Shown: positions 1-62,637, counted from the stretch's first letter. The stretch is DNA of 62,637 bases from Candidatus Nanopelagicales bacterium (GCA_023253325.1 JALRGY010000002.1:1-62637), one strand, 5' to 3'. Made by a program: numbers and translations. Notes: generated by a model not told the origin, from the letters alone.

Positions 1-56
1 CATCCAAGACGGGTGAAAGCGCGCGAATTTTTTTGTGCACCTGAGACACTGTTGCC

Positions 57-1283
57 ATGAATACGGGAGTGGCGTTTATCGCGCACGTGAACAGCGCTGC
101 GTCGAGTGAAGCCTTTTCCACTCTATTCCTCGAGTTCGGTTCAATGTTGTTGGTCCTCGGTCTACTCGCCATGCTCGCTCGGAAATTGGACATCTCTGCG
201 ATTCCGTTCTACCTCATAGCTGGATTAATTCTCGGTCAAGGCGGATTCAATGTCATTGATCAAAGCAATAGCTTGGTACCGACATTGGCCGAGCTGGGTG
301 TCATTTTGTTGCTCCTACTCCTTGGTCTGGAGTACTCCGGGCGCGAACTCGTTGACACCGCTCGTGCTCAAAGCAAGTCGGGCGTAATTGATCTAATTGC
401 CAACTTCACACCGGGCGCACTCTTTGGATTCCTGCTCGGATGGGGACTTCCGGGTGTTTTCGCACTCGGTGGCGTTACCTACATTTCGTCCTCGGGAATT
501 GTCTCGCAGGTCGTGCGTGACCTTCGCTGGCGCAGAAACCCTGAAACGAAACCAGTTGTGAGTGTCTTGGTCTTAGAAGACCTTGTCATGGCACCCTATT
601 TGCCCGTACTCACCGTTATTCTGACTGGAACAGGGCTTGTCACCGGTCTGATCAGCGTTGGAGTTGCACTCATTGTTGTGGCAATAGTCATTTTGATTTC
701 TATCAAACGTTCCAACGCAATTCAGCGACTTTTCAACGCGAGTGAACCTGTTGGTTTGCTGTTGGTGGTGTTCGGCGCTGCGGTGGCGGTTGGCGGTTTG
801 GCAGGGCTTTTTGAATTCTCGCCACCGGTCGCTGCATTCCTTGTTGGACTGTTGCTCACGGGAGAAATCGCTGAGGTGGCCCGAAGGCGCCTTGACCCAC
901 TGCGTGAACTCTTTGCCGCCATCTTTTTTGTGTACTTCGGCCTGAACACCGATGTCAGTGAAATCCCCAGCATGCTGCTGCCCGCAGCCATCTTGGCCAT
1001 CGTCACAATCGCCACGAAATTCCTCACCGGCTGGTTTGCCGCTAAAACGGTGTCAAAATCGACCATCTCCCGTTTGCGGGCCGGTGCCTTGCTCAGTTCA
1101 CGGGGTGAATTCAGCGTGATCATCGCCGGACTTGCCGCCACAAGCACCTTGCTTCCATCCAGTTTTCAAGCTTTGGTGGCCGGATACATTCTCCTCACCG
1201 CCACCGCCGGACCGATTCTCGCTCGCTTTGCTGAAGGGGTTGGCTGGTGGTGGGACCAAAGACCAAGGGTCGTACCCTCGTAA
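57..1283 (+). CDS. cation:proton antiporter (CPA2/Kef-like membrane domain)
   Basis: 408-aa ORF, hydrophobic throughout with many predicted TM helices. Gly/Leu-rich motifs typical of Na+/H+ exchanger family proteins (LGVILLLLLLGLEYS, SSRGEFS). Confidence 0.75.
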   Translation: MNTGVAFIAHVNSAASSEAFSTLFLEFGSMLLVLGLLAMLARKLDISAIPFYLIAGLILGQGGFNVIDQSNSLVPTLAELGVILLLLLLGLEYSGRELVDTARAQSKSGVIDLIANFTPGALFGFLLGWGLPGVFALGGVTYISSSGIVSQVVRDLRWRRNPETKPVVSVLVLEDLVMAPYLPVLTVILTGTGLVTGLISVGVALIVVAIVILISIKRSNAIQRLFNASEPVGLLLVVFGAAVAVGGLAGLFEFSPPVAAFLVGLLLTGEIAEVARRRLDPLRELFAAIFFVYFGLNTDVSEIPSMLLPAAILAIVTIATKFLTGWFAAKTVSKSTISRLRAGALLSSRGEFSVIIAGLAATSTLLPSSFQALVAGYILLTATAGPILARFAEGVGWWWDQRPRVVPS

Positions 1284-1294
1284 TTGTGAAAACA

Positions 1295-1906
1295 ATGGTG
1301 AAATCCAGTGTCTTGGCCGTTGCCACAATGTTGCTTTTCTTCGCAACCCCTGCCGCAATTCACGCCCATGCTGAACTCACTTCGAGCAACCCTGCCGACG
1401 GTAGTGCCCTGACACAAGCCCCGGAAACTATTGAATTGGCTTTCAGCGAGGATCTCCTGGTTGACACCGTTGAAATTGCGGTGACAAATTCCGATGAAGA
1501 ACTGGTGGACAACATTGTCGTTTCAACAGAGCGCAACACCGTGACCACCATCTGGCCCGCAGATCTCCCCGGCGGCCAATACCGAGTGGCTTATCGCGTG
1601 GTGAGCAACGATGGCCACCCCATCACTGGCGTTATTAATTTTGAATACCCCGAAACTGTTGTTGTTGAGCAATCAGCTGCGCCAGAGGCGACGCAGGAAG
1701 AAGTAGTGTCCGAGACAGAGACTGTTGTTGCGGAACCCATCTCAGATGAGTCCATCGCGGAGGAACCCACTGCAGCAGAACCTGCTCAGGACAAGACGTC
1801 CCCGGGAATTTCACCTATTTGGCTCATCATTATTGGCCTTGGCATCGGTGCCATCATCGGATTTGTCATGCTCAAACGCGGTGCATCACGAGCATCAAAG
1901 AATTGA
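1295..1906 (+). CDS. copC: CopC-domain copper resistance protein, secreted with C-terminal membrane anchor
   Basis: Signal peptide followed by HAELTSSNPADGSAL...IELAFSE, the typical mature N-terminus of CopC/YobA. Acidic linker and a C-terminal TM helix. The ORF-track start at 1247 overlaps the antiporter, so the ATG at 1295 is preferred. Confidence 0.8.
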   Translation: MVKSSVLAVATMLLFFATPAAIHAHAELTSSNPADGSALTQAPETIELAFSEDLLVDTVEIAVTNSDEELVDNIVVSTERNTVTTIWPADLPGGQYRVAYRVVSNDGHPITGVINFEYPETVVVEQSAAPEATQEEVVSETETVVAEPISDESIAEEPTAAEPAQDKTSPGISPIWLIIIGLGIGAIIGFVMLKRGASRASKN

Positions 1907-1913
1907 TTGCCCG

Positions 1914-3920
1914 ATGAAGGTCACCGTGAGCGCTGGAAAGGAAACTTCCCAAGCGCGCATTTCACTCGTTGGTGCGCTATTGGTTTTCTTGGCCGTAAGC
2001 ACAACCGCCCTCGGACTTGTAATTACCGGTGGCGCCTATGCACCCGCACCCGTTGGAATCTCGGATCCCGGACCTCTTGTGGTGTGGGGATCGGTTCTTT
2101 TGAGGGTGCTGACAGACATTGCAGCAGTAACAACTATCGGGTTTCTCATCGCTGCTGCATTCTTGGATCCCTCGGGTAAAGACGGTGTGCTCTCGCCCGC
2201 TGGACGCAAAGATGTCATTCGCGCAACCAAATCCGCTGTTGCGTGGATGGTCCTTGCATTGGCCCAGACCATCTTCTTGCTCGCCAACGTGCTCAGCTTG
2301 TCTCTCACCCAAACACTTAATCCCACCGTTATTAGTACCTATGTCAATGAAGTTCCCGCAACGCGGGCGCTAATTGCTACCGCAATTGTTGCGCTTGTTA
2401 TTGCTCTCGGGGGTTACGTAACGGCAACGACAGGGGTAAGCGCCGCTTGGCTGGCGCTGGCTTTGATTACTGCCTCTCTACCTGCACTCGCGGGACATGG
2501 TTCCGGATTTGGTGATCATGCTTTGGCACTCACCGCAGGCGTCGCACATGTCATCGCTGCAACGTTGTGGGTTGGTGGCGTCTTCGTACTTATTCTTCAC
2601 GCGCTGCGCAGAGACATCCCAATCCAAAGGTCTCTGCAGCGCTTCTCACCGATAGCACTCACCGCCATTGCGCTGCTCGCAATCAGCGGAGTGACCAACG
2701 CCTACACTCGATTGAATTCCGCCTCAGAGCTTTTCACAACCGGCTACGGACAAGTGATCACCATGAAGGTGACCCTGATTATTGCACTAGGAATCATCGG
2801 CTGGCTCCTACGTCAAAGGGTTATCCCTCAATTAAACAGGCTATCGCGCTCGGTTATTTTCGTGCGGACCGCTCTCGTCGAATTGATCATCATGGTGATG
2901 GCAATGAGTCTTGGGGTGGCTCTGGCGGCAAGCCCCTACCCTCGAATCGAAACACAACTACCCAGCTACGGCGAATCGCTTCTTGGATACCTCTATCCAG
3001 AGCCACCAACATTCGAGCGAATCGCCTTCGGATTCCAACTTGAACCATTCTTCCTTGTTGGCTCACTAATTGCCGCATCACTTTATGCAGTCGGATACGC
3101 GCGACTTCGCGCCCGAGGCGATGCGTGGCCCATTATGCGTTTGGTTTCATGGATGGCAGGCATTGCTGTCGTCATCTGGTGCACAAACTCGGGCATCGCA
3201 CTTTACTCACAAGTTTCTGTCGGTTTACATATGACACAACACATGACACTGACCATGCTTGGGCCCATTTTTCTCGTCATGGGAGCTCCAGCCACACTTG
3301 CACTGAGAGCACTTAAGCCGTCCACCACCAATGAGCGTGGGCCGCGGGAGTGGGTTGTTTGGTTCTTGCACAGCCCCATTAACAGAGTTCTCACAAACCC
3401 GTTCTATGTTTTCATCGTTTATGTGATTGGCCTTTATGGGCTCTATTTGACGCCAGCATTTGGGTGGCTGATGGGTAGCCACGTGGGCCACATCATTATG
3501 CAACTCCACTTCGTTACCGCGGGCTACCTTTTCTACTGGGTTCTTATTGGAATTGACCCCAGGCCGAGTCCGCTTCCCTACTGGGGTCGCATCCTGTTAC
3601 TGCTGATGTCACTTGGTGTGCACGCATTCTTCGCCGTCATTCTGATGATGGGAACAACGCCGATGGCGGTGGAGTGGTACGGGATTGTGCGACCAGACTG
3701 GGTGACAGACCCTTTGCAAGACACTCTTTTCGGTGGCCAAGTTGCCTGGGGTTTGTCTGAAATTCCTGCCTTGATTGTCTTAATCGTGATCATGGTCCAG
3801 TGGTCGCGCAGTGATGACAGGGAGGCCGTGCGCAAAGACCGTCAGGCTGACCGTGATGGAGATGCCGAACTCAACGCCTACAACGAACGCCTTGCCAGTA
3901 TGAATAAGCGCTCCGGTTAA
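1914..3920 (+). CDS. CopD-family copper resistance membrane protein fused to a cytochrome c oxidase assembly factor CtaG-like domain
   Basis: Polytopic membrane protein directly downstream of copC. The N-terminal half resembles CopD and the C-terminal half resembles caa3-type CtaG (His-rich helices HMTQHMTLTML, HVGHIIMQLHF). The ATG at 1914 lies just after the copC stop; the upstream part of the track ORF (from 1725) overlaps copC. Confidence 0.7.
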   Translation: MKVTVSAGKETSQARISLVGALLVFLAVSTTALGLVITGGAYAPAPVGISDPGPLVVWGSVLLRVLTDIAAVTTIGFLIAAAFLDPSGKDGVLSPAGRKDVIRATKSAVAWMVLALAQTIFLLANVLSLSLTQTLNPTVISTYVNEVPATRALIATAIVALVIALGGYVTATTGVSAAWLALALITASLPALAGHGSGFGDHALALTAGVAHVIAATLWVGGVFVLILHALRRDIPIQRSLQRFSPIALTAIALLAISGVTNAYTRLNSASELFTTGYGQVITMKVTLIIALGIIGWLLRQRVIPQLNRLSRSVIFVRTALVELIIMVMAMSLGVALAASPYPRIETQLPSYGESLLGYLYPEPPTFERIAFGFQLEPFFLVGSLIAASLYAVGYARLRARGDAWPIMRLVSWMAGIAVVIWCTNSGIALYSQVSVGLHMTQHMTLTMLGPIFLVMGAPATLALRALKPSTTNERGPREWVVWFLHSPINRVLTNPFYVFIVYVIGLYGLYLTPAFGWLMGSHVGHIIMQLHFVTAGYLFYWVLIGIDPRPSPLPYWGRILLLLMSLGVHAFFAVILMMGTTPMAVEWYGIVRPDWVTDPLQDTLFGGQVAWGLSEIPALIVLIVIMVQWSRSDDREAVRKDRQADRDGDAELNAYNERLASMNKRSG

Positions 3921-3967
3921 GGCAGCCCCTTACCGATTCATTCGGTGTTTGTTATACCCTAGGGGGT

Positions 3968-4414
3968 ATGAAAATGTCCGCGATTGGTGCCGCGCTGGCG
4001 GCCACAGCACTCGTCCTTACCGGTTGTTCAAACTCTACCGAGGCATCAGAGTCTGTAGCTGGTCCAGATACCTCGGTAATTGTTGAGCAACCAGCAACCC
4101 CTGAGCGCGTTGGCCCGGAAATGTTCGCCAATGTCGTTACAACACCGGGCATCCAGATCATTGACGTCCGGTCACCCGAGGAGTTTGCTCAAGGTCATAT
4201 CGAGGGCGCTGTTAACTACAACGTTCAAGGCCCGGACTTCGCTGCTCAGATCTCAGCACTTGACCCTGCGGGCACTTACGCCGTCTATTGCCGGAGCGGA
4301 AATCGCTCTCAGCCAGCAGTTGCTGCCATGTCGGGTATCGGTATCAATGGAATCTTTGAACTCGAATCAGGAATTGTTGGTTGGGAAGATGCAGGGTTTC
4401 CTGTAGTTTCCTAG
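3968..4414 (+). CDS. rhodanese-like sulfurtransferase lipoprotein
   Basis: Lipobox LTGCS, then a single rhodanese domain with active-site loop CRSGNRS. The second ATG at 3974 is an alternative start with better spacing to the AGGGGG Shine-Dalgarno. Confidence 0.8.
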   Translation: MKMSAIGAALAATALVLTGCSNSTEASESVAGPDTSVIVEQPATPERVGPEMFANVVTTPGIQIIDVRSPEEFAQGHIEGAVNYNVQGPDFAAQISALDPAGTYAVYCRSGNRSQPAVAAMSGIGINGIFELESGIVGWEDAGFPVVS

Positions 4415-4416
4415 GT

Positions 4417-5172
4417 GTGAACTTTCAAAGACAACAATGGTGGACAAAGTTTTTGTCCACCATTGCCATCTTCATTCTCACCGCAACGCTTTTGCCAACA
4501 GGCGCTAAGGCGCAACCTGCAATCCCGCGATCCGTCCTGGATTCCCAGGGTTCTGAACAAGTTGTACTGGTCCAGGCTCCGCGTTGGAGTTCAACGGAAT
4601 CAACCCTGAGGGCATTCGAAAAACGTGGAAAAAACTGGGTTGAGATCATACCCACTGTTCAGGCAAAACTCGGATATGGCGGCCTAGTTCCAGGCAACAA
4701 AAGGATCCAAGGTACCGGGAAAACCCCAACCGGAACCTACAGTCTCGTCTCAGCATTTGGCACCAAAAGGAATCCGAATGGCAAAATCCCCTACACAAAA
4801 GTGAGTGAGTACGACGCGTGGACCTACAACCCCAAGGTGCCGAGTACCTATAACATTTTTCAAACGGCCAAGAAGTCTTGGAATGGCTACGGAAACTTTG
4901 TGGAACGCCTGAATTACTTCGGAGTCCAATATAACTATTCATTGGTGCTGGATTTCAACCTACCCGCAGGGAAAATTTCGACAGGTGCCAATGGGATCCA
5001 CCGAACGAACAAGCCAGCGAATACTCAACTCGGTGGTGGAATTTTTCTGCACGTGACAAATGGTAAAGAGACAGCTGGGTGCATCGCGGTCAAACAATCG
5101 GTCATGAAAGATCTCCTTCAGTGGCTCGACCCAGCTCTTAATCCGTCGATCATCATCGAGGTCACCTCCTAA
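4417..5172 (+). CDS. L,D-transpeptidase (YkuD) family secreted protein
   Basis: Signal peptide, then a C-terminal GGGIFLHV...ETAGCIAV motif resembling the His/Cys catalytic region of YkuD-fold L,D-transpeptidases. Start is uncertain: GTG at 4417 versus the track start at 4381, which overlaps the rhodanese gene. Confidence 0.6.
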   Translation: MNFQRQQWWTKFLSTIAIFILTATLLPTGAKAQPAIPRSVLDSQGSEQVVLVQAPRWSSTESTLRAFEKRGKNWVEIIPTVQAKLGYGGLVPGNKRIQGTGKTPTGTYSLVSAFGTKRNPNGKIPYTKVSEYDAWTYNPKVPSTYNIFQTAKKSWNGYGNFVERLNYFGVQYNYSLVLDFNLPAGKISTGANGIHRTNKPANTQLGGGIFLHVTNGKETAGCIAVKQSVMKDLLQWLDPALNPSIIIEVTS

Positions 5173-5277
5173 TTCTTCTCCCTCAAACCAACAGTAAGTT
5201 CACAGATTCGACTCAGGTATTTCCCAGACTCACAGTAAAGAGTGCGGTCAACAGGAAAAACTACTTGAGGAGTCAAC

Positions 5278-6444
5278 ATGAAAAAAATGATCAAAGGGGT
5301 AGTGCTCACCGGCGCAACGGTCTCACTACTTGCAGCAGGAATGGCAACAGCAAGTGCAGGACCGAATTCAGGTGCGAGTCAGGGTGTACAGACTCGGGCC
5401 GGTGCCGGAAACAGTTTTGCCGTCACCTGCGATTTTAGCCACGCCGGTCGCGTCGACCCCGTCGTCATGCCCGGTATGGCAATGATGAGTCATCTCCATC
5501 AATTCTTTGGCAACACCACAACAAATGAGAACTCAACAGGTGCATCTCTACTCTCCGGCGGAACTACCTGCAGCGACCAGAACGATCTCTCTGCTTACTG
5601 GTTCCCCGCTCTCTACCAGGACGATGTGCTCGTCGAGCCAACAACACTGCGCGCTCGCTATGCGCGACTTGGGGGCAATGTCACTGCATTTCCACAAGGA
5701 TTTATGGCCGTTACGGGCCGTTCAGACTCAACAGCACGCTGGGGCTGCAACTCGGGTGGTCGAACGACCTTCAGTTCAACACTCTCAGATGTCCCCACGT
5801 GTGAGGGCGGATCTCGCCTCGTGGCAGAGGTAAAATTTGGAGACTGCTGGGATGGGACCAGCCTAGACAGCGCTGACCATGCCTCGCACCTCGTTGCATC
5901 AACTAACGGAGCCAGCGGACGTCCTGAGTGCCCATCAACTCACCCGGTTCATGTACCCGAGGTCACCCTTCAGGCCCAGTACCCCGCCGCCGCCACAGGT
6001 GGCGCCGGTGTGACCCTTGCTAGCGGTGGTCCCACAACTTTGCACGCGGACATATTCGAAGCTTGGGCCGGTAACAGCCTGCAAAACCGTGTTGGCCGTG
6101 TCCAAGCAACTGGCGCTAACCGTGGACCACGGCAACAGGACGCGGGCTCAGCCACAAATGGAAATGCAAACGGTCAAAACCGTCCCAATGCACGTGACAA
6201 CGGCAACCAAGGCAATGTGAACGGACAACAGGGTCGCGGGGGAAATCGTGGACCTCGCCAAAATAACAATGTTGGTGCGAACAATGTTGGTGCGAACAAT
6301 CCTGGTGCCAACAATGCTGGAATCAACGGTCGAGTTGGCACAGCAGAAAATGCGCAAGGCGCAAAGGACTGCAACAAGGATGACGCCGGTTCAACCACAA
6401 CACCTACGCCTTCAACTCCGGTACCAGCACCCCTGCCCTCCTAG
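5278..6444 (+). CDS. secreted DUF1996-domain protein with Asn/Gly-rich low-complexity tail
   Basis: Signal peptide. DPVVMPGMAMMSHLHQFFGN motif and the cysteine pattern typical of DUF1996. The C-terminal roughly 110 aa are N/G/Q/R-rich, with a 15-bp tandem repeat in the DNA. Confidence 0.6.
   Translation: MKKMIKGVVLTGATVSLLAAGMATASAGPNSGASQGVQTRAGAGNSFAVTCDFSHAGRVDPVVMPGMAMMSHLHQFFGNTTTNENSTGASLLSGGTTCSDQNDLSAYWFPALYQDDVLVEPTTLRARYARLGGNVTAFPQGFMAVTGRSDSTARWGCNSGGRTTFSSTLSDVPTCEGGSRLVAEVKFGDCWDGTSLDSADHASHLVASTNGASGRPECPSTHPVHVPEVTLQAQYPAAATGGAGVTLASGGPTTLHADIFEAWAGNSLQNRVGRVQATGANRGPRQQDAGSATNGNANGQNRPNARDNGNQGNVNGQQGRGGNRGPRQNNNVGANNVGANNPGANNAGINGRVGTAENAQGAKDCNKDDAGSTTTPTPSTPVPAPLPS
6265..6324 (+). 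repeat. four tandem 15-bp units (AACAATGTTGGTGCG-like) inside the DUF1996 gene, encoding NNVGA/NNPGA/NNAGI
   Basis: Read directly: aacaatgttggtgcg aacaatgttggtgcg aacaatcctggtgcc aacaatgctggaatc. Confidence 0.85.
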
Positions 6445-6508
6445 GAGTTGCTTCTATTGAGTGTCGAGAGACCGGTAGTTGGTGCCATTGGCATCATCTG
6501 CCGGTTTC

Positions 6509-7309
6509 TCATTTATCAGGCTGTTTTACCTGGTAATCAACAACATCATCGTGGGCAGGAAATTCCTCACGCCATTGGGCGGCCAGATCCGGATCAATGT
6601 CAACCGTCAAGACTTCTTCACCGTCGTCACCAAAAACACGGGTGACACCCAAGGGGTCGATGATTGCCGAGTTCCCTCCCAATACATGTGAACCTTGGGT
6701 TCCGACTTGGTTACCCGCTATCACCCACGCTTGATTCTCCACGGCTCTCGCCGGCAACAACGAATTCCATTGACCAATTCGCGCGGTTGGCCAACCAGAG
6801 GGGATGAGAAAAACTTGGGCACCGGCGTCCCGCATCCTCCGAAACATTTCAGGAAATCTTGTGTCATAACAGGTGGCCAGACCTGTTAGTCCCAATGGCG
6901 TCTCGACCACAACATACTCTTCACCTGGAGTCATGGTGTCCTGCTCACGAGCGTATGTGAACACATGAACTTTTCGGTACTTCGCAACTAAATCACCCGA
7001 AGCATTGAAAAGTACGCTCGTGTTGAACAGTGAGTCTCCATCTCTTTCACAGAAGGAGCCACCGTGAATCCACATTCGATGCTCACGTGCTTTTGCTGCA
7101 AGCGCCGCAGGCAGGGGTCCGTCTATTTCCTGCGCATGCAATTTACAGGAGGCAAGATCAAAGGCTCCCGTATTCCACAGCTCCGGTAGCAGGACGAAAT
7201 CCGACCGCTCAGAAAGGTCATCGAGTAAAGTCATAACTCTCTCAACACGGGCGTCCACAGATTCCACCGTTGAGCAGTTCAACTGCACAATGCTTGTTCG
7301 TACGCTCAT
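6509..7309 (-). CDS. carbon-nitrogen hydrolase family protein (nitrilase/amidase superfamily)
   Basis: Glu-Lys-Cys signature context: LLPELW (Glu), KYRKVH (Lys), ATCYDTRFPE (Cys). Length of 266 aa is typical. Confidence 0.8.
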   Translation of the reverse strand: MSVRTSIVQLNCSTVESVDARVERVMTLLDDLSERSDFVLLPELWNTGAFDLASCKLHAQEIDGPLPAALAAKAREHRMWIHGGSFCERDGDSLFNTSVLFNASGDLVAKYRKVHVFTYAREQDTMTPGEEYVVVETPLGLTGLATCYDTRFPEMFRRMRDAGAQVFLIPSGWPTARIGQWNSLLPARAVENQAWVIAGNQVGTQGSHVLGGNSAIIDPLGVTRVFGDDGEEVLTVDIDPDLAAQWREEFPAHDDVVDYQVKQPDK

Positions 7310-7360
7310 GTCTTTAGCCTAATGCCTGAATATCGTCTCGAGATGCGACACAATTTTCAC

Positions 7361-8203
7361 ATGACGATTGATTTGAAAGATATTCACTCCCAAGCCGACC
7401 CCATCACCACTTATCAAGAAGCAATGACTGACGTTATTGAGCTACTTGGGGGTGTAACCCCAAGCCAGTGGGAGTCCCCCACTCCCTGCCCCGGTTGGAC
7501 GGTCGCAGACATTGCTGCCCATTTGATCGACCTCGACGCCATGGTTGTCAATGGGACTGCTGTTGATCACGAACCATCATGGGATTCGTTACCTCATGTA
7601 AAAAGTGAGAGCAGTAAATTCACTGAACGCGGGGTTGACTTTAGACGAGGAACATCATCAACAGACCTGCTCGAGCAATTGACTTCAACTTCACAAGAAC
7701 TTATTAAACATATTCAATTGCATGGATTGGAATTTCAAGTCCCTTGGGTGAAAGGCGAACTCTCCGTCGATCAATTCCTCTCCCTGCGAACGTTCGATAT
7801 CTGGGTACATGAGCAAGACATAAGATCCGCACTTGGTGTACCCGGAAATCTTGGGGGCAATCCGGCGCGCACTTCAGCTCAACGAATGATCAGCGCTTTG
7901 CCGCTCATTTGGGGCAAAAAGGTTGGAGCGCATCCCGGATCAATCATTACCCTTCACATAACGGGCCCGGAGATTGTCGGTGCGGCAACCATCATGATTA
8001 ACCAAGATGGGCGAGCAGTCTTCACAGAGTTGACCGAATCCGAGGTTGAGGTCGATTCAGATGTGAACTCGGTATCCATGTCATGGCCTTCTTTTAATGA
8101 TGCCTTTTGCGGCCGAGTTGAGGTCGATGCAATCGTGGCTAGCGCCAATCTGACGGGATCCCTGGCGGAGGGATTTGTTTCCCAACTACCTTCAACTCCT
8201 TAA
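7361..8203 (+). CDS. maleylpyruvate isomerase family mycothiol-dependent enzyme (DinB/MDMPI N-terminal domain)
   Basis: W-x-x-PTPCPGWTVADIAAHL motif of the TIGR03083/MDMPI_N family. The ATG at 7361 is preferred over 7322, which would leave only 12 nt to the divergent gene. Confidence 0.7.
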   Translation: MTIDLKDIHSQADPITTYQEAMTDVIELLGGVTPSQWESPTPCPGWTVADIAAHLIDLDAMVVNGTAVDHEPSWDSLPHVKSESSKFTERGVDFRRGTSSTDLLEQLTSTSQELIKHIQLHGLEFQVPWVKGELSVDQFLSLRTFDIWVHEQDIRSALGVPGNLGGNPARTSAQRMISALPLIWGKKVGAHPGSIITLHITGPEIVGAATIMINQDGRAVFTELTESEVEVDSDVNSVSMSWPSFNDAFCGRVEVDAIVASANLTGSLAEGFVSQLPSTP

Positions 8204-8276
8204 TTTGTAATTTGGCCGCACCATCGTCTCTCGAATGAATGGGCGAGTTGTTCATGTCCCGGTGCATAATGAGCAC

Positions 8277-10627
<2,351 letters not shown>

Positions 10628-10737
10628 TCAACTCAACCGGTTCCTGACCAAACCACTGACCCACCGCAAAAAGCTCGTCATGGCGGCCAGGACATTCCCA
10701 AGCGCGGTTCTGCGCGCACCTCTGTCATAGTTCGCAG

Positions 10738-11691
10738 GTGGCTACTGACGTGCGGGGGGTTTCTGGCGTACCTATCGCCACGATCATGCCCCCGCTGATC
10801 ACGCTGTGGATCGTGTGGGGCTCCACATATATGGGTGTGGCTCTGGTCGTCCAATCCATGCCCCCGTTGATAGGTGCTGGGACCCGATTCCTCGCAGCAA
10901 CCGCCCTACTGGCCATATTCGTGGCAATTTTCAAAGGCGTGGGCACATTTCGAATGTCCTGGGCGCAATTTCGTGGTGCTTCATTGCTGGGCGTGGTGAT
11001 TCTGGGCGTGGGGATCGGCATCGTTTCTCTCGCCGAGCGATACGTTCCCTCGAGCATTGCAGCTCTCGTGGTCTCAGTCATACCATTGTGGATCATCATT
11101 TTCCGAGTTCACGCCGGTGATCGCCCCTCGCGCCTGACTCTGACTGGCGTAGGCGTTGGCCTCGTTGGCCTTGCACTCATGCTCCTGCCCGGCGGTACTC
11201 AGGCAGTTGGCGACGCAAACGCAACCGAGGTTGCCCTATGGACTTTCGCAATCGCTTGCGGCAGTTTTTCTTGGGCCTTCTTTTCATGGCGGTCAACACG
11301 GTATGCGCAGCCAGACAACCCACTTGTCACGAGTGTGGTCGAAATGTTTTCTGCAGGACTGGCTCTCGTACTCGTGGGCGTGCTCATGGGTGAAAGTTGG
11401 GACTCAGCCACTATCACCGCATCCTCATGGGGCGGCTGGATTTTTCTCGTCTTTGCATCAGCCATTGCCTACTCTGCCTACGTTTGGTTAATTGGCCATG
11501 CACCCATGTCACTGGTTTCGACATACGCGTATGTGAATCCAGTGATCGCGGTGCTCCTTGGATTTTTCATCCTTAATGAGTCGATTACAACCGACGTCGT
11601 TCTAGGACTCACCATTGTTGTCGGTGGTGTTGTGTTGGTCGTCTCAGGAGAGCGACGACCAACTAAACCAGGCCGGATAAAACGTCAATAA
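10738..11691 (+). CDS. EamA/DMT-family transporter
   Basis: About 10 TM helices in a duplicated EamA-type organisation; 317 aa. Confidence 0.75.
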   Translation: MATDVRGVSGVPIATIMPPLITLWIVWGSTYMGVALVVQSMPPLIGAGTRFLAATALLAIFVAIFKGVGTFRMSWAQFRGASLLGVVILGVGIGIVSLAERYVPSSIAALVVSVIPLWIIIFRVHAGDRPSRLTLTGVGVGLVGLALMLLPGGTQAVGDANATEVALWTFAIACGSFSWAFFSWRSTRYAQPDNPLVTSVVEMFSAGLALVLVGVLMGESWDSATITASSWGGWIFLVFASAIAYSAYVWLIGHAPMSLVSTYAYVNPVIAVLLGFFILNESITTDVVLGLTIVVGGVVLVVSGERRPTKPGRIKRQ

Positions 11692-12742
11692 CCCGATCAT
11701 TGGCTTCGGGCTCTGCAACCGTGATGCGCAAACCTTCGTTAGGGAATGGGCGAACTGACAACCCGGCTTGCTCAAGCGATTCATAGACATGAGCAGTCTT
11801 CTCATTGAGACGAAGCCAGACAAAGTTCGCATAACTTTCTTCCGGGGTCCAACCTTGGGCACGTAAGGCAGCAAGGACCCGTGCACGCTCTTGTTGAACA
11901 AATTTAACTCGCTCCATGAGTTCGGCTTCAGCCTTTAACGCAGCTATGGATGCAACTTGTGCGAGAGTAGAAACGCCAAACGGAAGAGCGGTTTTTCTCA
12001 GTGCAGCGGAAATGCGCTCCTGCGCAAATGCGTAACCCACCCGTAATCCAGCCAATCCGTATGCTTTTGAGAACGTGCGCAGTACAACCACATTGGGATG
12101 CTCCCGATATAACCCGACTGAATCGGAACGAAGTTCATCCGGCAAATATTCAATATAGGCTTCATCGAGAACAATCAATATCTCTGGTGAAACGGATTTG
12201 ATGAACTTCGCAATGTCTTGAGCTGAGGAAATTTGGCCCGTTGGATTATTTGGCGAGCAAATAAAAATAACTCTCGTACGATTCGTGATGGCCGCTTTCA
12301 TTGCATCGAGGTCATGTGATTCGTCAGCCGCCAGGGGAACCTGAACACTTGTGGCTCCTGCAATCTGAGTCCAGATTGGATAGGCCTCGAAACTGCGCCA
12401 TGCGTATATGACTTCATCGCCCGGACCTGCTGCGGACTGAATAATCTGCCCGCAAAGTGCAACACTTCCCGTTCCTAGAGAAATATGCTCCGCGGGAACC
12501 GAAAATTGTTGTGAGATGGCTGCGACCAGGTCTGCAGAACTCGGATCAGGATAGCGGTTGATTTCCGGCAATGCCTGGGTGATCGCGGCGGTAACACTTG
12601 GCAGCGGATCGTGATGGCTCTCATTACTGCTCACTTTAAATGTGGTGACGCCGTGAACCGGCTTCGGTCGAGCACCCGCTTTATAGTCAGCGATGCTCTC
12701 AATATCAGCGCGCAGTCGCGGAATGTTGTCAGCCACTAGCAC
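11663..12742 (-). CDS. histidinol-phosphate/aromatic aminotransferase family (class II PLP transaminase, HisC/Pat-like)
   Basis: Motifs YPD, SPNNPTG, and RTFSKAYGLAGLRVGY with the PLP lysine. It stands alone, not within a his operon. Confidence 0.8.
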   Translation of the reverse strand: MLVADNIPRLRADIESIADYKAGARPKPVHGVTTFKVSSNESHHDPLPSVTAAITQALPEINRYPDPSSADLVAAISQQFSVPAEHISLGTGSVALCGQIIQSAAGPGDEVIYAWRSFEAYPIWTQIAGATSVQVPLAADESHDLDAMKAAITNRTRVIFICSPNNPTGQISSAQDIAKFIKSVSPEILIVLDEAYIEYLPDELRSDSVGLYREHPNVVVLRTFSKAYGLAGLRVGYAFAQERISAALRKTALPFGVSTLAQVASIAALKAEAELMERVKFVQQERARVLAALRAQGWTPEESYANFVWLRLNEKTAHVYESLEQAGLSVRPFPNEGLRITVAEPEANDRVIDVLSGLV

Positions 12743-12756
12743 AACCTAGACCGTGA

Positions 12757-13611
12757 TCACTCGGCCTGCAAAAGGGAACCTGCATAGTCCGGGACGTAAT
12801 TATTGAGCTCCCGAGGCGGCCGTTCATACCCGCGTGCTGCTGGTCGCTGCGGGATTTCAAGTTCAGGAGGCGATATGGAGTAGTGGTCAACGCTGGAAAG
12901 AAAGTGCTGCATCGAATTGATTCGAGCGCGCCGTTTGCAGTTTGCTTCCACGACGTACCACGGAGACTCAGGCAAATCAGTGTGTACAAGCATTTCATCT
13001 TTTGCTTGCGAGTAGTCCTCCCAGCGACTGATCGACTCTAAGTCCATGGGGGACAATTTCCAACGACGCATGGGATCTTCATGTCGGGATTTGAATCGTC
13101 GTTCCTGTTCATCATCAGAGATGCTGAACCAGTATTTGCGCAGAATGATGCCGTCCTCGATCAACATGCGTTCGAAGATCGGTGCTTGATGTAGAAATTG
13201 TCGGTATTCCGCCGGAGTGCACAGGTCCATTACTTTCTCAACCCCTGCCCTGTTGTACCAAGATCGATCAAAGAATCTCATCTCACCCGCTGACGGTAAA
13301 TGTTTCACGTAGCGCTGGAAATACCACTGAGTACGCTCACGCTCCGTTGGAGCTGGAAGGGCAACTATGTTGGCTTGACGTGGATTCAAATACTGAGTGA
13401 AACGTTTGATTGTTGAACCTTTTCCTGCGGCATCCCGACCTTCAAACAAGATGACAACGCGCTTGCCTTCGAGTCGTACCCACTCTTGAAAATTGACCAG
13501 TTCGGCCTGGAGGCGCGCCAGTTCTAGTTTGTAGAATGCCTTGGGAATCTTCTTTTGCGCCACCTGTTCACTGGTAGGGCTTTGAATAGGTACGCCGATT
13601 GAATCACTCAC
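12757..13611 (-). CDS. ppk2: polyphosphate kinase 2 (single-domain PPK2)
   Basis: Walker A-like FEGRDAAGKGSTIKR and the FDRSWYNR lid motif characteristic of PPK2. Confidence 0.88.
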   Translation of the reverse strand: MSDSIGVPIQSPTSEQVAQKKIPKAFYKLELARLQAELVNFQEWVRLEGKRVVILFEGRDAAGKGSTIKRFTQYLNPRQANIVALPAPTERERTQWYFQRYVKHLPSAGEMRFFDRSWYNRAGVEKVMDLCTPAEYRQFLHQAPIFERMLIEDGIILRKYWFSISDDEQERRFKSRHEDPMRRWKLSPMDLESISRWEDYSQAKDEMLVHTDLPESPWYVVEANCKRRARINSMQHFLSSVDHYSISPPELEIPQRPAARGYERPPRELNNYVPDYAGSLLQAE

Positions 13612-13690
13612 GTAACCAGATTAGCCACATAAAACCAACTTCTCACCCCAGTGTCACAACAGATTACAAATTTTTGGGTACCCTGAGCAC

Positions 13691-15223
13691 GTGACATTGC
13701 GGCGGAGAGTGCTTATCGGTTCAGGCGCAGGCCTCGGACTGATACTGATTGGTTTTCTCATCGTGGTTTTGCAGTTCTCATCTGTCTCTGGCAAACAGAA
13801 CACCTTGGACTCAACATTGAATCCCGCGGCCCAGATTGCCGATTCATTGTTGTTAGCTCAAACAGCATCGTCAGGTGATCTTTCAGACTATGTACTCACC
13901 GGCTCAGAGGAAGCTCTTGCCAGCTATCAAAGTTCTATCTCAACCACAAATTCATTAAGTGACTCATTAATCAAGATCTTCGGTGAAGAAAATCCTGCAC
14001 TTATTGCTCTGGTTGAGAACGCCGCTGCTGCTGAACGAGCGTGGATTAGCGCAGATGCCCAACCTACCTTGGACTCAATGGCTGATGGAAAAACAACAAA
14101 AGCTGCGCGCCTCACAAATAAGCCTCGGGCTTGGAACACCTTTGATGCGATGATTGACGCCACCTCGGAATTACAAACTGAAATCGAAGTGCAACGCGCT
14201 AATGCAGTCACCGATGTCGCCGGATCCGCGCGAACACTGGGTGTGTTCTTGATTTTGGGCGGAATTGCGCTCATTGGAATTTTCCTGGCGTATTTCATTT
14301 TGCTCCAACGGTGGGTGATTTTCCCACTGATGGATATTCGTAAAGATCTTCAACTTGCAACCCGGGACCCTGCACATACACATCCCATAGAGCCCGTTGG
14401 ACCCTCGGAGCTCAACACCCTCGCCAAAGATGCTGAGAGCCTTCGTCGCAAACTCGTTACTGAAATCGATGAAGCAATGGCCGCACGCAAAGGCCTCCAG
14501 CAGGATGCCCCTCTCGTTGCTGCCGTGCGCGCTGAGATGCAGGTTGACACGCGAATTCATTGCCCCGGTGTTGCTATTGCGGGTCTTGCTTCCAGTGCAG
14601 AAGGTGTACTCGCTGGCGATTATTGGGATTACATTCCCTTGGATGAAAATCGCGTCGCACTTGTTATTGCCGACGTCTCGGGCCACGGACCTTCGGCCAA
14701 TGTGATTGCACTTCGGGTACGCGCAATCATCAAGGCCTGTCTCGAGAACAGTGGGTCAATCGCCGAATCAGTCGAACTCGCGGCACGCTCAACAGAGCGT
14801 GACGAACATTTTGTCACAGCCATTCTCATGGTCGTCGACACAGAGAAAAACATTTTGCAGTGGATTAATGCTGGGCACCCCGCCGCTATCGGAGTCGATC
14901 ATGACAAGGAACAGTTTTACCTTGATCCCACCGGTCCACTCATTTCTTCGCTCGGCGGCGACTGGGAGGTCAAGGAACGCCCATTTGTCCCCGGGGACGT
15001 AATTCTGGGGGTCACCGACGGCTTTCTTGAGGGCCAGTCCACACCTGACTCAGATTCCGACACTGAAAGTGCGGCGATTGCCCGGGTCGTGCGGGGACTG
15101 GATGCCCCCGTTCGGCAACACCCTGAGGAGATCGTGCAGCGGCTCGTGTCCCACTTCCGGGAAATTTCCCCTCGCTGGCGCAGTGATGACGTCACGGTGG
15201 TTGCTATGAGCAGGTTGAGCTGA
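13691..15223 (+). CDS. membrane-anchored CHASE3/HAMP-like sensor fused to a PP2C (SpoIIE) Ser/Thr phosphatase
   Basis: N-terminal TM helix, extracytoplasmic helical region, second TM helix, then a PP2C core (GDYWDYIPL, ALVIADVSGHG, NAGHP, TDGFLE). Confidence 0.75.
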   Translation: MTLRRRVLIGSGAGLGLILIGFLIVVLQFSSVSGKQNTLDSTLNPAAQIADSLLLAQTASSGDLSDYVLTGSEEALASYQSSISTTNSLSDSLIKIFGEENPALIALVENAAAAERAWISADAQPTLDSMADGKTTKAARLTNKPRAWNTFDAMIDATSELQTEIEVQRANAVTDVAGSARTLGVFLILGGIALIGIFLAYFILLQRWVIFPLMDIRKDLQLATRDPAHTHPIEPVGPSELNTLAKDAESLRRKLVTEIDEAMAARKGLQQDAPLVAAVRAEMQVDTRIHCPGVAIAGLASSAEGVLAGDYWDYIPLDENRVALVIADVSGHGPSANVIALRVRAIIKACLENSGSIAESVELAARSTERDEHFVTAILMVVDTEKNILQWINAGHPAAIGVDHDKEQFYLDPTGPLISSLGGDWEVKERPFVPGDVILGVTDGFLEGQSTPDSDSDTESAAIARVVRGLDAPVRQHPEEIVQRLVSHFREISPRWRSDDVTVVAMSRLS

Positions 15224-15249
15224 GCCGGTTGAGCTGAGCAGGTTGAGCT
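15208..15249 (+). repeat. 3 x 14-bp tandem repeat (GAGCAGGTTGAGCT) spanning the phosphatase stop codon, with a fourth partial copy at about 15272
   Basis: Read directly: gagcaggttgagct gagccggttgagct gagcaggttgagct. The last copy plus CCTGCTC (15252-15258) can form a 7-bp hairpin, a weak terminator candidate with no T-tract. Confidence 0.8.
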
Positions 15250-15320
15250 GACCTGCTCAAGGAACCAGCCCGAGCAGGTTGGGTTGAAGGCCAAAATCCC
15301 CTCCATGGCACACTGTCACT

Positions 15321-16580
15321 ATGCGAAAAATTACTAAGTCAAGCCTCCTCGCCCTTCTAGTAGCTGCTCTCATCGTTCCGATTGCTTCCCCTGCACAGGC
15401 CGCAAAACTGAAGAACCCTGCTCAGAACCTCAAAGGCACGGTCATTCAGGATGACCTTTTCGGTCTGCACGTCACCGATGTTCAATTCGGAGCGTGGCCA
15501 TCCATAAATTTTGGTTCCATCCGCCTGTGGGATAACGACACTGCGTGGGCCAATATTGAAACTTCAAAAGGTGTATTCAATTGGACTGCGCTGGACAATG
15601 CAGTTGCTACTGCAGAATCCAAAGGGGTCACAGACATCCTTATGGTCTTAGCGGGTACGCCTGCTTGGGCGACCGACCAACGTAACGCAGCTGCTCTTCC
15701 GCGACCCGATGCTTCAGGGGTTCCGCGCGATATGAATGACTGGAATGACTGGGTACGTGCAGTCGCAACTCGCTACAAAGGCCGCATCACTAGTTACCAG
15801 CCTTGGAATGAAGCGAACCTCTCCACATTCTTCACGGGCACCCCGCGTCAAATGGCCGACATGACCAAAAGCACCTATGACATTGTGCGCAGCATTGACC
15901 CCAAGGCCACGATCGTTGCTCCCAGTACTGGCACACGGCTCGGTGGACCCTTCAAAAAGTTCTATCCTGCATATCTCGCTGAGTTGAAGAAAATGAATTG
16001 GCCTGTTGATGCTTGGTCGGCACATACCTACCCATCGTCCTTGGGTGACACGAACGACCGTCAGGATTTGGCCAATTCCTGGATTTCCTACCTGAAAGCA
16101 GCTGGAGCACCCGATCTTCCGCTGTGGGATACCGAGAGCAACTACGGACTTGCTGGTCCCGGACCGAGTAATCCCGATCAGGATATTGAAGGCACCCAGG
16201 CCGCCAATCTCGTTGCTATCACCTACCTTGATGCCCTTCGCCTCGGGATCTCGCGGGTTTACATGTTCCGCTGGGGGCCTTACAACGATCTCCTTGGAAT
16301 CCAGTTCAGTGACAACACCGTCGGTGCTGTGGCAATGGACACGCTTCAGGATTGGATCGTGGGAACCAAGTACCGAGGCTGTAAAGAAACCAAACGCAAA
16401 GTGACCTGCACTTTTGGTGCAAAGAATGGTCTCCAACAAGTGATTTACTCAGAGACAGGCACCAGGAGCTTTAAGATCAAAAAGGTCTACAAGCAAATGT
16501 GTTCCCTTGACGGGACGTGTAAAGCCGTTCCAAGTAATCGCAAGGTTCGCGTGTCAGGGCCTGTGCTGCTGACGCGTTAG
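15321..16580 (+). CDS. secreted glycoside hydrolase, TIM-barrel clan GH-A (GH5/GH39-like)
   Basis: Signal peptide (PAQA/AK). A QPWNEANL acid/base-type motif and a later TESNYG candidate nucleophile. The family cannot be resolved by eye. Confidence 0.55.
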   Translation: MRKITKSSLLALLVAALIVPIASPAQAAKLKNPAQNLKGTVIQDDLFGLHVTDVQFGAWPSINFGSIRLWDNDTAWANIETSKGVFNWTALDNAVATAESKGVTDILMVLAGTPAWATDQRNAAALPRPDASGVPRDMNDWNDWVRAVATRYKGRITSYQPWNEANLSTFFTGTPRQMADMTKSTYDIVRSIDPKATIVAPSTGTRLGGPFKKFYPAYLAELKKMNWPVDAWSAHTYPSSLGDTNDRQDLANSWISYLKAAGAPDLPLWDTESNYGLAGPGPSNPDQDIEGTQAANLVAITYLDALRLGISRVYMFRWGPYNDLLGIQFSDNTVGAVAMDTLQDWIVGTKYRGCKETKRKVTCTFGAKNGLQQVIYSETGTRSFKIKKVYKQMCSLDGTCKAVPSNRKVRVSGPVLLTR

Positions 16581-16594
16581 GAATCATTCCTTGA

Positions 16595-16627
16595 TTAGAG
16601 GCCGGTGAATATTTCACCGGCCTCTAA
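16595..16627. terminator. bidirectional intrinsic terminator between convergent genes
   Basis: Perfect 14-bp stem, TTAGAGGCCGGTGA-ATAT-TCACCGGCCTCTAA, followed by TTTG. It overlaps the stop codon of the minus-strand SDR gene. Confidence 0.75.
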
Positions 16628-17412
16628 TTTGTTCGTTCCTCGCCCACGGTGTTCCCACCGTCTACAGCGATGCATTGTCCTGTGACATAACTTGCACCCG
16701 GGCTTGCAAGAAATGCAGCAACGGCAGCGACCTCGGAGGGGCTTGCGCTTCTTCCTAATGGCACAAGTTCTGATTCGCGAGCCTCATGCTCTGTCTGTGA
16801 ACCGCTTTGGACCCAACCTGGTGCAATTGCGTTCGCAGTAATTCCATCTCTCGCATAATCGACTGCAAGGGATCTGGTCAGACCAACGACCGCAGCTTTT
16901 GCAGTGGCATAAGCACTTTCACCCTGCATTGACATCAGCGGACCCGTGACGCTTGAAATAGAAATGACTCTCCCCCACTCATTTGCCTGCATGTGTGGGA
17001 GAGCAGCTCGTGTCACATGGACCATTGTCATCAGGTTCCTTGACAGTGCTTGGTCAAATATTGTGAGATCAATCGTTCCAAGGGATCCAGATTCAGTTCC
17101 AACGGGAGTGTTCACACTTGCCATGCCTGCGTTATTAATAACTATGTCGATGCCGCCCAAATCATGACTTGTTAACTCAAACATGGAATTGGTTGCATCT
17201 GGATCCGTCAAGTCGCACACATAACCTTTGACAACGCCTAGGGGAGCTAATTCAGATGCTCGGTCATGAATATGTTCTCCCGTTGCGGTGACTGCGACTT
17301 CTGCGCCCAGATCCAATAGTGCCCTAGCGCAGGCAAAGCCGATTCCAGTCTGCGAGCCACACCCCGTGACCAACGCCCGTTTACCTGCAAGCGATAGCCA
17401 TTGAGGTGTCAC
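16624..17412 (-). CDS. SDR-family oxidoreductase (FabG-like)
   Basis: TGxxxGIG-type nucleotide-binding motif (VTGCGSQTGIG), NNAG, and catalytic YxxxK (YATAKAAV). Confidence 0.8.
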   Translation of the reverse strand: MTPQWLSLAGKRALVTGCGSQTGIGFACARALLDLGAEVAVTATGEHIHDRASELAPLGVVKGYVCDLTDPDATNSMFELTSHDLGGIDIVINNAGMASVNTPVGTESGSLGTIDLTIFDQALSRNLMTMVHVTRAALPHMQANEWGRVISISSVTGPLMSMQGESAYATAKAAVVGLTRSLAVDYARDGITANAIAPGWVQSGSQTEHEARESELVPLGRSASPSEVAAVAAFLASPGASYVTGQCIAVDGGNTVGEERTN

Positions 17413-18761
17413 TGCGAAATCCTGGACAATGCCTCAGCAAAAAGTGTGGTGTGCAGGTCAACATCGGCAGACGTCGTGGCCGGACACATGAGAGCCATGT
17501 TGTGAAATGGCGTCATGAGCACTCCTCGATTGCTCATGAAAAGGTGGAGGTATTCCTCTATCTCTGCATCGAATGCCTGCGCTGACTCCGTTCCATTGCG
17601 GGGCGCAGGTGAACAGAACCTGTATTCGGTCCGCGCACCCAATTGCGCAATGGTCCATGGCATCTTTGTGTCTTCGAGAACCTTCTCGACACCAACGGTG
17701 AATTGTGTCGCCAGTGCGATCATGTGAGCAAACGCGTCAGGGGTCAGAACCTCCCCGAGAGTGGCACGCATCGCAGCGGTGGATAACACATTGCCAGCGA
17801 GGGTGCCGCCGACTCCGCCGACATCCTCCAAATCTGCGTCCGGTGAGTTCAGGATGCGATCAGCTAAGTCCTGCGTGATGCCATAGGCCCCTGATGGAAT
17901 TCCTCCACCAATGCTCTTTCCAATCACGAAGATGTCCGGTGAAAGATTCCACTCCCTGGTGCAACCACCCCAGCCAGCTGAGATTGTGTGGGTTTCATCG
18001 ATGAGTAGTAGGGCTCCGTACCTGTCACATAAAATTCTCAGGCCGTCAAGAAAGCCTGGATCTGGTAGGACGATTCCAATATTGGTCAGAGCAGGCTCGG
18101 TGATCACCACTGCGACATCGCCGTGAGCGAGTGCCCGCTCAACTGACTCTAAATCATTGAACTCAGCTACTCGCGTTGTCTGCGCGATGTCTACCGCAGG
18201 GCCAACATTTCCTTCACGGAGAATGGCACTGCCATTAGGTCCGGTTCGCACCAGCGTTTCGTCCACGGCTCCGTGATAGCAGTATGAAAAGGCGAGCACC
18301 TTCGATTTGCCAGTGACCTGACGCGCAATGCGAAGTGCCCATCTGTTTGCGTCTGTTGCCGTCAGGCTGAACGACCACAGTGGTAAGCCAAAGCGATTGC
18401 TTAATTCAGCTGCCACCCATTCGGCATCGCCACTGGGCACCATCGTTGTAATACCACCGTCAACAGCGATTCGTTGCTGGACTGCACGGGTGGTTGGTTC
18501 TGGAGAATGACCAGCCATGGCACCTGTATCACCTAGGGCGAAATCCACGTACTCATTTCCATCAACATCAGTGATTTGATTCCCGTGAGCGCTCGCCAGA
18601 TACAGCGGGTATCCACCCGACCATTTGTTCATCCAGGTCATGGGTACTCGACCCAACAGGTGATTGCTCGCCTCAAACATGGCGCGAGAGGTGGTGGTCC
18701 TGGTCAAGTGAAGTGACTGCTCATGAATCAGTTCTTGGGCTAGTTTCGCGCGATCAAGCAC
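17409..18761 (-). CDS. class III PLP aminotransferase family (glutamate-1-semialdehyde aminomutase-like)
   Basis: 450 aa. LLIDETHT and FVIGKSIGGG (PLP Lys) motifs. 4-nt overlap with the downstream SDR gene. Confidence 0.78.
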   Translation of the reverse strand: MLDRAKLAQELIHEQSLHLTRTTTSRAMFEASNHLLGRVPMTWMNKWSGGYPLYLASAHGNQITDVDGNEYVDFALGDTGAMAGHSPEPTTRAVQQRIAVDGGITTMVPSGDAEWVAAELSNRFGLPLWSFSLTATDANRWALRIARQVTGKSKVLAFSYCYHGAVDETLVRTGPNGSAILREGNVGPAVDIAQTTRVAEFNDLESVERALAHGDVAVVITEPALTNIGIVLPDPGFLDGLRILCDRYGALLLIDETHTISAGWGGCTREWNLSPDIFVIGKSIGGGIPSGAYGITQDLADRILNSPDADLEDVGGVGGTLAGNVLSTAAMRATLGEVLTPDAFAHMIALATQFTVGVEKVLEDTKMPWTIAQLGARTEYRFCSPAPRNGTESAQAFDAEIEEYLHLFMSNRGVLMTPFHNMALMCPATTSADVDLHTTLFAEALSRISQ

Positions 18762-18823
18762 AGTGTGCGGTCCTCTCAGACTGTCATTCCACCTCGTGTG
18801 GCGAGCACATCATATTCGGCCGA

Positions 18824-20311
18824 TTAGTGCCCCGCTGCCAGCTTCCCACTCAATCGATCATGGAATTCCGCACTCTTTTCATTGAATCCCAGAATCCGAA
18901 TCGACTTTCCACGCTTTTCATATTTTGTCACGACTGCGTCCAGGGAAGCGACCGTAGACGCATCCCACACATGCGCACCTGTGAGATCAATGATGACAAG
19001 GTCAGGATCATTCGAATACTCGAATTGATACACCAAGTCATTACTTGACGCGAAAAACATTTCACCATGGATGGAGTAGCGGACTGTTTCGAAACCTGTC
19101 ATTGGATCGAACTCAAGTGTGCGGTCCATGGAGACAAGGTGCGCGACTCGACGGGCAAAAAGCACAGTGGCTGTTACGACACCTGTGATTACTCCAATTG
19201 CTAGGTTGTGAGTAATGAGTGTTGCGATGACTGTCGCGAGCATGACCGTTGTTTCACTCTTGGGCATGGAGAAAATAGTGCGCAAACTATGCCAATCAAA
19301 TGTTGCGTAAGCAACAACAATCATGACGGCCACCAGCGCAGCCATGGGAATTTCAGCGACAATGTCACCCAATGCAACGACGAGAATCAGCAAGAAGATT
19401 CCCGCGAGGAATGTGGACAGTCGTGTGCGAGCGCCGGATCGCACGTTGATCATGGTTTGGCCAATCATGGCGCAGCCACCCATTCCACCAAAGAATCCGG
19501 TGACAATGTTGGCAACTCCCTGACCCCAGGACTCACGTGTCTTATTGGAACGGGTGTCGGTGATGTCATCGACAAGTTTCGCAGTCATCAAACTTTCCAT
19601 GAGCCCCACCAAAGCGATGGCCAAAGCAAATGGGGCAATGATTTGCAGTGTCTCAAGGGTAAACGGAACGGTGGGGATACCAAGGACGGGAAGGCTGTCA
19701 GGAAGTTCCCCTTGATCTCCAACCATGGGCACGTTGATGTTCATAACTGCAACGATGATGGTGAGAAAGACAACTGTGACCAACGGACCTGGAATTGCCG
19801 TAGTTATTTTGGGCAACACGAGAATAATTGCAATGCCGATAACCACCATGGGATAGACGATCCAAGGGACATCAATCAGATACTGCAACTGCGCGGCGAA
19901 AATCAGAATCGCAAGGGCATTAACAAATCCAACCATCACGCTTCGTGGAACAAATCTCATGAGGCGAGCAACACCCGCCAGTGCCAGCAAGATTTGAAAA
20001 ATCCCTCCCAGAATCACTGCCGCGATGAGGTATTGCAGCCCATGATCGCGAGCTAGGGGTGCCACCACCAGAGCGATCGCGCCCGTGGCCGCAGAGATCA
20101 TGGCGGGACGGCCGCCCGTGAAGGCAATCGTTACAGCCATGGTGAAAGAGGCAAAAAGCCCAACACGTGGATCAACCCCGGCGAGGATGGAAAAGGAAAT
20201 GGCCTCAGGGATCAATGCGATGGCAACAACAAGCCCTGCCAGGACTTCTGTGCGCATTATTCGGGGAGAGAGCCAAACAGGACGGTGGGCGGAAAGGTAT
20301 GCAACGGACAC
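18824..20311 (-). CDS. SulP-family anion transporter with C-terminal STAS domain
   Basis: Polytopic N-terminal SulP core followed by a STAS-like tail ([31 protein letters not shown]). Confidence 0.85.
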
Positions 20312-20351
20312 TTGATTGACTGTAACTCAAGTGATGGTGATCCCCTAATTC

Positions 20352-20573
20352 TCAGAGTTTGCCAACCATTTTGCGAATGGTCATTCGAGGGATTCCCGTC
20401 ACCGTTGAAATCTTGTTTTCAGAGAGCACCTCTGAGTCAACGTGCACTTTGACGAGTGCGGCCAGAGTGTCTCGGTGGGCACGTTCCTTCTTCTTTGCGG
20501 CTTGCCACTCTTCGGCGGCCGTTTCAATCTCGCTGAGAGCCGCCTGCTTCTTGGGGTTAGGTGACTTAGTCAT
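20352..20573 (-). CDS. small hypothetical protein (73 aa) with C-terminal helix-turn-helix-like segment
   Basis: The ATG at 20573 overlaps the stop of the upstream small ORF (ATGACTAA). A charged coiled N-terminal half is followed by ISTVTGIPRMTIRKMVGKL. I recognise no family. The long track ORF (to 20798) is an out-of-frame extension across the upstream ORF. Confidence 0.4.
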   Translation of the reverse strand: MTKSPNPKKQAALSEIETAAEEWQAAKKKERAHRDTLAALVKVHVDSEVLSENKISTVTGIPRMTIRKMVGKL

Positions 20574-20811
20574 GCGCTGGAGTCGTGTTTGCCAATTGGT
20601 CGGCCAATGGCGCGAGTTCCCTGTGCATTGCTGACCATTCAAGTGCCTCATCGATATAACGAGTCTCGTGGGCTGCTCCACAGGAGCACTCCAGCACAAA
20701 GCGGCATTTGCTGGAACAGAAATCAGATTCAATGGTGTGGCCAGATTTGATGGTCCGATCCAAGACCGAACCGTGAGCGCTCTTGGTATTGCGGGCAAAT
20801 GGGTTGCTCAT
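20566..20811 (-). CDS. small hypothetical Cys-containing protein (81 aa)
   Basis: ATG at 20811 preceded by GAAAGGGG. Four Cys in FCSSKCRFVLECSCG. I recognise no family. Confidence 0.4.
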   Translation of the reverse strand: MSNPFARNTKSAHGSVLDRTIKSGHTIESDFCSSKCRFVLECSCGAAHETRYIDEALEWSAMHRELAPLADQLANTTPAHD

Positions 20812-20878
20812 GGAAACCCCTTTCTCGTGTTTTTCTCGAGCACAACTGTGATGCACTGACAATTTTTGTCTTAATTTT

Positions 20879-20919
20879 GTATATGTATAGACACTATCGT
20901 ATAAGTATATACATAGACA
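20879..20919. promoter_or_regulatory. AT-rich divergent promoter region with two 15-bp direct repeats (GTATATGTATAGACA / GTATATACATAGACA)
   Basis: Read directly. The repeats start 26 bp apart and sit in the most AT-rich stretch of the window, between the small-ORF pair (minus) and the LLM monooxygenase (plus). Confidence 0.4.
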
Positions 20920-21045
20920 ATGAATGTTACCGGTGGGGCACGTGTTGCCGCCGAAATCGGATGAGTTACAGCGTGATGTGGATAGATCTTGGCGCCGGTC
21001 CAGCCCACAATGTGACCAAGAGCCACATCACCTAAGGAGTTTCCC

Positions 21046-22146
21046 ATGACCAAATCACTCATCGATGGCAAAGACTTCAAACTCGGACTCTTCTCGTCCA
21101 ACTGTTCCGGCGGAATGGCCGTGTCCAAAGCCCCTGACCGTTGGAGTGCTAGCTGGGATGACAATCTGCGCCTTGCTCAGATTGCCGATGAAGTAGGCAT
21201 TGACTTCCTCCTCCCTATTGCCCGCTGGATTGGATATGGAGGCGAGACAAATTTTCACGGTTCCGTGCTTGACCCAACCGTGTGGGCGGCCAGCCTCCTA
21301 GCCAACACCAAGCGAATCAGTGTTTTCGCGACGATTCACACGGCCTACAACCACCCCATCGTGGTGGCCAAGCAAATGGCCACCGTTGATCAAGTGGGCA
21401 AGGGTCGTGCCGGTCTCAATGTTGTCGCAGGCTGGAACAAGCCCGAGTACGACACCTTCGGCGTTGAACTTCCTGAGGATCACAACGATCGTTATGAATA
21501 TGCACAAGAATGGTTTGACATTGTTAAAAAGATTTGGACCACCGAAGGAACATTTGACTGGGACGGAAAATTCTTCCACCTGCAACACGTTGAGAGTTTG
21601 CCCAAGCCATATGACGGAATGATTCCAATCCTCAACGCCGGATCCTCGGCGCAGGGCCGAGGGTTTGCCGCCAAGAATGCGAACTTTGTGTTCACCATTG
21701 TCGGCGGTCCGGAGGATGGAGCCGAGGTTGTCAAGACGGTAACAACCCAAGCAAATGATGAATTCCACCGTGAGGCTGGCGTGTTTACGCTGGGGTATTG
21801 CGTGGTTCGTCCCACCGAAAAGGAAGCAAAGGACTTTTTGCACTACTACGCGGAGGAGAACGCTGACTGGGGCGCGGTTGACAACCTCATGACTTTGCAG
21901 GGGATGCACGCCCAATCCTTCACCCCGGAGATGCTGTCCATGTTCCGGGAACGATTCGCGGGTGGACATGGATCATGCCCCATTATTGGCACCCCTGACC
22001 AGGTGGCGGATGAAATCGAAAGGTTTGCCAGGGCGGGCTTTGGCGGCATGACATTGTCATTCTTCGACTACGCGGGTGAACTGCCATATTTCGCAGAAGA
22101 GGTGCTCCCCCGACTCGAAGCCAAAGGTGTTCGGCTACCCCGCTAG
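21046..22146 (+). CDS. LLM-class flavin-dependent monooxygenase (RutA/SfnG-like subgroup)
   Basis: N-terminus KLGLFSSNCSGGMAVSK and GLNVVAGWNKPEYDTFG resemble RutA/SfnG-type luciferase-like monooxygenases. 366 aa. Confidence 0.78.
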   Translation: MTKSLIDGKDFKLGLFSSNCSGGMAVSKAPDRWSASWDDNLRLAQIADEVGIDFLLPIARWIGYGGETNFHGSVLDPTVWAASLLANTKRISVFATIHTAYNHPIVVAKQMATVDQVGKGRAGLNVVAGWNKPEYDTFGVELPEDHNDRYEYAQEWFDIVKKIWTTEGTFDWDGKFFHLQHVESLPKPYDGMIPILNAGSSAQGRGFAAKNANFVFTIVGGPEDGAEVVKTVTTQANDEFHREAGVFTLGYCVVRPTEKEAKDFLHYYAEENADWGAVDNLMTLQGMHAQSFTPEMLSMFRERFAGGHGSCPIIGTPDQVADEIERFARAGFGGMTLSFFDYAGELPYFAEEVLPRLEAKGVRLPR

Positions 22147-22403
22147 TGAACCAACCACTAAAAGTGTCAATTGGGAGGCCTCCTTGCCGCTCAGCGCATA
22201 GAGTGAAACCAGCAAGTTTCACGCGCACCGCAAGGAGGTCTTCCGTGGCATTGAATGGGGCTGGAGATGCGCAAGTCGCCGAACCCAACCAGATTTTCAA
22301 CCTGACAAGTAATCGCGCGTCCGTCCTCCGCGATGAAGTCGCGGCACGAACTACACCACACGAAGTCTTGACCAAAGAATCATCCCTGGAAGGAAAAGTG
22401 GGC

Positions 22404-23228
22404 ATGGTCACCATGCCATCGTCACGTTTTGTATTCGTGCGCTACGGAGGGAATGTGGTTGTCGAGGCGCCTCCTACTGACGATCGCGTCGTCGCCACAA
22501 TTCCACTTGGCCCCATGGGTGTCAGCCATCGCACCCATGTGAAACCAACTTATTTCACTTCTGGCTTCCTACTTTCTCCCAATAACGTCACCGTCATGCG
22601 TCCTGATCCTTGGGCGGGTGCACTGATCATTGCCAGTGACGCTGAACAGTTAGACAACCAAAGAAGAAAAGTGTTGGGAGAGTCCTGTACATCAGCAATA
22701 AATTTTGCTGAAGACTCCAACGTTGGCACACAATGGCTCACTCACACATGCCGGACTTTATGGAATCTGGCATCCACCATTCCAAGTGAAACTCCAACAC
22801 AAGTCATGGACAAATTTTTGGGAGTCATGGAAGACAGTCTTCTCAATGCCTTGATCATGGCCACTGAGGATTCAAAAAACTTGGGTGCTGTAGAGAGCGT
22901 CAGAGCTCGCAACATTCAAGAATGGATCAATGCCCATCACCAGGAGCCACTCACCGTTGCCGACTTGGCGGCCGCGGTGGGATTGAGTGTCCGCCAACTG
23001 CAAGCATCTGTTCATCAACATTTTTCAGTCGGGCCCATGGAGCTACTGAGAGATATTCGACTCTCTAAATTACATAGCCTCCTGCGCTCATCAGACTCGG
23101 ATCAATCCACCGTGGCAACGTTGGCATACAGCGTTGGATTCACTCATCTGAGTCGGACTTCGCAGCTGTATCGGGCAAAATATGGTGAAAGTCCCTCGCA
23201 TACTCTCAAGAGAAGTGTGCATGGGTAG
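22404..23228 (+). CDS. AraC-family transcriptional regulator
   Basis: C-terminal double-HTH AraC signature (LTVADLAAAVGLSVRQLQ ... GFTHLSRTSQLYRAKYGESPS). The track ORF starts at 22146, but an ATG at 22404 gives a typical length of about 274 aa. Confidence 0.75.
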   Translation: MVTMPSSRFVFVRYGGNVVVEAPPTDDRVVATIPLGPMGVSHRTHVKPTYFTSGFLLSPNNVTVMRPDPWAGALIIASDAEQLDNQRRKVLGESCTSAINFAEDSNVGTQWLTHTCRTLWNLASTIPSETPTQVMDKFLGVMEDSLLNALIMATEDSKNLGAVESVRARNIQEWINAHHQEPLTVADLAAAVGLSVRQLQASVHQHFSVGPMELLRDIRLSKLHSLLRSSDSDQSTVATLAYSVGFTHLSRTSQLYRAKYGESPSHTLKRSVHG

Positions 23229-23835
23229 TTCACCAAAAATTGCAGTTATCTACTACTCCGCCACGGGAAATGTCGCAAACTTGGCTCACAATATTGCCCT
23301 CGGTGCTCAGAGTGTGGGCGCCCAGACACGGGTCTTACGAGTTCAGGAAACGGCCCCACCTGAAGCGATTGCAAGTAACGCCTCCTGGCAGCGCTTAGTG
23401 GAGCACAGTACAGATGATCTTGCTCAGCTACAGGACCTGGAATGGGCTGACGGAATTGCTTTGGGCTCTCCCACCCGATTCGGCGGACCAGCTAGCCAAT
23501 TAAAGGCTTTTCTTGATACAACAGGATCACTCTGGGATGCGGGTGCGTTGGCAAATAAAGTGGGCACCGCATTTACCAGCGCCTCCACTCAGCATGGTGG
23601 CCTTGAATCAACAATCCTTGCGATAAACAATATTTTTTATCACTGGGGAACTCTGATCATGCCACTTGGATATCCCAATGAACATGTTCGTAAACACAGC
23701 GGAAATCCCTATGGCGCATCGCATTTTGCTTCGAGCAGAAATGCAGAGGACACATCGCACATCAAGGCAGCATTTAGTCAAGGGGAACGATTAGCGCATG
23801 TGGCAGCCGCAGTCACGGGACTGGAAAGTTCATGA
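23221..23835 (+). CDS. wrbA: NAD(P)H:quinone oxidoreductase, WrbA-type flavodoxin-like protein
   Basis: KIAVIYYSATGN N-terminus, GSPTRFG motif, about 200 aa. The start overlaps the AraC stop (ATGGGTAG). Confidence 0.8.
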   Translation: MGSSPKIAVIYYSATGNVANLAHNIALGAQSVGAQTRVLRVQETAPPEAIASNASWQRLVEHSTDDLAQLQDLEWADGIALGSPTRFGGPASQLKAFLDTTGSLWDAGALANKVGTAFTSASTQHGGLESTILAINNIFYHWGTLIMPLGYPNEHVRKHSGNPYGASHFASSRNAEDTSHIKAAFSQGERLAHVAAAVTGLESS

Positions 23836-24413
23836 TTGATCCCATCAAAATTGTCGCCATTGGTGGGACAACTCGCCCAAATTCTTCAAGTGAGAAAGCC
23901 CTTCGCATCGCTGCGCGGGCGGCTCAGCACTCCGGTGCCCAGGTGTGTTTCATAACCGGCTCCGATTTGATCCTCCCCATATATGAGACTCAATCTAGTG
24001 ATCGTGATGAGCGAGCCATTCGTCTTGTGCAACAAGTCCGAGGTGCTGATGGCTTGCTGATTTCAAGCCCGGGATACCACGGCGGCATGAGCGGGCTCAT
24101 TAAGAATGCCATTGATTACCTGGAGGATCTCAGTGACGACGCTCGACCGTACCTTCATGGCCGAGCCGTAGGGTGCATCGCGAGTGCCTACGGGTGGCAA
24201 GCCTCTGTAACAACCTTGCACCAACTCCGCCAGGTCACGCATGCCCTTCGGGGCTGGCCAACTCCCATGGGCGGCGCCATAAACTCACAGGTAACGCAAT
24301 TTGACGAGTCGGGGCAATCCACCGATGTTGCCGCAATCTCAAATTTGGAGCTGATCGGCACCCAGGTGGTGGAATTTGCCCGCGCATTTCGCCAGCCCAC
24401 ACCACTGTCATAA
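23832..24413 (+). CDS. NADPH-dependent FMN reductase family protein
   Basis: KIVAIGGTTRPNSSSEKAL and SPGYHGGMSGLIKNAIDY motifs of the FMN_red family. 4-nt overlap with wrbA. Confidence 0.75.
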   Translation: MIDPIKIVAIGGTTRPNSSSEKALRIAARAAQHSGAQVCFITGSDLILPIYETQSSDRDERAIRLVQQVRGADGLLISSPGYHGGMSGLIKNAIDYLEDLSDDARPYLHGRAVGCIASAYGWQASVTTLHQLRQVTHALRGWPTPMGGAINSQVTQFDESGQSTDVAAISNLELIGTQVVEFARAFRQPTPLS

Positions 24414-24464
24414 ACGTTTCGAAGTTTCCCAATCAATAAAACTCGGACCCGCTAATCTGTCCAA

Positions 24465-25364
24465 GTGAGCGACAGGCTAAGCGTGACCACTCCGAGGGAT
24501 GATGCCCTTTCCGGGCGCAATGAGGTCCTGCTTCAACGGATTGCGCGCCCACAGTCGCTGATCTTTACCATTTATGGCGCCTATAGCCGCTCCCTCGGTG
24601 GATGGATGTCCGTCGGTGCATTGCTTGAATTGTTGCGGGAAATCGGAGTCGAGGACCCAGCAGTAAGAAGCGCCCTGTCCCGCTTTAAACGTCGAGGTGT
24701 GCTGATCTCCGAATCTCGAGATGGCTCAGCAGGCTATGCACTGAGTGAAAGCGCACGGCGCACTTTCGACATTGGTGACGCACGCGTCTTGGAGCGACGG
24801 GAGCCTCCTTCGAGCGACCGATGGGTTCTCATTGCCTTTTCCATTCCAGAAAAATCGCGGGATCTGAGATACCGTCTGCGATCACGGTTATCCCGAGTCG
24901 GCTTTGCACAGGTGACTGGCGGGCTTTGGATCGCACCCGAGGGGCTTGAAGTAGATGCTCGGCTGGTGATCGAATCCCTAGGTGTCAGCGAACATGTTGA
25001 TGTATTTCGCAGTGAACACGTTGCTTTCCGCAGCATGCCTGACGCGGTCGGTGAGTGGTGGGACCTCCAATCCATCGCAAATGAGTATCAGGATTTTTCT
25101 TCAACTTTTGCTGACCTCACAGAGGACTATAAATCTGGAAAAATAGAGATGACGCCCCTGCAGGCATTCATTGATTACACGCGTGTGCTCACCGCGTGGC
25201 GACCCCTGCCCTATCGAGATCCAGGGCTTCCTGCCGCGCATCTACCAATGGACTGGCCTGGAATCCAAGCCACTCAAATGTTTTTCAACTTTTACGACAT
25301 ACTCGGTGGCTTGGCGCAACAACATGTGATCGATGTTTGTTCAGCGCGAAATAGGCAGTCTTAA
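24465..25364 (+). CDS. PaaX-family transcriptional regulator
   Basis: N-terminal winged-helix region (RPQSLIFTIYGAY...VRSALSRFKRRGVL) and a C-terminal PaaX_C-like region (TAWRPLPYRDPGLP). GTG start. Confidence 0.7.
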   Translation: MSDRLSVTTPRDDALSGRNEVLLQRIARPQSLIFTIYGAYSRSLGGWMSVGALLELLREIGVEDPAVRSALSRFKRRGVLISESRDGSAGYALSESARRTFDIGDARVLERREPPSSDRWVLIAFSIPEKSRDLRYRLRSRLSRVGFAQVTGGLWIAPEGLEVDARLVIESLGVSEHVDVFRSEHVAFRSMPDAVGEWWDLQSIANEYQDFSSTFADLTEDYKSGKIEMTPLQAFIDYTRVLTAWRPLPYRDPGLPAAHLPMDWPGIQATQMFFNFYDILGGLAQQHVIDVCSARNRQS

Positions 25365-26911
25365 AAATCTGAAGTGGGCTGCCACTTCCCGTACACCTCG
25401 CGCAAAACGTTTGTGATCTCCCCTACCGTTGCATACTCTTTAACAGCGACCACAACCGCGGGAACGATATTAATTCCGGCTTGGGCCGCTAATAACAAAC
25501 TCTCGAGGGATTCAGTCACTTTATCCGTGTTTCTTTTTAACTTTATTTTCGCGAGGTCAGCGATTTGTCGTTGCTCGCTTTCCTTATCAATTTCAAAGAC
25601 CTCAAACCTCGCGGACTCTGACACAAAGGTATTAACACCAATAACTTTTTGATCACCTGAGTCAATGGCACGCGCAGTTTCGTAGGCGCTGTCTGAGAGT
25701 TTGGTGGCGAAATAGCCGGACTCGATGCAGGCAAGTGCTCCACCAAGTTCGGCGATCTTGTCCATCTCAGAAAAAATGGCGGCTTCGAGTTCGTCGGTCA
25801 GACTCTCGAGGAGTTCACTGCCGCCGAGAGGATCAACGAGTCCCGTGACACCTGTTTCAAAGGCAACAACCTGCTGTGTACGCAGGGCAAGCGTGGCAGC
25901 TGCTTCGGTGGGAACACCCAAGGCTTCATCGAACGCACAGACATGCATTGTTTGGCAACCACCCAATGCGGCGGCAAGTGCTTCAATTGAAGTGCGCACA
26001 ACGTTGTTCAGTGGTTGTTGGGCTGTCAAAGACGAGCCCGCAGTGAAGGCAAATATCCTCAGTTGCTCGGAGCGAGGATCTTGTGAGCCATAACTCTCAC
26101 GCATTAACTTTGCCCAGACTCGTCGAGCTGCGCGAAATTTTGCAACTTCAGGCATGAACTCCATATTGCTCGATAGAAACGTGAACAGCGTTGGTGCAAC
26201 GTCATCGACGGTCATACCGCGTTCGATGGCTGCGTCCATGTACGCCCGCGCGTTAGCAAAGGTGAAGGCAATTTCCTGAACGGCACTGGAACCTGACTCG
26301 CGAATGTGATAGCCGCTCATGGCGAGGGAGACCCATCGAGGAATTTTTGTGGCGACATGTTCAATAACATCGACTGACAGCTTCAGGCCCGCCGGAGCGG
26401 GGAAGATCTGAGTGCCGCGGGCAAAATACTCTTTAAGCACGTCATTTTGAATAAACATTCCGAATTTATTGGGATCCACTCCGCGCTTTTCAGCCAACGC
26501 TTCAAACATGGCCGCCCAGATGTAACCGATGGAGTTCGCAGTGGTTCGAACTTGGGTGATTTTCTCGAGTTCAATGCCATCCATCAAGATTTCAATGTCG
26601 GCCAAACTGTCAATGGCGACACCAACTTTGCCAACCTCCCCCGCCGCAAGAGGATTATCCGAGTCAAGTCCCATTTGTGTGGGGAGGTCAAGAGCGACAC
26701 TGAATCCCGTGAGACCTTGATCTAACAAAGAACGAAATCGAGCATTGGTTTCCTTGGCGGTTCCAAAGCCTGCATACTGCCCCATGGTCCACACTCCGGG
26801 ATCCGCACTAATTCCACGGGTGTAGGGGTAGGCGCCAGGAACCTCTTGGCTCTGTGAGTTACTCACTTTATTGACCCTTTCCACTTGTTTCTTCTGCGTT
26901 GAGTTCCTCAC
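25361..26911 (-). CDS. acyl-CoA mutase large (substrate-binding) subunit, methylmalonyl-/isobutyryl-CoA mutase family, without a B12-binding domain
   Basis: PGAYPYTRGI...QYAGFGTAKETNARFRSLLDQGLTGFSVALDLPTQMGLDSD is the hallmark N-terminal TIM-barrel signature. At 516 aa it ends before any DxHxxG cobalamin domain. Confidence 0.85.
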   Translation of the reverse strand: MRNSTQKKQVERVNKVSNSQSQEVPGAYPYTRGISADPGVWTMGQYAGFGTAKETNARFRSLLDQGLTGFSVALDLPTQMGLDSDNPLAAGEVGKVGVAIDSLADIEILMDGIELEKITQVRTTANSIGYIWAAMFEALAEKRGVDPNKFGMFIQNDVLKEYFARGTQIFPAPAGLKLSVDVIEHVATKIPRWVSLAMSGYHIRESGSSAVQEIAFTFANARAYMDAAIERGMTVDDVAPTLFTFLSSNMEFMPEVAKFRAARRVWAKLMRESYGSQDPRSEQLRIFAFTAGSSLTAQQPLNNVVRTSIEALAAALGGCQTMHVCAFDEALGVPTEAAATLALRTQQVVAFETGVTGLVDPLGGSELLESLTDELEAAIFSEMDKIAELGGALACIESGYFATKLSDSAYETARAIDSGDQKVIGVNTFVSESARFEVFEIDKESEQRQIADLAKIKLKRNTDKVTESLESLLLAAQAGINIVPAVVVAVKEYATVGEITNVLREVYGKWQPTSDF

Positions 26912-28430
26912 GCAAAACCTTTTTTGCGATTTTCCCCGTTGAGTTCAGCGGAAATTCGGTCACAATGCGAACATCTTTTGGTTTTTTATATGACGCTAGG
27001 TTCGCTTTGCAATGCTCAAGAATTGAATCGATACTCGTATCAGCCCCATCGCGCAGTGTCACAAGTGCGGTGACGTGCTGCCCCCAGTCCGAGTCATTTA
27101 CTCCGACGACAGCAACTTCGTGGACGCCGGGGACTTCAGCGATGGTGTCTTCGATTTCACGAGGGTAGATGTTGTAGCCACCTGAAATAATCATGTCACC
27201 TTTACGGTCTACCAAGAAAAGGTAGTCATCAGCATCAAGGCGGCCAAGATCACCGGTGTGAAGCCAGCCATCGCGCACCGCCTTGGTCACCGTGTTGTCT
27301 TGTCCAGCTTGACCGTAGTACCCGCGCATGACGTGATCGCCTCGAGTAATTACCTCACCGATTTCTCCTGAAGGTACGTCATTGCCTTGTTCATCGACAA
27401 TGCGTACTTCAACTCCATTACACGGATTGCCAGCGCTGGTGAGTAATTCGGGTTCACCAAAAATTCCGCGTCGGTGCTCTTCGGGTCCAAGTACAGTGAC
27501 CGGTGGAATGGCCTCAACTAACCCGTAATACTGACTCATGTTGACGGTAATTCGTTCATAACAATCCTTGATTTGTTCGGGCGGCATTGGTGCCCCCGCA
27601 TATCCCATGATTTCAAGATTCTTCATGCGCTCACGGGATATGTCCGGCATCGCGAGAAGTCGTGCCACCATGGTCGGGACAAGTGCCGTTCCATTCGCTC
27701 CACGGTTTTCAATGGCATCCACCAAGTCTTCGGGGTCGTACTTAGCTTGAACAATTTGCTTGGCACCGAATGTGAAATAAGGCAAGACAAACAAGCCTGT
27801 TGTATGTGTAACCGGTCCCGCGTGAACCCAAGTGCTGTTTTCATTGGGAACTTTGCCTAAAAAGTCTGTAACTATGTTGTGCAAACTCGCCATTCTGTTG
27901 CGGTGTGTGCGGATCGCCCCTTTGGGGTTGCCCGTTGTCCCACTTGAGTAGTTCAACGAGACCAACGCATCCGGGTCAACAGAAAGTAGCAGTGGTTCGG
28001 GAGACTGTGCCGCGAGAAAGCGTTCATATTCTGTGCTCTGGCCCGGATCTCCATTGATAACAATGACGTGATCCACCATCGATCGTATTTCGGCGGTCTG
28101 ATCCCAAAATTTAACATCAAGAATGAGTACCTTGGGCGTGCAGTCATTTGTGATTCTGACCCAGTCAGTTGGATGAAGACGGTAGTTGAGCGCCACGCGA
28201 CACAAGCCAGCTGTGCTGATGCCTAGGTCAGTTTCAATGTATGTGTTCTGATTGGACTGTAAATCCAAAACCCGATCGCCCGTCTCGAGTCCCAATGCAC
28301 GCAAGCCACGAGCAAGCTGCATTACTCGCGCTCCCGTTTGACCATAGGAGCTTTCACCCTCAGGACCAATAAGGGCAATGCGATCTCGGTACCTTTGCAT
28401 TGAGCGTGCAACGAGTCGACCAACATCCAT
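26868..28430 (-). CDS. AMP-forming acyl/aryl-CoA ligase (class I adenylate-forming enzyme)
   Basis: YSSGTTGNPKG (A3), GYGLVE-like, TGDLG, and IISGGYNIYPREIE motifs, with a C-terminal GKIAKK lysine. Confidence 0.85.
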   Translation of the reverse strand: MDVGRLVARSMQRYRDRIALIGPEGESSYGQTGARVMQLARGLRALGLETGDRVLDLQSNQNTYIETDLGISTAGLCRVALNYRLHPTDWVRITNDCTPKVLILDVKFWDQTAEIRSMVDHVIVINGDPGQSTEYERFLAAQSPEPLLLSVDPDALVSLNYSSGTTGNPKGAIRTHRNRMASLHNIVTDFLGKVPNENSTWVHAGPVTHTTGLFVLPYFTFGAKQIVQAKYDPEDLVDAIENRGANGTALVPTMVARLLAMPDISRERMKNLEIMGYAGAPMPPEQIKDCYERITVNMSQYYGLVEAIPPVTVLGPEEHRRGIFGEPELLTSAGNPCNGVEVRIVDEQGNDVPSGEIGEVITRGDHVMRGYYGQAGQDNTVTKAVRDGWLHTGDLGRLDADDYLFLVDRKGDMIISGGYNIYPREIEDTIAEVPGVHEVAVVGVNDSDWGQHVTALVTLRDGADTSIDSILEHCKANLASYKKPKDVRIVTEFPLNSTGKIAKKVLREELNAEETSGKGQ

Positions 28431-28458
28431 TGTGGTGCCTCCTAATTAGTTTGATTGT

Positions 28459-30510
28459 CTAGTCAGTGGGGGGTGAAACATACGCTGCATCGAGGACCCA
28501 ACAGCCGCGCTCAAGAACGGTCACCGGATTTATGTCTAATTCACAACCAGTTGGCCAATTTCTCACACCGTGCGCAAGGGTCTCAATAAATGTGACCAAA
28601 GCCTTGCGGTCTGATGGTTGGGTGCCTCGTGCACCTGCGAGTAATTGCTCAAGCGCGGTCTCAGAAATCATCTGCTCAATATCAACTCGATCTACAGGGA
28701 GCAGACGCACCGAAGCACTCGCCACAATCTCCGTCAAAACCCCGCCAACCCCCACCGTGAGCACCGGTCCCATGGAGCTCCCGCTGATTCCAACCAGGAC
28801 TTCAATTCCCCCGGGAACAAACCTTTCAACGAGCACATCACCACCCATGGCTTTCAGTGTGGTGAAGGTTTTCACGGCTTGATCAGTTGTTACATCAAGC
28901 ACCACTCCGCCTGCATCGGACTTGTGAAGCAGTCCTGGAACGATGGCCTTGAAAACTGCCCTGCCGCCAACGTTGTCAACGGCGTCGAGGACCTGTGCAG
29001 ACTCACTGACAAGAATTGATTCAGGGATGGGTAATCCTGAGGATGCGAGTAATTCCTTTAATTCCTTTTCCGATGCACCTGGTGAAGGGGTGGGAATCTC
29101 GGAAGGAGAGGCTACATCGAATGCACGATCAACTCTCGTGTTCACGGTGACGAGGGCGCGCAGGGCAGCCACAGCCCGTTCGGGGGTTGGATACACAGGG
29201 ACACCTGCTCTTTTGAGCACTTCAGCGCCCTCGGGCGCAAGTGCAGCCGCGCCCGTGCGAACCGCCGCCACGGGAAGACCAGTTCGTACCCGCACTTCAT
29301 GTAGGGCGGTCGCAATTCTGTCAACATCCTTGCCCACCAACACTGCAAAGCAAGCGACGATTGCATTCACCGCTGGATCGTCAGCCAACCGATCAACACA
29401 ACGTTCAAATAAGCCTGGTTCAGCCATCACCGCAGCAGTGACATCGACCGGGTTCGTAGCATTGCCATAACTGGGAACAATCTGTTCTAGGTCGGACACT
29501 GTGGATTGATCAAGATTGGCAAGGACCAAACCTTCTTTTTCGATTGCATCGACGGCGAGGATTCCACTTCCCCCGGATGTAGTGACGATGCCAACCCCTG
29601 AGCCACCGATGGCTCTCTCCGATGCAAACAGGGAAGCGACATCGAGCAACTCATCAATGTTGTCGACTCTAGCTATGCCATATTGTTTTAATCCTGCGCT
29701 CACCACTTTGTCTGGCGACGCCAACGCTCCAGTGTGCGAAGCCGCGGCCTCCGCTCCCGCCGCACTGCGCCCAGCTTTAAGGATTGCTATTGGTTTGGTT
29801 GCCGCAACCTGCGCTAATAAATCCAGATTTCCCAATGACTCAACGTACATAACAACAGCATCGACACCAGGGTCCTGCGCAAGTTGCACAGCAACTTCAG
29901 TAGCTGTGACATCTGCTTCGTTGCCGGTTGTGATGGCGATCCCAGTGGGGACACCACGTTCAAGACCAAGGGACAGTGCTCCAAAACCAAGGGCACCCGA
30001 TTGGCTCACTAACGCAATGCGTCCGTTAGGTAACGGGGTTGCTTCGGATGAAAAGACTGGGCTAAACGTTGCCATCACTTTATGGGCGCCGCCCACTGAC
30101 CCGATGCAGTTTGGCCCGACAATTCGCATTCCCTTGGTTCGGGCGATATCGACCAATTCCTGTTGTGCGGCAGCGCCTTTTTCATCAACCTCAGCGAAAC
30201 CTGAAGACATGACGATAGCCACATTCACACCAGCGTCCGCGCAATCCCGCACGGCATCTTTGACGTGTTGAGCTGGCACCATAATGAGGGCAAGGTCAAT
30301 ATGTTGTGGAACAGATGCCATGGAGGGGAATGCCTCCATACCGAAAATCTCTCCGCCCTTTGGGTTCACGGGCGCAATGAATCCATCAAAACCATGTTTG
30401 ATCAAGTACTCGAGCGGCAAGCGGCCCATTGCGCCGACGCGCTCCGTCGCCCCGATGACGGCGATGGATGTCGCCGCCCACAGGGGACGCAGATCAAGGT
30501 GTGATGTCAC
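28459..30510 (-). CDS. ADP-forming (NDP-forming) acyl-CoA synthetase, fused CoA-binding/ligase and ATP-grasp domains
   Basis: 683 aa. N-terminal IAVIGATER...VNPKGGEI (CoA_binding), SQSGALG and catalytic-His-region AASHTGALA, and a C-terminal ATP-grasp-like region. Confidence 0.8.
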   Translation of the reverse strand: MTSHLDLRPLWAATSIAVIGATERVGAMGRLPLEYLIKHGFDGFIAPVNPKGGEIFGMEAFPSMASVPQHIDLALIMVPAQHVKDAVRDCADAGVNVAIVMSSGFAEVDEKGAAAQQELVDIARTKGMRIVGPNCIGSVGGAHKVMATFSPVFSSEATPLPNGRIALVSQSGALGFGALSLGLERGVPTGIAITTGNEADVTATEVAVQLAQDPGVDAVVMYVESLGNLDLLAQVAATKPIAILKAGRSAAGAEAAASHTGALASPDKVVSAGLKQYGIARVDNIDELLDVASLFASERAIGGSGVGIVTTSGGSGILAVDAIEKEGLVLANLDQSTVSDLEQIVPSYGNATNPVDVTAAVMAEPGLFERCVDRLADDPAVNAIVACFAVLVGKDVDRIATALHEVRVRTGLPVAAVRTGAAALAPEGAEVLKRAGVPVYPTPERAVAALRALVTVNTRVDRAFDVASPSEIPTPSPGASEKELKELLASSGLPIPESILVSESAQVLDAVDNVGGRAVFKAIVPGLLHKSDAGGVVLDVTTDQAVKTFTTLKAMGGDVLVERFVPGGIEVLVGISGSSMGPVLTVGVGGVLTEIVASASVRLLPVDRVDIEQMISETALEQLLAGARGTQPSDRKALVTFIETLAHGVRNWPTGCELDINPVTVLERGCWVLDAAYVSPPTD

Positions 30511-30905
30511 GGGAGAATCGCTGTTCCTTCAATTTCGATCAGTGCGTCGTCATCCCACAGACGCGTGACGCCGACAAGTGTCATTGCGGGGTAATCCCGC
30601 CCAACAAGCCGTTTCCATACCGCTCCGATTTCGCTTGAGTGCGCGCGGTAATCAACAGGATCAACGCAATAGATCGTGAGTTTTGCTAGCTGTGACGGAT
30701 TTCCGCCAGCGGCTTCCAGTGCGGCCAATAAATTTTGCAAGCCTTTTTCCACTTGTTCGACAATTGTCGCCCCCACAATTACGTTGTTGGCGTTCAATGC
30801 TGTTTGTCCGGCGAGTAAGACAATCGTGGAACCTTCCGCGACCACTGCATGTGAAAACCCAATTGGTGGGGCAAGTGACTCTGGATTGATTCTCTTCACT
30901 GTCAT
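30507..30905 (-). CDS. RidA/YjgF-family enamine/imine deaminase
   Basis: 132 aa with a typical RidA fold sequence (GFSHAVV...LAGQTAL...TIYC...YPAMTLVGV..L...IEIEGTA). 4-nt overlaps with both neighbours. Confidence 0.8.
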   Translation of the reverse strand: MTVKRINPESLAPPIGFSHAVVAEGSTIVLLAGQTALNANNVIVGATIVEQVEKGLQNLLAALEAAGGNPSQLAKLTIYCVDPVDYRAHSSEIGAVWKRLVGRDYPAMTLVGVTRLWDDDALIEIEGTAILP

Positions 30906-31675
30906 GTCTGAACCTTTCCGCCATCAAGGGTGATCCCTTGTCCGTTTATTGCACCCTGTTCGTGGACAAGGAAATTAACTGTTGCTGCCACTTCTTCGGG
31001 TTCTATCAATTTTCCGTGCCCCTGTTCTTGTGCCAATGTGTCCAGCACTTCACTCCGATTCCTACCCGTCTTTTCAACAATAGAATCAACAGTACGTGCT
31101 GTCATGGGTGTATTCACATAGCCGGGACAGACAGCATTCACGGTTATTCCGTGTGACGACAATTCCGCAGCGGCGGACCGCACTAGACCCAGGACTCCAT
31201 GCTTTGCCGCGGTGTAGGCCGAGATGTAGGGGGCTCCGACGCGCGAGGCAACGCTTGCAATGACAACGATGCGGCCAAAACCTTGCTCTTTCATCGTGGG
31301 TATTGCCGCACGCATAAATCGGAATGGGGCATTGAGATTGAGTTCGATCATGCGCTCCCATAGTGCGTCATCAGTTCGCGTTATGGGTGCAGAGATCCCT
31401 TCGCCTGCGTTAATAACGAGAACATCGAGCCCATTCCATTCACTCACCACCTGCTGGACAATTTTGTCAGCGGCGGTGGGGTCCGTGACATCGCCTGGAA
31501 TGACCAAATGTGGCACTTTCAAGGTGCTAGCAACTGCAAGCAGGTCCGACTCAGTTCGAGCAGTCAGGGCAATTGGGTAGCCAGCGCTGGCCAAATCACC
31601 CACAATTGCTGCACCAATACCTCGACTGGCTCCAGTCACTAGGCAACGGAAAGGAGATTGCCTCGACGAATTCAT
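30902..31675 (-). CDS. SDR-family oxidoreductase (3-hydroxyacyl-CoA / 3-oxoacyl reductase-like)
   Basis: VTGASRGIG, NAG and YTAAKHGV (YxxxK) motifs. First gene of the minus-strand operon 31675 to 25361. Confidence 0.8.
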   Translation of the reverse strand: MNSSRQSPFRCLVTGASRGIGAAIVGDLASAGYPIALTARTESDLLAVASTLKVPHLVIPGDVTDPTAADKIVQQVVSEWNGLDVLVINAGEGISAPITRTDDALWERMIELNLNAPFRFMRAAIPTMKEQGFGRIVVIASVASRVGAPYISAYTAAKHGVLGLVRSAAAELSSHGITVNAVCPGYVNTPMTARTVDSIVEKTGRNRSEVLDTLAQEQGHGKLIEPEEVAATVNFLVHEQGAINGQGITLDGGKVQT

Positions 31676-31735
31676 CGGACTTCCCTTTCTGAGCTAAATA
31701 TTGGGACCCAAAGACCACATGAATAGTGCACTTCT

Positions 31736-31759
31736 CTGTCGATCGGCAATAATACGACA
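31736..31759. promoter_or_regulatory. 23-bp pseudo-palindromic candidate operator, site A (TGTCGATCGGCAATAATACGACA), in the divergent SDR/thiolase promoter
   Basis: Read directly. It ends 1-2 nt before the thiolase ATG, and its AATAAT/ATTATT core can act as a -10 in both directions. It matches site C at 20 of 23 positions by eye. Coordinates are +/-1 nt: my hand indexing in this line disagrees by 1 with the ORF track. Confidence 0.5.
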
Positions 31760-31760
31760 C

Positions 31761-32936
31761 ATGAGCCCTACCCGTCCTGTAGTTGCCGCAGCAAAGCGGA
31801 CAATGTTTGGTAAAAATCGAGGTGCGCTCTCAGGGATTCGCCCAGACGACCTTTTGGCGCTGAGTCTGCGAGAGCTTGCCGCGTCGATTCCTGGCCTAGA
31901 TCTTTCTCGAGTCGATGACATAGTGATGGGCGATGCCAATGGCGCCGGCGAGGACAACCGCAATGTGGCCCGCATGGGCGCCCTCCTAGCCGACTTCCCC
32001 GTCACTATTCCCGGCGTGACCCTGAACAGGCTCTGCGGTTCGGGAGGCGAGGCGATTGTGCAAGCATCGAGGGCGGTGCTCTCGGGTGACATGGACATCG
32101 TTATCGCTGGTGGAGTGGAAAGCATGAGCCGCGCGCCGTTCGTTCTGCCCAAGTCCGATAAGCCACTTGATGCATCGATGAAACTGGAACAAACCACGGT
32201 CGGTTGGCGAATGATCAACCCTGCATTCCCCAAACATTGGACAGACTCCCTTGGCGAGTGCGCACAACGCAGTGCCCAGGAACTGGGCATCGGGAGACAA
32301 GAACAGGATGAATGGTCAGTGCGGTCACATGAATTGGCTTCTGCTGCCTGGGACCGAGGCGTGCACGACGGGTTTGCATTCTCCGTTAACGACTTGACCC
32401 GCGATGAATCAATTAGACCCACCACGACGCTCGAAACGCTCGGTGCATTGAAACCCGCCTTTACCGCCGACGGCACTGTCACCGCTGGCAATTCATCACC
32501 CATCAACGACGGTTCCGTAGCAGCGCTCATCACGCGAGAAGAGATCGCGAGAGATCTCAATCTTGACTCATTTGCATCGATTGTTTCATCAGCAGTTGTC
32601 GCGGTTGAACCCGACAGATTCGCCAACGCCCCTGTCCCTGCAATGCATAAGTTATTGCAGCGCAACAACTTAACCTTCGGTGATATTGATTTATTCGAAA
32701 TCAATGAAGCTTTCGCTGCGATGGTTCTCACCGTTCTCCGGGAAGAACCACGCATTGACGTGTCAAAAGTAAATCCCAATGGTGGTGCGATAGCAATGGG
32801 GCATCCGGTTGGTGCCTCCGCTGCTCGAGTCGTTGTTGACGCTGCTCGCAATCTTCATGCGCGTGGTGGTGGTCGTGCAATTGCGACTGCTTGTATTGGT
32901 GTTGGTCTCGGTATCGCAATTCTCTTGGAGGCATGA
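31761..32936 (+). CDS. acetyl-CoA C-acyltransferase (thiolase II-like)
   Basis: VVAAAKRTMFGK N-terminus, NRLCGSG active-site Cys, GGVESMS, and the C-terminal NPNGGAIAMGHP..GASG..ACIGVGLG signature. The internal ATG at 31761 gives the canonical N-terminus. Confidence 0.9.
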   Translation: MSPTRPVVAAAKRTMFGKNRGALSGIRPDDLLALSLRELAASIPGLDLSRVDDIVMGDANGAGEDNRNVARMGALLADFPVTIPGVTLNRLCGSGGEAIVQASRAVLSGDMDIVIAGGVESMSRAPFVLPKSDKPLDASMKLEQTTVGWRMINPAFPKHWTDSLGECAQRSAQELGIGRQEQDEWSVRSHELASAAWDRGVHDGFAFSVNDLTRDESIRPTTTLETLGALKPAFTADGTVTAGNSSPINDGSVAALITREEIARDLNLDSFASIVSSAVVAVEPDRFANAPVPAMHKLLQRNNLTFGDIDLFEINEAFAAMVLTVLREEPRIDVSKVNPNGGAIAMGHPVGASAARVVVDAARNLHARGGGRAIATACIGVGLGIAILLEA

Positions 32937-33733
32937 TGATAAAAATTTCAGAGTTCACCGACATAACCTATGAACTCATCGACCAGGTTGCCGTTATCAC
33001 GATCAACCGACCGGATCGTTACAACGCCCTTCGCGGTCGCACCGTTGATGAATTGATTTATGCATTCCGATACGCCTACGTTGATAAAGGTGTTGCCGCA
33101 GTCGTGCTCACAGGAGCTGGGCCCAAGGCTTTTTGCTCCGGTGGTGATCAGAAAGAACGTAATGAGACAGGCGGTTACGGTGAGACTGAAATGGGAATTT
33201 TTGAAATCGAGCGACTTCACCGTCTGATCCGAGAAATTCCCAAGCCCGTCATTGCGGCCGTTAATGGTTTTGCAATCGGTGGTGGGCACGTCCTGCATGT
33301 GCTCTGCGACGTTTCCCTAGCATCAACCACAGCAAAGTTTGGTCAAGTGGGCCCACGAGTTGGGAGTTTCGACGCCGGGTTTGGAACCGCCTATCTGGCC
33401 CGCGTGGTGGGTGAGAAACGTGCTCGCGAGATCTGGTTTTTCTGCGATCAATACGACGCGGAAACGGCAGAACGCTGGGGCTTGGTCAATCGGGTGGTAG
33501 AACCGAATGAACTGATGCCCCTTGCCCTGGAGTGGGGCCGCAAAGTTGCCGCGCTTTCTCCGACCGCGCTCAAGACCCTCAAACACAGCTTTAATGCTGA
33601 CACGGACCACATTGTCGGCATCCAGTCTTTGGCGTTTGATGTACTCGACCTATTCGTCGATACAGATGAAGCAAAAGAGGGCGGTCAGGCGTTTGTTGAG
33701 AAACGCAAACCCGACTTCTCACCGTTTCGCTGA
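32933..33733 (+). CDS. MenB/BadI-subfamily crotonase (1,4-dihydroxy-2-naphthoyl-CoA synthase-like / 2-ketocyclohexanecarboxyl-CoA hydrolase-like)
   Basis: ITINRPDRYNA, LTGAGPKAFCSGGDQK, GFAIGGGHVLHVLCD, FGQVGPRVGSFDAGFG, and the C-terminal FVEKRKPDFS closely follow the MenB pattern. GGAGG precedes an ATGATG that overlaps the thiolase stop. There are no men genes nearby. Confidence 0.85.
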   Translation: MMIKISEFTDITYELIDQVAVITINRPDRYNALRGRTVDELIYAFRYAYVDKGVAAVVLTGAGPKAFCSGGDQKERNETGGYGETEMGIFEIERLHRLIREIPKPVIAAVNGFAIGGGHVLHVLCDVSLASTTAKFGQVGPRVGSFDAGFGTAYLARVVGEKRAREIWFFCDQYDAETAERWGLVNRVVEPNELMPLALEWGRKVAALSPTALKTLKHSFNADTDHIVGIQSLAFDVLDLFVDTDEAKEGGQAFVEKRKPDFSPFR

Positions 33734-33761
33734 GAGCCCAGAAAATCACCCAAGAAGCTCT

Positions 33762-35306
33762 CTAGCTCAGGATCTTGGCAACCATGGACCCACTGGAACC
33801 ACCAACGCCTCCGCCGGGCCATGTGCCGGCTCCACAGAGATAGAGATCTTTAACGGGTGAGCGATGCCGACCCCACCCCGGAACAGGGCGAAGGAAGAAG
33901 AACTGTGATGGGTGGTGGCTACCGCCCAGAGAATCTCCCTTGATGAGATTCGCGTTGTAACGTTCTAGGTCAGTTGGACTGAGCACAGCGCGCGCAATGA
34001 CAGCATCTTTGAGACCTGGTGCATACTCCTCAATTTTCGCCATGACGAGATCGGCATACGCCTCTGAAATATCTTCCCAGCGCGAACCATCTGCCAGATC
34101 CAAGGGCAGCATGCGAACTTGGACCCACAGCGTGTGCTTTCCTTCGGGCGCGCGCGATGGATCTGTGACAGTTGGTTGACCGATGACCAATGTTGGTGAT
34201 GCAGGAAGTCGCCCCGCGGCTGCGTCCGTGTAGGTCTGGGCCATGTCGTCTACGTATGGCCCAATATGAACGTAGTTGTAGGTCCGCGCTTCACTCGCTG
34301 TCCACGGCGGCAACTCTTCTAGTGCAAGGTGAATCATCATGGTGGCTAGTCCGGACTGGAATTTTTCCACCCGTTTAATGCTTGATTCTTGGGCAACATG
34401 TGTTGGAAGAAGTTCGGGCATGAGGCGGGGATTGACATTGCTCACCACGGCTTTCTTGGCAGCCACGGATTCCCCTGTCGCGAGCACCACACCTGTTGCT
34501 CGCTTGCTATCAACGGTGATCTCATCCACGCGTGCATTGCATCGCACTTCACCGCCATTGGCTTCAATGATTTGCACCAATGCATCGATCAGAGAGGCTG
34601 CGCCACCCTGTCCAATGACCATGCCAAAGAGTTGGCCACCGATTGTTTCTAGGAATGAAAAGAGCGCACCACCCGAAACATCGGGCGCGAAATCCAAGTG
34701 CATGCCCCATGTCGCCATGAGAGCTTTGGTTTTTGGTGACTGAAAATTTTCATTGGTGAACGATCTGGTCGACTGCAACGCTAACTTGGCAATTTCATAA
34801 AGCCCAACCGTTCCTAGAGCGCGATGCGCTTTCCAGAGTGTTTTAACCGCAGCAACACTGGGTAAATCTGAATTAAGCACGCCAATCAGAAATGGTGCCC
34901 ATAGCCCCAATTTTGCCGTGAGTTCCTCCCACGCTTCGACGTCTTCAGGTGCGACTGCCGCGAGGTTCTTAATGGTGGCAGAGGCGTCAGCCTCAACACC
35001 GATCATGCTGCCATCGGGATAAACGGAACAGAAGGGTTTCGATGAGGGGACGAGGCTAAATCCATACTTGGTCAGTTGTTCACCCAATGCCGCCATGACG
35101 GGGCCGCCTGCGAAGAGGCCCAGGTTCATGGCGAAAAGATCATGATGAAAGCCGGGGACGGTTATTTGTTCGGTGCGAACTGCACCACCAGGGGCATCAT
35201 TAGATTCAAGAACTATTACTTTTTTTCCCTCTACCGCCAGTAATGCTGCGGCGCTGAGTCCATTGATCCCCGAACCGATGACAATCACGTCGAAGGAATT
35301 CTCCAT
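33762..35306 (-). CDS. NAD(P)/FAD-dependent oxidoreductase, phytoene desaturase (CrtI)-like family
   Basis: DVIVIGSGINGLSAA...VLESNDAPGG dinucleotide fold, with C-terminal LYLCGAGTWPGGGVGG. Confidence 0.75.
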   Translation of the reverse strand: MENSFDVIVIGSGINGLSAAALLAVEGKKVIVLESNDAPGGAVRTEQITVPGFHHDLFAMNLGLFAGGPVMAALGEQLTKYGFSLVPSSKPFCSVYPDGSMIGVEADASATIKNLAAVAPEDVEAWEELTAKLGLWAPFLIGVLNSDLPSVAAVKTLWKAHRALGTVGLYEIAKLALQSTRSFTNENFQSPKTKALMATWGMHLDFAPDVSGGALFSFLETIGGQLFGMVIGQGGAASLIDALVQIIEANGGEVRCNARVDEITVDSKRATGVVLATGESVAAKKAVVSNVNPRLMPELLPTHVAQESSIKRVEKFQSGLATMMIHLALEELPPWTASEARTYNYVHIGPYVDDMAQTYTDAAAGRLPASPTLVIGQPTVTDPSRAPEGKHTLWVQVRMLPLDLADGSRWEDISEAYADLVMAKIEEYAPGLKDAVIARAVLSPTDLERYNANLIKGDSLGGSHHPSQFFFLRPVPGWGRHRSPVKDLYLCGAGTWPGGGVGGSSGSMVAKILS

Positions 35307-35451
35307 GTGATGTTCTCCCTAATCTTCCAAAAAACTGACGACCGCCATCATTGCGCTATACGCTCGTGCGTGCAACCATGGTGGCGAAAAATGTTCCGCA
35401 CGATTTGTCGGAAGTCGCGGTCGCAGGAGACGTCGGAGGAAGGGAGCGCTC

Positions 35452-37017
35452 GTGGCACACAGCAGCGATGCCGTAATTATTGGCAGTGGGATCAATTCAT
35501 TGGTGTCTGGCGCCATGCTCGCGCAAAAGGGCTGGCGAGTCACCGTTCTCGAGCGCAATGATCTTGCCGGCGGTGCGATAGCAACGCGCACGGACATATT
35601 TCCCGGTTATACCGTTGAGCTCCTTTCGAGCTGGCATCCACTTTTTCTCGGGGGCCCTGCCTACGCCGAACTCGCAACTGACCTAGCCCGGCTCGGGGTG
35701 GAATACCTCAACACCGAAGATCCCACCGGAGTCATTTGTGCGGACGGTTCAGCCGTCTTGTCCACCGATGCCAATAGAAATGCCACGATGTTCGAAAGTC
35801 TGGGAGACCTAGAAGCTTGGAATGCCGTCATGTCTGATTTCGGTGGGAAGGCTGAACTCGCATTCGGACTCCTTGGAACGGATTTTTGGCGCCCAAACTC
35901 CAGCAAGTTAGGTTGGAAAGCATGGCGTCACTTGGGCCGAAAAGGCTTGTTGGCCAGCGGTGCCGAGTTGTTAGAACCCGCAGCACCTTGGGCTGATCGG
36001 ACGTTCACATCGCCCGTTACCAAGGCCCTGCTCGCTCCCTGGGCACTCCACAACGGACTGGGTCCGGACGATGCCTCAAGTGCGTTCATCACAAAAGTGA
36101 TTTCAGCCGCAATCTCTATGGGGGGCATGCCAATTCCCGTTGGAGGTGGGGTGAAACTTGTCGATGCTCTGAGCACGATCATCTCCGAAGCTGGTGGCGA
36201 GATCGTGACCGGCGTGGAAGCCACACATATTGCCGTGTCAGGTGGTCGGGCACACGGCGTTCGAACGAGTTCAGGTGTCACGTACACGGCGCAGAAGGCG
36301 GTACTTGCCTCGGTAACACCACAATCCCTTTACTTGAATTTATTGGATCCAAGTGATGTTCCAACCGATTACTCCACGGCTGCCTCGCAATATCGCTATG
36401 GGCGAGCCGGAATGCAGATTCACCTGGCCCTCTCGGAGCCGCCGGAGTGGACGGTCCCCGGCATGGACAAGGTCGCTTTGGTTCACGTTCTCGACTCCAT
36501 GAACTCCCTCTCCGAGTCGGTAAACGCGGCCAACAGAGGTTTCCTTCCACGCCGACCCACAATTGTTGTTGGTCAGCCCTCCACAATCGATCCTTCACGA
36601 GTTCCCGAGGGAGCTGGCCTGCTCTGGATCCAACTGCAGGAAATTCCACGGGAGATTCGCGGGGACCTAGCCGGAGAAATCGATCACCTCGGGGCATGGA
36701 CCCCCGAGATTCGGGACCGCTACGCGGACCGGGTCATTGAGCAACTCACGCCACATATTGCAAATATCTCGACCAGCCTCACCGGCAAGTGCATCTTGGG
36801 CCCGGCCGACTTGGCCGCCCTGAACGTCAACCTCGTTGGAGGCGACCCATATGCCGGCGACTGCCGCGTCGACCAATACGCCCTATGGCGACCTTTACGG
36901 TTAGCCAACGGGCATAACACGGGAATCAAAGGGCTATGGCATATCGGTGCCTCGACGCACCCCGGGCCAGGTCTGGGCGGTGGTTCGGGATATCTCGTGG
37001 CAAAACGGTTGCGCTAA
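35452..37017 (+). CDS. NAD(P)/FAD-dependent oxidoreductase, CrtI-like family (paralogue of the divergent neighbour)
   Basis: DAVIIGSGINSLVSG...VLERNDLAGG fold, with C-terminal LWHIGASTHPGPGLGG. Alignable by eye along its length with 33762-35306. Confidence 0.75.
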   Translation: MAHSSDAVIIGSGINSLVSGAMLAQKGWRVTVLERNDLAGGAIATRTDIFPGYTVELLSSWHPLFLGGPAYAELATDLARLGVEYLNTEDPTGVICADGSAVLSTDANRNATMFESLGDLEAWNAVMSDFGGKAELAFGLLGTDFWRPNSSKLGWKAWRHLGRKGLLASGAELLEPAAPWADRTFTSPVTKALLAPWALHNGLGPDDASSAFITKVISAAISMGGMPIPVGGGVKLVDALSTIISEAGGEIVTGVEATHIAVSGGRAHGVRTSSGVTYTAQKAVLASVTPQSLYLNLLDPSDVPTDYSTAASQYRYGRAGMQIHLALSEPPEWTVPGMDKVALVHVLDSMNSLSESVNAANRGFLPRRPTIVVGQPSTIDPSRVPEGAGLLWIQLQEIPREIRGDLAGEIDHLGAWTPEIRDRYADRVIEQLTPHIANISTSLTGKCILGPADLAALNVNLVGGDPYAGDCRVDQYALWRPLRLANGHNTGIKGLWHIGASTHPGPGLGGGSGYLVAKRLR

Positions 37018-37187
37018 CGCCGCCACTAGTACATGCTGTCCTTGTGACGGTCGTCAAAATAGTGTGATCTTGCCCGAAAGTATGTGACAAATCTGCTGTT
37101 GTGCCGACCAGTAATCTCCCCCATGCTTGTGCATGGGATTACGTCGGTGCACATGTACCGCGGCCAGTTAATGAAGGGATCATCGTA

Positions 37188-39356
37188 ATGGCGGAACGGT
37201 CATTTGCCAACGAAGTCCAGGAACTGCGCCTTGGCGCTGGTGCTGAGTTCCGTGGGGAGGGAATCCTCGCGGTCACAAAGGGACTGTTGCAGTCCGGAGT
37301 CGCCTATGTAGGTGGCTACCAAGGTGCTCCTATTTCCCACCTCATGGATGTCCTCGGTGATGCCCACGAAATTCTTGAAGAACTTGACGTCTATTTCGAA
37401 AACAGTGCATCCGAGGCAACCGCGGCGGCGATGCTCGCTGCATCGGTGCACTATCCACTCCGTGGGGCCGTTACGTTCAAGTCAACGGTCGGCACGAACG
37501 TTGCATCCGATGCACTTGCAAACTTAGCTTCCGGCGGTGTGCTTGGCGGCGCTCTCATTATTATCGGTGAGGATTACGGCGAGGGCTCGAGCATTATGCA
37601 GGAACGCTCACACGCGTTTGCCATGAAATCCCAAATGTGGCTCCTCGATCCAAGACCAAACCTCACCGCAATCGTAGATTTTGTTGAAAAAGGTTTCGAA
37701 CTCTCTGAAGCAAGTAGCACCCCCGTCATGTTGGAGTTGCGCCTGCGCTCTTGCCACCTGCACGGGTCATTTATCACACGCGACAACAAACGGCCCCCGT
37801 TCACTTTGAAGGAAGCCATCGAGAACCCACAGCGCGATGTCAGTCGCGTTGTGCTGCCGCCATCAAGCTTCACGCACGAACAAGAAAAGGTGAAGGACCG
37901 TTGGCCCGCGGCCGTTAAATTCATCCAAGAAAACGAACTCAATGAATTCGTTGCGGAAAAAGATCAGAACATCGGCATTATTTTGCAGGGTGGACTCTTC
38001 AACACTGTTAATCGCTCACTTGAATTACTGGGTTTGTCTGACCCCTACGGGAATAGTCAAATACCGCTCTACGTTCTCAATGTGACCTACCCGATCATTG
38101 ATCAAGAAGTCCTTCGTTTCTGTGAAGGCAAAGATGCAATTCTCTTGGTTGAAGAGGGTCAGCCTGATTACATCGAACAAAACATCAACACGGTTTTGCG
38201 TCGTGCGGGTGACACAACAGCACTACATGGCAAAGACCTACTGCCCGTTGCTGGCGAATACACACCTGCAGCCGTGACCAAGGGCGTAACCGCATTTATA
38301 CAAAAGTACCTTCCCAGCAAGATCAACTCCGAAAACTTGCCTGCAATCGTTTTTGATAACGACGATCCACGTAGTCCATTCGCGCCACGAGTTGCTCCCG
38401 AGTTAGTCCAAGGGCGACCACCTGGTTTTTGTACCGGTTGCCCTGAGCGCCCGATTTTTGCGGCCCTGAAGCTTGCTGAACGGGAAGTTGGGTCACACAT
38501 CGTCAGCGCGGACATTGGCTGCCACCTGTTTTCCATCAACGCACCGTTCAATATCGGTGCTACAACAATGGGCTATGGCCTTGGCTCTGCAAGTGGGTCC
38601 GCTTTCAACGCAAAGGACTCGGACAAACGAACAATCGCTTTCATGGGCGACGGAGGCTTTTGGCACAACGGCCTAACCAGTGGAGTTGGCAACGCAGTGT
38701 TCAATGAAAATGATCAGTTATTGGTTGTGGTTGACAATGCATACAGCGCGGCAACCGGCGGACAGGACGTACTTTCATCACGCGCCGAAGCACTCAATCG
38801 CTCCACCAACCACCCCATCGAGCGCGCGGTCCGCGGTATCGGTGTCAAGTGGTCACGAACCATGACGAATACATTCAAAGTGGCTGAAATGCGAGACCTT
38901 TTCAAGGAAGCACTCACAACAAAAGAAAAAGGGCCCAAAGTCATTGTTGCTCAGAGTGAATGCACCCTGAATCGAGAGAGGCGGGAGAAGCCTGCACGCG
39001 CCAAGAAAATCAAAGAAGGCAAGCGGGTGGTCCGAGAGCGCTACGGCGTTGACCCTGAAACCTGCACTGGTGATCACTCCTGCATACGAATTTCTGGGTG
39101 CCCATCTTTGACCATTGGCCCCAACCCTGACCCAATGCGCAATGACCCGATCGCGACAGTGTTAGACAGTTGCGTTGGCTGTGGTCTCTGTGGCGAAAAC
39201 GCACATGCCGCAGCCCTCTGCCCCTCGTTCTACCGAACTGAAGTTATTTACAACCCCAGCTGGTGGGACAAAGCCAAACTAGGAATTCGACAGAAGTACA
39301 TCGGTTGGCTGCAAAAGGGAATTGAAAAGCAACTTGTCGGAATTGATGCTGCATGA
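37188..39356 (+). CDS. iorA: indolepyruvate/arylpyruvate:ferredoxin oxidoreductase alpha subunit (TPP and 4Fe-4S binding)
   Basis: GYQGAPISH N-terminal pyrimidine-binding region, FCTGCPERP, GDGGFWHNG TPP motif, and the C-terminal Cys cluster CVGCGLCGENAHAAALCP. ATG at 37188. Confidence 0.85.
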   Translation: MAERSFANEVQELRLGAGAEFRGEGILAVTKGLLQSGVAYVGGYQGAPISHLMDVLGDAHEILEELDVYFENSASEATAAAMLAASVHYPLRGAVTFKSTVGTNVASDALANLASGGVLGGALIIIGEDYGEGSSIMQERSHAFAMKSQMWLLDPRPNLTAIVDFVEKGFELSEASSTPVMLELRLRSCHLHGSFITRDNKRPPFTLKEAIENPQRDVSRVVLPPSSFTHEQEKVKDRWPAAVKFIQENELNEFVAEKDQNIGIILQGGLFNTVNRSLELLGLSDPYGNSQIPLYVLNVTYPIIDQEVLRFCEGKDAILLVEEGQPDYIEQNINTVLRRAGDTTALHGKDLLPVAGEYTPAAVTKGVTAFIQKYLPSKINSENLPAIVFDNDDPRSPFAPRVAPELVQGRPPGFCTGCPERPIFAALKLAEREVGSHIVSADIGCHLFSINAPFNIGATTMGYGLGSASGSAFNAKDSDKRTIAFMGDGGFWHNGLTSGVGNAVFNENDQLLVVVDNAYSAATGGQDVLSSRAEALNRSTNHPIERAVRGIGVKWSRTMTNTFKVAEMRDLFKEALTTKEKGPKVIVAQSECTLNRERREKPARAKKIKEGKRVVRERYGVDPETCTGDHSCIRISGCPSLTIGPNPDPMRNDPIATVLDSCVGCGLCGENAHAAALCPSFYRTEVIYNPSWWDKAKLGIRQKYIGWLQKGIEKQLVGIDAA

Positions 39357-40954
39357 CCGTCACAAACTCACCAGTTAGTGCGGCTTCGATCACTCCTAGT
39401 TCCAGTGCGCGCCCATTGACCATGGCGATCCTGGCAATGGGTGGTGAAGGTGGTGGGGTCCTCGCTGACTGGGTGGTTGCTGTTGCCGAAAGAAACGGCT
39501 ACTTTGCACAAAATACATCGGTCGCGGGTGTGGCTCAACGCACGGGAGCCACCGTCTACTACGTTGAAATGCTGCCAAAGAGTGGGGATAACCCCGAACA
39601 AAGAGAACCGATTTTGAGCACAATGCCCACGCCCGGTGAGGTGGACATTGTCGTGGCGTCTGAATTAATGGAATCCGGGCGCGCAATTCAACGTGGATTC
39701 TGCACCCCGGATCGCACGACACTCATTGCCTCCACGAATCGGGTCTACTCAATGCCCGAGCGCACAGCCATGGGCGATGGACGCATTGATTCACAAGGGC
39801 TCATTGACGCCGGCAAGAATTCAGCCAAAAGGTTCATCCGTGCCGACTTCAACAAACTAGCAATTGATAACCGCAGTGTGATCAGCGCATCGCTTTTCGG
39901 TGCCATCGCCGCTGCTCAAGTTATTCCGTTTACCCGCGAACAATGTGAAGACATTATTCGCGGCGGAGGCAAGGGAATTGAAGCCAGTCTTGCTGCCTTC
40001 GATGCAGGTTTCAATGCGGCTCTCGCGTCAGAGCGACCCGTTGTTGAACTCACAATCGGTTCACGCCCACCCGAGGTCGAGAAATCAGGTCCAACAGCTG
40101 AAGTCCTCTCCATGGCGATTAACAATCCCAGTGAGCTAGTCGGGCCGAGACTCACCCAGTGTGCCGAACGCATTCATTCCGAGTTTCCCGAGCAGGCTCG
40201 CTACATGCTGGTTGAAGGCATTAAGCGATGCGCCGAATACCAAGATGTCAAATATGCCGAGCAGTACCTTGATCGCGTCGCACGTGTTACCCAGGTCGAT
40301 TCAACTCCCGATAACAAGCTAACCCTCGAGGCGGCCCGCTACACAGCTTTATGGATGACCTACGAAGACACCATTCGTGTCGCTTTTCATAAGACCCGCA
40401 AAGTGCGCTTTGATCGAGTCAAAGAGGAATCACGGGCATCGGACGCTGAAATGGTTCAAGTGCGCGAATTTCTTCACCCACAGATCGAAGAGATCACCGA
40501 CACCCTTCCCACGCCAATGGGTCGTTGGCTCCTCAATTCAAAGCCTTTCCAGTGGCTAGTTTTCAAAATCACCAATAAAGGCATCAAGATTCAAACATCA
40601 TCGGTCTGGGGATTCACCGTGCTTTACCTACTCGCCAAGCTTCGACCACTGCGACGCCGTTCGCTTCGTTTCGGAATTGAACAAAAGCGAATTGATAACT
40701 GGATTTCCATGCTCGTTTCTTTAGCTCCCGGCAATGGCGAGTTGGCCTATCAAGTGTGCCTGTGTCAGCAACTTATCAAGGGCTACGGCGACACCCATGC
40801 CAATGGCCTGCGCAATTTCACTGAAATCATTGATTACATTCCAACGGCCGAGAAGTCTCCAGATCCGGCTAACAAGATCAAAGAACTTCGAGGTGCAGCC
40901 CTGTCAGATGAAACAGGAAAAGCACTCACAGTGGCCCTAGGGCGAGCGCTTTAG
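39353..40954 (+). CDS. iorB: indolepyruvate oxidoreductase beta-subunit family protein (long form)
   Basis: AMGGEGGGVLADW and VAGVAQRTGAT motifs of the gamma/POR-type domain. 4-nt overlap with iorA, which suggests translational coupling. Confidence 0.75.
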   Translation: MTVTNSPVSAASITPSSSARPLTMAILAMGGEGGGVLADWVVAVAERNGYFAQNTSVAGVAQRTGATVYYVEMLPKSGDNPEQREPILSTMPTPGEVDIVVASELMESGRAIQRGFCTPDRTTLIASTNRVYSMPERTAMGDGRIDSQGLIDAGKNSAKRFIRADFNKLAIDNRSVISASLFGAIAAAQVIPFTREQCEDIIRGGGKGIEASLAAFDAGFNAALASERPVVELTIGSRPPEVEKSGPTAEVLSMAINNPSELVGPRLTQCAERIHSEFPEQARYMLVEGIKRCAEYQDVKYAEQYLDRVARVTQVDSTPDNKLTLEAARYTALWMTYEDTIRVAFHKTRKVRFDRVKEESRASDAEMVQVREFLHPQIEEITDTLPTPMGRWLLNSKPFQWLVFKITNKGIKIQTSSVWGFTVLYLLAKLRPLRRRSLRFGIEQKRIDNWISMLVSLAPGNGELAYQVCLCQQLIKGYGDTHANGLRNFTEIIDYIPTAEKSPDPANKIKELRGAALSDETGKALTVALGRAL

Positions 40955-42187
40955 CTCACCCTCGCGCAGTGGAGATCGTTTTCGAGCAAGGAATGTCACT
41001 AATAAGGCAATCATCGCTGCCACCAACATTGTGCTTCCCATTGACCAAGTATCGCCGAATATCGCTGTGACAACCGGTGGTATCAATGCACCCAACAGAA
41101 ATTGTGAACTGCCCAGAAATGCCGATGCTGTGCCCGCGGCATTGCCATGATGCTCCATTGCAATCGCTTGCGCATTTGCAATCATCCCTCCGAAGGCACC
41201 CACCGAGATAATGGTGGACGCTACGACGACAGGCAGGGGCCAGTGCGCAATTGAACCGATTACCAGAACAAGAGCGGCGGTGCAAATAATTACCAAGCCA
41301 CGCACAAGCGCTTTGTACGCGCCAATTACAAGTACAGCGCGCGAGTTGATCCAGGCACTGATGAGGAACGCGGTGGCCGAAAGGCCGAGAAAAATCGAGT
41401 ATTCAGTTGCTTCAACACCATATTGATCTGCCAGAAAAAATGAACCGGTAGACAGCCAGCTGAACATAATTAATCCCATGAGTCCTGTCACTAGGACCAT
41501 TGACCAAAAGTGAGGGTCGCGCATGAGTTCACTACGTGCCACTGTCTCTAATGCCTTATCTTCTTTGCTCACCAAATGGCGATGCCAGGTCTCGGGAAAC
41601 CAAAAGAAAGTCATGAGGAATGCGGCAGCTCCAGCCACCGCCAAGACTGCGAACACCCCGTGCCAGTCAATAACTTGAAGTGCCAATGCACCAATAAATG
41701 GGCCAATGATGGGCGCGAGCACAGCCACAACTAGCAAGCGAGAAAGCGCTTGGGCCGTAAAAGGACCTGTTGTGCGGTCACGTATTGAGGCCCTCGCGAG
41801 CACCACCCCGGAGGCACCCGCAAATCCTTGCAGGAACCGTAAGACCACCAGAGCAGGTAGTGACGGTGCGAAGGCACAAAGAACACTGAGGACCACGAAT
41901 AGACCGGTGCCAACGAGCGCCGGCATACGTCGACCCACGTGATCACTCAGGGAGCCAATAACCAATTGCCCTATCGCGATGCCAATGAGGGCCGCGGAAA
42001 CAGTTAATTGAGTCGCGGAGGTTGACGAGTCAAATGCCAATGCAATGGCGGGCAAGGCTGGGACAAATAGATTTGTAGCCAACGGAGTAATCATGGTGAG
42101 CGCACCCAATACGAGATAGCCCTTCAGTGATATCGGGCTCTTACCGGCGATGCTCATGGGATCCGAGTCTCTCACGTGGTCCTGCAA
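40937..42187 (-). CDS. MFS transporter (Bcr/CflA-like, 12 TM)
   Basis: Twelve hydrophobic segments and an MFS motif A-like SDHVGRR. A likely start is at 42157 (MSIAGK...). Confidence 0.8.
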   Translation of the reverse strand: MQDHVRDSDPMSIAGKSPISLKGYLVLGALTMITPLATNLFVPALPAIALAFDSSTSATQLTVSAALIGIAIGQLVIGSLSDHVGRRMPALVGTGLFVVLSVLCAFAPSLPALVVLRFLQGFAGASGVVLARASIRDRTTGPFTAQALSRLLVVAVLAPIIGPFIGALALQVIDWHGVFAVLAVAGAAAFLMTFFWFPETWHRHLVSKEDKALETVARSELMRDPHFWSMVLVTGLMGLIMFSWLSTGSFFLADQYGVEATEYSIFLGLSATAFLISAWINSRAVLVIGAYKALVRGLVIICTAALVLVIGSIAHWPLPVVVASTIISVGAFGGMIANAQAIAMEHHGNAAGTASAFLGSSQFLLGALIPPVVTAIFGDTWSMGSTMLVAAMIALLVTFLARKRSPLREGELKRSP

Positions 42188-42191
42188 AAGT

Positions 42192-42226
42192 ATTGGGTCC
42201 CAGTCATTTGCTGACTGGGACCCAAT
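42192..42226 (-). terminator. intrinsic terminator downstream of the cyclase gene
   Basis: Perfect 15-bp inverted repeat ATTGGGTCCCAGTCA-TTTGC-TGACTGGGACCCAAT. On the minus strand it is followed by ACTTTTG. Confidence 0.7.
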
Positions 42227-42248
42227 TGAGAAACTTGTTAGTGTCTGT

Positions 42249-43019
42249 CTATTTTTGAACCAAAGCTAAAACTCGACAAGGGCTGCCTGATCCCTTAACG
42301 ATGGGAAGCGGTGCAACAACCACGACTGCACCCGTGATGGGAAGCTTGTCCAGGTTGCGTAACTGCGTTACGCCACACTTATTTGCACCCATAAACATGT
42401 TGTGACAAGGAAATGGTGGGTCAAATGCCATGGCACCACCCGCATCAGTTCCAACGGTTTCCACACCCCACCCAAGAATCTCACTCTCAGAGAGGTACTT
42501 GGCGGCTTCGGGTGTCACACCTGGTGTGTGCGGGCCATTTTCGTCGGCATTTGCAAATGCAACAGGATCATCACCGTACCGTGACCAACCGGTGCGGAAC
42601 AGGAACCATGAGTGTGGAGGGATGGGGCCATTCTCTGCTTCCCAAGCTTTCACATCTTCCAAGGTGAGACAGTAGTCAGGGTTTGCCGCCACCTCGGCGG
42701 TTTTGTCAATGATTACGGCGGGGCCAACTAGACGCTGCGCTGGGATCTGGCTGACATCGTCTTTGTCCTGGCCCGTTACCCAGTGAATAGGAGCATCGAC
42801 GTGTGTGCCCGTGTGCTCACCCGTGTGAACGTTATTCCAATACCAAGCAGGACCACGATCGTCATATCGACTGATCTCTTCAAGCTCGAAAACAGCGGTC
42901 TGGCCAAATTCCGGTGGAAGCGCCAGCACGGGTGTCCCCGAATGAAGCGGTGAAGTCAAGTCAATTACTTGAACGGAGCCATCAACTATCGAGGCTGCTA
43001 ATGAATTGAGATCTGTCAT
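42249..43019 (-). CDS. cyclase-family metal-dependent hydrolase (kynurenine formamidase / isatin hydrolase fold)
   Basis: HTGEHTGTHVDAPIHW matches the HxGTHxDxPxH metal-binding motif of the cyclase/arylformamidase family. 256 aa. Confidence 0.8.
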   Translation of the reverse strand: MTDLNSLAASIVDGSVQVIDLTSPLHSGTPVLALPPEFGQTAVFELEEISRYDDRGPAWYWNNVHTGEHTGTHVDAPIHWVTGQDKDDVSQIPAQRLVGPAVIIDKTAEVAANPDYCLTLEDVKAWEAENGPIPPHSWFLFRTGWSRYGDDPVAFANADENGPHTPGVTPEAAKYLSESEILGWGVETVGTDAGGAMAFDPPFPCHNMFMGANKCGVTQLRNLDKLPITGAVVVVAPLPIVKGSGSPCRVLALVQK

Positions 43020-43064
43020 AACATTGATCCTTCCAGTTTTCAGTGTGAGTACATTGTGTCGGTT

Positions 43065-45422
43065 TTATTGCCCTGGCCGCCAGCGTTTTGGCCTATCCGT
43101 GAGTTTTTCTGGCGCTCGCAATTCAAGGCGCGGTTTTGGATCTTCATTGCGTCCCGCAGGGGGCTTACGGCTCCCAGCCGCGTATTGATTCGGCCACGGA
43201 ACTCGATATTCCTGTTCTGTTGCTGCATGCAGGGTCCAAGCTGGGTCATAAAGATGCGGCCGGCCAAGAGCACAGAGATCCGCCCTTCCCGCAGCGATAA
43301 TCGTGTTGACATCGTCCCAACTGCTGATTGAACCAACAGCCATCGTGGCAACTCCGATTACGTTTCGGATTCGATCTGCAAATGGAGTTTGATACGAACG
43401 GCCGTAAGCAGGCTTAGCCTTTGGGGTCGTTTGGCCCGTTGAAACATCGACAATATCTACTCCGTGCTCAGCAAATACTCGAGCCATTTCCACCGATTCC
43501 TCGACGGATAGGCCATCGGGGACCCAATCCGAGGCGGAGATGCGCACACTAATTGGCTTACCCGCAGGCCACACGGCGCGAATGGCATCAAATACTTCGA
43601 GTGGGAAACGCATTCGGTTTTCCAGGCTGCCGCCATATTCATCGGTCCGTTGATTACTCACTGGAGTCAAGAAACTCGACATGAGATAACCGTGGGCGCA
43701 GTGGTATTCCAGCAGATCAAATCCTGCTGCATCAGCATTTTGAGCGCCCGTGACAAATTCTTCAAGGACCGCGTCCATGTCGGCTCGCGTCATTTCCCGC
43801 GGTACTTGGCTGTTTTCCAAATACGGAATGGGCGAAGGAGCAATGATCTCCCAATTGCCATCGGGAAGTGGCTGATCGATGCCCTCCCACATTAATTTTG
43901 TGGAACCCTTGCGACCTGAGTGACCTAATTGCAAACCAATTTTAGACTCAGTCGTGTGCACGAAATCAACAATTTTTTTCCATGCGGTGACTTGTTCGTG
44001 ATTCCAAATTCCACCGCATCCCGGAGTGATCCTGCCCTGCGGTGAAGTGCACACCATCTCTGTCATGACCAGGCCGGCACCTCCCAATGCCCGCGAGCCT
44101 AAATGCACCATGTGGAAATCACCAGGTATGCCGTCCACGGAACAGTACATATCCATGGGGGAGACAACAACACGGTTGGGCAGTTCCAAGTCGCGCAATT
44201 TGAACGGCAGGAACATCGGGGGGCGTGGTGTGGTTCCAGCCGGAACACGACCACTCGCTATTTGATCACGCAAAAGCCACGAATCAACTTCTCGAACAAA
44301 CGCTGGGTCTCGTTCGAGGAGATTGTCATAGGTGATTCGTCTGCTGCGTGTCATCAGATTGAAAGCAAACTGAACGGGCTCTTGAGCAGCGTATTGATTA
44401 ATCTCCTCAAACCATTCCATGCTTGCTTGGGCGGATCGCTGAGTGCTCTTCACCACAGGAAGACGTTCTTCGTCATACGCCTTCAGTGCACTCTCAATTG
44501 TCGGTTGCTCCTGCAAACATGCAGCTAAACTAAGAGCATCTTCCATGGCGAGTTTTGTGCCCGAACCGATGCTGAAGTGTGCCGTGTGTGCTGAATCTCC
44601 AAGAAGTACAAGGTTGTCTTTTACCAATGTGCGGTTTCGAATCGTTCGGAAGGTTACCCATTTACTATTGTTCACGATCAATTCGTGACCATCGAGTACA
44701 TCGGCAAAAAGTTCAGCTACTTTCTCAACACTCTTCATGTCACTGACACCGGGCGGCAATTCCTCTGACTCAAATTGATCAAACCCAGCGTTGCGCCACA
44801 CGTCCTCATGCATTTCAATGATGAATGTGCTGCCTTTGTCATCCATGGGATAGGCGTGAATCTGCATGACTCCGTGAGGAGTATTGCGGATGAAAAATTC
44901 GAATGCTTCAAAAACGAGATCCGTGCCCAGCCACATGAACTTGCATTGACGTGGATCGATCGTTGTTCCAAAGTCAGATTCAAAGGTTGAACGGATCCCG
45001 CTGTTGATACCGTCACTTGCCAACACAAGATCGTAGTTCGCCATGAGTTCTTCAACAGGAGGTGCTTCGGAATTGAAGTGAATGGGAACGCCATGAGCTG
45101 TGGCCCTCCGTTGCAGCACATGGAGCAACTCCTTGCGGCTCATTGCCGCGAAACCATTGCCGCCAATGGTGAACTGAGATCCATCAATGTCTACATCTAC
45201 GTCATCCCAATAGGCGAATGAGCGGCCCATGTCCTCAAAGACAGACTGGTCCGATGCCTTGATCCCACTCAATGTTTGGTCAGAAAAAACAACACCGAAA
45301 CCAAAAGTGTCATCGGGGGCATTTCGCTCCCAAACAGTGATGTCGGCATGTGGATCAATTTGTTTGATGAGGGAAGAGAAGTACAAACCTCCTGGGCCTG
45401 CGCCAACTACTGCGATTTTCAC
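43065..45422 (-). CDS. bifunctional FAD-dependent aryl-CoA monooxygenase / Old-Yellow-Enzyme-type reductase (2-aminobenzoyl-CoA monooxygenase-reductase or salicylyl-CoA 5-hydroxylase-like)
   Basis: The N-terminal half has IAVVGAGPGG, GDSAHTAHFSIGSGT (the DG/GD motifs of group A flavin monooxygenases). The C-terminal half is an OYE TIM barrel (VVSPMDMY, GLQLGHSGRKG, LEYHCAHGYL). The GTG at 45422 with an upstream GGGAAG is preferred over the track start at 45458. Confidence 0.8.
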   Translation of the reverse strand: MKIAVVGAGPGGLYFSSLIKQIDPHADITVWERNAPDDTFGFGVVFSDQTLSGIKASDQSVFEDMGRSFAYWDDVDVDIDGSQFTIGGNGFAAMSRKELLHVLQRRATAHGVPIHFNSEAPPVEELMANYDLVLASDGINSGIRSTFESDFGTTIDPRQCKFMWLGTDLVFEAFEFFIRNTPHGVMQIHAYPMDDKGSTFIIEMHEDVWRNAGFDQFESEELPPGVSDMKSVEKVAELFADVLDGHELIVNNSKWVTFRTIRNRTLVKDNLVLLGDSAHTAHFSIGSGTKLAMEDALSLAACLQEQPTIESALKAYDEERLPVVKSTQRSAQASMEWFEEINQYAAQEPVQFAFNLMTRSRRITYDNLLERDPAFVREVDSWLLRDQIASGRVPAGTTPRPPMFLPFKLRDLELPNRVVVSPMDMYCSVDGIPGDFHMVHLGSRALGGAGLVMTEMVCTSPQGRITPGCGGIWNHEQVTAWKKIVDFVHTTESKIGLQLGHSGRKGSTKLMWEGIDQPLPDGNWEIIAPSPIPYLENSQVPREMTRADMDAVLEEFVTGAQNADAAGFDLLEYHCAHGYLMSSFLTPVSNQRTDEYGGSLENRMRFPLEVFDAIRAVWPAGKPISVRISASDWVPDGLSVEESVEMARVFAEHGVDIVDVSTGQTTPKAKPAYGRSYQTPFADRIRNVIGVATMAVGSISSWDDVNTIIAAGRADLCALGRPHLYDPAWTLHAATEQEYRVPWPNQYAAGSRKPPAGRNEDPKPRLELRAPEKLTDRPKRWRPGQ

Positions 45423-45474
45423 CGGATGAACTTCCCTTCTGAATTTCCCGACACCCACACCTCTTGCGTCTTTT

Positions 45475-45497
45475 TGACTATCGCCAATAGTACGGTA
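45475..45497. promoter_or_regulatory. candidate operator site B (TGACTATCGCCAATAGTACGGTA) in the divergent monooxygenase/SDR promoter
   Basis: 17 of 23 positions match site A by eye. The central CAATAGTA (TACTAT on the minus strand) is -10-like. Confidence 0.4.
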
Positions 45498-45549
45498 TAT
45501 ACATCATTGAGCAACCTTTTTCCCGAAATCCCACTCAATTTAGGCAAGG

Positions 45550-46359
45550 ATGCCCCCTATGTCAGAAAACCCCAGTCTCGAGACCGCACCACAACGATTT
45601 GCTGGCAAGGTCGCGGTCATCACGGGTGGGGCAGGTGGTCTAGGCCTGGCAATAGCTGAAGCCTTCTGCCACGAGGGCGGGCGCGTAGCCCTCTTTGACG
45701 CGAACCCCGAAGCCGTCACAGCCGGGACTCAAAGTCTTGAGAAACTGGGTTTTTCAGCAAGTGGCGAGTGTGTCGACGTTCGAGATTCACACCAGGTACA
45801 GGCGGCGATGGCTCGAGTGGCCGAGCGCTTTGGTCGAATAGATTCACTCATTGCGGCGGCCGGTGGAAGTTTGGGAACACCTCGCGACTTGGAAGATATT
45901 TCCCCCGAAGACCTAGACCTCGTTATTGACGTCAACATCAAGGGCACTTACCACTGCAGTGCTGCCGTAGTTCCCTACATGCGCTCCCAGGGTGGCGGGT
46001 CAATCGTCACCTTTAGTTCCATCGGAGGCCGGAGCACGAGTCCCGTTACAGGTATTCCCTATGCCGCTGCAAAAGCTGGCATTCTTGGTTTAACCCGACG
46101 ATTGGCGCGCGAAGTCGGGCCCGAAAATATTCGCGTTAATGCCATTGCACCTGGATTATTTCTCACCGGCAGATTACAAGGCATGTTTGATGCGATGAGC
46201 GAAAAAGATCGGAATGAAGTACTCGATTCCATTCCGTTGCACCGCATGCCGAACATTGACGAATGTGTTGAGCCTGTCCTATTTCTGGCAAGCGATGCTT
46301 CGTCTTACATCACGGGGGTTGTGCTCGACGTCAACGGTGGAAGGTTTATGGCCGGTTAA
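45550..46359 (+). CDS. SDR-family oxidoreductase
   Basis: ITGGAGGLG and YAAAKAGI (YxxxK) motifs. The alternative ATG at 45559 has better Shine-Dalgarno spacing. Confidence 0.8.
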   Translation: MPPMSENPSLETAPQRFAGKVAVITGGAGGLGLAIAEAFCHEGGRVALFDANPEAVTAGTQSLEKLGFSASGECVDVRDSHQVQAAMARVAERFGRIDSLIAAAGGSLGTPRDLEDISPEDLDLVIDVNIKGTYHCSAAVVPYMRSQGGGSIVTFSSIGGRSTSPVTGIPYAAAKAGILGLTRRLAREVGPENIRVNAIAPGLFLTGRLQGMFDAMSEKDRNEVLDSIPLHRMPNIDECVEPVLFLASDASSYITGVVLDVNGGRFMAG

Positions 46360-47398
46360 GAAATGGGAGACGAAGCGTAAATTCCCTGCCCCCTGTTATA
46401 CCTTTGGGTCGCCAAATGAGAATGGCTACCAGCGCCGCCGCAATCACCACTCCGCGGGCACCGTTGGGCAACGTGATGTCAATGCCACCAAGGGTTACAC
46501 CACTTTCAAACTCCAACAAAACTTGTCCGATTGCGGTCACCGCAATTGTTCCGACCACCGCACCCCACATGCTGGTAGCACCACCGATAACCAACATTGC
46601 CAACGTGGTAAACGTGAATCCAAGATAAAAGTCACGTGCACTCACAGCACCCGAATGGTGGGCATACATAGCGCCACTGAGTGCTGCGATTCCACCGGAA
46701 ACCGTAAAGAAAAGCACACGTAGGCGCCAGACGCTAGCTCCTAGTGCTCGCGCGGCCAATGGATCTTCCCGTGTTGCGCGCAGAAGGCGCCCTCTCCGAG
46801 AAATCCCAATGAGATAGACCACCACCATGACGACCACTGCCAAGATGATTGATTCATCAACGAATCCGAATTTGGGAACCTGGGGCATGACCTGAGGACC
46901 TGGGCCGATCAGGCGCCAGTTGAAAAACACGTTGTCTGCCACCATAAGAAGCGCAAATGTCGCGATTCCAGCGGCCAGACCGCTCAGTCGCATGAGGAAC
47001 AGCCCGGTGAGGAATGCAAAAAATGCACCTATGGCGACGGCAATGACCAGGCTTGGCCAAATGCCCATGTTAATTGCCTTGAGCGGCTCCCAAAGTTCAT
47101 CTAACACGTTTTCTTTGATTTTGACCGGCACGGTTAATAAACCCGTGGCAAAACCACCGACCATGGCAAACGCTGCCTGACCAAACGACAAAACACCACT
47201 ATTACCGATGAAAACTTGTAAGCCTAAAACCATGACAAGGAGAGCCAAGGTTCCTTCAGTGAGGAAGGTGAATGTAATCGAAATGCTACTGATCACGTAA
47301 GACAAAACCACGATTACAACGATGGGACCAAGTAATTGCTGCCATTGAAAGCGCGTTACACCCGGCAATTGACTTGAGCGCAAGAGATCATCAGACAC
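46346..47398 (-). CDS. ABC transporter permease, LivM-like (HAAT family)
   Basis: Polytopic. Order and size match the LivM component of branched-chain/hydrophobic amino-acid type importers. Confidence 0.82.
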   Translation of the reverse strand: MSDDLLRSSQLPGVTRFQWQQLLGPIVVIVVLSYVISSISITFTFLTEGTLALLVMVLGLQVFIGNSGVLSFGQAAFAMVGGFATGLLTVPVKIKENVLDELWEPLKAINMGIWPSLVIAVAIGAFFAFLTGLFLMRLSGLAAGIATFALLMVADNVFFNWRLIGPGPQVMPQVPKFGFVDESIILAVVVMVVVYLIGISRRGRLLRATREDPLAARALGASVWRLRVLFFTVSGGIAALSGAMYAHHSGAVSARDFYLGFTFTTLAMLVIGGATSMWGAVVGTIAVTAIGQVLLEFESGVTLGGIDITLPNGARGVVIAAALVAILIWRPKGITGGREFTLRLPFLNRP

Positions 47399-48270
47399 TA
47401 CACACGCTCCTTGACAGCCTTATTTGATATCAGTCCGCCAGGGCGCACCAACAGGACGATGATCACGAGAATGAATAGCCATGTGTATGTGTAGACGCGG
47501 TAATTACCCAAAAACGAGTTCAACAGGCTGATCGTTGCACCAACCGCGAATCCGCCCAGGGCTGCTCCTTGTAGGCTTCCTAGCCCACCGATCACCGTGC
47601 CCACGAGTGCAAGGATCGTGATGTTAACGCCAAATAATGGGTCGACACTGCCACGCTGTGTCACCAGAACGAAGGCCACAGCCGCGGCCAACACACCACT
47701 GAAAACAAAGGCCGCACCGATAACACGGTTGGAGCGAACCCCCAATAGGCGTGCCGTTTGAAAATCACTTGATGCGGCACGAATTTGAAGGCCCAAAGTG
47801 GTCTTCTCAATGAAGAACCACATTCCGCCAAGGAGGATTAGAGCGAGAACAATGGTGACAATGCTGCCGCGGGTAATTGTGGTGTCTCCGAATTCAATGA
47901 CTCCCGTCATCCACGGTGCAATTTGACCTGAGAGAGGTAGCGCACCAAAAATAATCTCATAAAACCGCTGCAGGAAAACACTAACCCCAAATGACGCAAT
48001 CAAAAGGACTGCAGGTCCTGCAAGCCGCAATCGTTTAAAGACACTAAATTCCATCAACAGCGCCAAAATTGCCGTACCTGTCACCGCAATCAAAATACTT
48101 AACGGTAAACCAAGGTCAATGGTGACAATAAAAAGATAAGCACCGATCGCTATAAGCTCACCATGCGCAAAGTTTACGAGTCGCATCACACCAAAAACGA
48201 GACCAATACCGAGCGCTGCAAGACCGTAGAGTCCTCCATAACTCAGTGCATCGAGAATAGTTTGAATCAT
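47398..48270 (-). CDS. ABC transporter permease, LivH-like (HAAT family)
   Basis: N-terminus MIQTILDALSYGGLYGLAALGIGLVFGVMRLVNFAHGE is the typical LivH signature. Confidence 0.85.
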   Translation of the reverse strand: MIQTILDALSYGGLYGLAALGIGLVFGVMRLVNFAHGELIAIGAYLFIVTIDLGLPLSILIAVTGTAILALLMEFSVFKRLRLAGPAVLLIASFGVSVFLQRFYEIIFGALPLSGQIAPWMTGVIEFGDTTITRGSIVTIVLALILLGGMWFFIEKTTLGLQIRAASSDFQTARLLGVRSNRVIGAAFVFSGVLAAAVAFVLVTQRGSVDPLFGVNITILALVGTVIGGLGSLQGAALGGFAVGATISLLNSFLGNYRVYTYTWLFILVIIVLLVRPGGLISNKAVKERV

Positions 48271-48992
48271 TCGCGATCCTCTCCGGTGCCGAAGTACGCT
48301 GCTGCAAGCTTTGCTTCGTCCTGCGCGTCAGACTGCGACAACGTCGCTCGTATGTGTCCTTCCCGCATGACTAACGTGCGGACCGCAATACTCATGACCA
48401 GATGAGCTCGTTGTTCGACAACGATAATTGCTGTGCCTCGTTCTTGGATTCGAGCGAGCACTCCGAAGACATCCTGAATAACAGTGGGAGAAAGACCGAG
48501 GCTTGGTTCATCTAATAACAAGAGTTTGGGTTCTGAGACCAATGCTCTAGCGATGGCCAACTGCTGCTGTTGACCGCCACTCAAAAGTCCAGCCTGATGA
48601 TTCTTGTGCGTGGTGAGGACGGGGAAAAGGTCCATGACTTCATCTACTGCTTGCTGTGCACCAGATTTCTCACGTCGACCAGTGAGACCAAGGCGTAAAT
48701 TTTCGTTTACTGTTAGATCAGTGAAAATGGCGCGCCCTTCCGGCACCATGGCTAACCCAAGCCGCACAATATCTTCAGGGTTTTTTCCTTTTATTGATGC
48801 GCCGTCAAAGTCAATGGACCCACTGCTGGCTCGAACTGAACCCGCGAGGGTGCCCAAAAAGGTTGACTTTCCTGCACCGTTGGGTCCAACAATCCCTACA
48901 AGTTCACCCGGTTCCACATCAATGTGGCCGTTGTACAGGACCTGCACTTTGCCATAGCCTGATTGGAGGTCGCGGACAGTGAGCAGAGTCAT
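48267..48992 (-). CDS. ABC transporter ATP-binding protein, LivF-like
   Basis: Walker A GPNGAGKST, signature LSGGQQQ, Walker B LLLLDEPS. Confidence 0.88.
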   Translation of the reverse strand: MTLLTVRDLQSGYGKVQVLYNGHIDVEPGELVGIVGPNGAGKSTFLGTLAGSVRASSGSIDFDGASIKGKNPEDIVRLGLAMVPEGRAIFTDLTVNENLRLGLTGRREKSGAQQAVDEVMDLFPVLTTHKNHQAGLLSGGQQQQLAIARALVSEPKLLLLDEPSLGLSPTVIQDVFGVLARIQERGTAIIVVEQRAHLVMSIAVRTLVMREGHIRATLSQSDAQDEAKLAAAYFGTGEDRE

Positions 48993-49726
48993 GCTCGCCC
49001 TCCATGTAGACCCATGGTGGCATCGCCCAAATAGGCCGATAAAACACCTTCATCGACCAGAGCGTCTTGAGGATTGCCTTCAAAAAGTAGTTCACCCGAT
49101 GCCAACACGAATACCCGAGAACAGGCTGCTGCCACGAGCCCCACATTGTGCTCAATCAGGAGCATGCCGCACCCAGATTCACGGCGAATACTGTCCAGCG
49201 CTGCCAGTAGTGCCGGTGTCTCGTGATCATTGAGACCGGCGGCGGGTTCATCCATGATCAAATAATCAGGTTCAGAGGTTACGGCACGAGCGAGACCAAC
49301 GAGTCGGGAAAGTCCATGTGAAAGCCCAGCTGCAGATTCCGTTTGTACACCTGATAGGCCCAGCATCTCAATAGCCGCGGCAGCACGACCATTCGCTTTC
49401 TTTGTGGAGCATCCAGATCCAATGGCTCCCAAAACTATATTTTCAGTGACTGTCAAATCTGGGAATAATCGTCCAGATTGAAATGTGCGGGCCAGCCCAG
49501 CATGTGTGCGGGCCTCCGGTGTCATTCCGTCGAGATTGCGACCATCAATCGCCACGGTCCCAGAATCCTGAGTCTCATACCCCGCGATTATGTTCACTAA
49601 AGTGGTTTTGCCTGCGCCGTTGGGTCCCAACAACCCAACTACTTCCCCTTTATTGACAGAAACCGTGACATCCTCGAGGACATGAATTGCGCCAAAGGAT
49701 TTCACGATGGACGCAGCCTCTAGCAT
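48989..49726 (-). CDS. ABC transporter ATP-binding protein, LivG-like
   Basis: Walker A GPNGAGKTT, signature-like LSHGLSR, Walker B YLIMDEPAAGL. The ATG at 49726 is preferred; the track ORF extends to 49780. Confidence 0.85.
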   Translation of the reverse strand: MLEAASIVKSFGAIHVLEDVTVSVNKGEVVGLLGPNGAGKTTLVNIIAGYETQDSGTVAIDGRNLDGMTPEARTHAGLARTFQSGRLFPDLTVTENIVLGAIGSGCSTKKANGRAAAAIEMLGLSGVQTESAAGLSHGLSRLVGLARAVTSEPDYLIMDEPAAGLNDHETPALLAALDSIRRESGCGMLLIEHNVGLVAAACSRVFVLASGELLFEGNPQDALVDEGVLSAYLGDATMGLHGGRA

Positions 49727-49848
49727 TTGTGTCACAAAAAGCTCCCGAGAGAAGTGTTGACGCGCGCAATAAGCACACAATGAACACTAGTTGGTGAATA
49801 AGCAGGCTGCGGGGAAAACATGCAATCCCCGCAGCCTGCTGTGTTCAA

Positions 49849-51123
49849 CTAGTTGAGAATTGGCTGTTCTGCAGCGCGGTACTCAATGAATGAATGCTGT
49901 CCATCCTGAATCTGCATGACTGCCATGGGGCGAGTCACGTTAACGTGCAATTCAGGTGAGAAGCTCGTTGGTCCAGCAGTCAGATCAACGCCATTGAATG
50001 TTTCCAATGCTGCAGCAAGGTCAGCACCATTGGTGCTGCCAGCTTGTTCAGCCGCAAGTACAAATGCCTCGATTGTTGAGGCACCCGTGACCAAGCCACT
50101 GGTTGCTGCATCGCTGCCGGTCAGATCCTTGTAGGAGGCCAAAAGTTCGCCAACCTTGGGATTGGGATCGTCACCGAAAACGGATGCGTAGGTCACGAAG
50201 TAGAAGTCCGAAAGATCTGGGACTGCTCCGAGCCAGAACGCACCATCCATGCCAAAGCCGGATACGACTGGTGTTTCAACTCCACCTGCACGAAGTGCAG
50301 CTGCAGCCTCAGCGCCACCACCTGGGTAGGAGCACAGGGCAACGACGTCAGGACTTGAGTCCTTGATTTCCTTGACCTGTGCGGTCACGGGGGCAGCAAG
50401 TGAGCCTTCAGGTGTCTGGCTGAACTCTGGAGCAGAAACGATTTCGCCACCAAGTTGAGTCCAACGCTCTTCGAAGACCTTGCACTGATTCTGGGTGTAC
50501 TTGATGGACATGTCCTTGAACAGTGAAGCCTTGGGGCCAAACTCTGCAAATGCCCATTCAGCCATGATTGCTGCTTCACCGGGGACTGCGGAACCAAGAG
50601 AGAAGCCGAGGGTCAATCCGGCGTCAGGGCCCATGATCGTGTCACCAACACACGGAGCAATAACCAGCACACCGGCATCCTGAGCAACCTGGGAAGCCTT
50701 AGCGTTGACGTCGTAGTCACATGTGACAAGAAGGAGTTGTGCACCCTGTGAAATCAGGTCAGTCGCGATTTGTGCTGCTTTATCAGGGTTTGTCTCACTA
50801 TCTACAGCAATGAGTTCAAGTTGGCAGCCAAGAACGCCGCCCGCTGCGTTGGTCTTATCGATGGCGATACGCGCCGTATCCAAAGCAGGGACGTCAAAAG
50901 GAGACATAAATCCTGTTTGGGCCATGGCCGAACCAACAATGATCGGCTCGGTGCATTCCGCGGCAACTTCCTCTTCCGTGGTTTCTTCCGCTACCGCGGT
51001 TTCTTCCGCTACCGCTTCGGTAGTCGCTTCATCCGCCGTGTCTGATGTTGAGGCGCAGCCCGCGAGCACCAGGCTCAGGCTCGCCGCTACCGCGAGAATC
51101 CCCGCGGTTTTTCGGTTCTTCAT
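49849..51123 (-). CDS. ABC transporter substrate-binding lipoprotein (type I periplasmic binding fold, Leu/Ile/Val-binding family)
   Basis: Lipobox LAGCAS, an acidic E/T/A-rich linker, then a PBP1-type domain. Track start at 51141; ATG at 51123 is equally plausible. Confidence 0.82.
   Translation of the reverse strand: MKNRKTAGILAVAASLSLVLAGCASTSDTADEATTEAVAEETAVAEETTEEEVAAECTEPIIVGSAMAQTGFMSPFDVPALDTARIAIDKTNAAGGVLGCQLELIAVDSETNPDKAAQIATDLISQGAQLLLVTCDYDVNAKASQVAQDAGVLVIAPCVGDTIMGPDAGLTLGFSLGSAVPGEAAIMAEWAFAEFGPKASLFKDMSIKYTQNQCKVFEERWTQLGGEIVSAPEFSQTPEGSLAAPVTAQVKEIKDSSPDVVALCSYPGGGAEAAAALRAGGVETPVVSGFGMDGAFWLGAVPDLSDFYFVTYASVFGDDPNPKVGELLASYKDLTGSDAATSGLVTGASTIEAFVLAAEQAGSTNGADLAAALETFNGVDLTAGPTSFSPELHVNVTRPMAVMQIQDGQHSFIEYRAAEQPILN
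50980..51015 (-). repeat. 2 x 18-bp tandem repeat within the binding-protein linker (encodes AVAEET AVAEET)
   Basis: Read directly on the plus strand: ggtttcttccgctaccgc ggtttcttccgctaccgc. Confidence 0.85.
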
Positions 51124-51187
51124 TTGTTCTCCCTCATTCATTCGTGGATTAAGGCAACTGCCCTTGTGCCCATCTATGCCGTAATTC

Positions 51188-51210
51188 TGTCGTACGTCAA
51201 TAATACGACA
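51188..51210. promoter_or_regulatory. candidate operator site C (TGTCGTACGTCAATAATACGACA) upstream of the ABC importer operon
   Basis: Perfect 7-bp inverted arms TGTCGTA/TACGACA around CGTCAATAA. TATTAT on the minus strand is -10-like, about 50-70 nt upstream of the binding-protein start. Confidence 0.5.
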
Positions 51211-51260
51211 TGAACTGTTGCCATAGTGTTACCTATTTGGAAGGTATTTGCCCGCATTTT

Positions 51261-51704
51261 TCATATTTTTGTTAAAAAGGCTTCCTTGACGGTCGTCGGC
51301 CACGGAACAGCGCCGCCATGGGCATCCGGGGAATGGACGGCTGTGTGACGCCCCTCAATACAGATTCCCCCCTCAATCGTTTCCACCACAAAGCCGTATG
51401 ACACTGACGTCCGGCCCACGGCAATTACTCCTACCGTGACATCAACTTCCTGGTTAAACCAGATCCGATCCCGATAATCAATCTCGACATGAACCCGAGG
51501 AATAGATCCCGTGAGCTCAGCTGGCAAATTGAGGGCGCGTCGCAGGTCGTGTTCAACTTCTTCCATCCACCGCACTGCGACCGAAAAATGATTGTGGCCG
51601 GCGGCATCAGTGTCTGCCCATTCCAGTCTTCGCCGAACCTTAATGCTGGCCCCTGTTATTTCGTCTTTTACCGGCACAAATACTCCTTGAATCGTTAGGC
51701 ACAT
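51261..51704 (-). CDS. hotdog-fold acyl-CoA thioesterase (4HBT/YbgC-like)
   Basis: 147 aa. N-terminal V..RL.W.DTDAAGH motif typical of 4HBT-type thioesterases. Confidence 0.65.
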   Translation of the reverse strand: MCLTIQGVFVPVKDEITGASIKVRRRLEWADTDAAGHNHFSVAVRWMEEVEHDLRRALNLPAELTGSIPRVHVEIDYRDRIWFNQEVDVTVGVIAVGRTSVSYGFVVETIEGGICIEGRHTAVHSPDAHGGAVPWPTTVKEAFLTKI

Positions 51705-51835
51705 AAGAGTTAGGTATATAAAAATTGTTCCCGACTCAATCGAGCCGCATTATGAACTGAGGAACCGTAGGAGTCTCAACGTACCAAGATACACATTTAA
51801 GCTGTACTACAGCATGTAACGATGGATGCCTCTAT

Positions 51836-52978
51836 TCAAGCGAGCAAGTGCCTATTCTTTTCCAAGGAACTTAAAACGACTTTAACGTCAGTCGAGTTAT
51901 TGTAAAAATGCGGGCTTACTCTCAGGTTTCCATCGCGGGAGGAAACAATCACACCGTCGGCTGCCATAGCGTCTACCAGTGCGTGTTCATCTGTTGAGGC
52001 AATAGCAATCATGGGACCATGAGCACCTGATCCACCCGGCGTTACAACTGTGCCCCCCAGTGCTTGGACACCTTCACGGAGTTCCTCATGCAATTGGCGC
52101 GATACCTCCCAAGCGTTACTGACCCCCACATCCAACAAGAGCCCCAAACCAGCCTGGGCGGCATACATGCTCGGGACATTGGGTGTCCCCGCTTCAAATC
52201 TCCGTGCATCCTTTGCAGGGTCAAATGTGTTTATGTCCATGGAGAAAATGTCTCTCGCTGCAAACCAACCTGTTGTCGTTGGAATGTATTCGGAAGTTGT
52301 CGCTGCGTTAACAAGTGCAAAACCGACACCCGGACTGCTGAGCATGTATTTCAATAGGCCACCCACGACAAAATCTGCGCCAAGCTCGGCAAAATCAAGT
52401 GGGACTGCGCCAACTGATTGATAGGCGTCAACGAGGACGGGCACTCCCTTGCTGTGAGCTGCGTCAACTATTGCCTTTATGTCATTCATTGCGCCATTGC
52501 GGTAGCACACATGCGTGACTGACACGATCGCTGTGTCTGAGGTGATTGCATCTGCCACCTGTTGCGCAGTCACTCGATGGTCTGGGCCCTCAGGAAGGTG
52601 AACAACGGTGGCACCGCGACGTTCCTGTGCGTGCCATATCTGTCCTACGGTGGGAAACTCAAGTGATGTTGTGAGTATTTGGCTTGGACCTTTGTCAAAA
52701 TCAAAGCAACTGGCTATGGCATTAACGGCAGCTGACGCTGATGTTGTGATCGCAACCTCATCAGAGGATGCATTGAAAAGTTCACCGAGCAGTGCTCGCA
52801 CATTTTCTTGCACACCAACCCAGGTCTCCCATGGTGAACCGAATTCGACCAGACCATCTAGATAGGAGTCATAAGCGGCCCGTACTTCATCTGCCAGAGC
52901 AGCTTGGGAGCACGAGTTGATGTAGGTCTTGTTCTTAAAAATTTCGAACTTATCCCGCGCAATCGCTTCAACACCCAC
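51836..52978 (-). CDS. class V-fold PLP-dependent enzyme (kynureninase/cysteine desulfurase-like)
   Basis: 380 aa. DAYQSVG and the GGLLKYMLSSPGVGFA region (Lys in a KY-x-x-x-PG context) resemble class V aminotransferase-fold enzymes. The KY(L/M) context is closer to kynureninase-type than to SxHK desulfurases, but that is unproven. Confidence 0.7.
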   Translation of the reverse strand: MGVEAIARDKFEIFKNKTYINSCSQAALADEVRAAYDSYLDGLVEFGSPWETWVGVQENVRALLGELFNASSDEVAITTSASAAVNAIASCFDFDKGPSQILTTSLEFPTVGQIWHAQERRGATVVHLPEGPDHRVTAQQVADAITSDTAIVSVTHVCYRNGAMNDIKAIVDAAHSKGVPVLVDAYQSVGAVPLDFAELGADFVVGGLLKYMLSSPGVGFALVNAATTSEYIPTTTGWFAARDIFSMDINTFDPAKDARRFEAGTPNVPSMYAAQAGLGLLLDVGVSNAWEVSRQLHEELREGVQALGGTVVTPGGSGAHGPMIAIASTDEHALVDAMAADGVIVSSRDGNLRVSPHFYNNSTDVKVVLSSLEKNRHLLA

Positions 52979-53009
52979 GGATAACTCTCCCTTAAAAGTA
53001 AGTCAGGCT

Positions 53010-54383
53010 TTAGATCGAGTCTCGAGCCATGTCAACAAAACGAGAGTAGTGCCCTTGAAAGGCGACATTGATATTGGCTGTTGGGCCATTACGGTGCTTG
53101 GCCACAATAAAGTCTGCTTCGCCAGCACGCGGTGATTCCCGTTCATAGGCATCTTCGCGGTGGAGGAGGACAACCATGTCCGCATCTTGTTCTAAAGAGC
53201 CCGACTCGCGAAGATCCGAGAGCATCGGCCGCTTGTCTTGGCGTTGTTCTGGCCCACGGTTGAGCTGAGAAATCGCAATAACGGGAACATCAAGTTCCTT
53301 GGCCAGCAACTTGAGAGAACGTGAGAATTCGGAGACCTCCTGCTGACGACTCTCAACTCTCTTTCCGCTGGTCATCAACTGGAGATAGTCGATGACAACA
53401 AGGCGAAGATCATGTCGTTGTTTGAGTCTGCGGCACTTGGCTCGAATTTCCATGAGCGTCATGTTGGGGGAGTCATCGATGAATAGCGGTGCTTCACTAA
53501 CAACACCCATTTTGTTTGCGAGTTTTGACCAGTCGGCTTCACTCATTTGACCCGAACGCATGTGGTGCAGGGCCACTTGTGCTTCCGCAGAAAGCAGACG
53601 CATGACAATTTCATTGCGGCTCATTTCCAGTGAGAAAATCACACTGGTCAGGCCATTCTTAATGGAAGCACTACGGCAAATATCGAGGCCGAGTGTTGAT
53701 TTACCCAAAGCAGGTCGCGCTGCGAGAATGATTAGCTGTCCAGGGTGAAGACCATTGGTCAATGTGTCGAGCTCAGCAAACCCCGTTGGAACACCAACCA
53801 TTTCACCATCACGATTAGAAATTGCCTCAATTTCGTTGAGGGTTCCTTGCATGATGTCAGCAAGTGGTGCGTAGTCCTCACTTGTACGTCGTTCGGTGAC
53901 TTCATAGACCTCAGCCTGTGCCCGGTCGACGACGTCGTCCACTTCACCCTGACCGCTGTAACCCATGTGCACGATTCGGGTTCCTGCAGTGACCAAACGG
54001 CGAAGAATGGCTTGCTCGCGAACTATGCGCCCGTAATAGTTTGCGTTGGCGGCTGTGGGAACCATGGACACAAGCGTGTGCAGATAGGAGGCTCCGCCTA
54101 TGCGGGAGATCTCACCCGCTTTGCTCAACTCTGATGCGACAGTGACGGCATCTGCTGGTTCGCCGCGACCGTATAGGTCCAGGATTACGTCGTAGATTGT
54201 TGAGTGTGATGGTTTGTAAAAGTCATCAGCGCGGATCATTTCAACGACATCGGCGATGGCGTCCTTGCTCAACAGCATGGCGCCGAGAATGGACTGCTCA
54301 GCAGCAATGTCACTGGGCGGGGTGCGCTCCTGCCTTTCAAAACTTTCGGGTTCTTCGGGGACGTGCAACTCAGTAACGCTCAC
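53010..54383 (-). CDS. dnaB: replicative DNA helicase DnaB
   Basis: PPSDIAAEQSILGAMLL N-terminal domain, Walker A ARPALGKST, Walker B VVIDYLQLM, SQLNRGPEQR. 457 aa, so no intein. GTG start with AGGAGG upstream. Confidence 0.95.
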   Translation of the reverse strand: MSVTELHVPEEPESFERQERTPPSDIAAEQSILGAMLLSKDAIADVVEMIRADDFYKPSHSTIYDVILDLYGRGEPADAVTVASELSKAGEISRIGGASYLHTLVSMVPTAANANYYGRIVREQAILRRLVTAGTRIVHMGYSGQGEVDDVVDRAQAEVYEVTERRTSEDYAPLADIMQGTLNEIEAISNRDGEMVGVPTGFAELDTLTNGLHPGQLIILAARPALGKSTLGLDICRSASIKNGLTSVIFSLEMSRNEIVMRLLSAEAQVALHHMRSGQMSEADWSKLANKMGVVSEAPLFIDDSPNMTLMEIRAKCRRLKQRHDLRLVVIDYLQLMTSGKRVESRQQEVSEFSRSLKLLAKELDVPVIAISQLNRGPEQRQDKRPMLSDLRESGSLEQDADMVVLLHREDAYERESPRAGEADFIVAKHRNGPTANINVAFQGHYSRFVDMARDSI

Positions 54384-54401
54384 GTTGAACCTCCTACTTT
54401 T

Positions 54402-54442
54402 CTTGTGACTTGCTTTCCTTGTGACTTGCTTTCCTTGTGACT
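54402..54442. repeat. 2.5 x 16-bp tandem repeat (CTTGTGACTTGCTTTC) immediately upstream of the dnaB Shine-Dalgarno
   Basis: Read directly: cttgtgacttgctttc cttgtgacttgctttc cttgtgact. Confidence 0.85.
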
Positions 54443-54605
54443 AGCTACTTGGACTCTTGGTCGAGCCCACACCCATCACCCTGCAGTAAACACCGAACCC
54501 CTGACGTTAGACCGCGCATGCCGACGTGTCTATTCCTCCTGTGGGCATATGTGTGCGTGCCCTGTGTATATGTGGCACCTGAGTGTGCACGGCCTGGGTA
54601 TTCCT

Positions 54606-54614
54606 TGTGGATAA
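54606..54614 (-). promoter_or_regulatory. consensus DnaA box (TTATCCACA on the minus strand)
   Basis: The plus strand reads TGTGGATAA, embedded in a small hairpin (ttccttg tggataac caaggaa). Confidence 0.4.
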
Positions 54615-54670
54615 CCAAGGAATTTTGCCGTCGAATCGGGTAATTAATGAGGAATTGACCACGCACAGGC

Positions 54671-54679
54671 TGTGGACAA
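54671..54679 (-). promoter_or_regulatory. actinobacterial-type DnaA box (TTGTCCACA on the minus strand)
   Basis: The plus strand reads TGTGGACAA, in the same orientation as the box at 54606. Confidence 0.4.
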
Positions 54680-54702
54680 GAATCTCTTTGTAGGCTCATC
54701 CA

Positions 54703-55221
54703 GTGACCACATCCCCGTATCGCATCACCACAGTCTGCTTGGGCAATATTTGCCGCTCTCCAATGGCTGAAGCTGTCCTGCGCGACAGAATCGAACGGGC
54801 GGGTCTGGCTGACAAGATCACGGTAGATTCCGCGGGAACCGGTGATTGGCATATTGGTCATAATGCTGATGAGCGCGCATTAAACACGCTGTCAGTTAAT
54901 GACTATTCATTAGTGAGCCACCGATCCCGGCAAATTGACTCCACCTGGATGAGTGAACTCGACCTAATTGTTGTTATGGATTCCAGCAACTACACCAATG
55001 TCGAGTACATGATTGATAACAGCGATCACTCACCTGAGCTCGTCATGTTCCGCGCATTTGATCCCGAACTGTCACACCTGCCCATGCCCCACCCGGATCT
55101 CGATGTTCCCGATCCTTATTACGGTGCAGGGGATGGATTCACCACCGTGTTGCACATGATTGAGCGCGCGAGTGATGGACTTATTAGCCAACTTCCTCAA
55201 AGATTGAACGCTGCAAGATAA
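54703..55221 (+). CDS. low-molecular-weight protein-tyrosine phosphatase
   Basis: P-loop VCLGNICRSPMAE (CX5R-S) and the DPYYG Asp loop. GTG start. Confidence 0.9.
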   Translation: MTTSPYRITTVCLGNICRSPMAEAVLRDRIERAGLADKITVDSAGTGDWHIGHNADERALNTLSVNDYSLVSHRSRQIDSTWMSELDLIVVMDSSNYTNVEYMIDNSDHSPELVMFRAFDPELSHLPMPHPDLDVPDPYYGAGDGFTTVLHMIERASDGLISQLPQRLNAAR

Positions 55222-55258
55222 GGAGACCCGAGGCTGATTTTTCCAGCCCCGGGCTCCT
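55221..55258. terminator. imperfect GC-rich hairpin followed by a T-run, between convergent genes
   Basis: AGGAGACCCGAGGCTG-ATTTTTC-CAGCCCCGGGCTCCT followed by TATTTTG. Confidence 0.55.
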
Positions 55259-55286
55259 TATTTTGATCAAGTTTCATTAAAAAATT

Positions 55287-56009
55287 TTATGGACGGACAA
55301 CTTCTCCATCACCGGAAAGCCGACGGTATGCCAATGCATCCGCCAAATAGGTGAATGCTGCAATGAAGACATTTATAAATATTGCAAGCACTGCACCGAT
55401 AACTAAAAGAATTGCAGTTATTGCGCCGACATCGCTATCGCCCGCAACTGCATTAAATACACCCTGAACCACAGCCCCGACAACGGCAAGAGCGACTGAG
55501 GTTCCAAAGAGAACAACACGTAAACCTATATAACGCCAGAATGCCGTTGTGATGAGTTCCCAACTGTGCGCCAATGCACCAATGCCTGTTGTTCCAGGGT
55601 GACCAATAAGTGCGTAGGGGAACAACGCAAACATGAAGGCGAAGATGAGACCGGGAATGATAAATGCGATGAGCCCTAGTACGACGATGCCGATGTAAAT
55701 CGCACCACCAACAAGGAACCACCAATACCGATCAGAGCGAAGTAGAACGCCAACCGATGGCTTTGCGCCCTCACTCGAATTGTATGCATTTCGCAACAGT
55801 CCAAGGAACGTGTAAAAAAATCCAAGGATGCCAATCAAAATAACGATCCCGCCAAGTGCAGGAATCGCGATGGCTGCAATCGCACCCACAGCAATGATTG
55901 CGACAGGGATCGCGATTGCAACCACGATCACTAGTAGCCAGTGCCAGTATTGGCGTTTTGTGAGGCTCCATGCCTCGTCTAAAACCTCAGCGATGTTGAA
56001 ACTACTCAT
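55287..56009 (-). CDS. hypothetical polytopic membrane protein
   Basis: Six or so hydrophobic segments rich in small residues. I recognise no motif. ATG at 56009 (MSSFNIAEV...) or upstream at 56045. Confidence 0.5.
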   Translation of the reverse strand: MSSFNIAEVLDEAWSLTKRQYWHWLLVIVVAIAIPVAIIAVGAIAAIAIPALGGIVILIGILGFFYTFLGLLRNAYNSSEGAKPSVGVLLRSDRYWWFLVGGAIYIGIVVLGLIAFIIPGLIFAFMFALFPYALIGHPGTTGIGALAHSWELITTAFWRYIGLRVVLFGTSVALAVVGAVVQGVFNAVAGDSDVGAITAILLVIGAVLAIFINVFIAAFTYLADALAYRRLSGDGEVVRP

Positions 56010-56049
56010 GGATTTCCACCTCTCCTGTCGTCCTCCGTCACCCATTCGG

Positions 56050-56382
56050 GTGCAGACATCTACACAACTATGTCATAAATTTCGCGGCAGAGCGAGCCGC
56101 TCGGAGTTCTGGTGGTTCGTGCTTTTCACCTACATTGTCGGCTTCATAATCTCTTTGTTCACCAGTTCGATGGATGGTGGCACCTACATCACCTTGATCT
56201 GGACCCTTGCAATCTTTCTCCCACTATTCGGTCTCTATTTCCGCCGTTTGCACGACGCTGATCATTCAGCATGGTGGTTACTCATTGGATTGGTGCCCCT
56301 TGTCGGTCAAATTGTGTTGATCGTCTTCTGGGCAACAAAGGGAACCCCCGGTGACAATAAGTATGGTCCGCCGGTTATCTAG
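56050..56382 (+). CDS. DUF805-family small inner-membrane protein
   Basis: F.GRASRSEFWWF..F and RRLHDADHSAWWLL...P.VG.IVLIVF....GTPG.NKYGP are the DUF805 hallmarks. The GTG at 56050 is proposed; the track ORF from 55828 runs antisense through the neighbouring gene. Confidence 0.65.
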   Translation: MQTSTQLCHKFRGRASRSEFWWFVLFTYIVGFIISLFTSSMDGGTYITLIWTLAIFLPLFGLYFRRLHDADHSAWWLLIGLVPLVGQIVLIVFWATKGTPGDNKYGPPVI

Positions 56383-56398
56383 GTTTCATCATTATGTG

Positions 56399-56432
56399 AG
56401 TGGGCGGGCAGCATTTATGTCCGCCCACTTTC
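56399..56432. terminator. bidirectional intrinsic terminator
   Basis: 9-bp perfect stem AGTGGGCGG...CCGCCCACT with a 13-nt loop, followed by TTTC. Confidence 0.65.
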
Positions 56433-56437
56433 ATGCG

Positions 56438-57472
56438 CTATCGCAGATCATTTAAAACGTAGTCCAACAATTCTTTTCCGTGCTCCGATGCAGTCACAAT
56501 GTCGGCGGTTTGAAGATCTACGCCACCAAACGATTGCAACCGCAAGACGTCTCCATTTCGCTCTCTGTTAGGAAATATTCCTGCGAAACTAAAACTGAGA
56601 TCTGGGTCCTGTTGCTGCAGAACAACCTGCGTTTGGGGAATCTGCAACGGCATATCCAGATACACGGCGTCACGGCCCTTGACATCAATTTGCTCTTGAC
56701 GAATTTGCTCCACCACTCTGGAGAAATCTAGCCCAGGAACTTCAACGTGAATCACCGCTGAATTGTGATCTTCCTTCTCTTCAACACTCAGTACTGATTC
56801 ATCGACAATATTTATTTCAGATGACGCACTGATGATCTCACCATGGAGTCCTGAGGCCTCAAGAATCGACCGCACAATCGCTCGGTGCCTTTCTGGCACA
56901 AACATGGGTCGGTTGTCACCACTATTGAGTTTCAAATAGAACAGAGCAACCGATTGTCTGTGGGCATCGGGATCGATCGCCGCATTGTTGCTCACCGTTG
57001 ACGGAATCCACCCGAGTAGGAATCCAGTTTCATGGGCACCGAGAGCGATGTTTGCCTTTTGGGAATAGGGGTGCGCTGCCGTCGCTTCACTGAAAATGCC
57101 CAGGTAACCCGCCTCCGTTGCCCACTGGGCTGCGAACCTCTTTAACCGTTCAAAAACATGGTGGCCTCGGGCCGCATCACGCACCACCGCAACCCCTGCG
57201 TGCATCACGCGTTCCGTGGTTTCCTCAACCATGAGGGCCATGTGACCAAGAATGGTTCCATCGGACAGGTGGCCAATCGCACTGCGCAACGTATTCGTGT
57301 TAATTCGGTGTGCAATCTGTTCCGGGTGATAAACCCACTCGGCGTCATAGGTGTCGCCATAGGACTCGCGGATCAAGTCAACAAGGACACTTGATTCCTC
57401 AGCGGCAAGGAAACGGATATGGACCTCAGTGTCGTCCGCCACTGGATGCTGATCTTGCCGCTGCGACGTCAT
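56438..57472 (-). CDS. GNAT-family N-acetyltransferase with extended C-terminal domain
   Basis: The N-terminal roughly 160 aa show a GNAT-like pattern (ILGHMALMV...AGVAVVRDAARGHHVFERLKRF). The C-terminal half is unrecognised. ATG at 57472 is preferred. Confidence 0.55.
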   Translation of the reverse strand: MTSQRQDQHPVADDTEVHIRFLAAEESSVLVDLIRESYGDTYDAEWVYHPEQIAHRINTNTLRSAIGHLSDGTILGHMALMVEETTERVMHAGVAVVRDAARGHHVFERLKRFAAQWATEAGYLGIFSEATAAHPYSQKANIALGAHETGFLLGWIPSTVSNNAAIDPDAHRQSVALFYLKLNSGDNRPMFVPERHRAIVRSILEASGLHGEIISASSEINIVDESVLSVEEKEDHNSAVIHVEVPGLDFSRVVEQIRQEQIDVKGRDAVYLDMPLQIPQTQVVLQQQDPDLSFSFAGIFPNRERNGDVLRLQSFGGVDLQTADIVTASEHGKELLDYVLNDLR

Positions 57473-57556
57473 TGCCTGAGTATGGCAAAGATTTGACATT
57501 GAAAAGAAGTGTGGGGCCACTCAAAGAGCAGCCCCACTTCGCGTTCTAAGGAATTA

Positions 57557-58003
57557 CTAGCTTGCTGCAACCTCGAATGAGAGTTTCGCGGTCACGCCTG
57601 GGTGAACCTCAACCGTGGCATTGTGCTTACCCACGGTCTTGATCGCCTTGGACAGTGTCACCTTGCGCTTGTCAATTGCAATGCCTCCATTTGATTGGAC
57701 AGCAAATGCAACGTCTGCAGCAGTGACGGAACCGAAGAGCTTGCCGGTTTCACCAGCCTTGACCGGAACCACGATTGTCATGGACTCGAGAGCCTGCTTG
57801 ATCTCATTGGCATGGTCGCGGTCCCGCACCTCGCGCACTTTCTGAGCACGCTTAATTGATGTGACCTGCTTCTCGCCACCGCGGGTCCATGCAATTGCAA
57901 AGCCACGTGGTAGAAGGAAGTTGCGGCCGTAGCCGTCCTTGACTTCAACGATGTCGCCTGGGATTCCGAGACCACTGACTTCTTGGGTGAGAATGAGTTT
58001 CAT
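57557..58003 (-). CDS. rplI: 50S ribosomal protein L9
   Basis: MKLILTQEVSGLGIPGDIVEVKDGYGRNFLLPRG is a canonical L9 N-terminus. Confidence 0.95.
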   Translation of the reverse strand: MKLILTQEVSGLGIPGDIVEVKDGYGRNFLLPRGFAIAWTRGGEKQVTSIKRAQKVREVRDRDHANEIKQALESMTIVVPVKAGETGKLFGSVTAADVAFAVQSNGGIAIDKRKVTLSKAIKTVGKHNATVEVHPGVTAKLSFEVAAS

Positions 58004-58017
58004 GTCGATTCCCTTTC

Positions 58018-58278
58018 TTAGCGTGTTGCAGCTGAGTAGGGAAGAAGTGCCATTTCACGGGCATTCTTCACGGCCATGGCAACGTCGCGTTGGTGCTGAG
58101 TGCAGTTACCTGTGACTCGGCGTGCACGAATCTTGCCTCGATCGGAAATGAACTTGCGCAGCAAGTTCACGTCTTTGTAGTCCAGACCTTTTACGTCTTT
58201 CTTGCAGAATGCGCAGGCTTTTGCCTTAACCATCTTCTGCGCATCGCGCGCTGGTTGGCGCTTGTTATCGCGTGCCAT
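58018..58278 (-). CDS. rpsR: 30S ribosomal protein S18
   Basis: CAFCKK...[31 protein letters not shown] signature. Confidence 0.95.
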
Positions 58279-58329
58279 GTTATGACTCCTATGTATACGT
58301 GTTGAGTTGAGTAAGTAGTGAAATACTTT

Positions 58330-58806
58330 TTAGAAAGGGGGTTCGTCGAAGTTCGCTGCCGGCGCGCCTGTTGCCCATGGATCATCTGCTGGTGCAGAAC
58401 CACCTGCAGGGCCACCTGCGCTAAAGCCGCCATCGGAGCGCTGAACACGATTAACCTTGGCAGTTGCGTAACGCAATGCGGGACCAACGTCTTCAACTTC
58501 GATTTCCATTACTGTTCGCTTCTCGCCCTCGCGGGTTTCGTAGGAACGCTGCTTCAACTTGCCAGAAACAATCACGCGAGTTCCCTTTGTGAGGGACTCT
58601 GCAACGTTTTCAGCGTATTGACGCCACACACTGCATCGCAGGTATGTGGGTTCCCCGTCTTTCCACTCATTAGTGGTTTTGTCCAAGTAACGTGAACTTG
58701 AAGCGACGGTGAAAGAAGCAACAGCAGCACCACTCGGGGTGAAACGCAGTTCGGGATCGTTGGTTAAGTTGCCAACAACCGTCACAGTGATATCCCCGGC
58801 GGCCAC
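58330..58806 (-). CDS. ssb: single-stranded DNA-binding protein
   Basis: OB-fold N-terminus ([27 protein letters not shown]), Gly-rich linker, and acidic DEPPF tail. Confidence 0.95.
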
Positions 58807-59114
58807 TAGCTAGCCTTCTCCGCGACACTCCAATTTGGCCGCAGCACCTTGGTCCGCATGACTGCCTCATTGAGTGAGAGTTGACGATCAAGTTCAGCAA
58901 CGGCTGCAGGTGTTGACGTCAGTTCAATGACTGCGTAGTAACCCTCGCCTTTGTGGTTGATTTCGTAGGCGAAGCGACGCTTGCCCCACAGATCAACTTT
59001 CTCAACGGAACCACCATCGGCCTTGATGACATTCAGGAATGCATCGAGGCTGGGGGCAATTGTTTTTTCATCGAGTTCAGGGTCGAGAATGACCATGACT
59101 TCATATTTACGCAT
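58806..59114 (-). CDS. rpsF: 30S ribosomal protein S6
   Basis: [16 protein letters not shown]...[10 protein letters not shown] signature. Confidence 0.95.
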
Positions 59115-59121
59115 GAATTAA

Positions 59122-59172
59122 CCCACCTCCTTCGGACTAAACGGTCACGGCATTTCCGTGACAGGAGGATTA
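59122..59172 (-). promoter_or_regulatory. structured rpsF 5-prime leader that sequesters the Shine-Dalgarno (candidate S6:S18 autoregulatory element)
   Basis: The minus strand reads AUCCUCCU-GUCACGG-AAAUG-CCGUGAC-CGUUUAGUCCGA-AGGAGGUGGGUU, then AAUUCAUG. The CCUCCU can pair with the AGGAGG Shine-Dalgarno around an inner 7-bp hairpin. Confidence 0.5.
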
Positions 59173-59357
59173 ATGCGTGCCCAGACTAGCCGCAAGCGCG
59201 CCTTCTGCCAAAACCGGGCGTTATTTCAGATGTAATTTCCACCATCTTCAGATTCATGGTGCGCTGCCCCCGTATCCACACTCCCCTGACGCTTTTCCCA
59301 TTTGATGATTAATCGTGGAATCCTGTAGATGTGTCCATTTCCCCACCGCTGCACGAT

Positions 59358-59377
59358 TGGTACCGAAAGTGGTACCG
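59358..59377. promoter_or_regulatory. two TGGTACCG direct repeats (each with a palindromic GGTACC core) 12 bp apart; candidate VapB operator
   Basis: Read directly: tggtaccg aaag tggtaccg, ending 8 nt before the vapB ATG at 59385. Confidence 0.45.
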
Positions 59378-59384
59378 TTTTCCC

Positions 59385-59672
59385 ATGAGTTTGAACCTTC
59401 GGCTTTCTGATGACCTAGCCGCCGGCCTACGAGCATTGGCGCAAGAGACCGAAAAGTCACAGCAGGCCTTGATCCGCGAGGCGATCGAGATGTACCTGCG
59501 GGATTACAAAGTCCAGGCATATCCACCTGAGATCCGGTACGCCATCACTCCGGCGACAACCACTTATGCGGCGGCGCTGGAAGAAGTAAAGGCCATGGGG
59601 TACCTAGAAACCTTGACCGATAAGGAATCCATGCTGGCAACACTTCAAGAACTACGTGAAGATCGCGTGTGA
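59385..59672 (+). CDS. vapB: ribbon-helix-helix (CopG/VapB-type) antitoxin
   Basis: MSLNLRLSDDLAAGLRALAQETEKSQQALIREAIEMYL has the typical RHH beta-alpha-alpha pattern. It ends 12 nt before the PIN gene. Confidence 0.7.
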   Translation: MSLNLRLSDDLAAGLRALAQETEKSQQALIREAIEMYLRDYKVQAYPPEIRYAITPATTTYAAALEEVKAMGYLETLTDKESMLATLQELREDRV

Positions 59673-59684
59673 ACGGGCTCAAAA

Positions 59685-60071
59685 ATGAAGCTATACGTTG
59701 ACACCAACATTCTCCTTCAGGACTTGATTGACCACCCGGATTCAGGTGCAGTTGCGGGGGAGTCTTTTCGGTTTCAGGGCCAAGGCCACACATTGATTTC
59801 CAGTGTGCTGACCGCGGTTGAAATGGATCGGGTCTTACTACGGCACGGGGGTTCACGGACCCAGATAACGGCAACATTGCTCCGTGGATTCGACCTCCTG
59901 TCGATCACGCCTGCAGTGATTGATCTGGCGCGCGTCATCCCCGTGCAATTCCTCAAGACCTTGGACTCACTGCATCTCGCAACAGCGGTTATCAGTCGTT
60001 GTGACGCGGTGATCACCATGGACCAGCAATTCGCCCGGGCTTGCGAAGAAATTGGATTAGCTGTCGCCTAA
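59685..60071 (+). CDS. vapC: PIN-domain ribonuclease toxin (VapC)
   Basis: MKLYVDTNILL (first acidic residue), E in TAVEMDRV, DSLHLATA, and a C-terminal VITMDQQF. These are the four conserved acidic positions of PIN domains. Confidence 0.8.
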   Translation: MKLYVDTNILLQDLIDHPDSGAVAGESFRFQGQGHTLISSVLTAVEMDRVLLRHGGSRTQITATLLRGFDLLSITPAVIDLARVIPVQFLKTLDSLHLATAVISRCDAVITMDQQFARACEEIGLAVA

Positions 60072-60160
60072 ATGGGATACCACCTTTAAAACAGATCCTT
60101 GAGTCGTGACAGTAAATCAATAGCGCGAAGTCCAGAGTGGATGGGGAATAGGCTGCTCCC

Positions 60161-60940
60161 GTGCGGATTGCTACTTGGAATGTGAACTCTGTCGGAGCCC
60201 GTATTGATCGGGTGGTGGAGTGGTTGGAGAGTGCCCAACCTGACGTTGTGGCTTTGCAAGAACTCAAATGCACCGATGAAGCGTTTCCGCACCTGCCAAT
60301 TCAGGCCGCGGGCTACGAGGCGCTGACGCATGGCACGGGTCGCTGGAATGGTGTTGCGATCCTGACTCGGGTGGGTGCCACCGATGTTGTCCGCGGTTTA
60401 GTTGGTCAACCTGACTTTGAAGGTGTTGCGGAGCCTCGTGCAATTGGTGCAACTTGCGGTGGGGTGCGGGTTTGGAGTTTGTACTGTCCAAATGGCCGCG
60501 AACCAGGGCATGATCACTACAACTACAAGTTGGAGTGGTTCAAGGCTTTGAATGCAACGGTTGAATCTGAATTAGTGACTTATCCAGATCTTCCTTTTGC
60601 CGCGATTGGTGACTACAACATTGCACCAACTGATGCGGACGTGTGGGATATTTCGAAATTCGTTGACTCAACTCATGTGACAGCTGCAGAGCGGGCAGCA
60701 TTGACTGATCTTTCTAATCTTGGATTGAGTGAGGTGATGCCGCGTTCACTCAAGGGTGAGCCGTACACGTTTTGGGATTACCGCAATGGTTCATTCCACC
60801 GCGGGTGGGGAATGCGCATCGACTTGATTTACGGCAACAGTGCCTTCACATCCAGGGTCACCGATGCCTATGTTGATCGCGATGCGCGCAAAGGAAAAGG
60901 CGCGTCAGATCATGCGCCTGTTGTGGTCGATATTTCATGA
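60161..60940 (+). CDS. xthA: exodeoxyribonuclease III
   Basis: MRIATWNVNS, ALQELK, GDYNIAP, and SDHAPVVVD motifs of the EEP/ExoIII family. GTG start. Confidence 0.9.
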   Translation: MRIATWNVNSVGARIDRVVEWLESAQPDVVALQELKCTDEAFPHLPIQAAGYEALTHGTGRWNGVAILTRVGATDVVRGLVGQPDFEGVAEPRAIGATCGGVRVWSLYCPNGREPGHDHYNYKLEWFKALNATVESELVTYPDLPFAAIGDYNIAPTDADVWDISKFVDSTHVTAAERAALTDLSNLGLSEVMPRSLKGEPYTFWDYRNGSFHRGWGMRIDLIYGNSAFTSRVTDAYVDRDARKGKGASDHAPVVVDIS

Positions 60941-62046
60941 GTCTGGTTGTTAGGGCCATCAGTTCGCAAACCCACGAGGACTTCATTCAATCCACTAATG
61001 CCCATGTGTCATTCTTGCAATTACCGCAGTGGGGTCAGGTGAAAGTTGGTTGGAAACCTGAATCAATTGGATGGTTTCGTGACTCCACTTTGGTGGGGGT
61101 TGCCTTGGTTCTGTATCGGCCCGTGCCCAAGATCCCACGGCGTTCACTGGCCTACATCCCTGAAGGACCCATCATTGATTGGCAGTCGCCTGATTTGCAA
61201 TCCTGGTTGCGTCCTCTCATCTCACACGTCAAATCACGTGGTGCTTTTCAAGTCAAGATCGGACCACCTGTCGCAGTGGCCCAATGGAATGCTGACACTG
61301 TTAAAGCGGCTATCGCCCAGGGTAATTCGCGCGAATGCGTCAGTGATTTAACACCTGATCGCACTTTCCCCGATGATTCAAAGGTTGTTCCCGAGTTACA
61401 GCAACAGGGATGGGCCCAGGAATCATCTGATGGTGCAGGTTTTGGTGATGTTCAACCTCGCTTCGTCTTTCAGGTGCCACTTGCCGGTCGGAGCTCGAAA
61501 GATATTTTGGCCGGATTCAATCAGCAGTGGCGACGCAATATTCGTAAGGCTGAAAAATCTGGAGTAGTTGTTCGGCTAGGAACACGCGCCGACCTACCCG
61601 CCTTTCATTCTGTCTATGTTGAAACAGCGCAACGCGATGGGTTCACACCCCGTGGGCTGATCTACTTCGAGCGCATGTGGGACGCACTCGGGAAACACCT
61701 CACCTTGCACGTCGCTGAGTATGAAGGACATGTTGCCGCAGCAACAATCATGGTCACGGTGAATAAGCATGCTTGGTATTCCTACGGTGCGAGCACGACA
61801 GCAGATCGAGATGTTCGTCCATCAAATGCCCTTCAGTGGCACATGATTCAAACTGCAAGTGAATTGGGTTGTGATACCTATGACCTACGTGGGATCTCTA
61901 ACACCCTTGATCCTGACAACCATCTTTTTGGGCTTATTAATTTCAAACTGGGTTCAGGTGGTTATGTCCAAGAATACGTCGGCGAATGGGATTTTGACAT
62001 TAGAAAACTTTGGGCACGTGCTTTTGCGTGGTATCAAAAGCGATAA
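60937..62046 (+). CDS. FemAB-family peptidoglycan interpeptide-bridge aminoacyltransferase
   Basis: SFLQ...WG..K..WKPE, QWRRNIRKAEKSGV, and YSYGAS....RPSNALQW..I......G...YDLRGI match the FemA/FemB/FemX pattern. 4-nt overlap with xthA. Confidence 0.8.
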   Translation: MSLVVRAISSQTHEDFIQSTNAHVSFLQLPQWGQVKVGWKPESIGWFRDSTLVGVALVLYRPVPKIPRRSLAYIPEGPIIDWQSPDLQSWLRPLISHVKSRGAFQVKIGPPVAVAQWNADTVKAAIAQGNSRECVSDLTPDRTFPDDSKVVPELQQQGWAQESSDGAGFGDVQPRFVFQVPLAGRSSKDILAGFNQQWRRNIRKAEKSGVVVRLGTRADLPAFHSVYVETAQRDGFTPRGLIYFERMWDALGKHLTLHVAEYEGHVAAATIMVTVNKHAWYSYGASTTADRDVRPSNALQWHMIQTASELGCDTYDLRGISNTLDPDNHLFGLINFKLGSGGYVQEYVGEWDFDIRKLWARAFAWYQKR

Positions 62047-62059
62047 CTCGAGCTGTGAT

Positions 62060-62632
62060 TTAACCCAATGCTAATCGGGCAATGCGCGTAATGAGTGCGT
62101 TCCAGTCATCAGGATCCATTGGTGTTGGTGAAATGTCATCGACGATCTTGCCCAGCGTGTATGCCTGTATAAAGACTGCGCCCGTGCGAGGCTCAAACGT
62201 TGTGTTCAGCCATCCCTGTTTCTGGGCCTGCTCAAAACAATCGGCAAGCGAGTCAGTCAAGTGCTGCTGAACCTGTGCAAGTTCAACTTTGAATCGATCA
62301 TTGCGTTCGGCTTTAGCAAGGATGCGGGCTCGCTCAAATCGGTTGATGCTCCGAACAGCCGCTTGAGTTGCGACCGTAACTCCCTCGAGTCGCAAGAAAA
62401 ATTCCTCTTGGCTCGTGCTGTTATTGACAATTGATTCGATGGCTTCAATCGATTGCTCAACATGGCGAGAAAAGCGTTGCAGGAAGGCTGCTTCAAGGAG
62501 TGATGAATAGTCAGGGAAAAAGTGATACATGGAACCCTTGGAAACGCCCGAAGTCTTGAGCACCATTTCGGCGCTCATCTCTTCAAGAGAGTAGACGTCC
62601 AAGAGTGAAACTGTTGAATCGATCAATAGCAT
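62060..62632 (-). CDS. TetR-family transcriptional regulator (N-terminus probably runs off the window edge)
   Basis: HTH region MSAEMVLKTSGVSKGSMYHFFPDYSSLL close to the ORF start. The ORF is open to within 5 nt of the window end. Confidence 0.75.
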   Translation of the reverse strand: MLLIDSTVSLLDVYSLEEMSAEMVLKTSGVSKGSMYHFFPDYSSLLEAAFLQRFSRHVEQSIEAIESIVNNSTSQEEFFLRLEGVTVATQAAVRSINRFERARILAKAERNDRFKVELAQVQQHLTDSLADCFEQAQKQGWLNTTFEPRTGAVFIQAYTLGKIVDDISPTPMDPDDWNALITRIARLALG

Positions 62633-62637
62633 CCGAG

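What the first reader, a model, noticed from the sequence alone, without database searches (positions are those of the whole stretch)
43065..45458. Flavin monooxygenase / Old-Yellow-Enzyme fusion of the dearomatising aryl-CoA oxygenase type
**Seen in sequence.** A single ORF carries an N-terminal group-A FAD monooxygenase (GAGPGG, GDSAHTAHFSIGSGT) joined to a complete OYE-type FMN barrel (HSGRKG, YHCAHGYL).

**Established knowledge.** This architecture is characteristic of 2-aminobenzoyl-CoA monooxygenase/reductase, which hydroxylates and then reduces the ring to a non-aromatic enamine thioester. It is also characteristic of salicylyl-CoA 5-hydroxylase.

**Inference.** Substrate identity decides what the whole island does. 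No gentisate 1,2-dioxygenase-like cupin is visible in the island. That absence argues against a simple salicylate-to-gentisate route and favours the dearomatising ACMR-type chemistry.
Basis: partly seen in the sequence, partly recalled or inferred. Interest (0 to 1): 0.65.

Follow-up and report, generated by a model that had tools for sequence, protein, structure and literature searches.

The report
Anthraniloyl-CoA monooxygenase/reductase beside isatin hydrolase
This is an ordinary member of a known two-flavin fusion enzyme family that most likely oxidises and de-aromatises 2-aminobenzoyl-CoA; its neighbours (isatin hydrolase plus a 2-oxoacid oxidoreductase) suggest freshwater actinobacteria feed it from indole-derived isatin without a CoA ligase.

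Summary
The fusion ORF is real: minus strand, 43065-45458, most likely starting at GTG 45422 (785 aa). It has a complete group-A FAD monooxygenase half and a complete OYE half, and every quoted motif is present. It belongs to the very large ACMR/SdgC family (NCBIfam NF006101, above cutoff). Database names conflict: NCBI says salicylyl-CoA hydroxylase, JGI says anthraniloyl-CoA monooxygenase.

Context favours 2-aminobenzoyl-CoA as substrate:
- The next gene is a full-length isatin hydrolase homologue.
- RidA, an abm-like SDR, a PcaF-like thiolase, a thioesterase and PaaX are in the island.
- A related locus (L028) has the same downstream module plus an anthranilate-type CoA ligase.
- A palindrome shared with anthranilate clusters marks island promoters.

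No cupin, GDO or FAH sequence exists anywhere in the window. Some close relatives do carry a GDO-family bicupin, so de-aromatisation versus simple 5-hydroxylation remains inferred.

The enzyme is a new member of a known kind. The more novel lead is that an IOR-like oxidoreductase replaces the anthranilate-CoA ligase across several lineages, which suggests isatinate is converted directly to 2-aminobenzoyl-CoA. SdgC and Azoarcus ACMR sequences could not be retrieved, so direct orthology was not tested.

The parts
43065..45422 (-). Fusion flavoenzyme (ACMR/SdgC family). N-terminal group-A FAD monooxygenase plus C-terminal OYE-type FMN ene-reductase. Probable start GTG 45422 (785 aa); the mechanical ORF extends to 45458.
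42249..43019 (-). Isatin hydrolase homologue (PF04199 cyclase family), 45 bp downstream of the fusion gene on the same strand. Predicted reaction: isatin to isatinate (2-aminophenylglyoxylate).
   Evidence: PDB 5nnb/5nna/5nmp/4j0n at E 7e-82 to 2e-79, full length; kynurenine formamidases only about 20 bits. 51% identity to LaIHA. Mn ligands and catalytic His/Asp conserved. The fusion/IH gene pair is conserved in several clades.
37101..40954 (+). Two-subunit indolepyruvate:ferredoxin-oxidoreductase-like 2-oxoacid oxidoreductase. Alpha subunit 37101-39356 (TPP domain, Cys motifs); beta subunit 39353-40954 (POR + DUF6537). Inferred reaction: isatinate + CoA to 2-aminobenzoyl-CoA + CO2.
   Evidence: Pfam. 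NCBIfam NF006179 653 bits above cutoff 348, and TIGR03336 280 bits. Motifs. Co-occurrence with IH and complementarity with the anthranilate-type ligase. The substrate is inferred only.
45550..46359 (+). SDR transcribed divergently from the fusion gene; a conserved partner in relatives.
   Evidence: 74-76% identical at the same position in L004 and L007; also present in L028 and L099.
30507..30905 (-). RidA-family enamine/imine deaminase. Inferred role: deamination of the enamine product of the fusion enzyme.
   Evidence: Pfam PF01042 at 69.6 bits; NCBIfam TIGR00004. A RidA is found in nearly all clusters holding this fusion gene.
30902..31675 (-). SDR homologous to the dehydrogenase that directly follows the ACMR gene in abm-type operons.
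   Evidence: 42% identical to the Ralstonia abm SDR and 36-42% (40-42% in three of four) to the alphaproteobacterial ones. Same 3-hydroxybutyrate-dehydrogenase subfamily.
31701..32936 (+). PcaF-like 3-oxoacyl-CoA thiolase.
   Evidence: Pfam. NCBIfam pcaF 409 bits, below cutoff 597. 44-46% identical to the thiolase that ends extended abm operons.
32891..33733 (+). MenB/BadI-subfamily crotonase. Candidate hydrolase for opening the alicyclic beta-ketoacyl-CoA ring (inferred).
   Evidence: NCBIfam MenB 342 bits (below 380) and BadI 304 bits (below 467). Conserved with the fusion gene in L004, L007, L016 and L028; L099 has an ECH-family gene, cut off by the locus end, in the same cluster.
33762..37017 (.). 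Two divergently transcribed CrtI/CrtO-like FAD oxidoreductases (33762-35306 on the minus strand, 35452-37017 on the plus strand). Conserved beside fusion/IH. Role unknown.
25361..30510 (-). ADP-forming acyl-CoA synthetase (28459-30510), generic AMP-forming acyl-CoA ligase (26868-28430) and methylmalonyl-CoA-mutase-like large subunit (25361-26911). In L028 these three directly follow the fusion gene on the same strand.
24465..25364 (+). PaaX-family (acyl-CoA-responsive) transcriptional regulator.
   Evidence: Pfam. NCBIfam TIGR02277 154 bits, below cutoff. A PaaX homologue is present in most related clusters.
51261..51704 (-). 4HBT-type thioesterase, 43% identical to the thioesterase between ligase and fusion gene on Rhodococcus pRLCBG43.
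46346..51141 (-). Liv-type ABC transporter (two permeases, two ATPases, one substrate-binding protein). Syntenic in close relatives.
37045..37056 (.). Exact copy of the palindrome TGACGGTCGTCA, 45 nt (56 nt from its first base) upstream of the IOR-alpha start. Weaker copies lie at 35336-35347 (CrtI-like divergent promoter), 51188-51199 (upstream of the ABC operon) and 45475-45486 (two mismatches, between the fusion gene and the SDR). Candidate PaaX-type operator.
   Evidence: Across 91 loci the motif is concentrated in promoter windows: 12 of 17 exact hits against 0.8 expected, p = 5e-13.
21046..24413 (+). Luciferase-like FMN monooxygenase, AraC regulator, WrbA-like and FMN reductases. Conserved in the clade. 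Role unknown; possibly an upstream oxidation step.

Best explanation
The gene encodes a 2-aminobenzoyl-CoA (anthraniloyl-CoA) monooxygenase/reductase.

How it works (established knowledge of ACMR, not tested here): the N-terminal FAD monooxygenase uses NADH and O2 to hydroxylate the thioester para to the amino group. The C-terminal OYE-type FMN domain uses a second NADH to reduce the non-aromatic tautomer, giving 2-amino-5-oxocyclohex-1-ene-1-carbonyl-CoA.

Supply of substrate (inferred): the downstream isatin hydrolase opens isatin to isatinate. The IOR-like two-subunit 2-oxoacid oxidoreductase then oxidatively decarboxylates isatinate to 2-aminobenzoyl-CoA, taking the place of an anthranilate-CoA ligase.

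Downstream steps (inferred): RidA deaminates the enamine. SDRs, a MenB/BadI-like crotonase and a PcaF-like thiolase open and shorten the alicyclic thioester. PaaX probably controls the genes through a shared palindromic operator.
For: Shown by tools:
- Complete two-domain architecture with an intact FAD motif and the OYE H-x-x-H-x-Y catalytic motif.
- The next gene is a full-length isatin hydrolase homologue with conserved metal and catalytic residues. The pair is conserved in relatives down to 53% identity and in three clades.
- A RidA gene accompanies the fusion gene in almost every cluster examined, which points to a nitrogen-bearing substrate.
- Window genes are homologous to abm-operon genes: SDR 36-42% (40-42% for all but the Ruegeria SDR), thiolase 44-46%, RidA 33-39%. 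The window's thioesterase is 43% identical to the 4HBT thioesterase of Rhodococcus pRLCBG43, a type-B cluster.
- L028 has the window's whole downstream module plus a ligase 58% identical to the experimentally verified pAL1 anthranilate-CoA ligase. L016 has a reduced version of it (BadI-like crotonase, SDR, RidA, PaaX) plus isatin hydrolase and an anthranilate-type ligase (61% to the Ralstonia 2-aminobenzoate-CoA ligase) (PMC3534580).
- Homologues sit on plasmids that produce anthranilate (pAL1, pRLCBG43) and next to kynU or TDO in Proteobacteria.
- Anthranilate-grown Arthrobacter Rue61a contains anthraniloyl-CoA, hydroxyanthraniloyl-CoA and a C7H8O4-CoA (PMC3534580).
- No cupin, GDO or FAH in the window.
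- The IOR pair and the anthranilate-type ligase are complementary across loci: 0 of 6 against 55 of 64, Fisher p = 4e-5. IH and IOR co-occur with an odds ratio of about 41. IORa, IORb and IH lie in tandem in Actinocorallia, beside StyA-like (indole-monooxygenase-type) genes.
- Precedents for IOR-type conversion of a 2-oxoacid to an acyl-CoA: EdcC and PadEFGHI (PMC8085986, PMC5109826).
- A palindrome shared with anthranilate clusters lies in the island's promoter regions.
- JGI's KO-based name for all named relatives is anthraniloyl-CoA monooxygenase.
Against: - No biochemical data exist for this clade.
- Direct comparison with the characterised Azoarcus ACMR and Streptomyces SdgC was not possible.
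- NCBIfam's equivalog name is salicylyl-CoA 5-hydroxylase.
- Relatives at 72-76% identity (L007, L014), and L041, carry a GDO / 5-aminosalicylate-dioxygenase-family bicupin with FAH and a nitrilase-like hydrolase beside the gene. An aromatic 5-hydroxy product followed by ring cleavage is therefore plausible in the lineage, and such genes might lie elsewhere in this genome.
- The window's crotonase belongs to a different subfamily from the abm crotonase, and no acyl-CoA dehydrogenase is present.
- The co-occurrence statistics are not corrected for shared ancestry.
- The IOR substrate is pure inference. 2-oxoacid:ferredoxin oxidoreductases are often oxygen-sensitive.
Confidence: 0.6

Rival explanations
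1. The enzyme acts on 2-aminobenzoyl-CoA, but its physiological product is aromatic 5-hydroxyanthraniloyl-CoA. A thioesterase releases 5-hydroxyanthranilate. This is then cleaved by a GDO / 5-aminosalicylate-dioxygenase-type cupin and processed by FAH, CN-hydrolase and RidA enzymes encoded elsewhere in the genome. That would be a gentisate-like route for the amino analogue.
For: - Close relatives L007 and L014, and L041, have a GDO-family bicupin (317 bits to the gentisate dioxygenase model, 262 bits to 5-aminosalicylate dioxygenase), FAH and a nitrilase-like hydrolase next to the gene.
- L008 and all type-B clusters have cupin, FAH, TesB-like thioesterase and RidA.
- Hydroxyanthraniloyl-CoA was detected in Arthrobacter Rue61a, and ACMR is reported to make the 5-hydroxy product when NADH is limiting (PMC3534580).
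- The window has a 4HBT thioesterase.
Against: - No cupin, FAH or TesB-like sequence anywhere in 62.6 kb, nor in the syntenic L004 and L099 loci.
- The window instead keeps the BadI-like crotonase / thiolase / SDR module. That module occurs without any cupin in L028 and L099.
- The OYE catalytic motif is fully conserved, which argues that the reductase half is used.
Confidence: 0.2
2. It is an SdgC-type salicylyl-CoA 5-hydroxylase. Its product, gentisyl-CoA, hydrolyses to gentisate, which is degraded by a gentisate pathway encoded elsewhere.
For: - NCBIfam NF006101, named 'bifunctional salicylyl-CoA 5-hydroxylase/oxidoreductase', scores above its cutoff.
- NCBI names for relatives say the same.
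- A protein with an MDMPI-type domain lies 35 kb away.
- Some relatives carry a GDO-family bicupin.
Against: - The same NCBI name is applied to homologues that sit beside an annotated 2-aminobenzoate-CoA ligase, kynureninase or tryptophan dioxygenase, and on anthranilate-producing plasmids. The name therefore does not discriminate.
- The window has no GDO, FAH or aryl-acid-type ligase.
- Isatin hydrolase and RidA have no role in salicylate catabolism.
- None of about 50 Streptomyces loci among the 80 most similar genomic loci has a GDO next to the gene.
- The MDMPI hit is only to a generic domain model.
Confidence: 0.07
3. The enzyme acts on a different ortho-substituted aryl-CoA produced inside a larger tryptophan or indole-3-acetate pathway. 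For example, IOR converts indolepyruvate to indoleacetyl-CoA, and later steps involve the mutase, as in the anaerobic iaa route. The isatin-hydrolase homologue would then open a related lactam rather than isatin.
For: - The IOR family's named substrate is indolepyruvate.
- A B12-type mutase, CoA ligases, a thiolase and a crotonase are present. From memory, this resembles the Aromatoleum iaa cluster, whose end product is 2-aminobenzoyl-CoA.
- The functions of the CrtI-like and LLM genes are unknown.
Against: - The hydrolase is 51% identical to three crystallised isatin hydrolases, with the pocket tryptophans conserved.
- In L028 the mutase / ligase module occurs with an anthranilate-type ligase and without IOR or IH, so it acts downstream of the fusion enzyme, not upstream.
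- Even under this reading the likely substrate of the fusion enzyme is still 2-aminobenzoyl-CoA.
Confidence: 0.1

Closest known systems
2-Aminobenzoyl-CoA monooxygenase/reductase (ACMR, AbmA; EC 1.14.13.40) of Aromatoleum (Azoarcus) evansii and the abm-type operons of Proteobacteria
   Same: - Single polypeptide with an FAD monooxygenase half and an OYE half.
- 46-52% identity to the proteobacterial homologues examined in abm-type operons.
- Company of RidA, an SDR (36-42% identical; 40-42% for three of the four alphaproteobacterial SDRs and 42% for Ralstonia), a thioesterase and a PcaF-like thiolase (44-46% identical).
   Different: - No anthranilate-type CoA ligase, no acyl-CoA dehydrogenase and no PRK08258-type crotonase.
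- Instead: isatin hydrolase, an IOR-like pair, two CrtI-like flavoproteins, a MenB/BadI-like crotonase, an ADP-forming CoA synthetase and a mutase.
- PaaX rather than MarR as regulator.
- The A. evansii sequence itself could not be compared.
Putative ACMR of Arthrobacter sp. Rue61a plasmid pAL1 (ARUE_113p00230) and its relatives on Rhodococcus pRLCBG43, Tsukamurella and Streptomyces plasmids (type B clusters)
   Same: - 60-62% identity.
- PaaX regulator, RidA, and a shared promoter palindrome.
- Physiological link to anthranilate through quinaldine or quinolone degradation, and CoA-ester metabolomics in PMC3534580.
- Tsukamurella and Actinocorallia members also have IH plus IOR.
   Different: - Type B clusters carry an anthranilate-CoA ligase, a small cupin, a TesB-like thioesterase and FAH. 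All are absent from the window.
- The window's protein falls in a separate clade with 100% bootstrap support.
Salicylyl-CoA 5-hydroxylase SdgC (EC 1.14.13.209) of Streptomyces sp. WA46
   Same: Same two-domain family, and the name of the NCBIfam model that the protein matches. NADH-dependent para-hydroxylation of an ortho-substituted benzoyl-CoA (from memory of Ishiyama et al. 2004).
   Different: From memory, the sdg cluster holds a salicylate-activating ligase and a canonical gentisate 1,2-dioxygenase. The window has neither, and it has isatin hydrolase and RidA instead.
Isatin hydrolases LaIHA, LaIHB and RsIHA (PDB 5NNB, 4J0N, 5NMP); IOR-family CoA-acylating 2-oxoacid oxidoreductases EdcC and PadEFGHI
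   Same: - The neighbouring hydrolase is 51% identical to LaIHA and keeps the catalytic residues.
- The neighbouring oxidoreductase has the TPP, Fe-S and POR/DUF6537 make-up of the IOR family.
- EdcC and PadEFGHI show that this enzyme class can turn a catabolic 2-oxoacid or arylglyoxylate into a CoA thioester (PMC8085986, PMC5109826).
   Different: No paper in the searched library links isatin hydrolase to an IOR-type enzyme or to ACMR. An isatinate-to-anthraniloyl-CoA reaction has not been described there.

Membership tests
ACMR (2-aminobenzoyl-CoA monooxygenase/reductase) | One polypeptide with an N-terminal group-A FAD monooxygenase and a C-terminal OYE-type flavin reductase | tested here: met
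   Pfam FAD_binding_3 at 16-340 and Oxidored_FMN at 415-747, both essentially complete. End-to-end match to NF006101.
ACMR (2-aminobenzoyl-CoA monooxygenase/reductase) | Intact cofactor and catalytic motifs in both halves (GxGxxG; GD..H motif; OYE H-x-x-H-x-Y) | tested here: met
   All motifs are present and conserved across 101 family members. The feature does not separate ACMR from SdgC.
ACMR (2-aminobenzoyl-CoA monooxygenase/reductase) | Encoded together with a means of making 2-aminobenzoyl-CoA | tested here: inconclusive
   The window has no anthranilate-type ligase; its only AMP ligase is 28% identical. It has isatin hydrolase plus an IOR-like pair, which replace the ligase across loci. 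L028 has the same downstream module with an anthranilate-type ligase, and L016 a reduced version of it. The IOR reaction is inferred.
ACMR (2-aminobenzoyl-CoA monooxygenase/reductase) | Company of RidA and beta-oxidation-type genes for a non-aromatic CoA thioester | tested here: met
   RidA, two SDRs (one 42% identical to the abm SDR), a PcaF-like thiolase, a crotonase and a thioesterase are present. The acyl-CoA dehydrogenase is absent and the crotonase belongs to a different subfamily.
ACMR (2-aminobenzoyl-CoA monooxygenase/reductase) | Orthology to the biochemically characterised A. evansii enzyme | not testable with these tools
   The sequence could not be retrieved. Proxy: 51.7% identity to the Ralstonia protein in an abm-type operon that has an annotated 2-aminobenzoate-CoA ligase.
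ACMR (2-aminobenzoyl-CoA monooxygenase/reductase) | [quoted passage not shown] | not testable with these tools
   Requires an enzyme assay.
SdgC (salicylyl-CoA 5-hydroxylase) | Match to the curated model that bears the name (NF006101) | tested here: met
   1179 bits against cutoff 1078. However, PGAP gives the same name to homologues beside 2-aminobenzoate-CoA ligase, kynU or TDO and on anthranilate-producing plasmids. The model therefore covers the whole ACMR/SdgC family.
SdgC (salicylyl-CoA 5-hydroxylase) | Clustered with a salicylate-activating ligase and gentisate 1,2-dioxygenase / maleylpyruvate pathway genes | tested here: not met
   No GDO-family, small-cupin or FAH sequence and no aryl-acid-type ligase in 62.6 kb at E <= 1. 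The MDMPI-like protein at 7322-8203 matches only a generic domain model.
SdgC (salicylyl-CoA 5-hydroxylase) | Orthology to Streptomyces sp. WA46 SdgC | not testable with these tools
   Neither the sequence nor the paper was obtainable. No Streptomyces locus among the 80 most similar has an adjacent GDO.
Isatin hydrolase (neighbouring gene 42249-43019) | Full-length homology to crystallised isatin hydrolases, with the Mn-binding HxGTHxDxPxH motif and the Asp-His-His catalytic residues | tested here: met
   E 7e-82 to 2e-79 against four PDB sequences (three enzymes); 51% identity. H69, H73, D75, H79, D193, H207, W59, W61 and W80 are conserved. The Gln219 position varies even among active enzymes.
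IOR-type 2-oxoacid:ferredoxin oxidoreductase (37101-40954) | TPP-binding alpha subunit with Fe-S cysteine motifs plus a POR-domain beta subunit | tested here: met
   Pfam TPP_enzyme_C, POR and DUF6537. NF006179 653 bits above cutoff 348. GDGG...DN and CxxCxxC...CP motifs. Substrate specificity was not testable.

The most novel reading that the evidence does not exclude
In several actinobacterial lineages an IOR-like, CoA-acylating 2-oxoacid oxidoreductase works with isatin hydrolase to convert isatin, through isatinate, directly into 2-aminobenzoyl-CoA. This bypasses free anthranilate and the ATP-dependent CoA ligase. The lineages include abundant freshwater Nanopelagicales-like bacteria, Phycicoccus, Tsukamurella and Actinocorallia. 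In this window the thioester is then de-aromatised by the fusion enzyme and degraded by a previously undescribed module: RidA, SDRs, a MenB/BadI-like ring hydrolase, a PcaF-like thiolase, an ADP-forming CoA synthetase and a B12-type mutase. All of it would be under an anthraniloyl-CoA-responsive PaaX regulon. If true, this fills two gaps: the enzyme that consumes isatinate, and the unknown lower part of the ACMR pathway.
Probability: 0.35. Interest if true: 0.65.

Novelty: new member of a known kind. Interest (0 to 1): 0.4.

Why it matters
The enzyme itself only adds a freshwater-actinobacterial clade to a large known family. It also shows that the prevailing NCBI product name (salicylyl-CoA 5-hydroxylase) is probably wrong for most members.

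The context matters more.
- It links indole/isatin breakdown to the 2-aminobenzoyl-CoA pathway in very abundant lake bacteria.
- It proposes a specific candidate for the long-missing step that consumes isatinate.
- It offers a conserved gene set for the still unresolved steps after ACMR. GapMind's authors left that pathway out for lack of knowledge (PMC9007349).
- Two strains that appear to be cultured, Tsukamurella tyrosinosolvens NCTC13231 and Actinocorallia sp. B10E7, carry the IH-IOR-fusion combination, so these ideas can be tested directly.

Tried and rejected
- **Cyclase as kynurenine formamidase (a tryptophan-to-kynurenine route).** Rejected. It scores 31 bits against the TIGR03035 cutoff of 223, and about 20 bits to KynB structures against 278 bits to isatin hydrolase. 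JGI's 'kynurenine formamidase' name for the relatives is therefore doubtful.
- **Class-V aminotransferase 51836-52978 as kynureninase.** Below cutoff (79 against 246 bits), and it lies outside the conserved synteny.
- **MDMPI-domain protein plus CN-hydrolase at 6.5-8.2 kb as a gentisate-pathway remnant.** Only a generic domain match and an amidase-like hydrolase, with no GDO or FAH.
- **OYE catalytic residues as a marker separating hydroxylase-only from hydroxylase/reductase enzymes.** The residues are conserved in all 101 sequences, so they do not discriminate.
- **Type-B small cupin as a disguised gentisate dioxygenase** (which would make type B the SdgC type). No detectable similarity to the GDO family.
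- **Retrieving SdgC and A. evansii ACMR sequences or their papers.** Failed. Plasmid and genome scans returned only context-defined proxies.
- **Promoter and terminator consensus scans around the gene.** No more hits than in shuffled sequence.
- **Window AMP ligase as the anthranilate-CoA ligase.** Unlikely. It is 28% identical to verified or annotated ones, and in L028 its orthologue coexists with a true anthranilate-type ligase.
- **The 'island' as horizontally acquired DNA.** GC is flat at 0.50-0.56 and the region abuts dnaB and ssb.

Full report
**Observation.** The ORF is real. It lies on the minus strand at 43065-45458 (797 aa from the first GTG). Homologues are 783-786 aa and begin at the equivalent of residue 13. 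There a GTG (45422) is preceded by GAAGGGA about 8 nt upstream, so the product is probably 785 aa. Pfam finds an essentially complete FAD_binding_3 domain (16-340) and a complete Oxidored_FMN barrel (415-747). The PDB holds no full-length relative. The C-terminal half resembles YqjM/TsOYE-class ene-reductases and the N-terminal half resembles VioD.

**Family and naming.** NCBIfam's equivalog NF006101, 'bifunctional salicylyl-CoA 5-hydroxylase/oxidoreductase', aligns end to end at 1179 bits against a cutoff of 1078. The family is very large: all 8000 scored candidates have E <= 1e-50. The closest relatives (up to 91% identity) come from freshwater actinobacterial metagenomes and MAGs labelled Nanopelagicales or Actinomycetales. 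JGI names them anthraniloyl-CoA monooxygenase and NCBI names them salicylyl-CoA 5-hydroxylase. The NCBI name does not discriminate. PGAP applies it to homologues next to an annotated 2-aminobenzoate-CoA ligase (Ralstonia), next to kynureninase (Aminobacter), next to tryptophan 2,3-dioxygenase (Ruegeria), and on the anthranilate-producing plasmids pAL1 and pRLCBG43.

**Neighbourhood in the window**.
- Same strand, 45 bp downstream: a PF04199 'cyclase' that is a full-length homologue of crystallised isatin hydrolases. It scores E 7e-82 to 2e-79, is 51% identical to LaIHA, and keeps the Mn ligands, catalytic His/Asp and pocket tryptophans. Kynurenine formamidases score only about 20 bits.
- A Bcr/CflA efflux MFS follows. 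It is absent from the syntenic relative L004.
- Convergent to these: a two-subunit IOR-like 2-oxoacid oxidoreductase. The alpha subunit has a TPP domain and Cys motifs. The beta subunit has POR plus DUF6537 and scores 653 bits to NF006179, above its cutoff.
- Further along: two CrtI/CrtO-like flavoproteins, a MenB/BadI-subfamily crotonase, a PcaF-like thiolase, an SDR, RidA, an ADP-forming acyl-CoA synthetase, a generic AMP ligase, a methylmalonyl-CoA-mutase-like large subunit, PaaX, and an operon with a luciferase-like monooxygenase, AraC and flavin reductases.
- On the other side: a divergent SDR, a Liv-type ABC transporter and a 4HBT thioesterase.
- GC content is flat (0.50-0.56) and dnaB and ssb lie nearby, so this is a chromosomal catabolic cluster, not a compositional island.

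**Comparative genomics.** I examined 97 loci in addition to the window: 17 plasmid records, 8 contigs found by exact protein look-up, and 80 species-representative genomes, eight of them duplicating another locus. The marker-gene table and the motif statistics below rest on the 91 non-redundant sources, the window among them, that were in hand. Three recurrent contexts appear.

| Type | Where | Genes with the fusion enzyme |
|---|---|---|
| A, abm-like | most Streptomyces; same logic in Proteobacteria | RidA, anthranilate-type ligase, ACAD, PRK08258-type crotonase, PaaX |
| B, pAL1-like | Arthrobacter, Rhodococcus, Tsukamurella, some Streptomyces | RidA, ligase, small cupin, TesB-like thioesterase, FAH, PaaX |
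| C, window-like | freshwater actinobacterial MAGs | isatin hydrolase, IOR pair, CrtI-like pair, BadI-like crotonase, thiolase, SDRs, RidA, ADP-forming synthetase; sometimes also a GDO-family bicupin, a nitrilase-like hydrolase and FAH |

In a neighbour-joining tree of 101 sequences, the window's clade has 100% bootstrap support (13 leaves), type B 82% and Streptomyces type A 100%. The deeper branching order is unresolved.

**Which substrate?** Several independent lines point to 2-aminobenzoyl-CoA rather than salicylyl-CoA.
1. Isatin hydrolase produces isatinate, an ortho-aminoaryl compound on the known isatin-to-anthranilate route (PMC6117287, PMC6221969, PMC12538310). The fusion/IH pair is conserved in three clades.
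2. RidA, an enamine/imine deaminase, accompanies the gene almost everywhere. It has no role with salicylate.
3. L028 has the window's entire downstream module: BadI-like crotonase, thiolase, both SDRs, RidA, and the ADP-forming synthetase, W-type AMP ligase and mutase directly after the fusion gene. It also has a ligase 58% identical to the pAL1 anthranilate-CoA ligase, whose activity was shown experimentally (PMC3534580). L016 has a reduced version (BadI-like crotonase, SDR, RidA, PaaX) with isatin hydrolase and an anthranilate-type ligase.
4. Window genes have homologues in abm operons: SDR 36-42% (40-42% for all but the Ruegeria SDR), thiolase 44-46%, RidA 33-39%. The window's thioesterase is 43% identical to the 4HBT thioesterase of the type-B cluster on Rhodococcus pRLCBG43.
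5. The palindrome TGACGNNCGTCA lies 45 nt upstream of the IOR-alpha start (exact match; 56 nt from its first base). It also lies in the CrtI-like divergent promoter and upstream of the ABC operon (one mismatch each), and more weakly between the fusion gene and its divergent SDR. Across the 91 loci, promoter windows cover 4.7% of the bases. They hold 12 of 17 exact hits (0.8 expected, p = 5e-13) and 104 of 233 one-mismatch hits (10.8 expected, p = 1e-73), including the operon promoters of pAL1, pRLCBG43 and Tsukamurella. From memory only, since the paper is not held, this is the operator of the pAL1 PaaX-type repressor MeqR2, whose effector is anthraniloyl-CoA. PMC3534580 confirms only that the pAL1 PaaX-like regulators control quinaldine degradation.
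6. The window contains no GDO-family, small-cupin, FAH, TesB-like or aryl-acid-type ligase sequence at all.

**How is the thioester made?** The window's only AMP ligase is 28% identical to anthranilate-CoA ligases, and in L028 its orthologue coexists with a true anthranilate-type ligase. It therefore probably acts downstream.
- Among the 70 loci held at 20 kb or more, all 6 with the IOR pair lack an anthranilate-type ligase, while 55 of the 64 without IOR have one (Fisher p = 4e-5).
- IH and IOR co-occur (odds ratio about 41, p = 4e-4).
- These tests ignore shared ancestry, but the pattern recurs in at least three fusion-enzyme clades: type C including Phycicoccus L099; type B in Enemella L041 and Actinocorallia L098; and the Solirubrobacterales-like L093. 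Tsukamurella has both IOR and ligase.
- In Actinocorallia sp. B10E7, IORa, IORb and IH lie in tandem next to StyA-like flavin monooxygenases (one fused to a reductase), an SDR and AraC. That is the make-up of the iif indole-oxidation genes (PMC12538310).
- IOR-family or related enzymes are known to turn catabolic 2-oxoacids into CoA thioesters. EdcC does so in aerobic oestrogen degraders, and PadEFGHI converts phenylglyoxylate to benzoyl-CoA (PMC8085986, PMC5109826).

I therefore infer isatin to isatinate to 2-aminobenzoyl-CoA. This step is inference, not shown.

- For the de-aromatising, beta-oxidation-like route here: the OYE catalytic motif is conserved family-wide. The window has RidA, SDRs, a MenB/BadI-like crotonase (BadI is the 2-ketocyclohexanecarboxyl-CoA ring hydrolase) and a thiolase, and it has no cupin or FAH.
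- Against: L007, L014 and L041 carry a GDO / 5-aminosalicylate-dioxygenase-family bicupin (317 and 262 bits, both below cutoff) with FAH and a nitrilase-like hydrolase. L008 and all type-B clusters have cupin plus FAH. L007 has both modules. An aromatic-cleavage fate therefore exists in the lineage and could be encoded elsewhere in this genome.

**Limits.** No sequence or paper for WA46 SdgC or A. evansii AbmA could be obtained, so orthology rests on context-defined proxies. The tree is neighbour-joining only. The co-occurrence and motif statistics are not phylogenetically corrected. All downstream steps and the IOR substrate are inferred.

**Verdict.** The enzyme is a new member of a known kind and is not surprising in itself. 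The noteworthy part is the conserved partnership of isatin hydrolase, an IOR-like oxidoreductase and ACMR, together with an undescribed downstream module. These give testable candidates for two unresolved steps of indole and anthranilate catabolism in abundant freshwater Actinobacteria.

Noticed in passing
window 25361-26911 (-); compare L099 297-2275: The methylmalonyl-CoA-mutase-like large subunit has no B12-binding small subunit beside it; the PaaX gene abuts it. The syntenic Phycicoccus locus has a 154-aa PF02310 ORF directly after the mutase. L028 also lacks one. The role of the mutase downstream of the fusion enzyme is unknown.
   Followed up: partly
window 37045-37056, 35336-35347, 51188-51199, 45475-45486; 70 of 91 related loci: The palindrome TGACGNNCGTCA is strongly concentrated just upstream of cluster genes in all three context types (12 of 17 exact hits in 4.7% of the sequence). 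It is a likely PaaX-type operator. Streptomyces loci mostly show the variant TGACGACAGTCA.
   Followed up: yes
window 33762-35306 (-) and 35452-37017 (+): Two divergent CrtI/CrtO-like FAD oxidoreductases (phytoene-desaturase family, far below carotenoid-enzyme cutoffs) are conserved next to the fusion/IH pair in every type-C locus, and one is present in Actinocorallia and Phycicoccus. No function can be assigned.
   Followed up: partly
window 21046-24413 (+): Operon of an SfnG/NtaA/RutA-like luciferase-type FMN monooxygenase, an AraC regulator (best but weak hit: the anthranilate-dioxygenase regulator AndR, 88 bits against cutoff 350), a WrbA-like quinone reductase and an FMN reductase. Conserved in the clade. 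In L007 the monooxygenase follows the nitrilase-like hydrolase and FAH genes on the same strand.
   Followed up: partly
window 40937-42187 (-): A Bcr/CflA-family efflux MFS transporter sits between isatin hydrolase and IOR-beta. It is missing at this position in the 89%-identical syntenic relative L004, so it is probably a lineage-specific insertion rather than a pathway component.
   Followed up: partly
window 6509-8203: A deaminated-glutathione-amidase-like CN-hydrolase lies next to a protein with a mycothiol maleylpyruvate-isomerase-type (TIGR03083) domain, 35 kb from the fusion gene. With no GDO or FAH nearby, this is not evidence for a gentisate pathway.
   Followed up: yes
L007 4004-7190; L014 5491-8650; L041 848-4023: A GDO / 5-aminosalicylate-dioxygenase-family bicupin (below both equivalog cutoffs) is always accompanied by a Nit6803-type nitrilase-like hydrolase and an FAH-family hydrolase, next to the fusion or IOR genes in some relatives. 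This may be a 5-hydroxyanthranilate ring-cleavage module.
   Followed up: partly
L098 (Actinocorallia sp. B10E7, GCA_039871655.1) 1-20771: A strain with an isolate-style name carries, within 20 kb, StyA-like and StyA2B-like monooxygenases, an SDR, AraC, PaaX, a tandem IORa-IORb-isatin hydrolase run, a CrtI-like protein, a small cupin, a TesB-like thioesterase, FAH, RidA and the fusion enzyme. It is a good experimental system.
   Followed up: partly
relatives of window 42249-43019 in public databases: JGI annotates the isatin-hydrolase homologues of this clade as 'kynurenine formamidase'. NCBI annotates the fusion enzymes as salicylyl-CoA 5-hydroxylase. The evidence here suggests both names are misleading.
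   Followed up: yes
window 51836-52978 (-): A class-V aminotransferase-fold protein aligns full length but weakly to the kynureninase model (79 bits against cutoff 246) and somewhat better to SufS-type desulfurases. It lies outside the conserved synteny, where L004 has SbcCD.
   Followed up: partly
window 1247-3920 (+): A CopC-domain ORF is followed by a long ORF that combines CopD and cytochrome-oxidase assembly factor CtaG domains. Unrelated to the finding.
   Followed up: no
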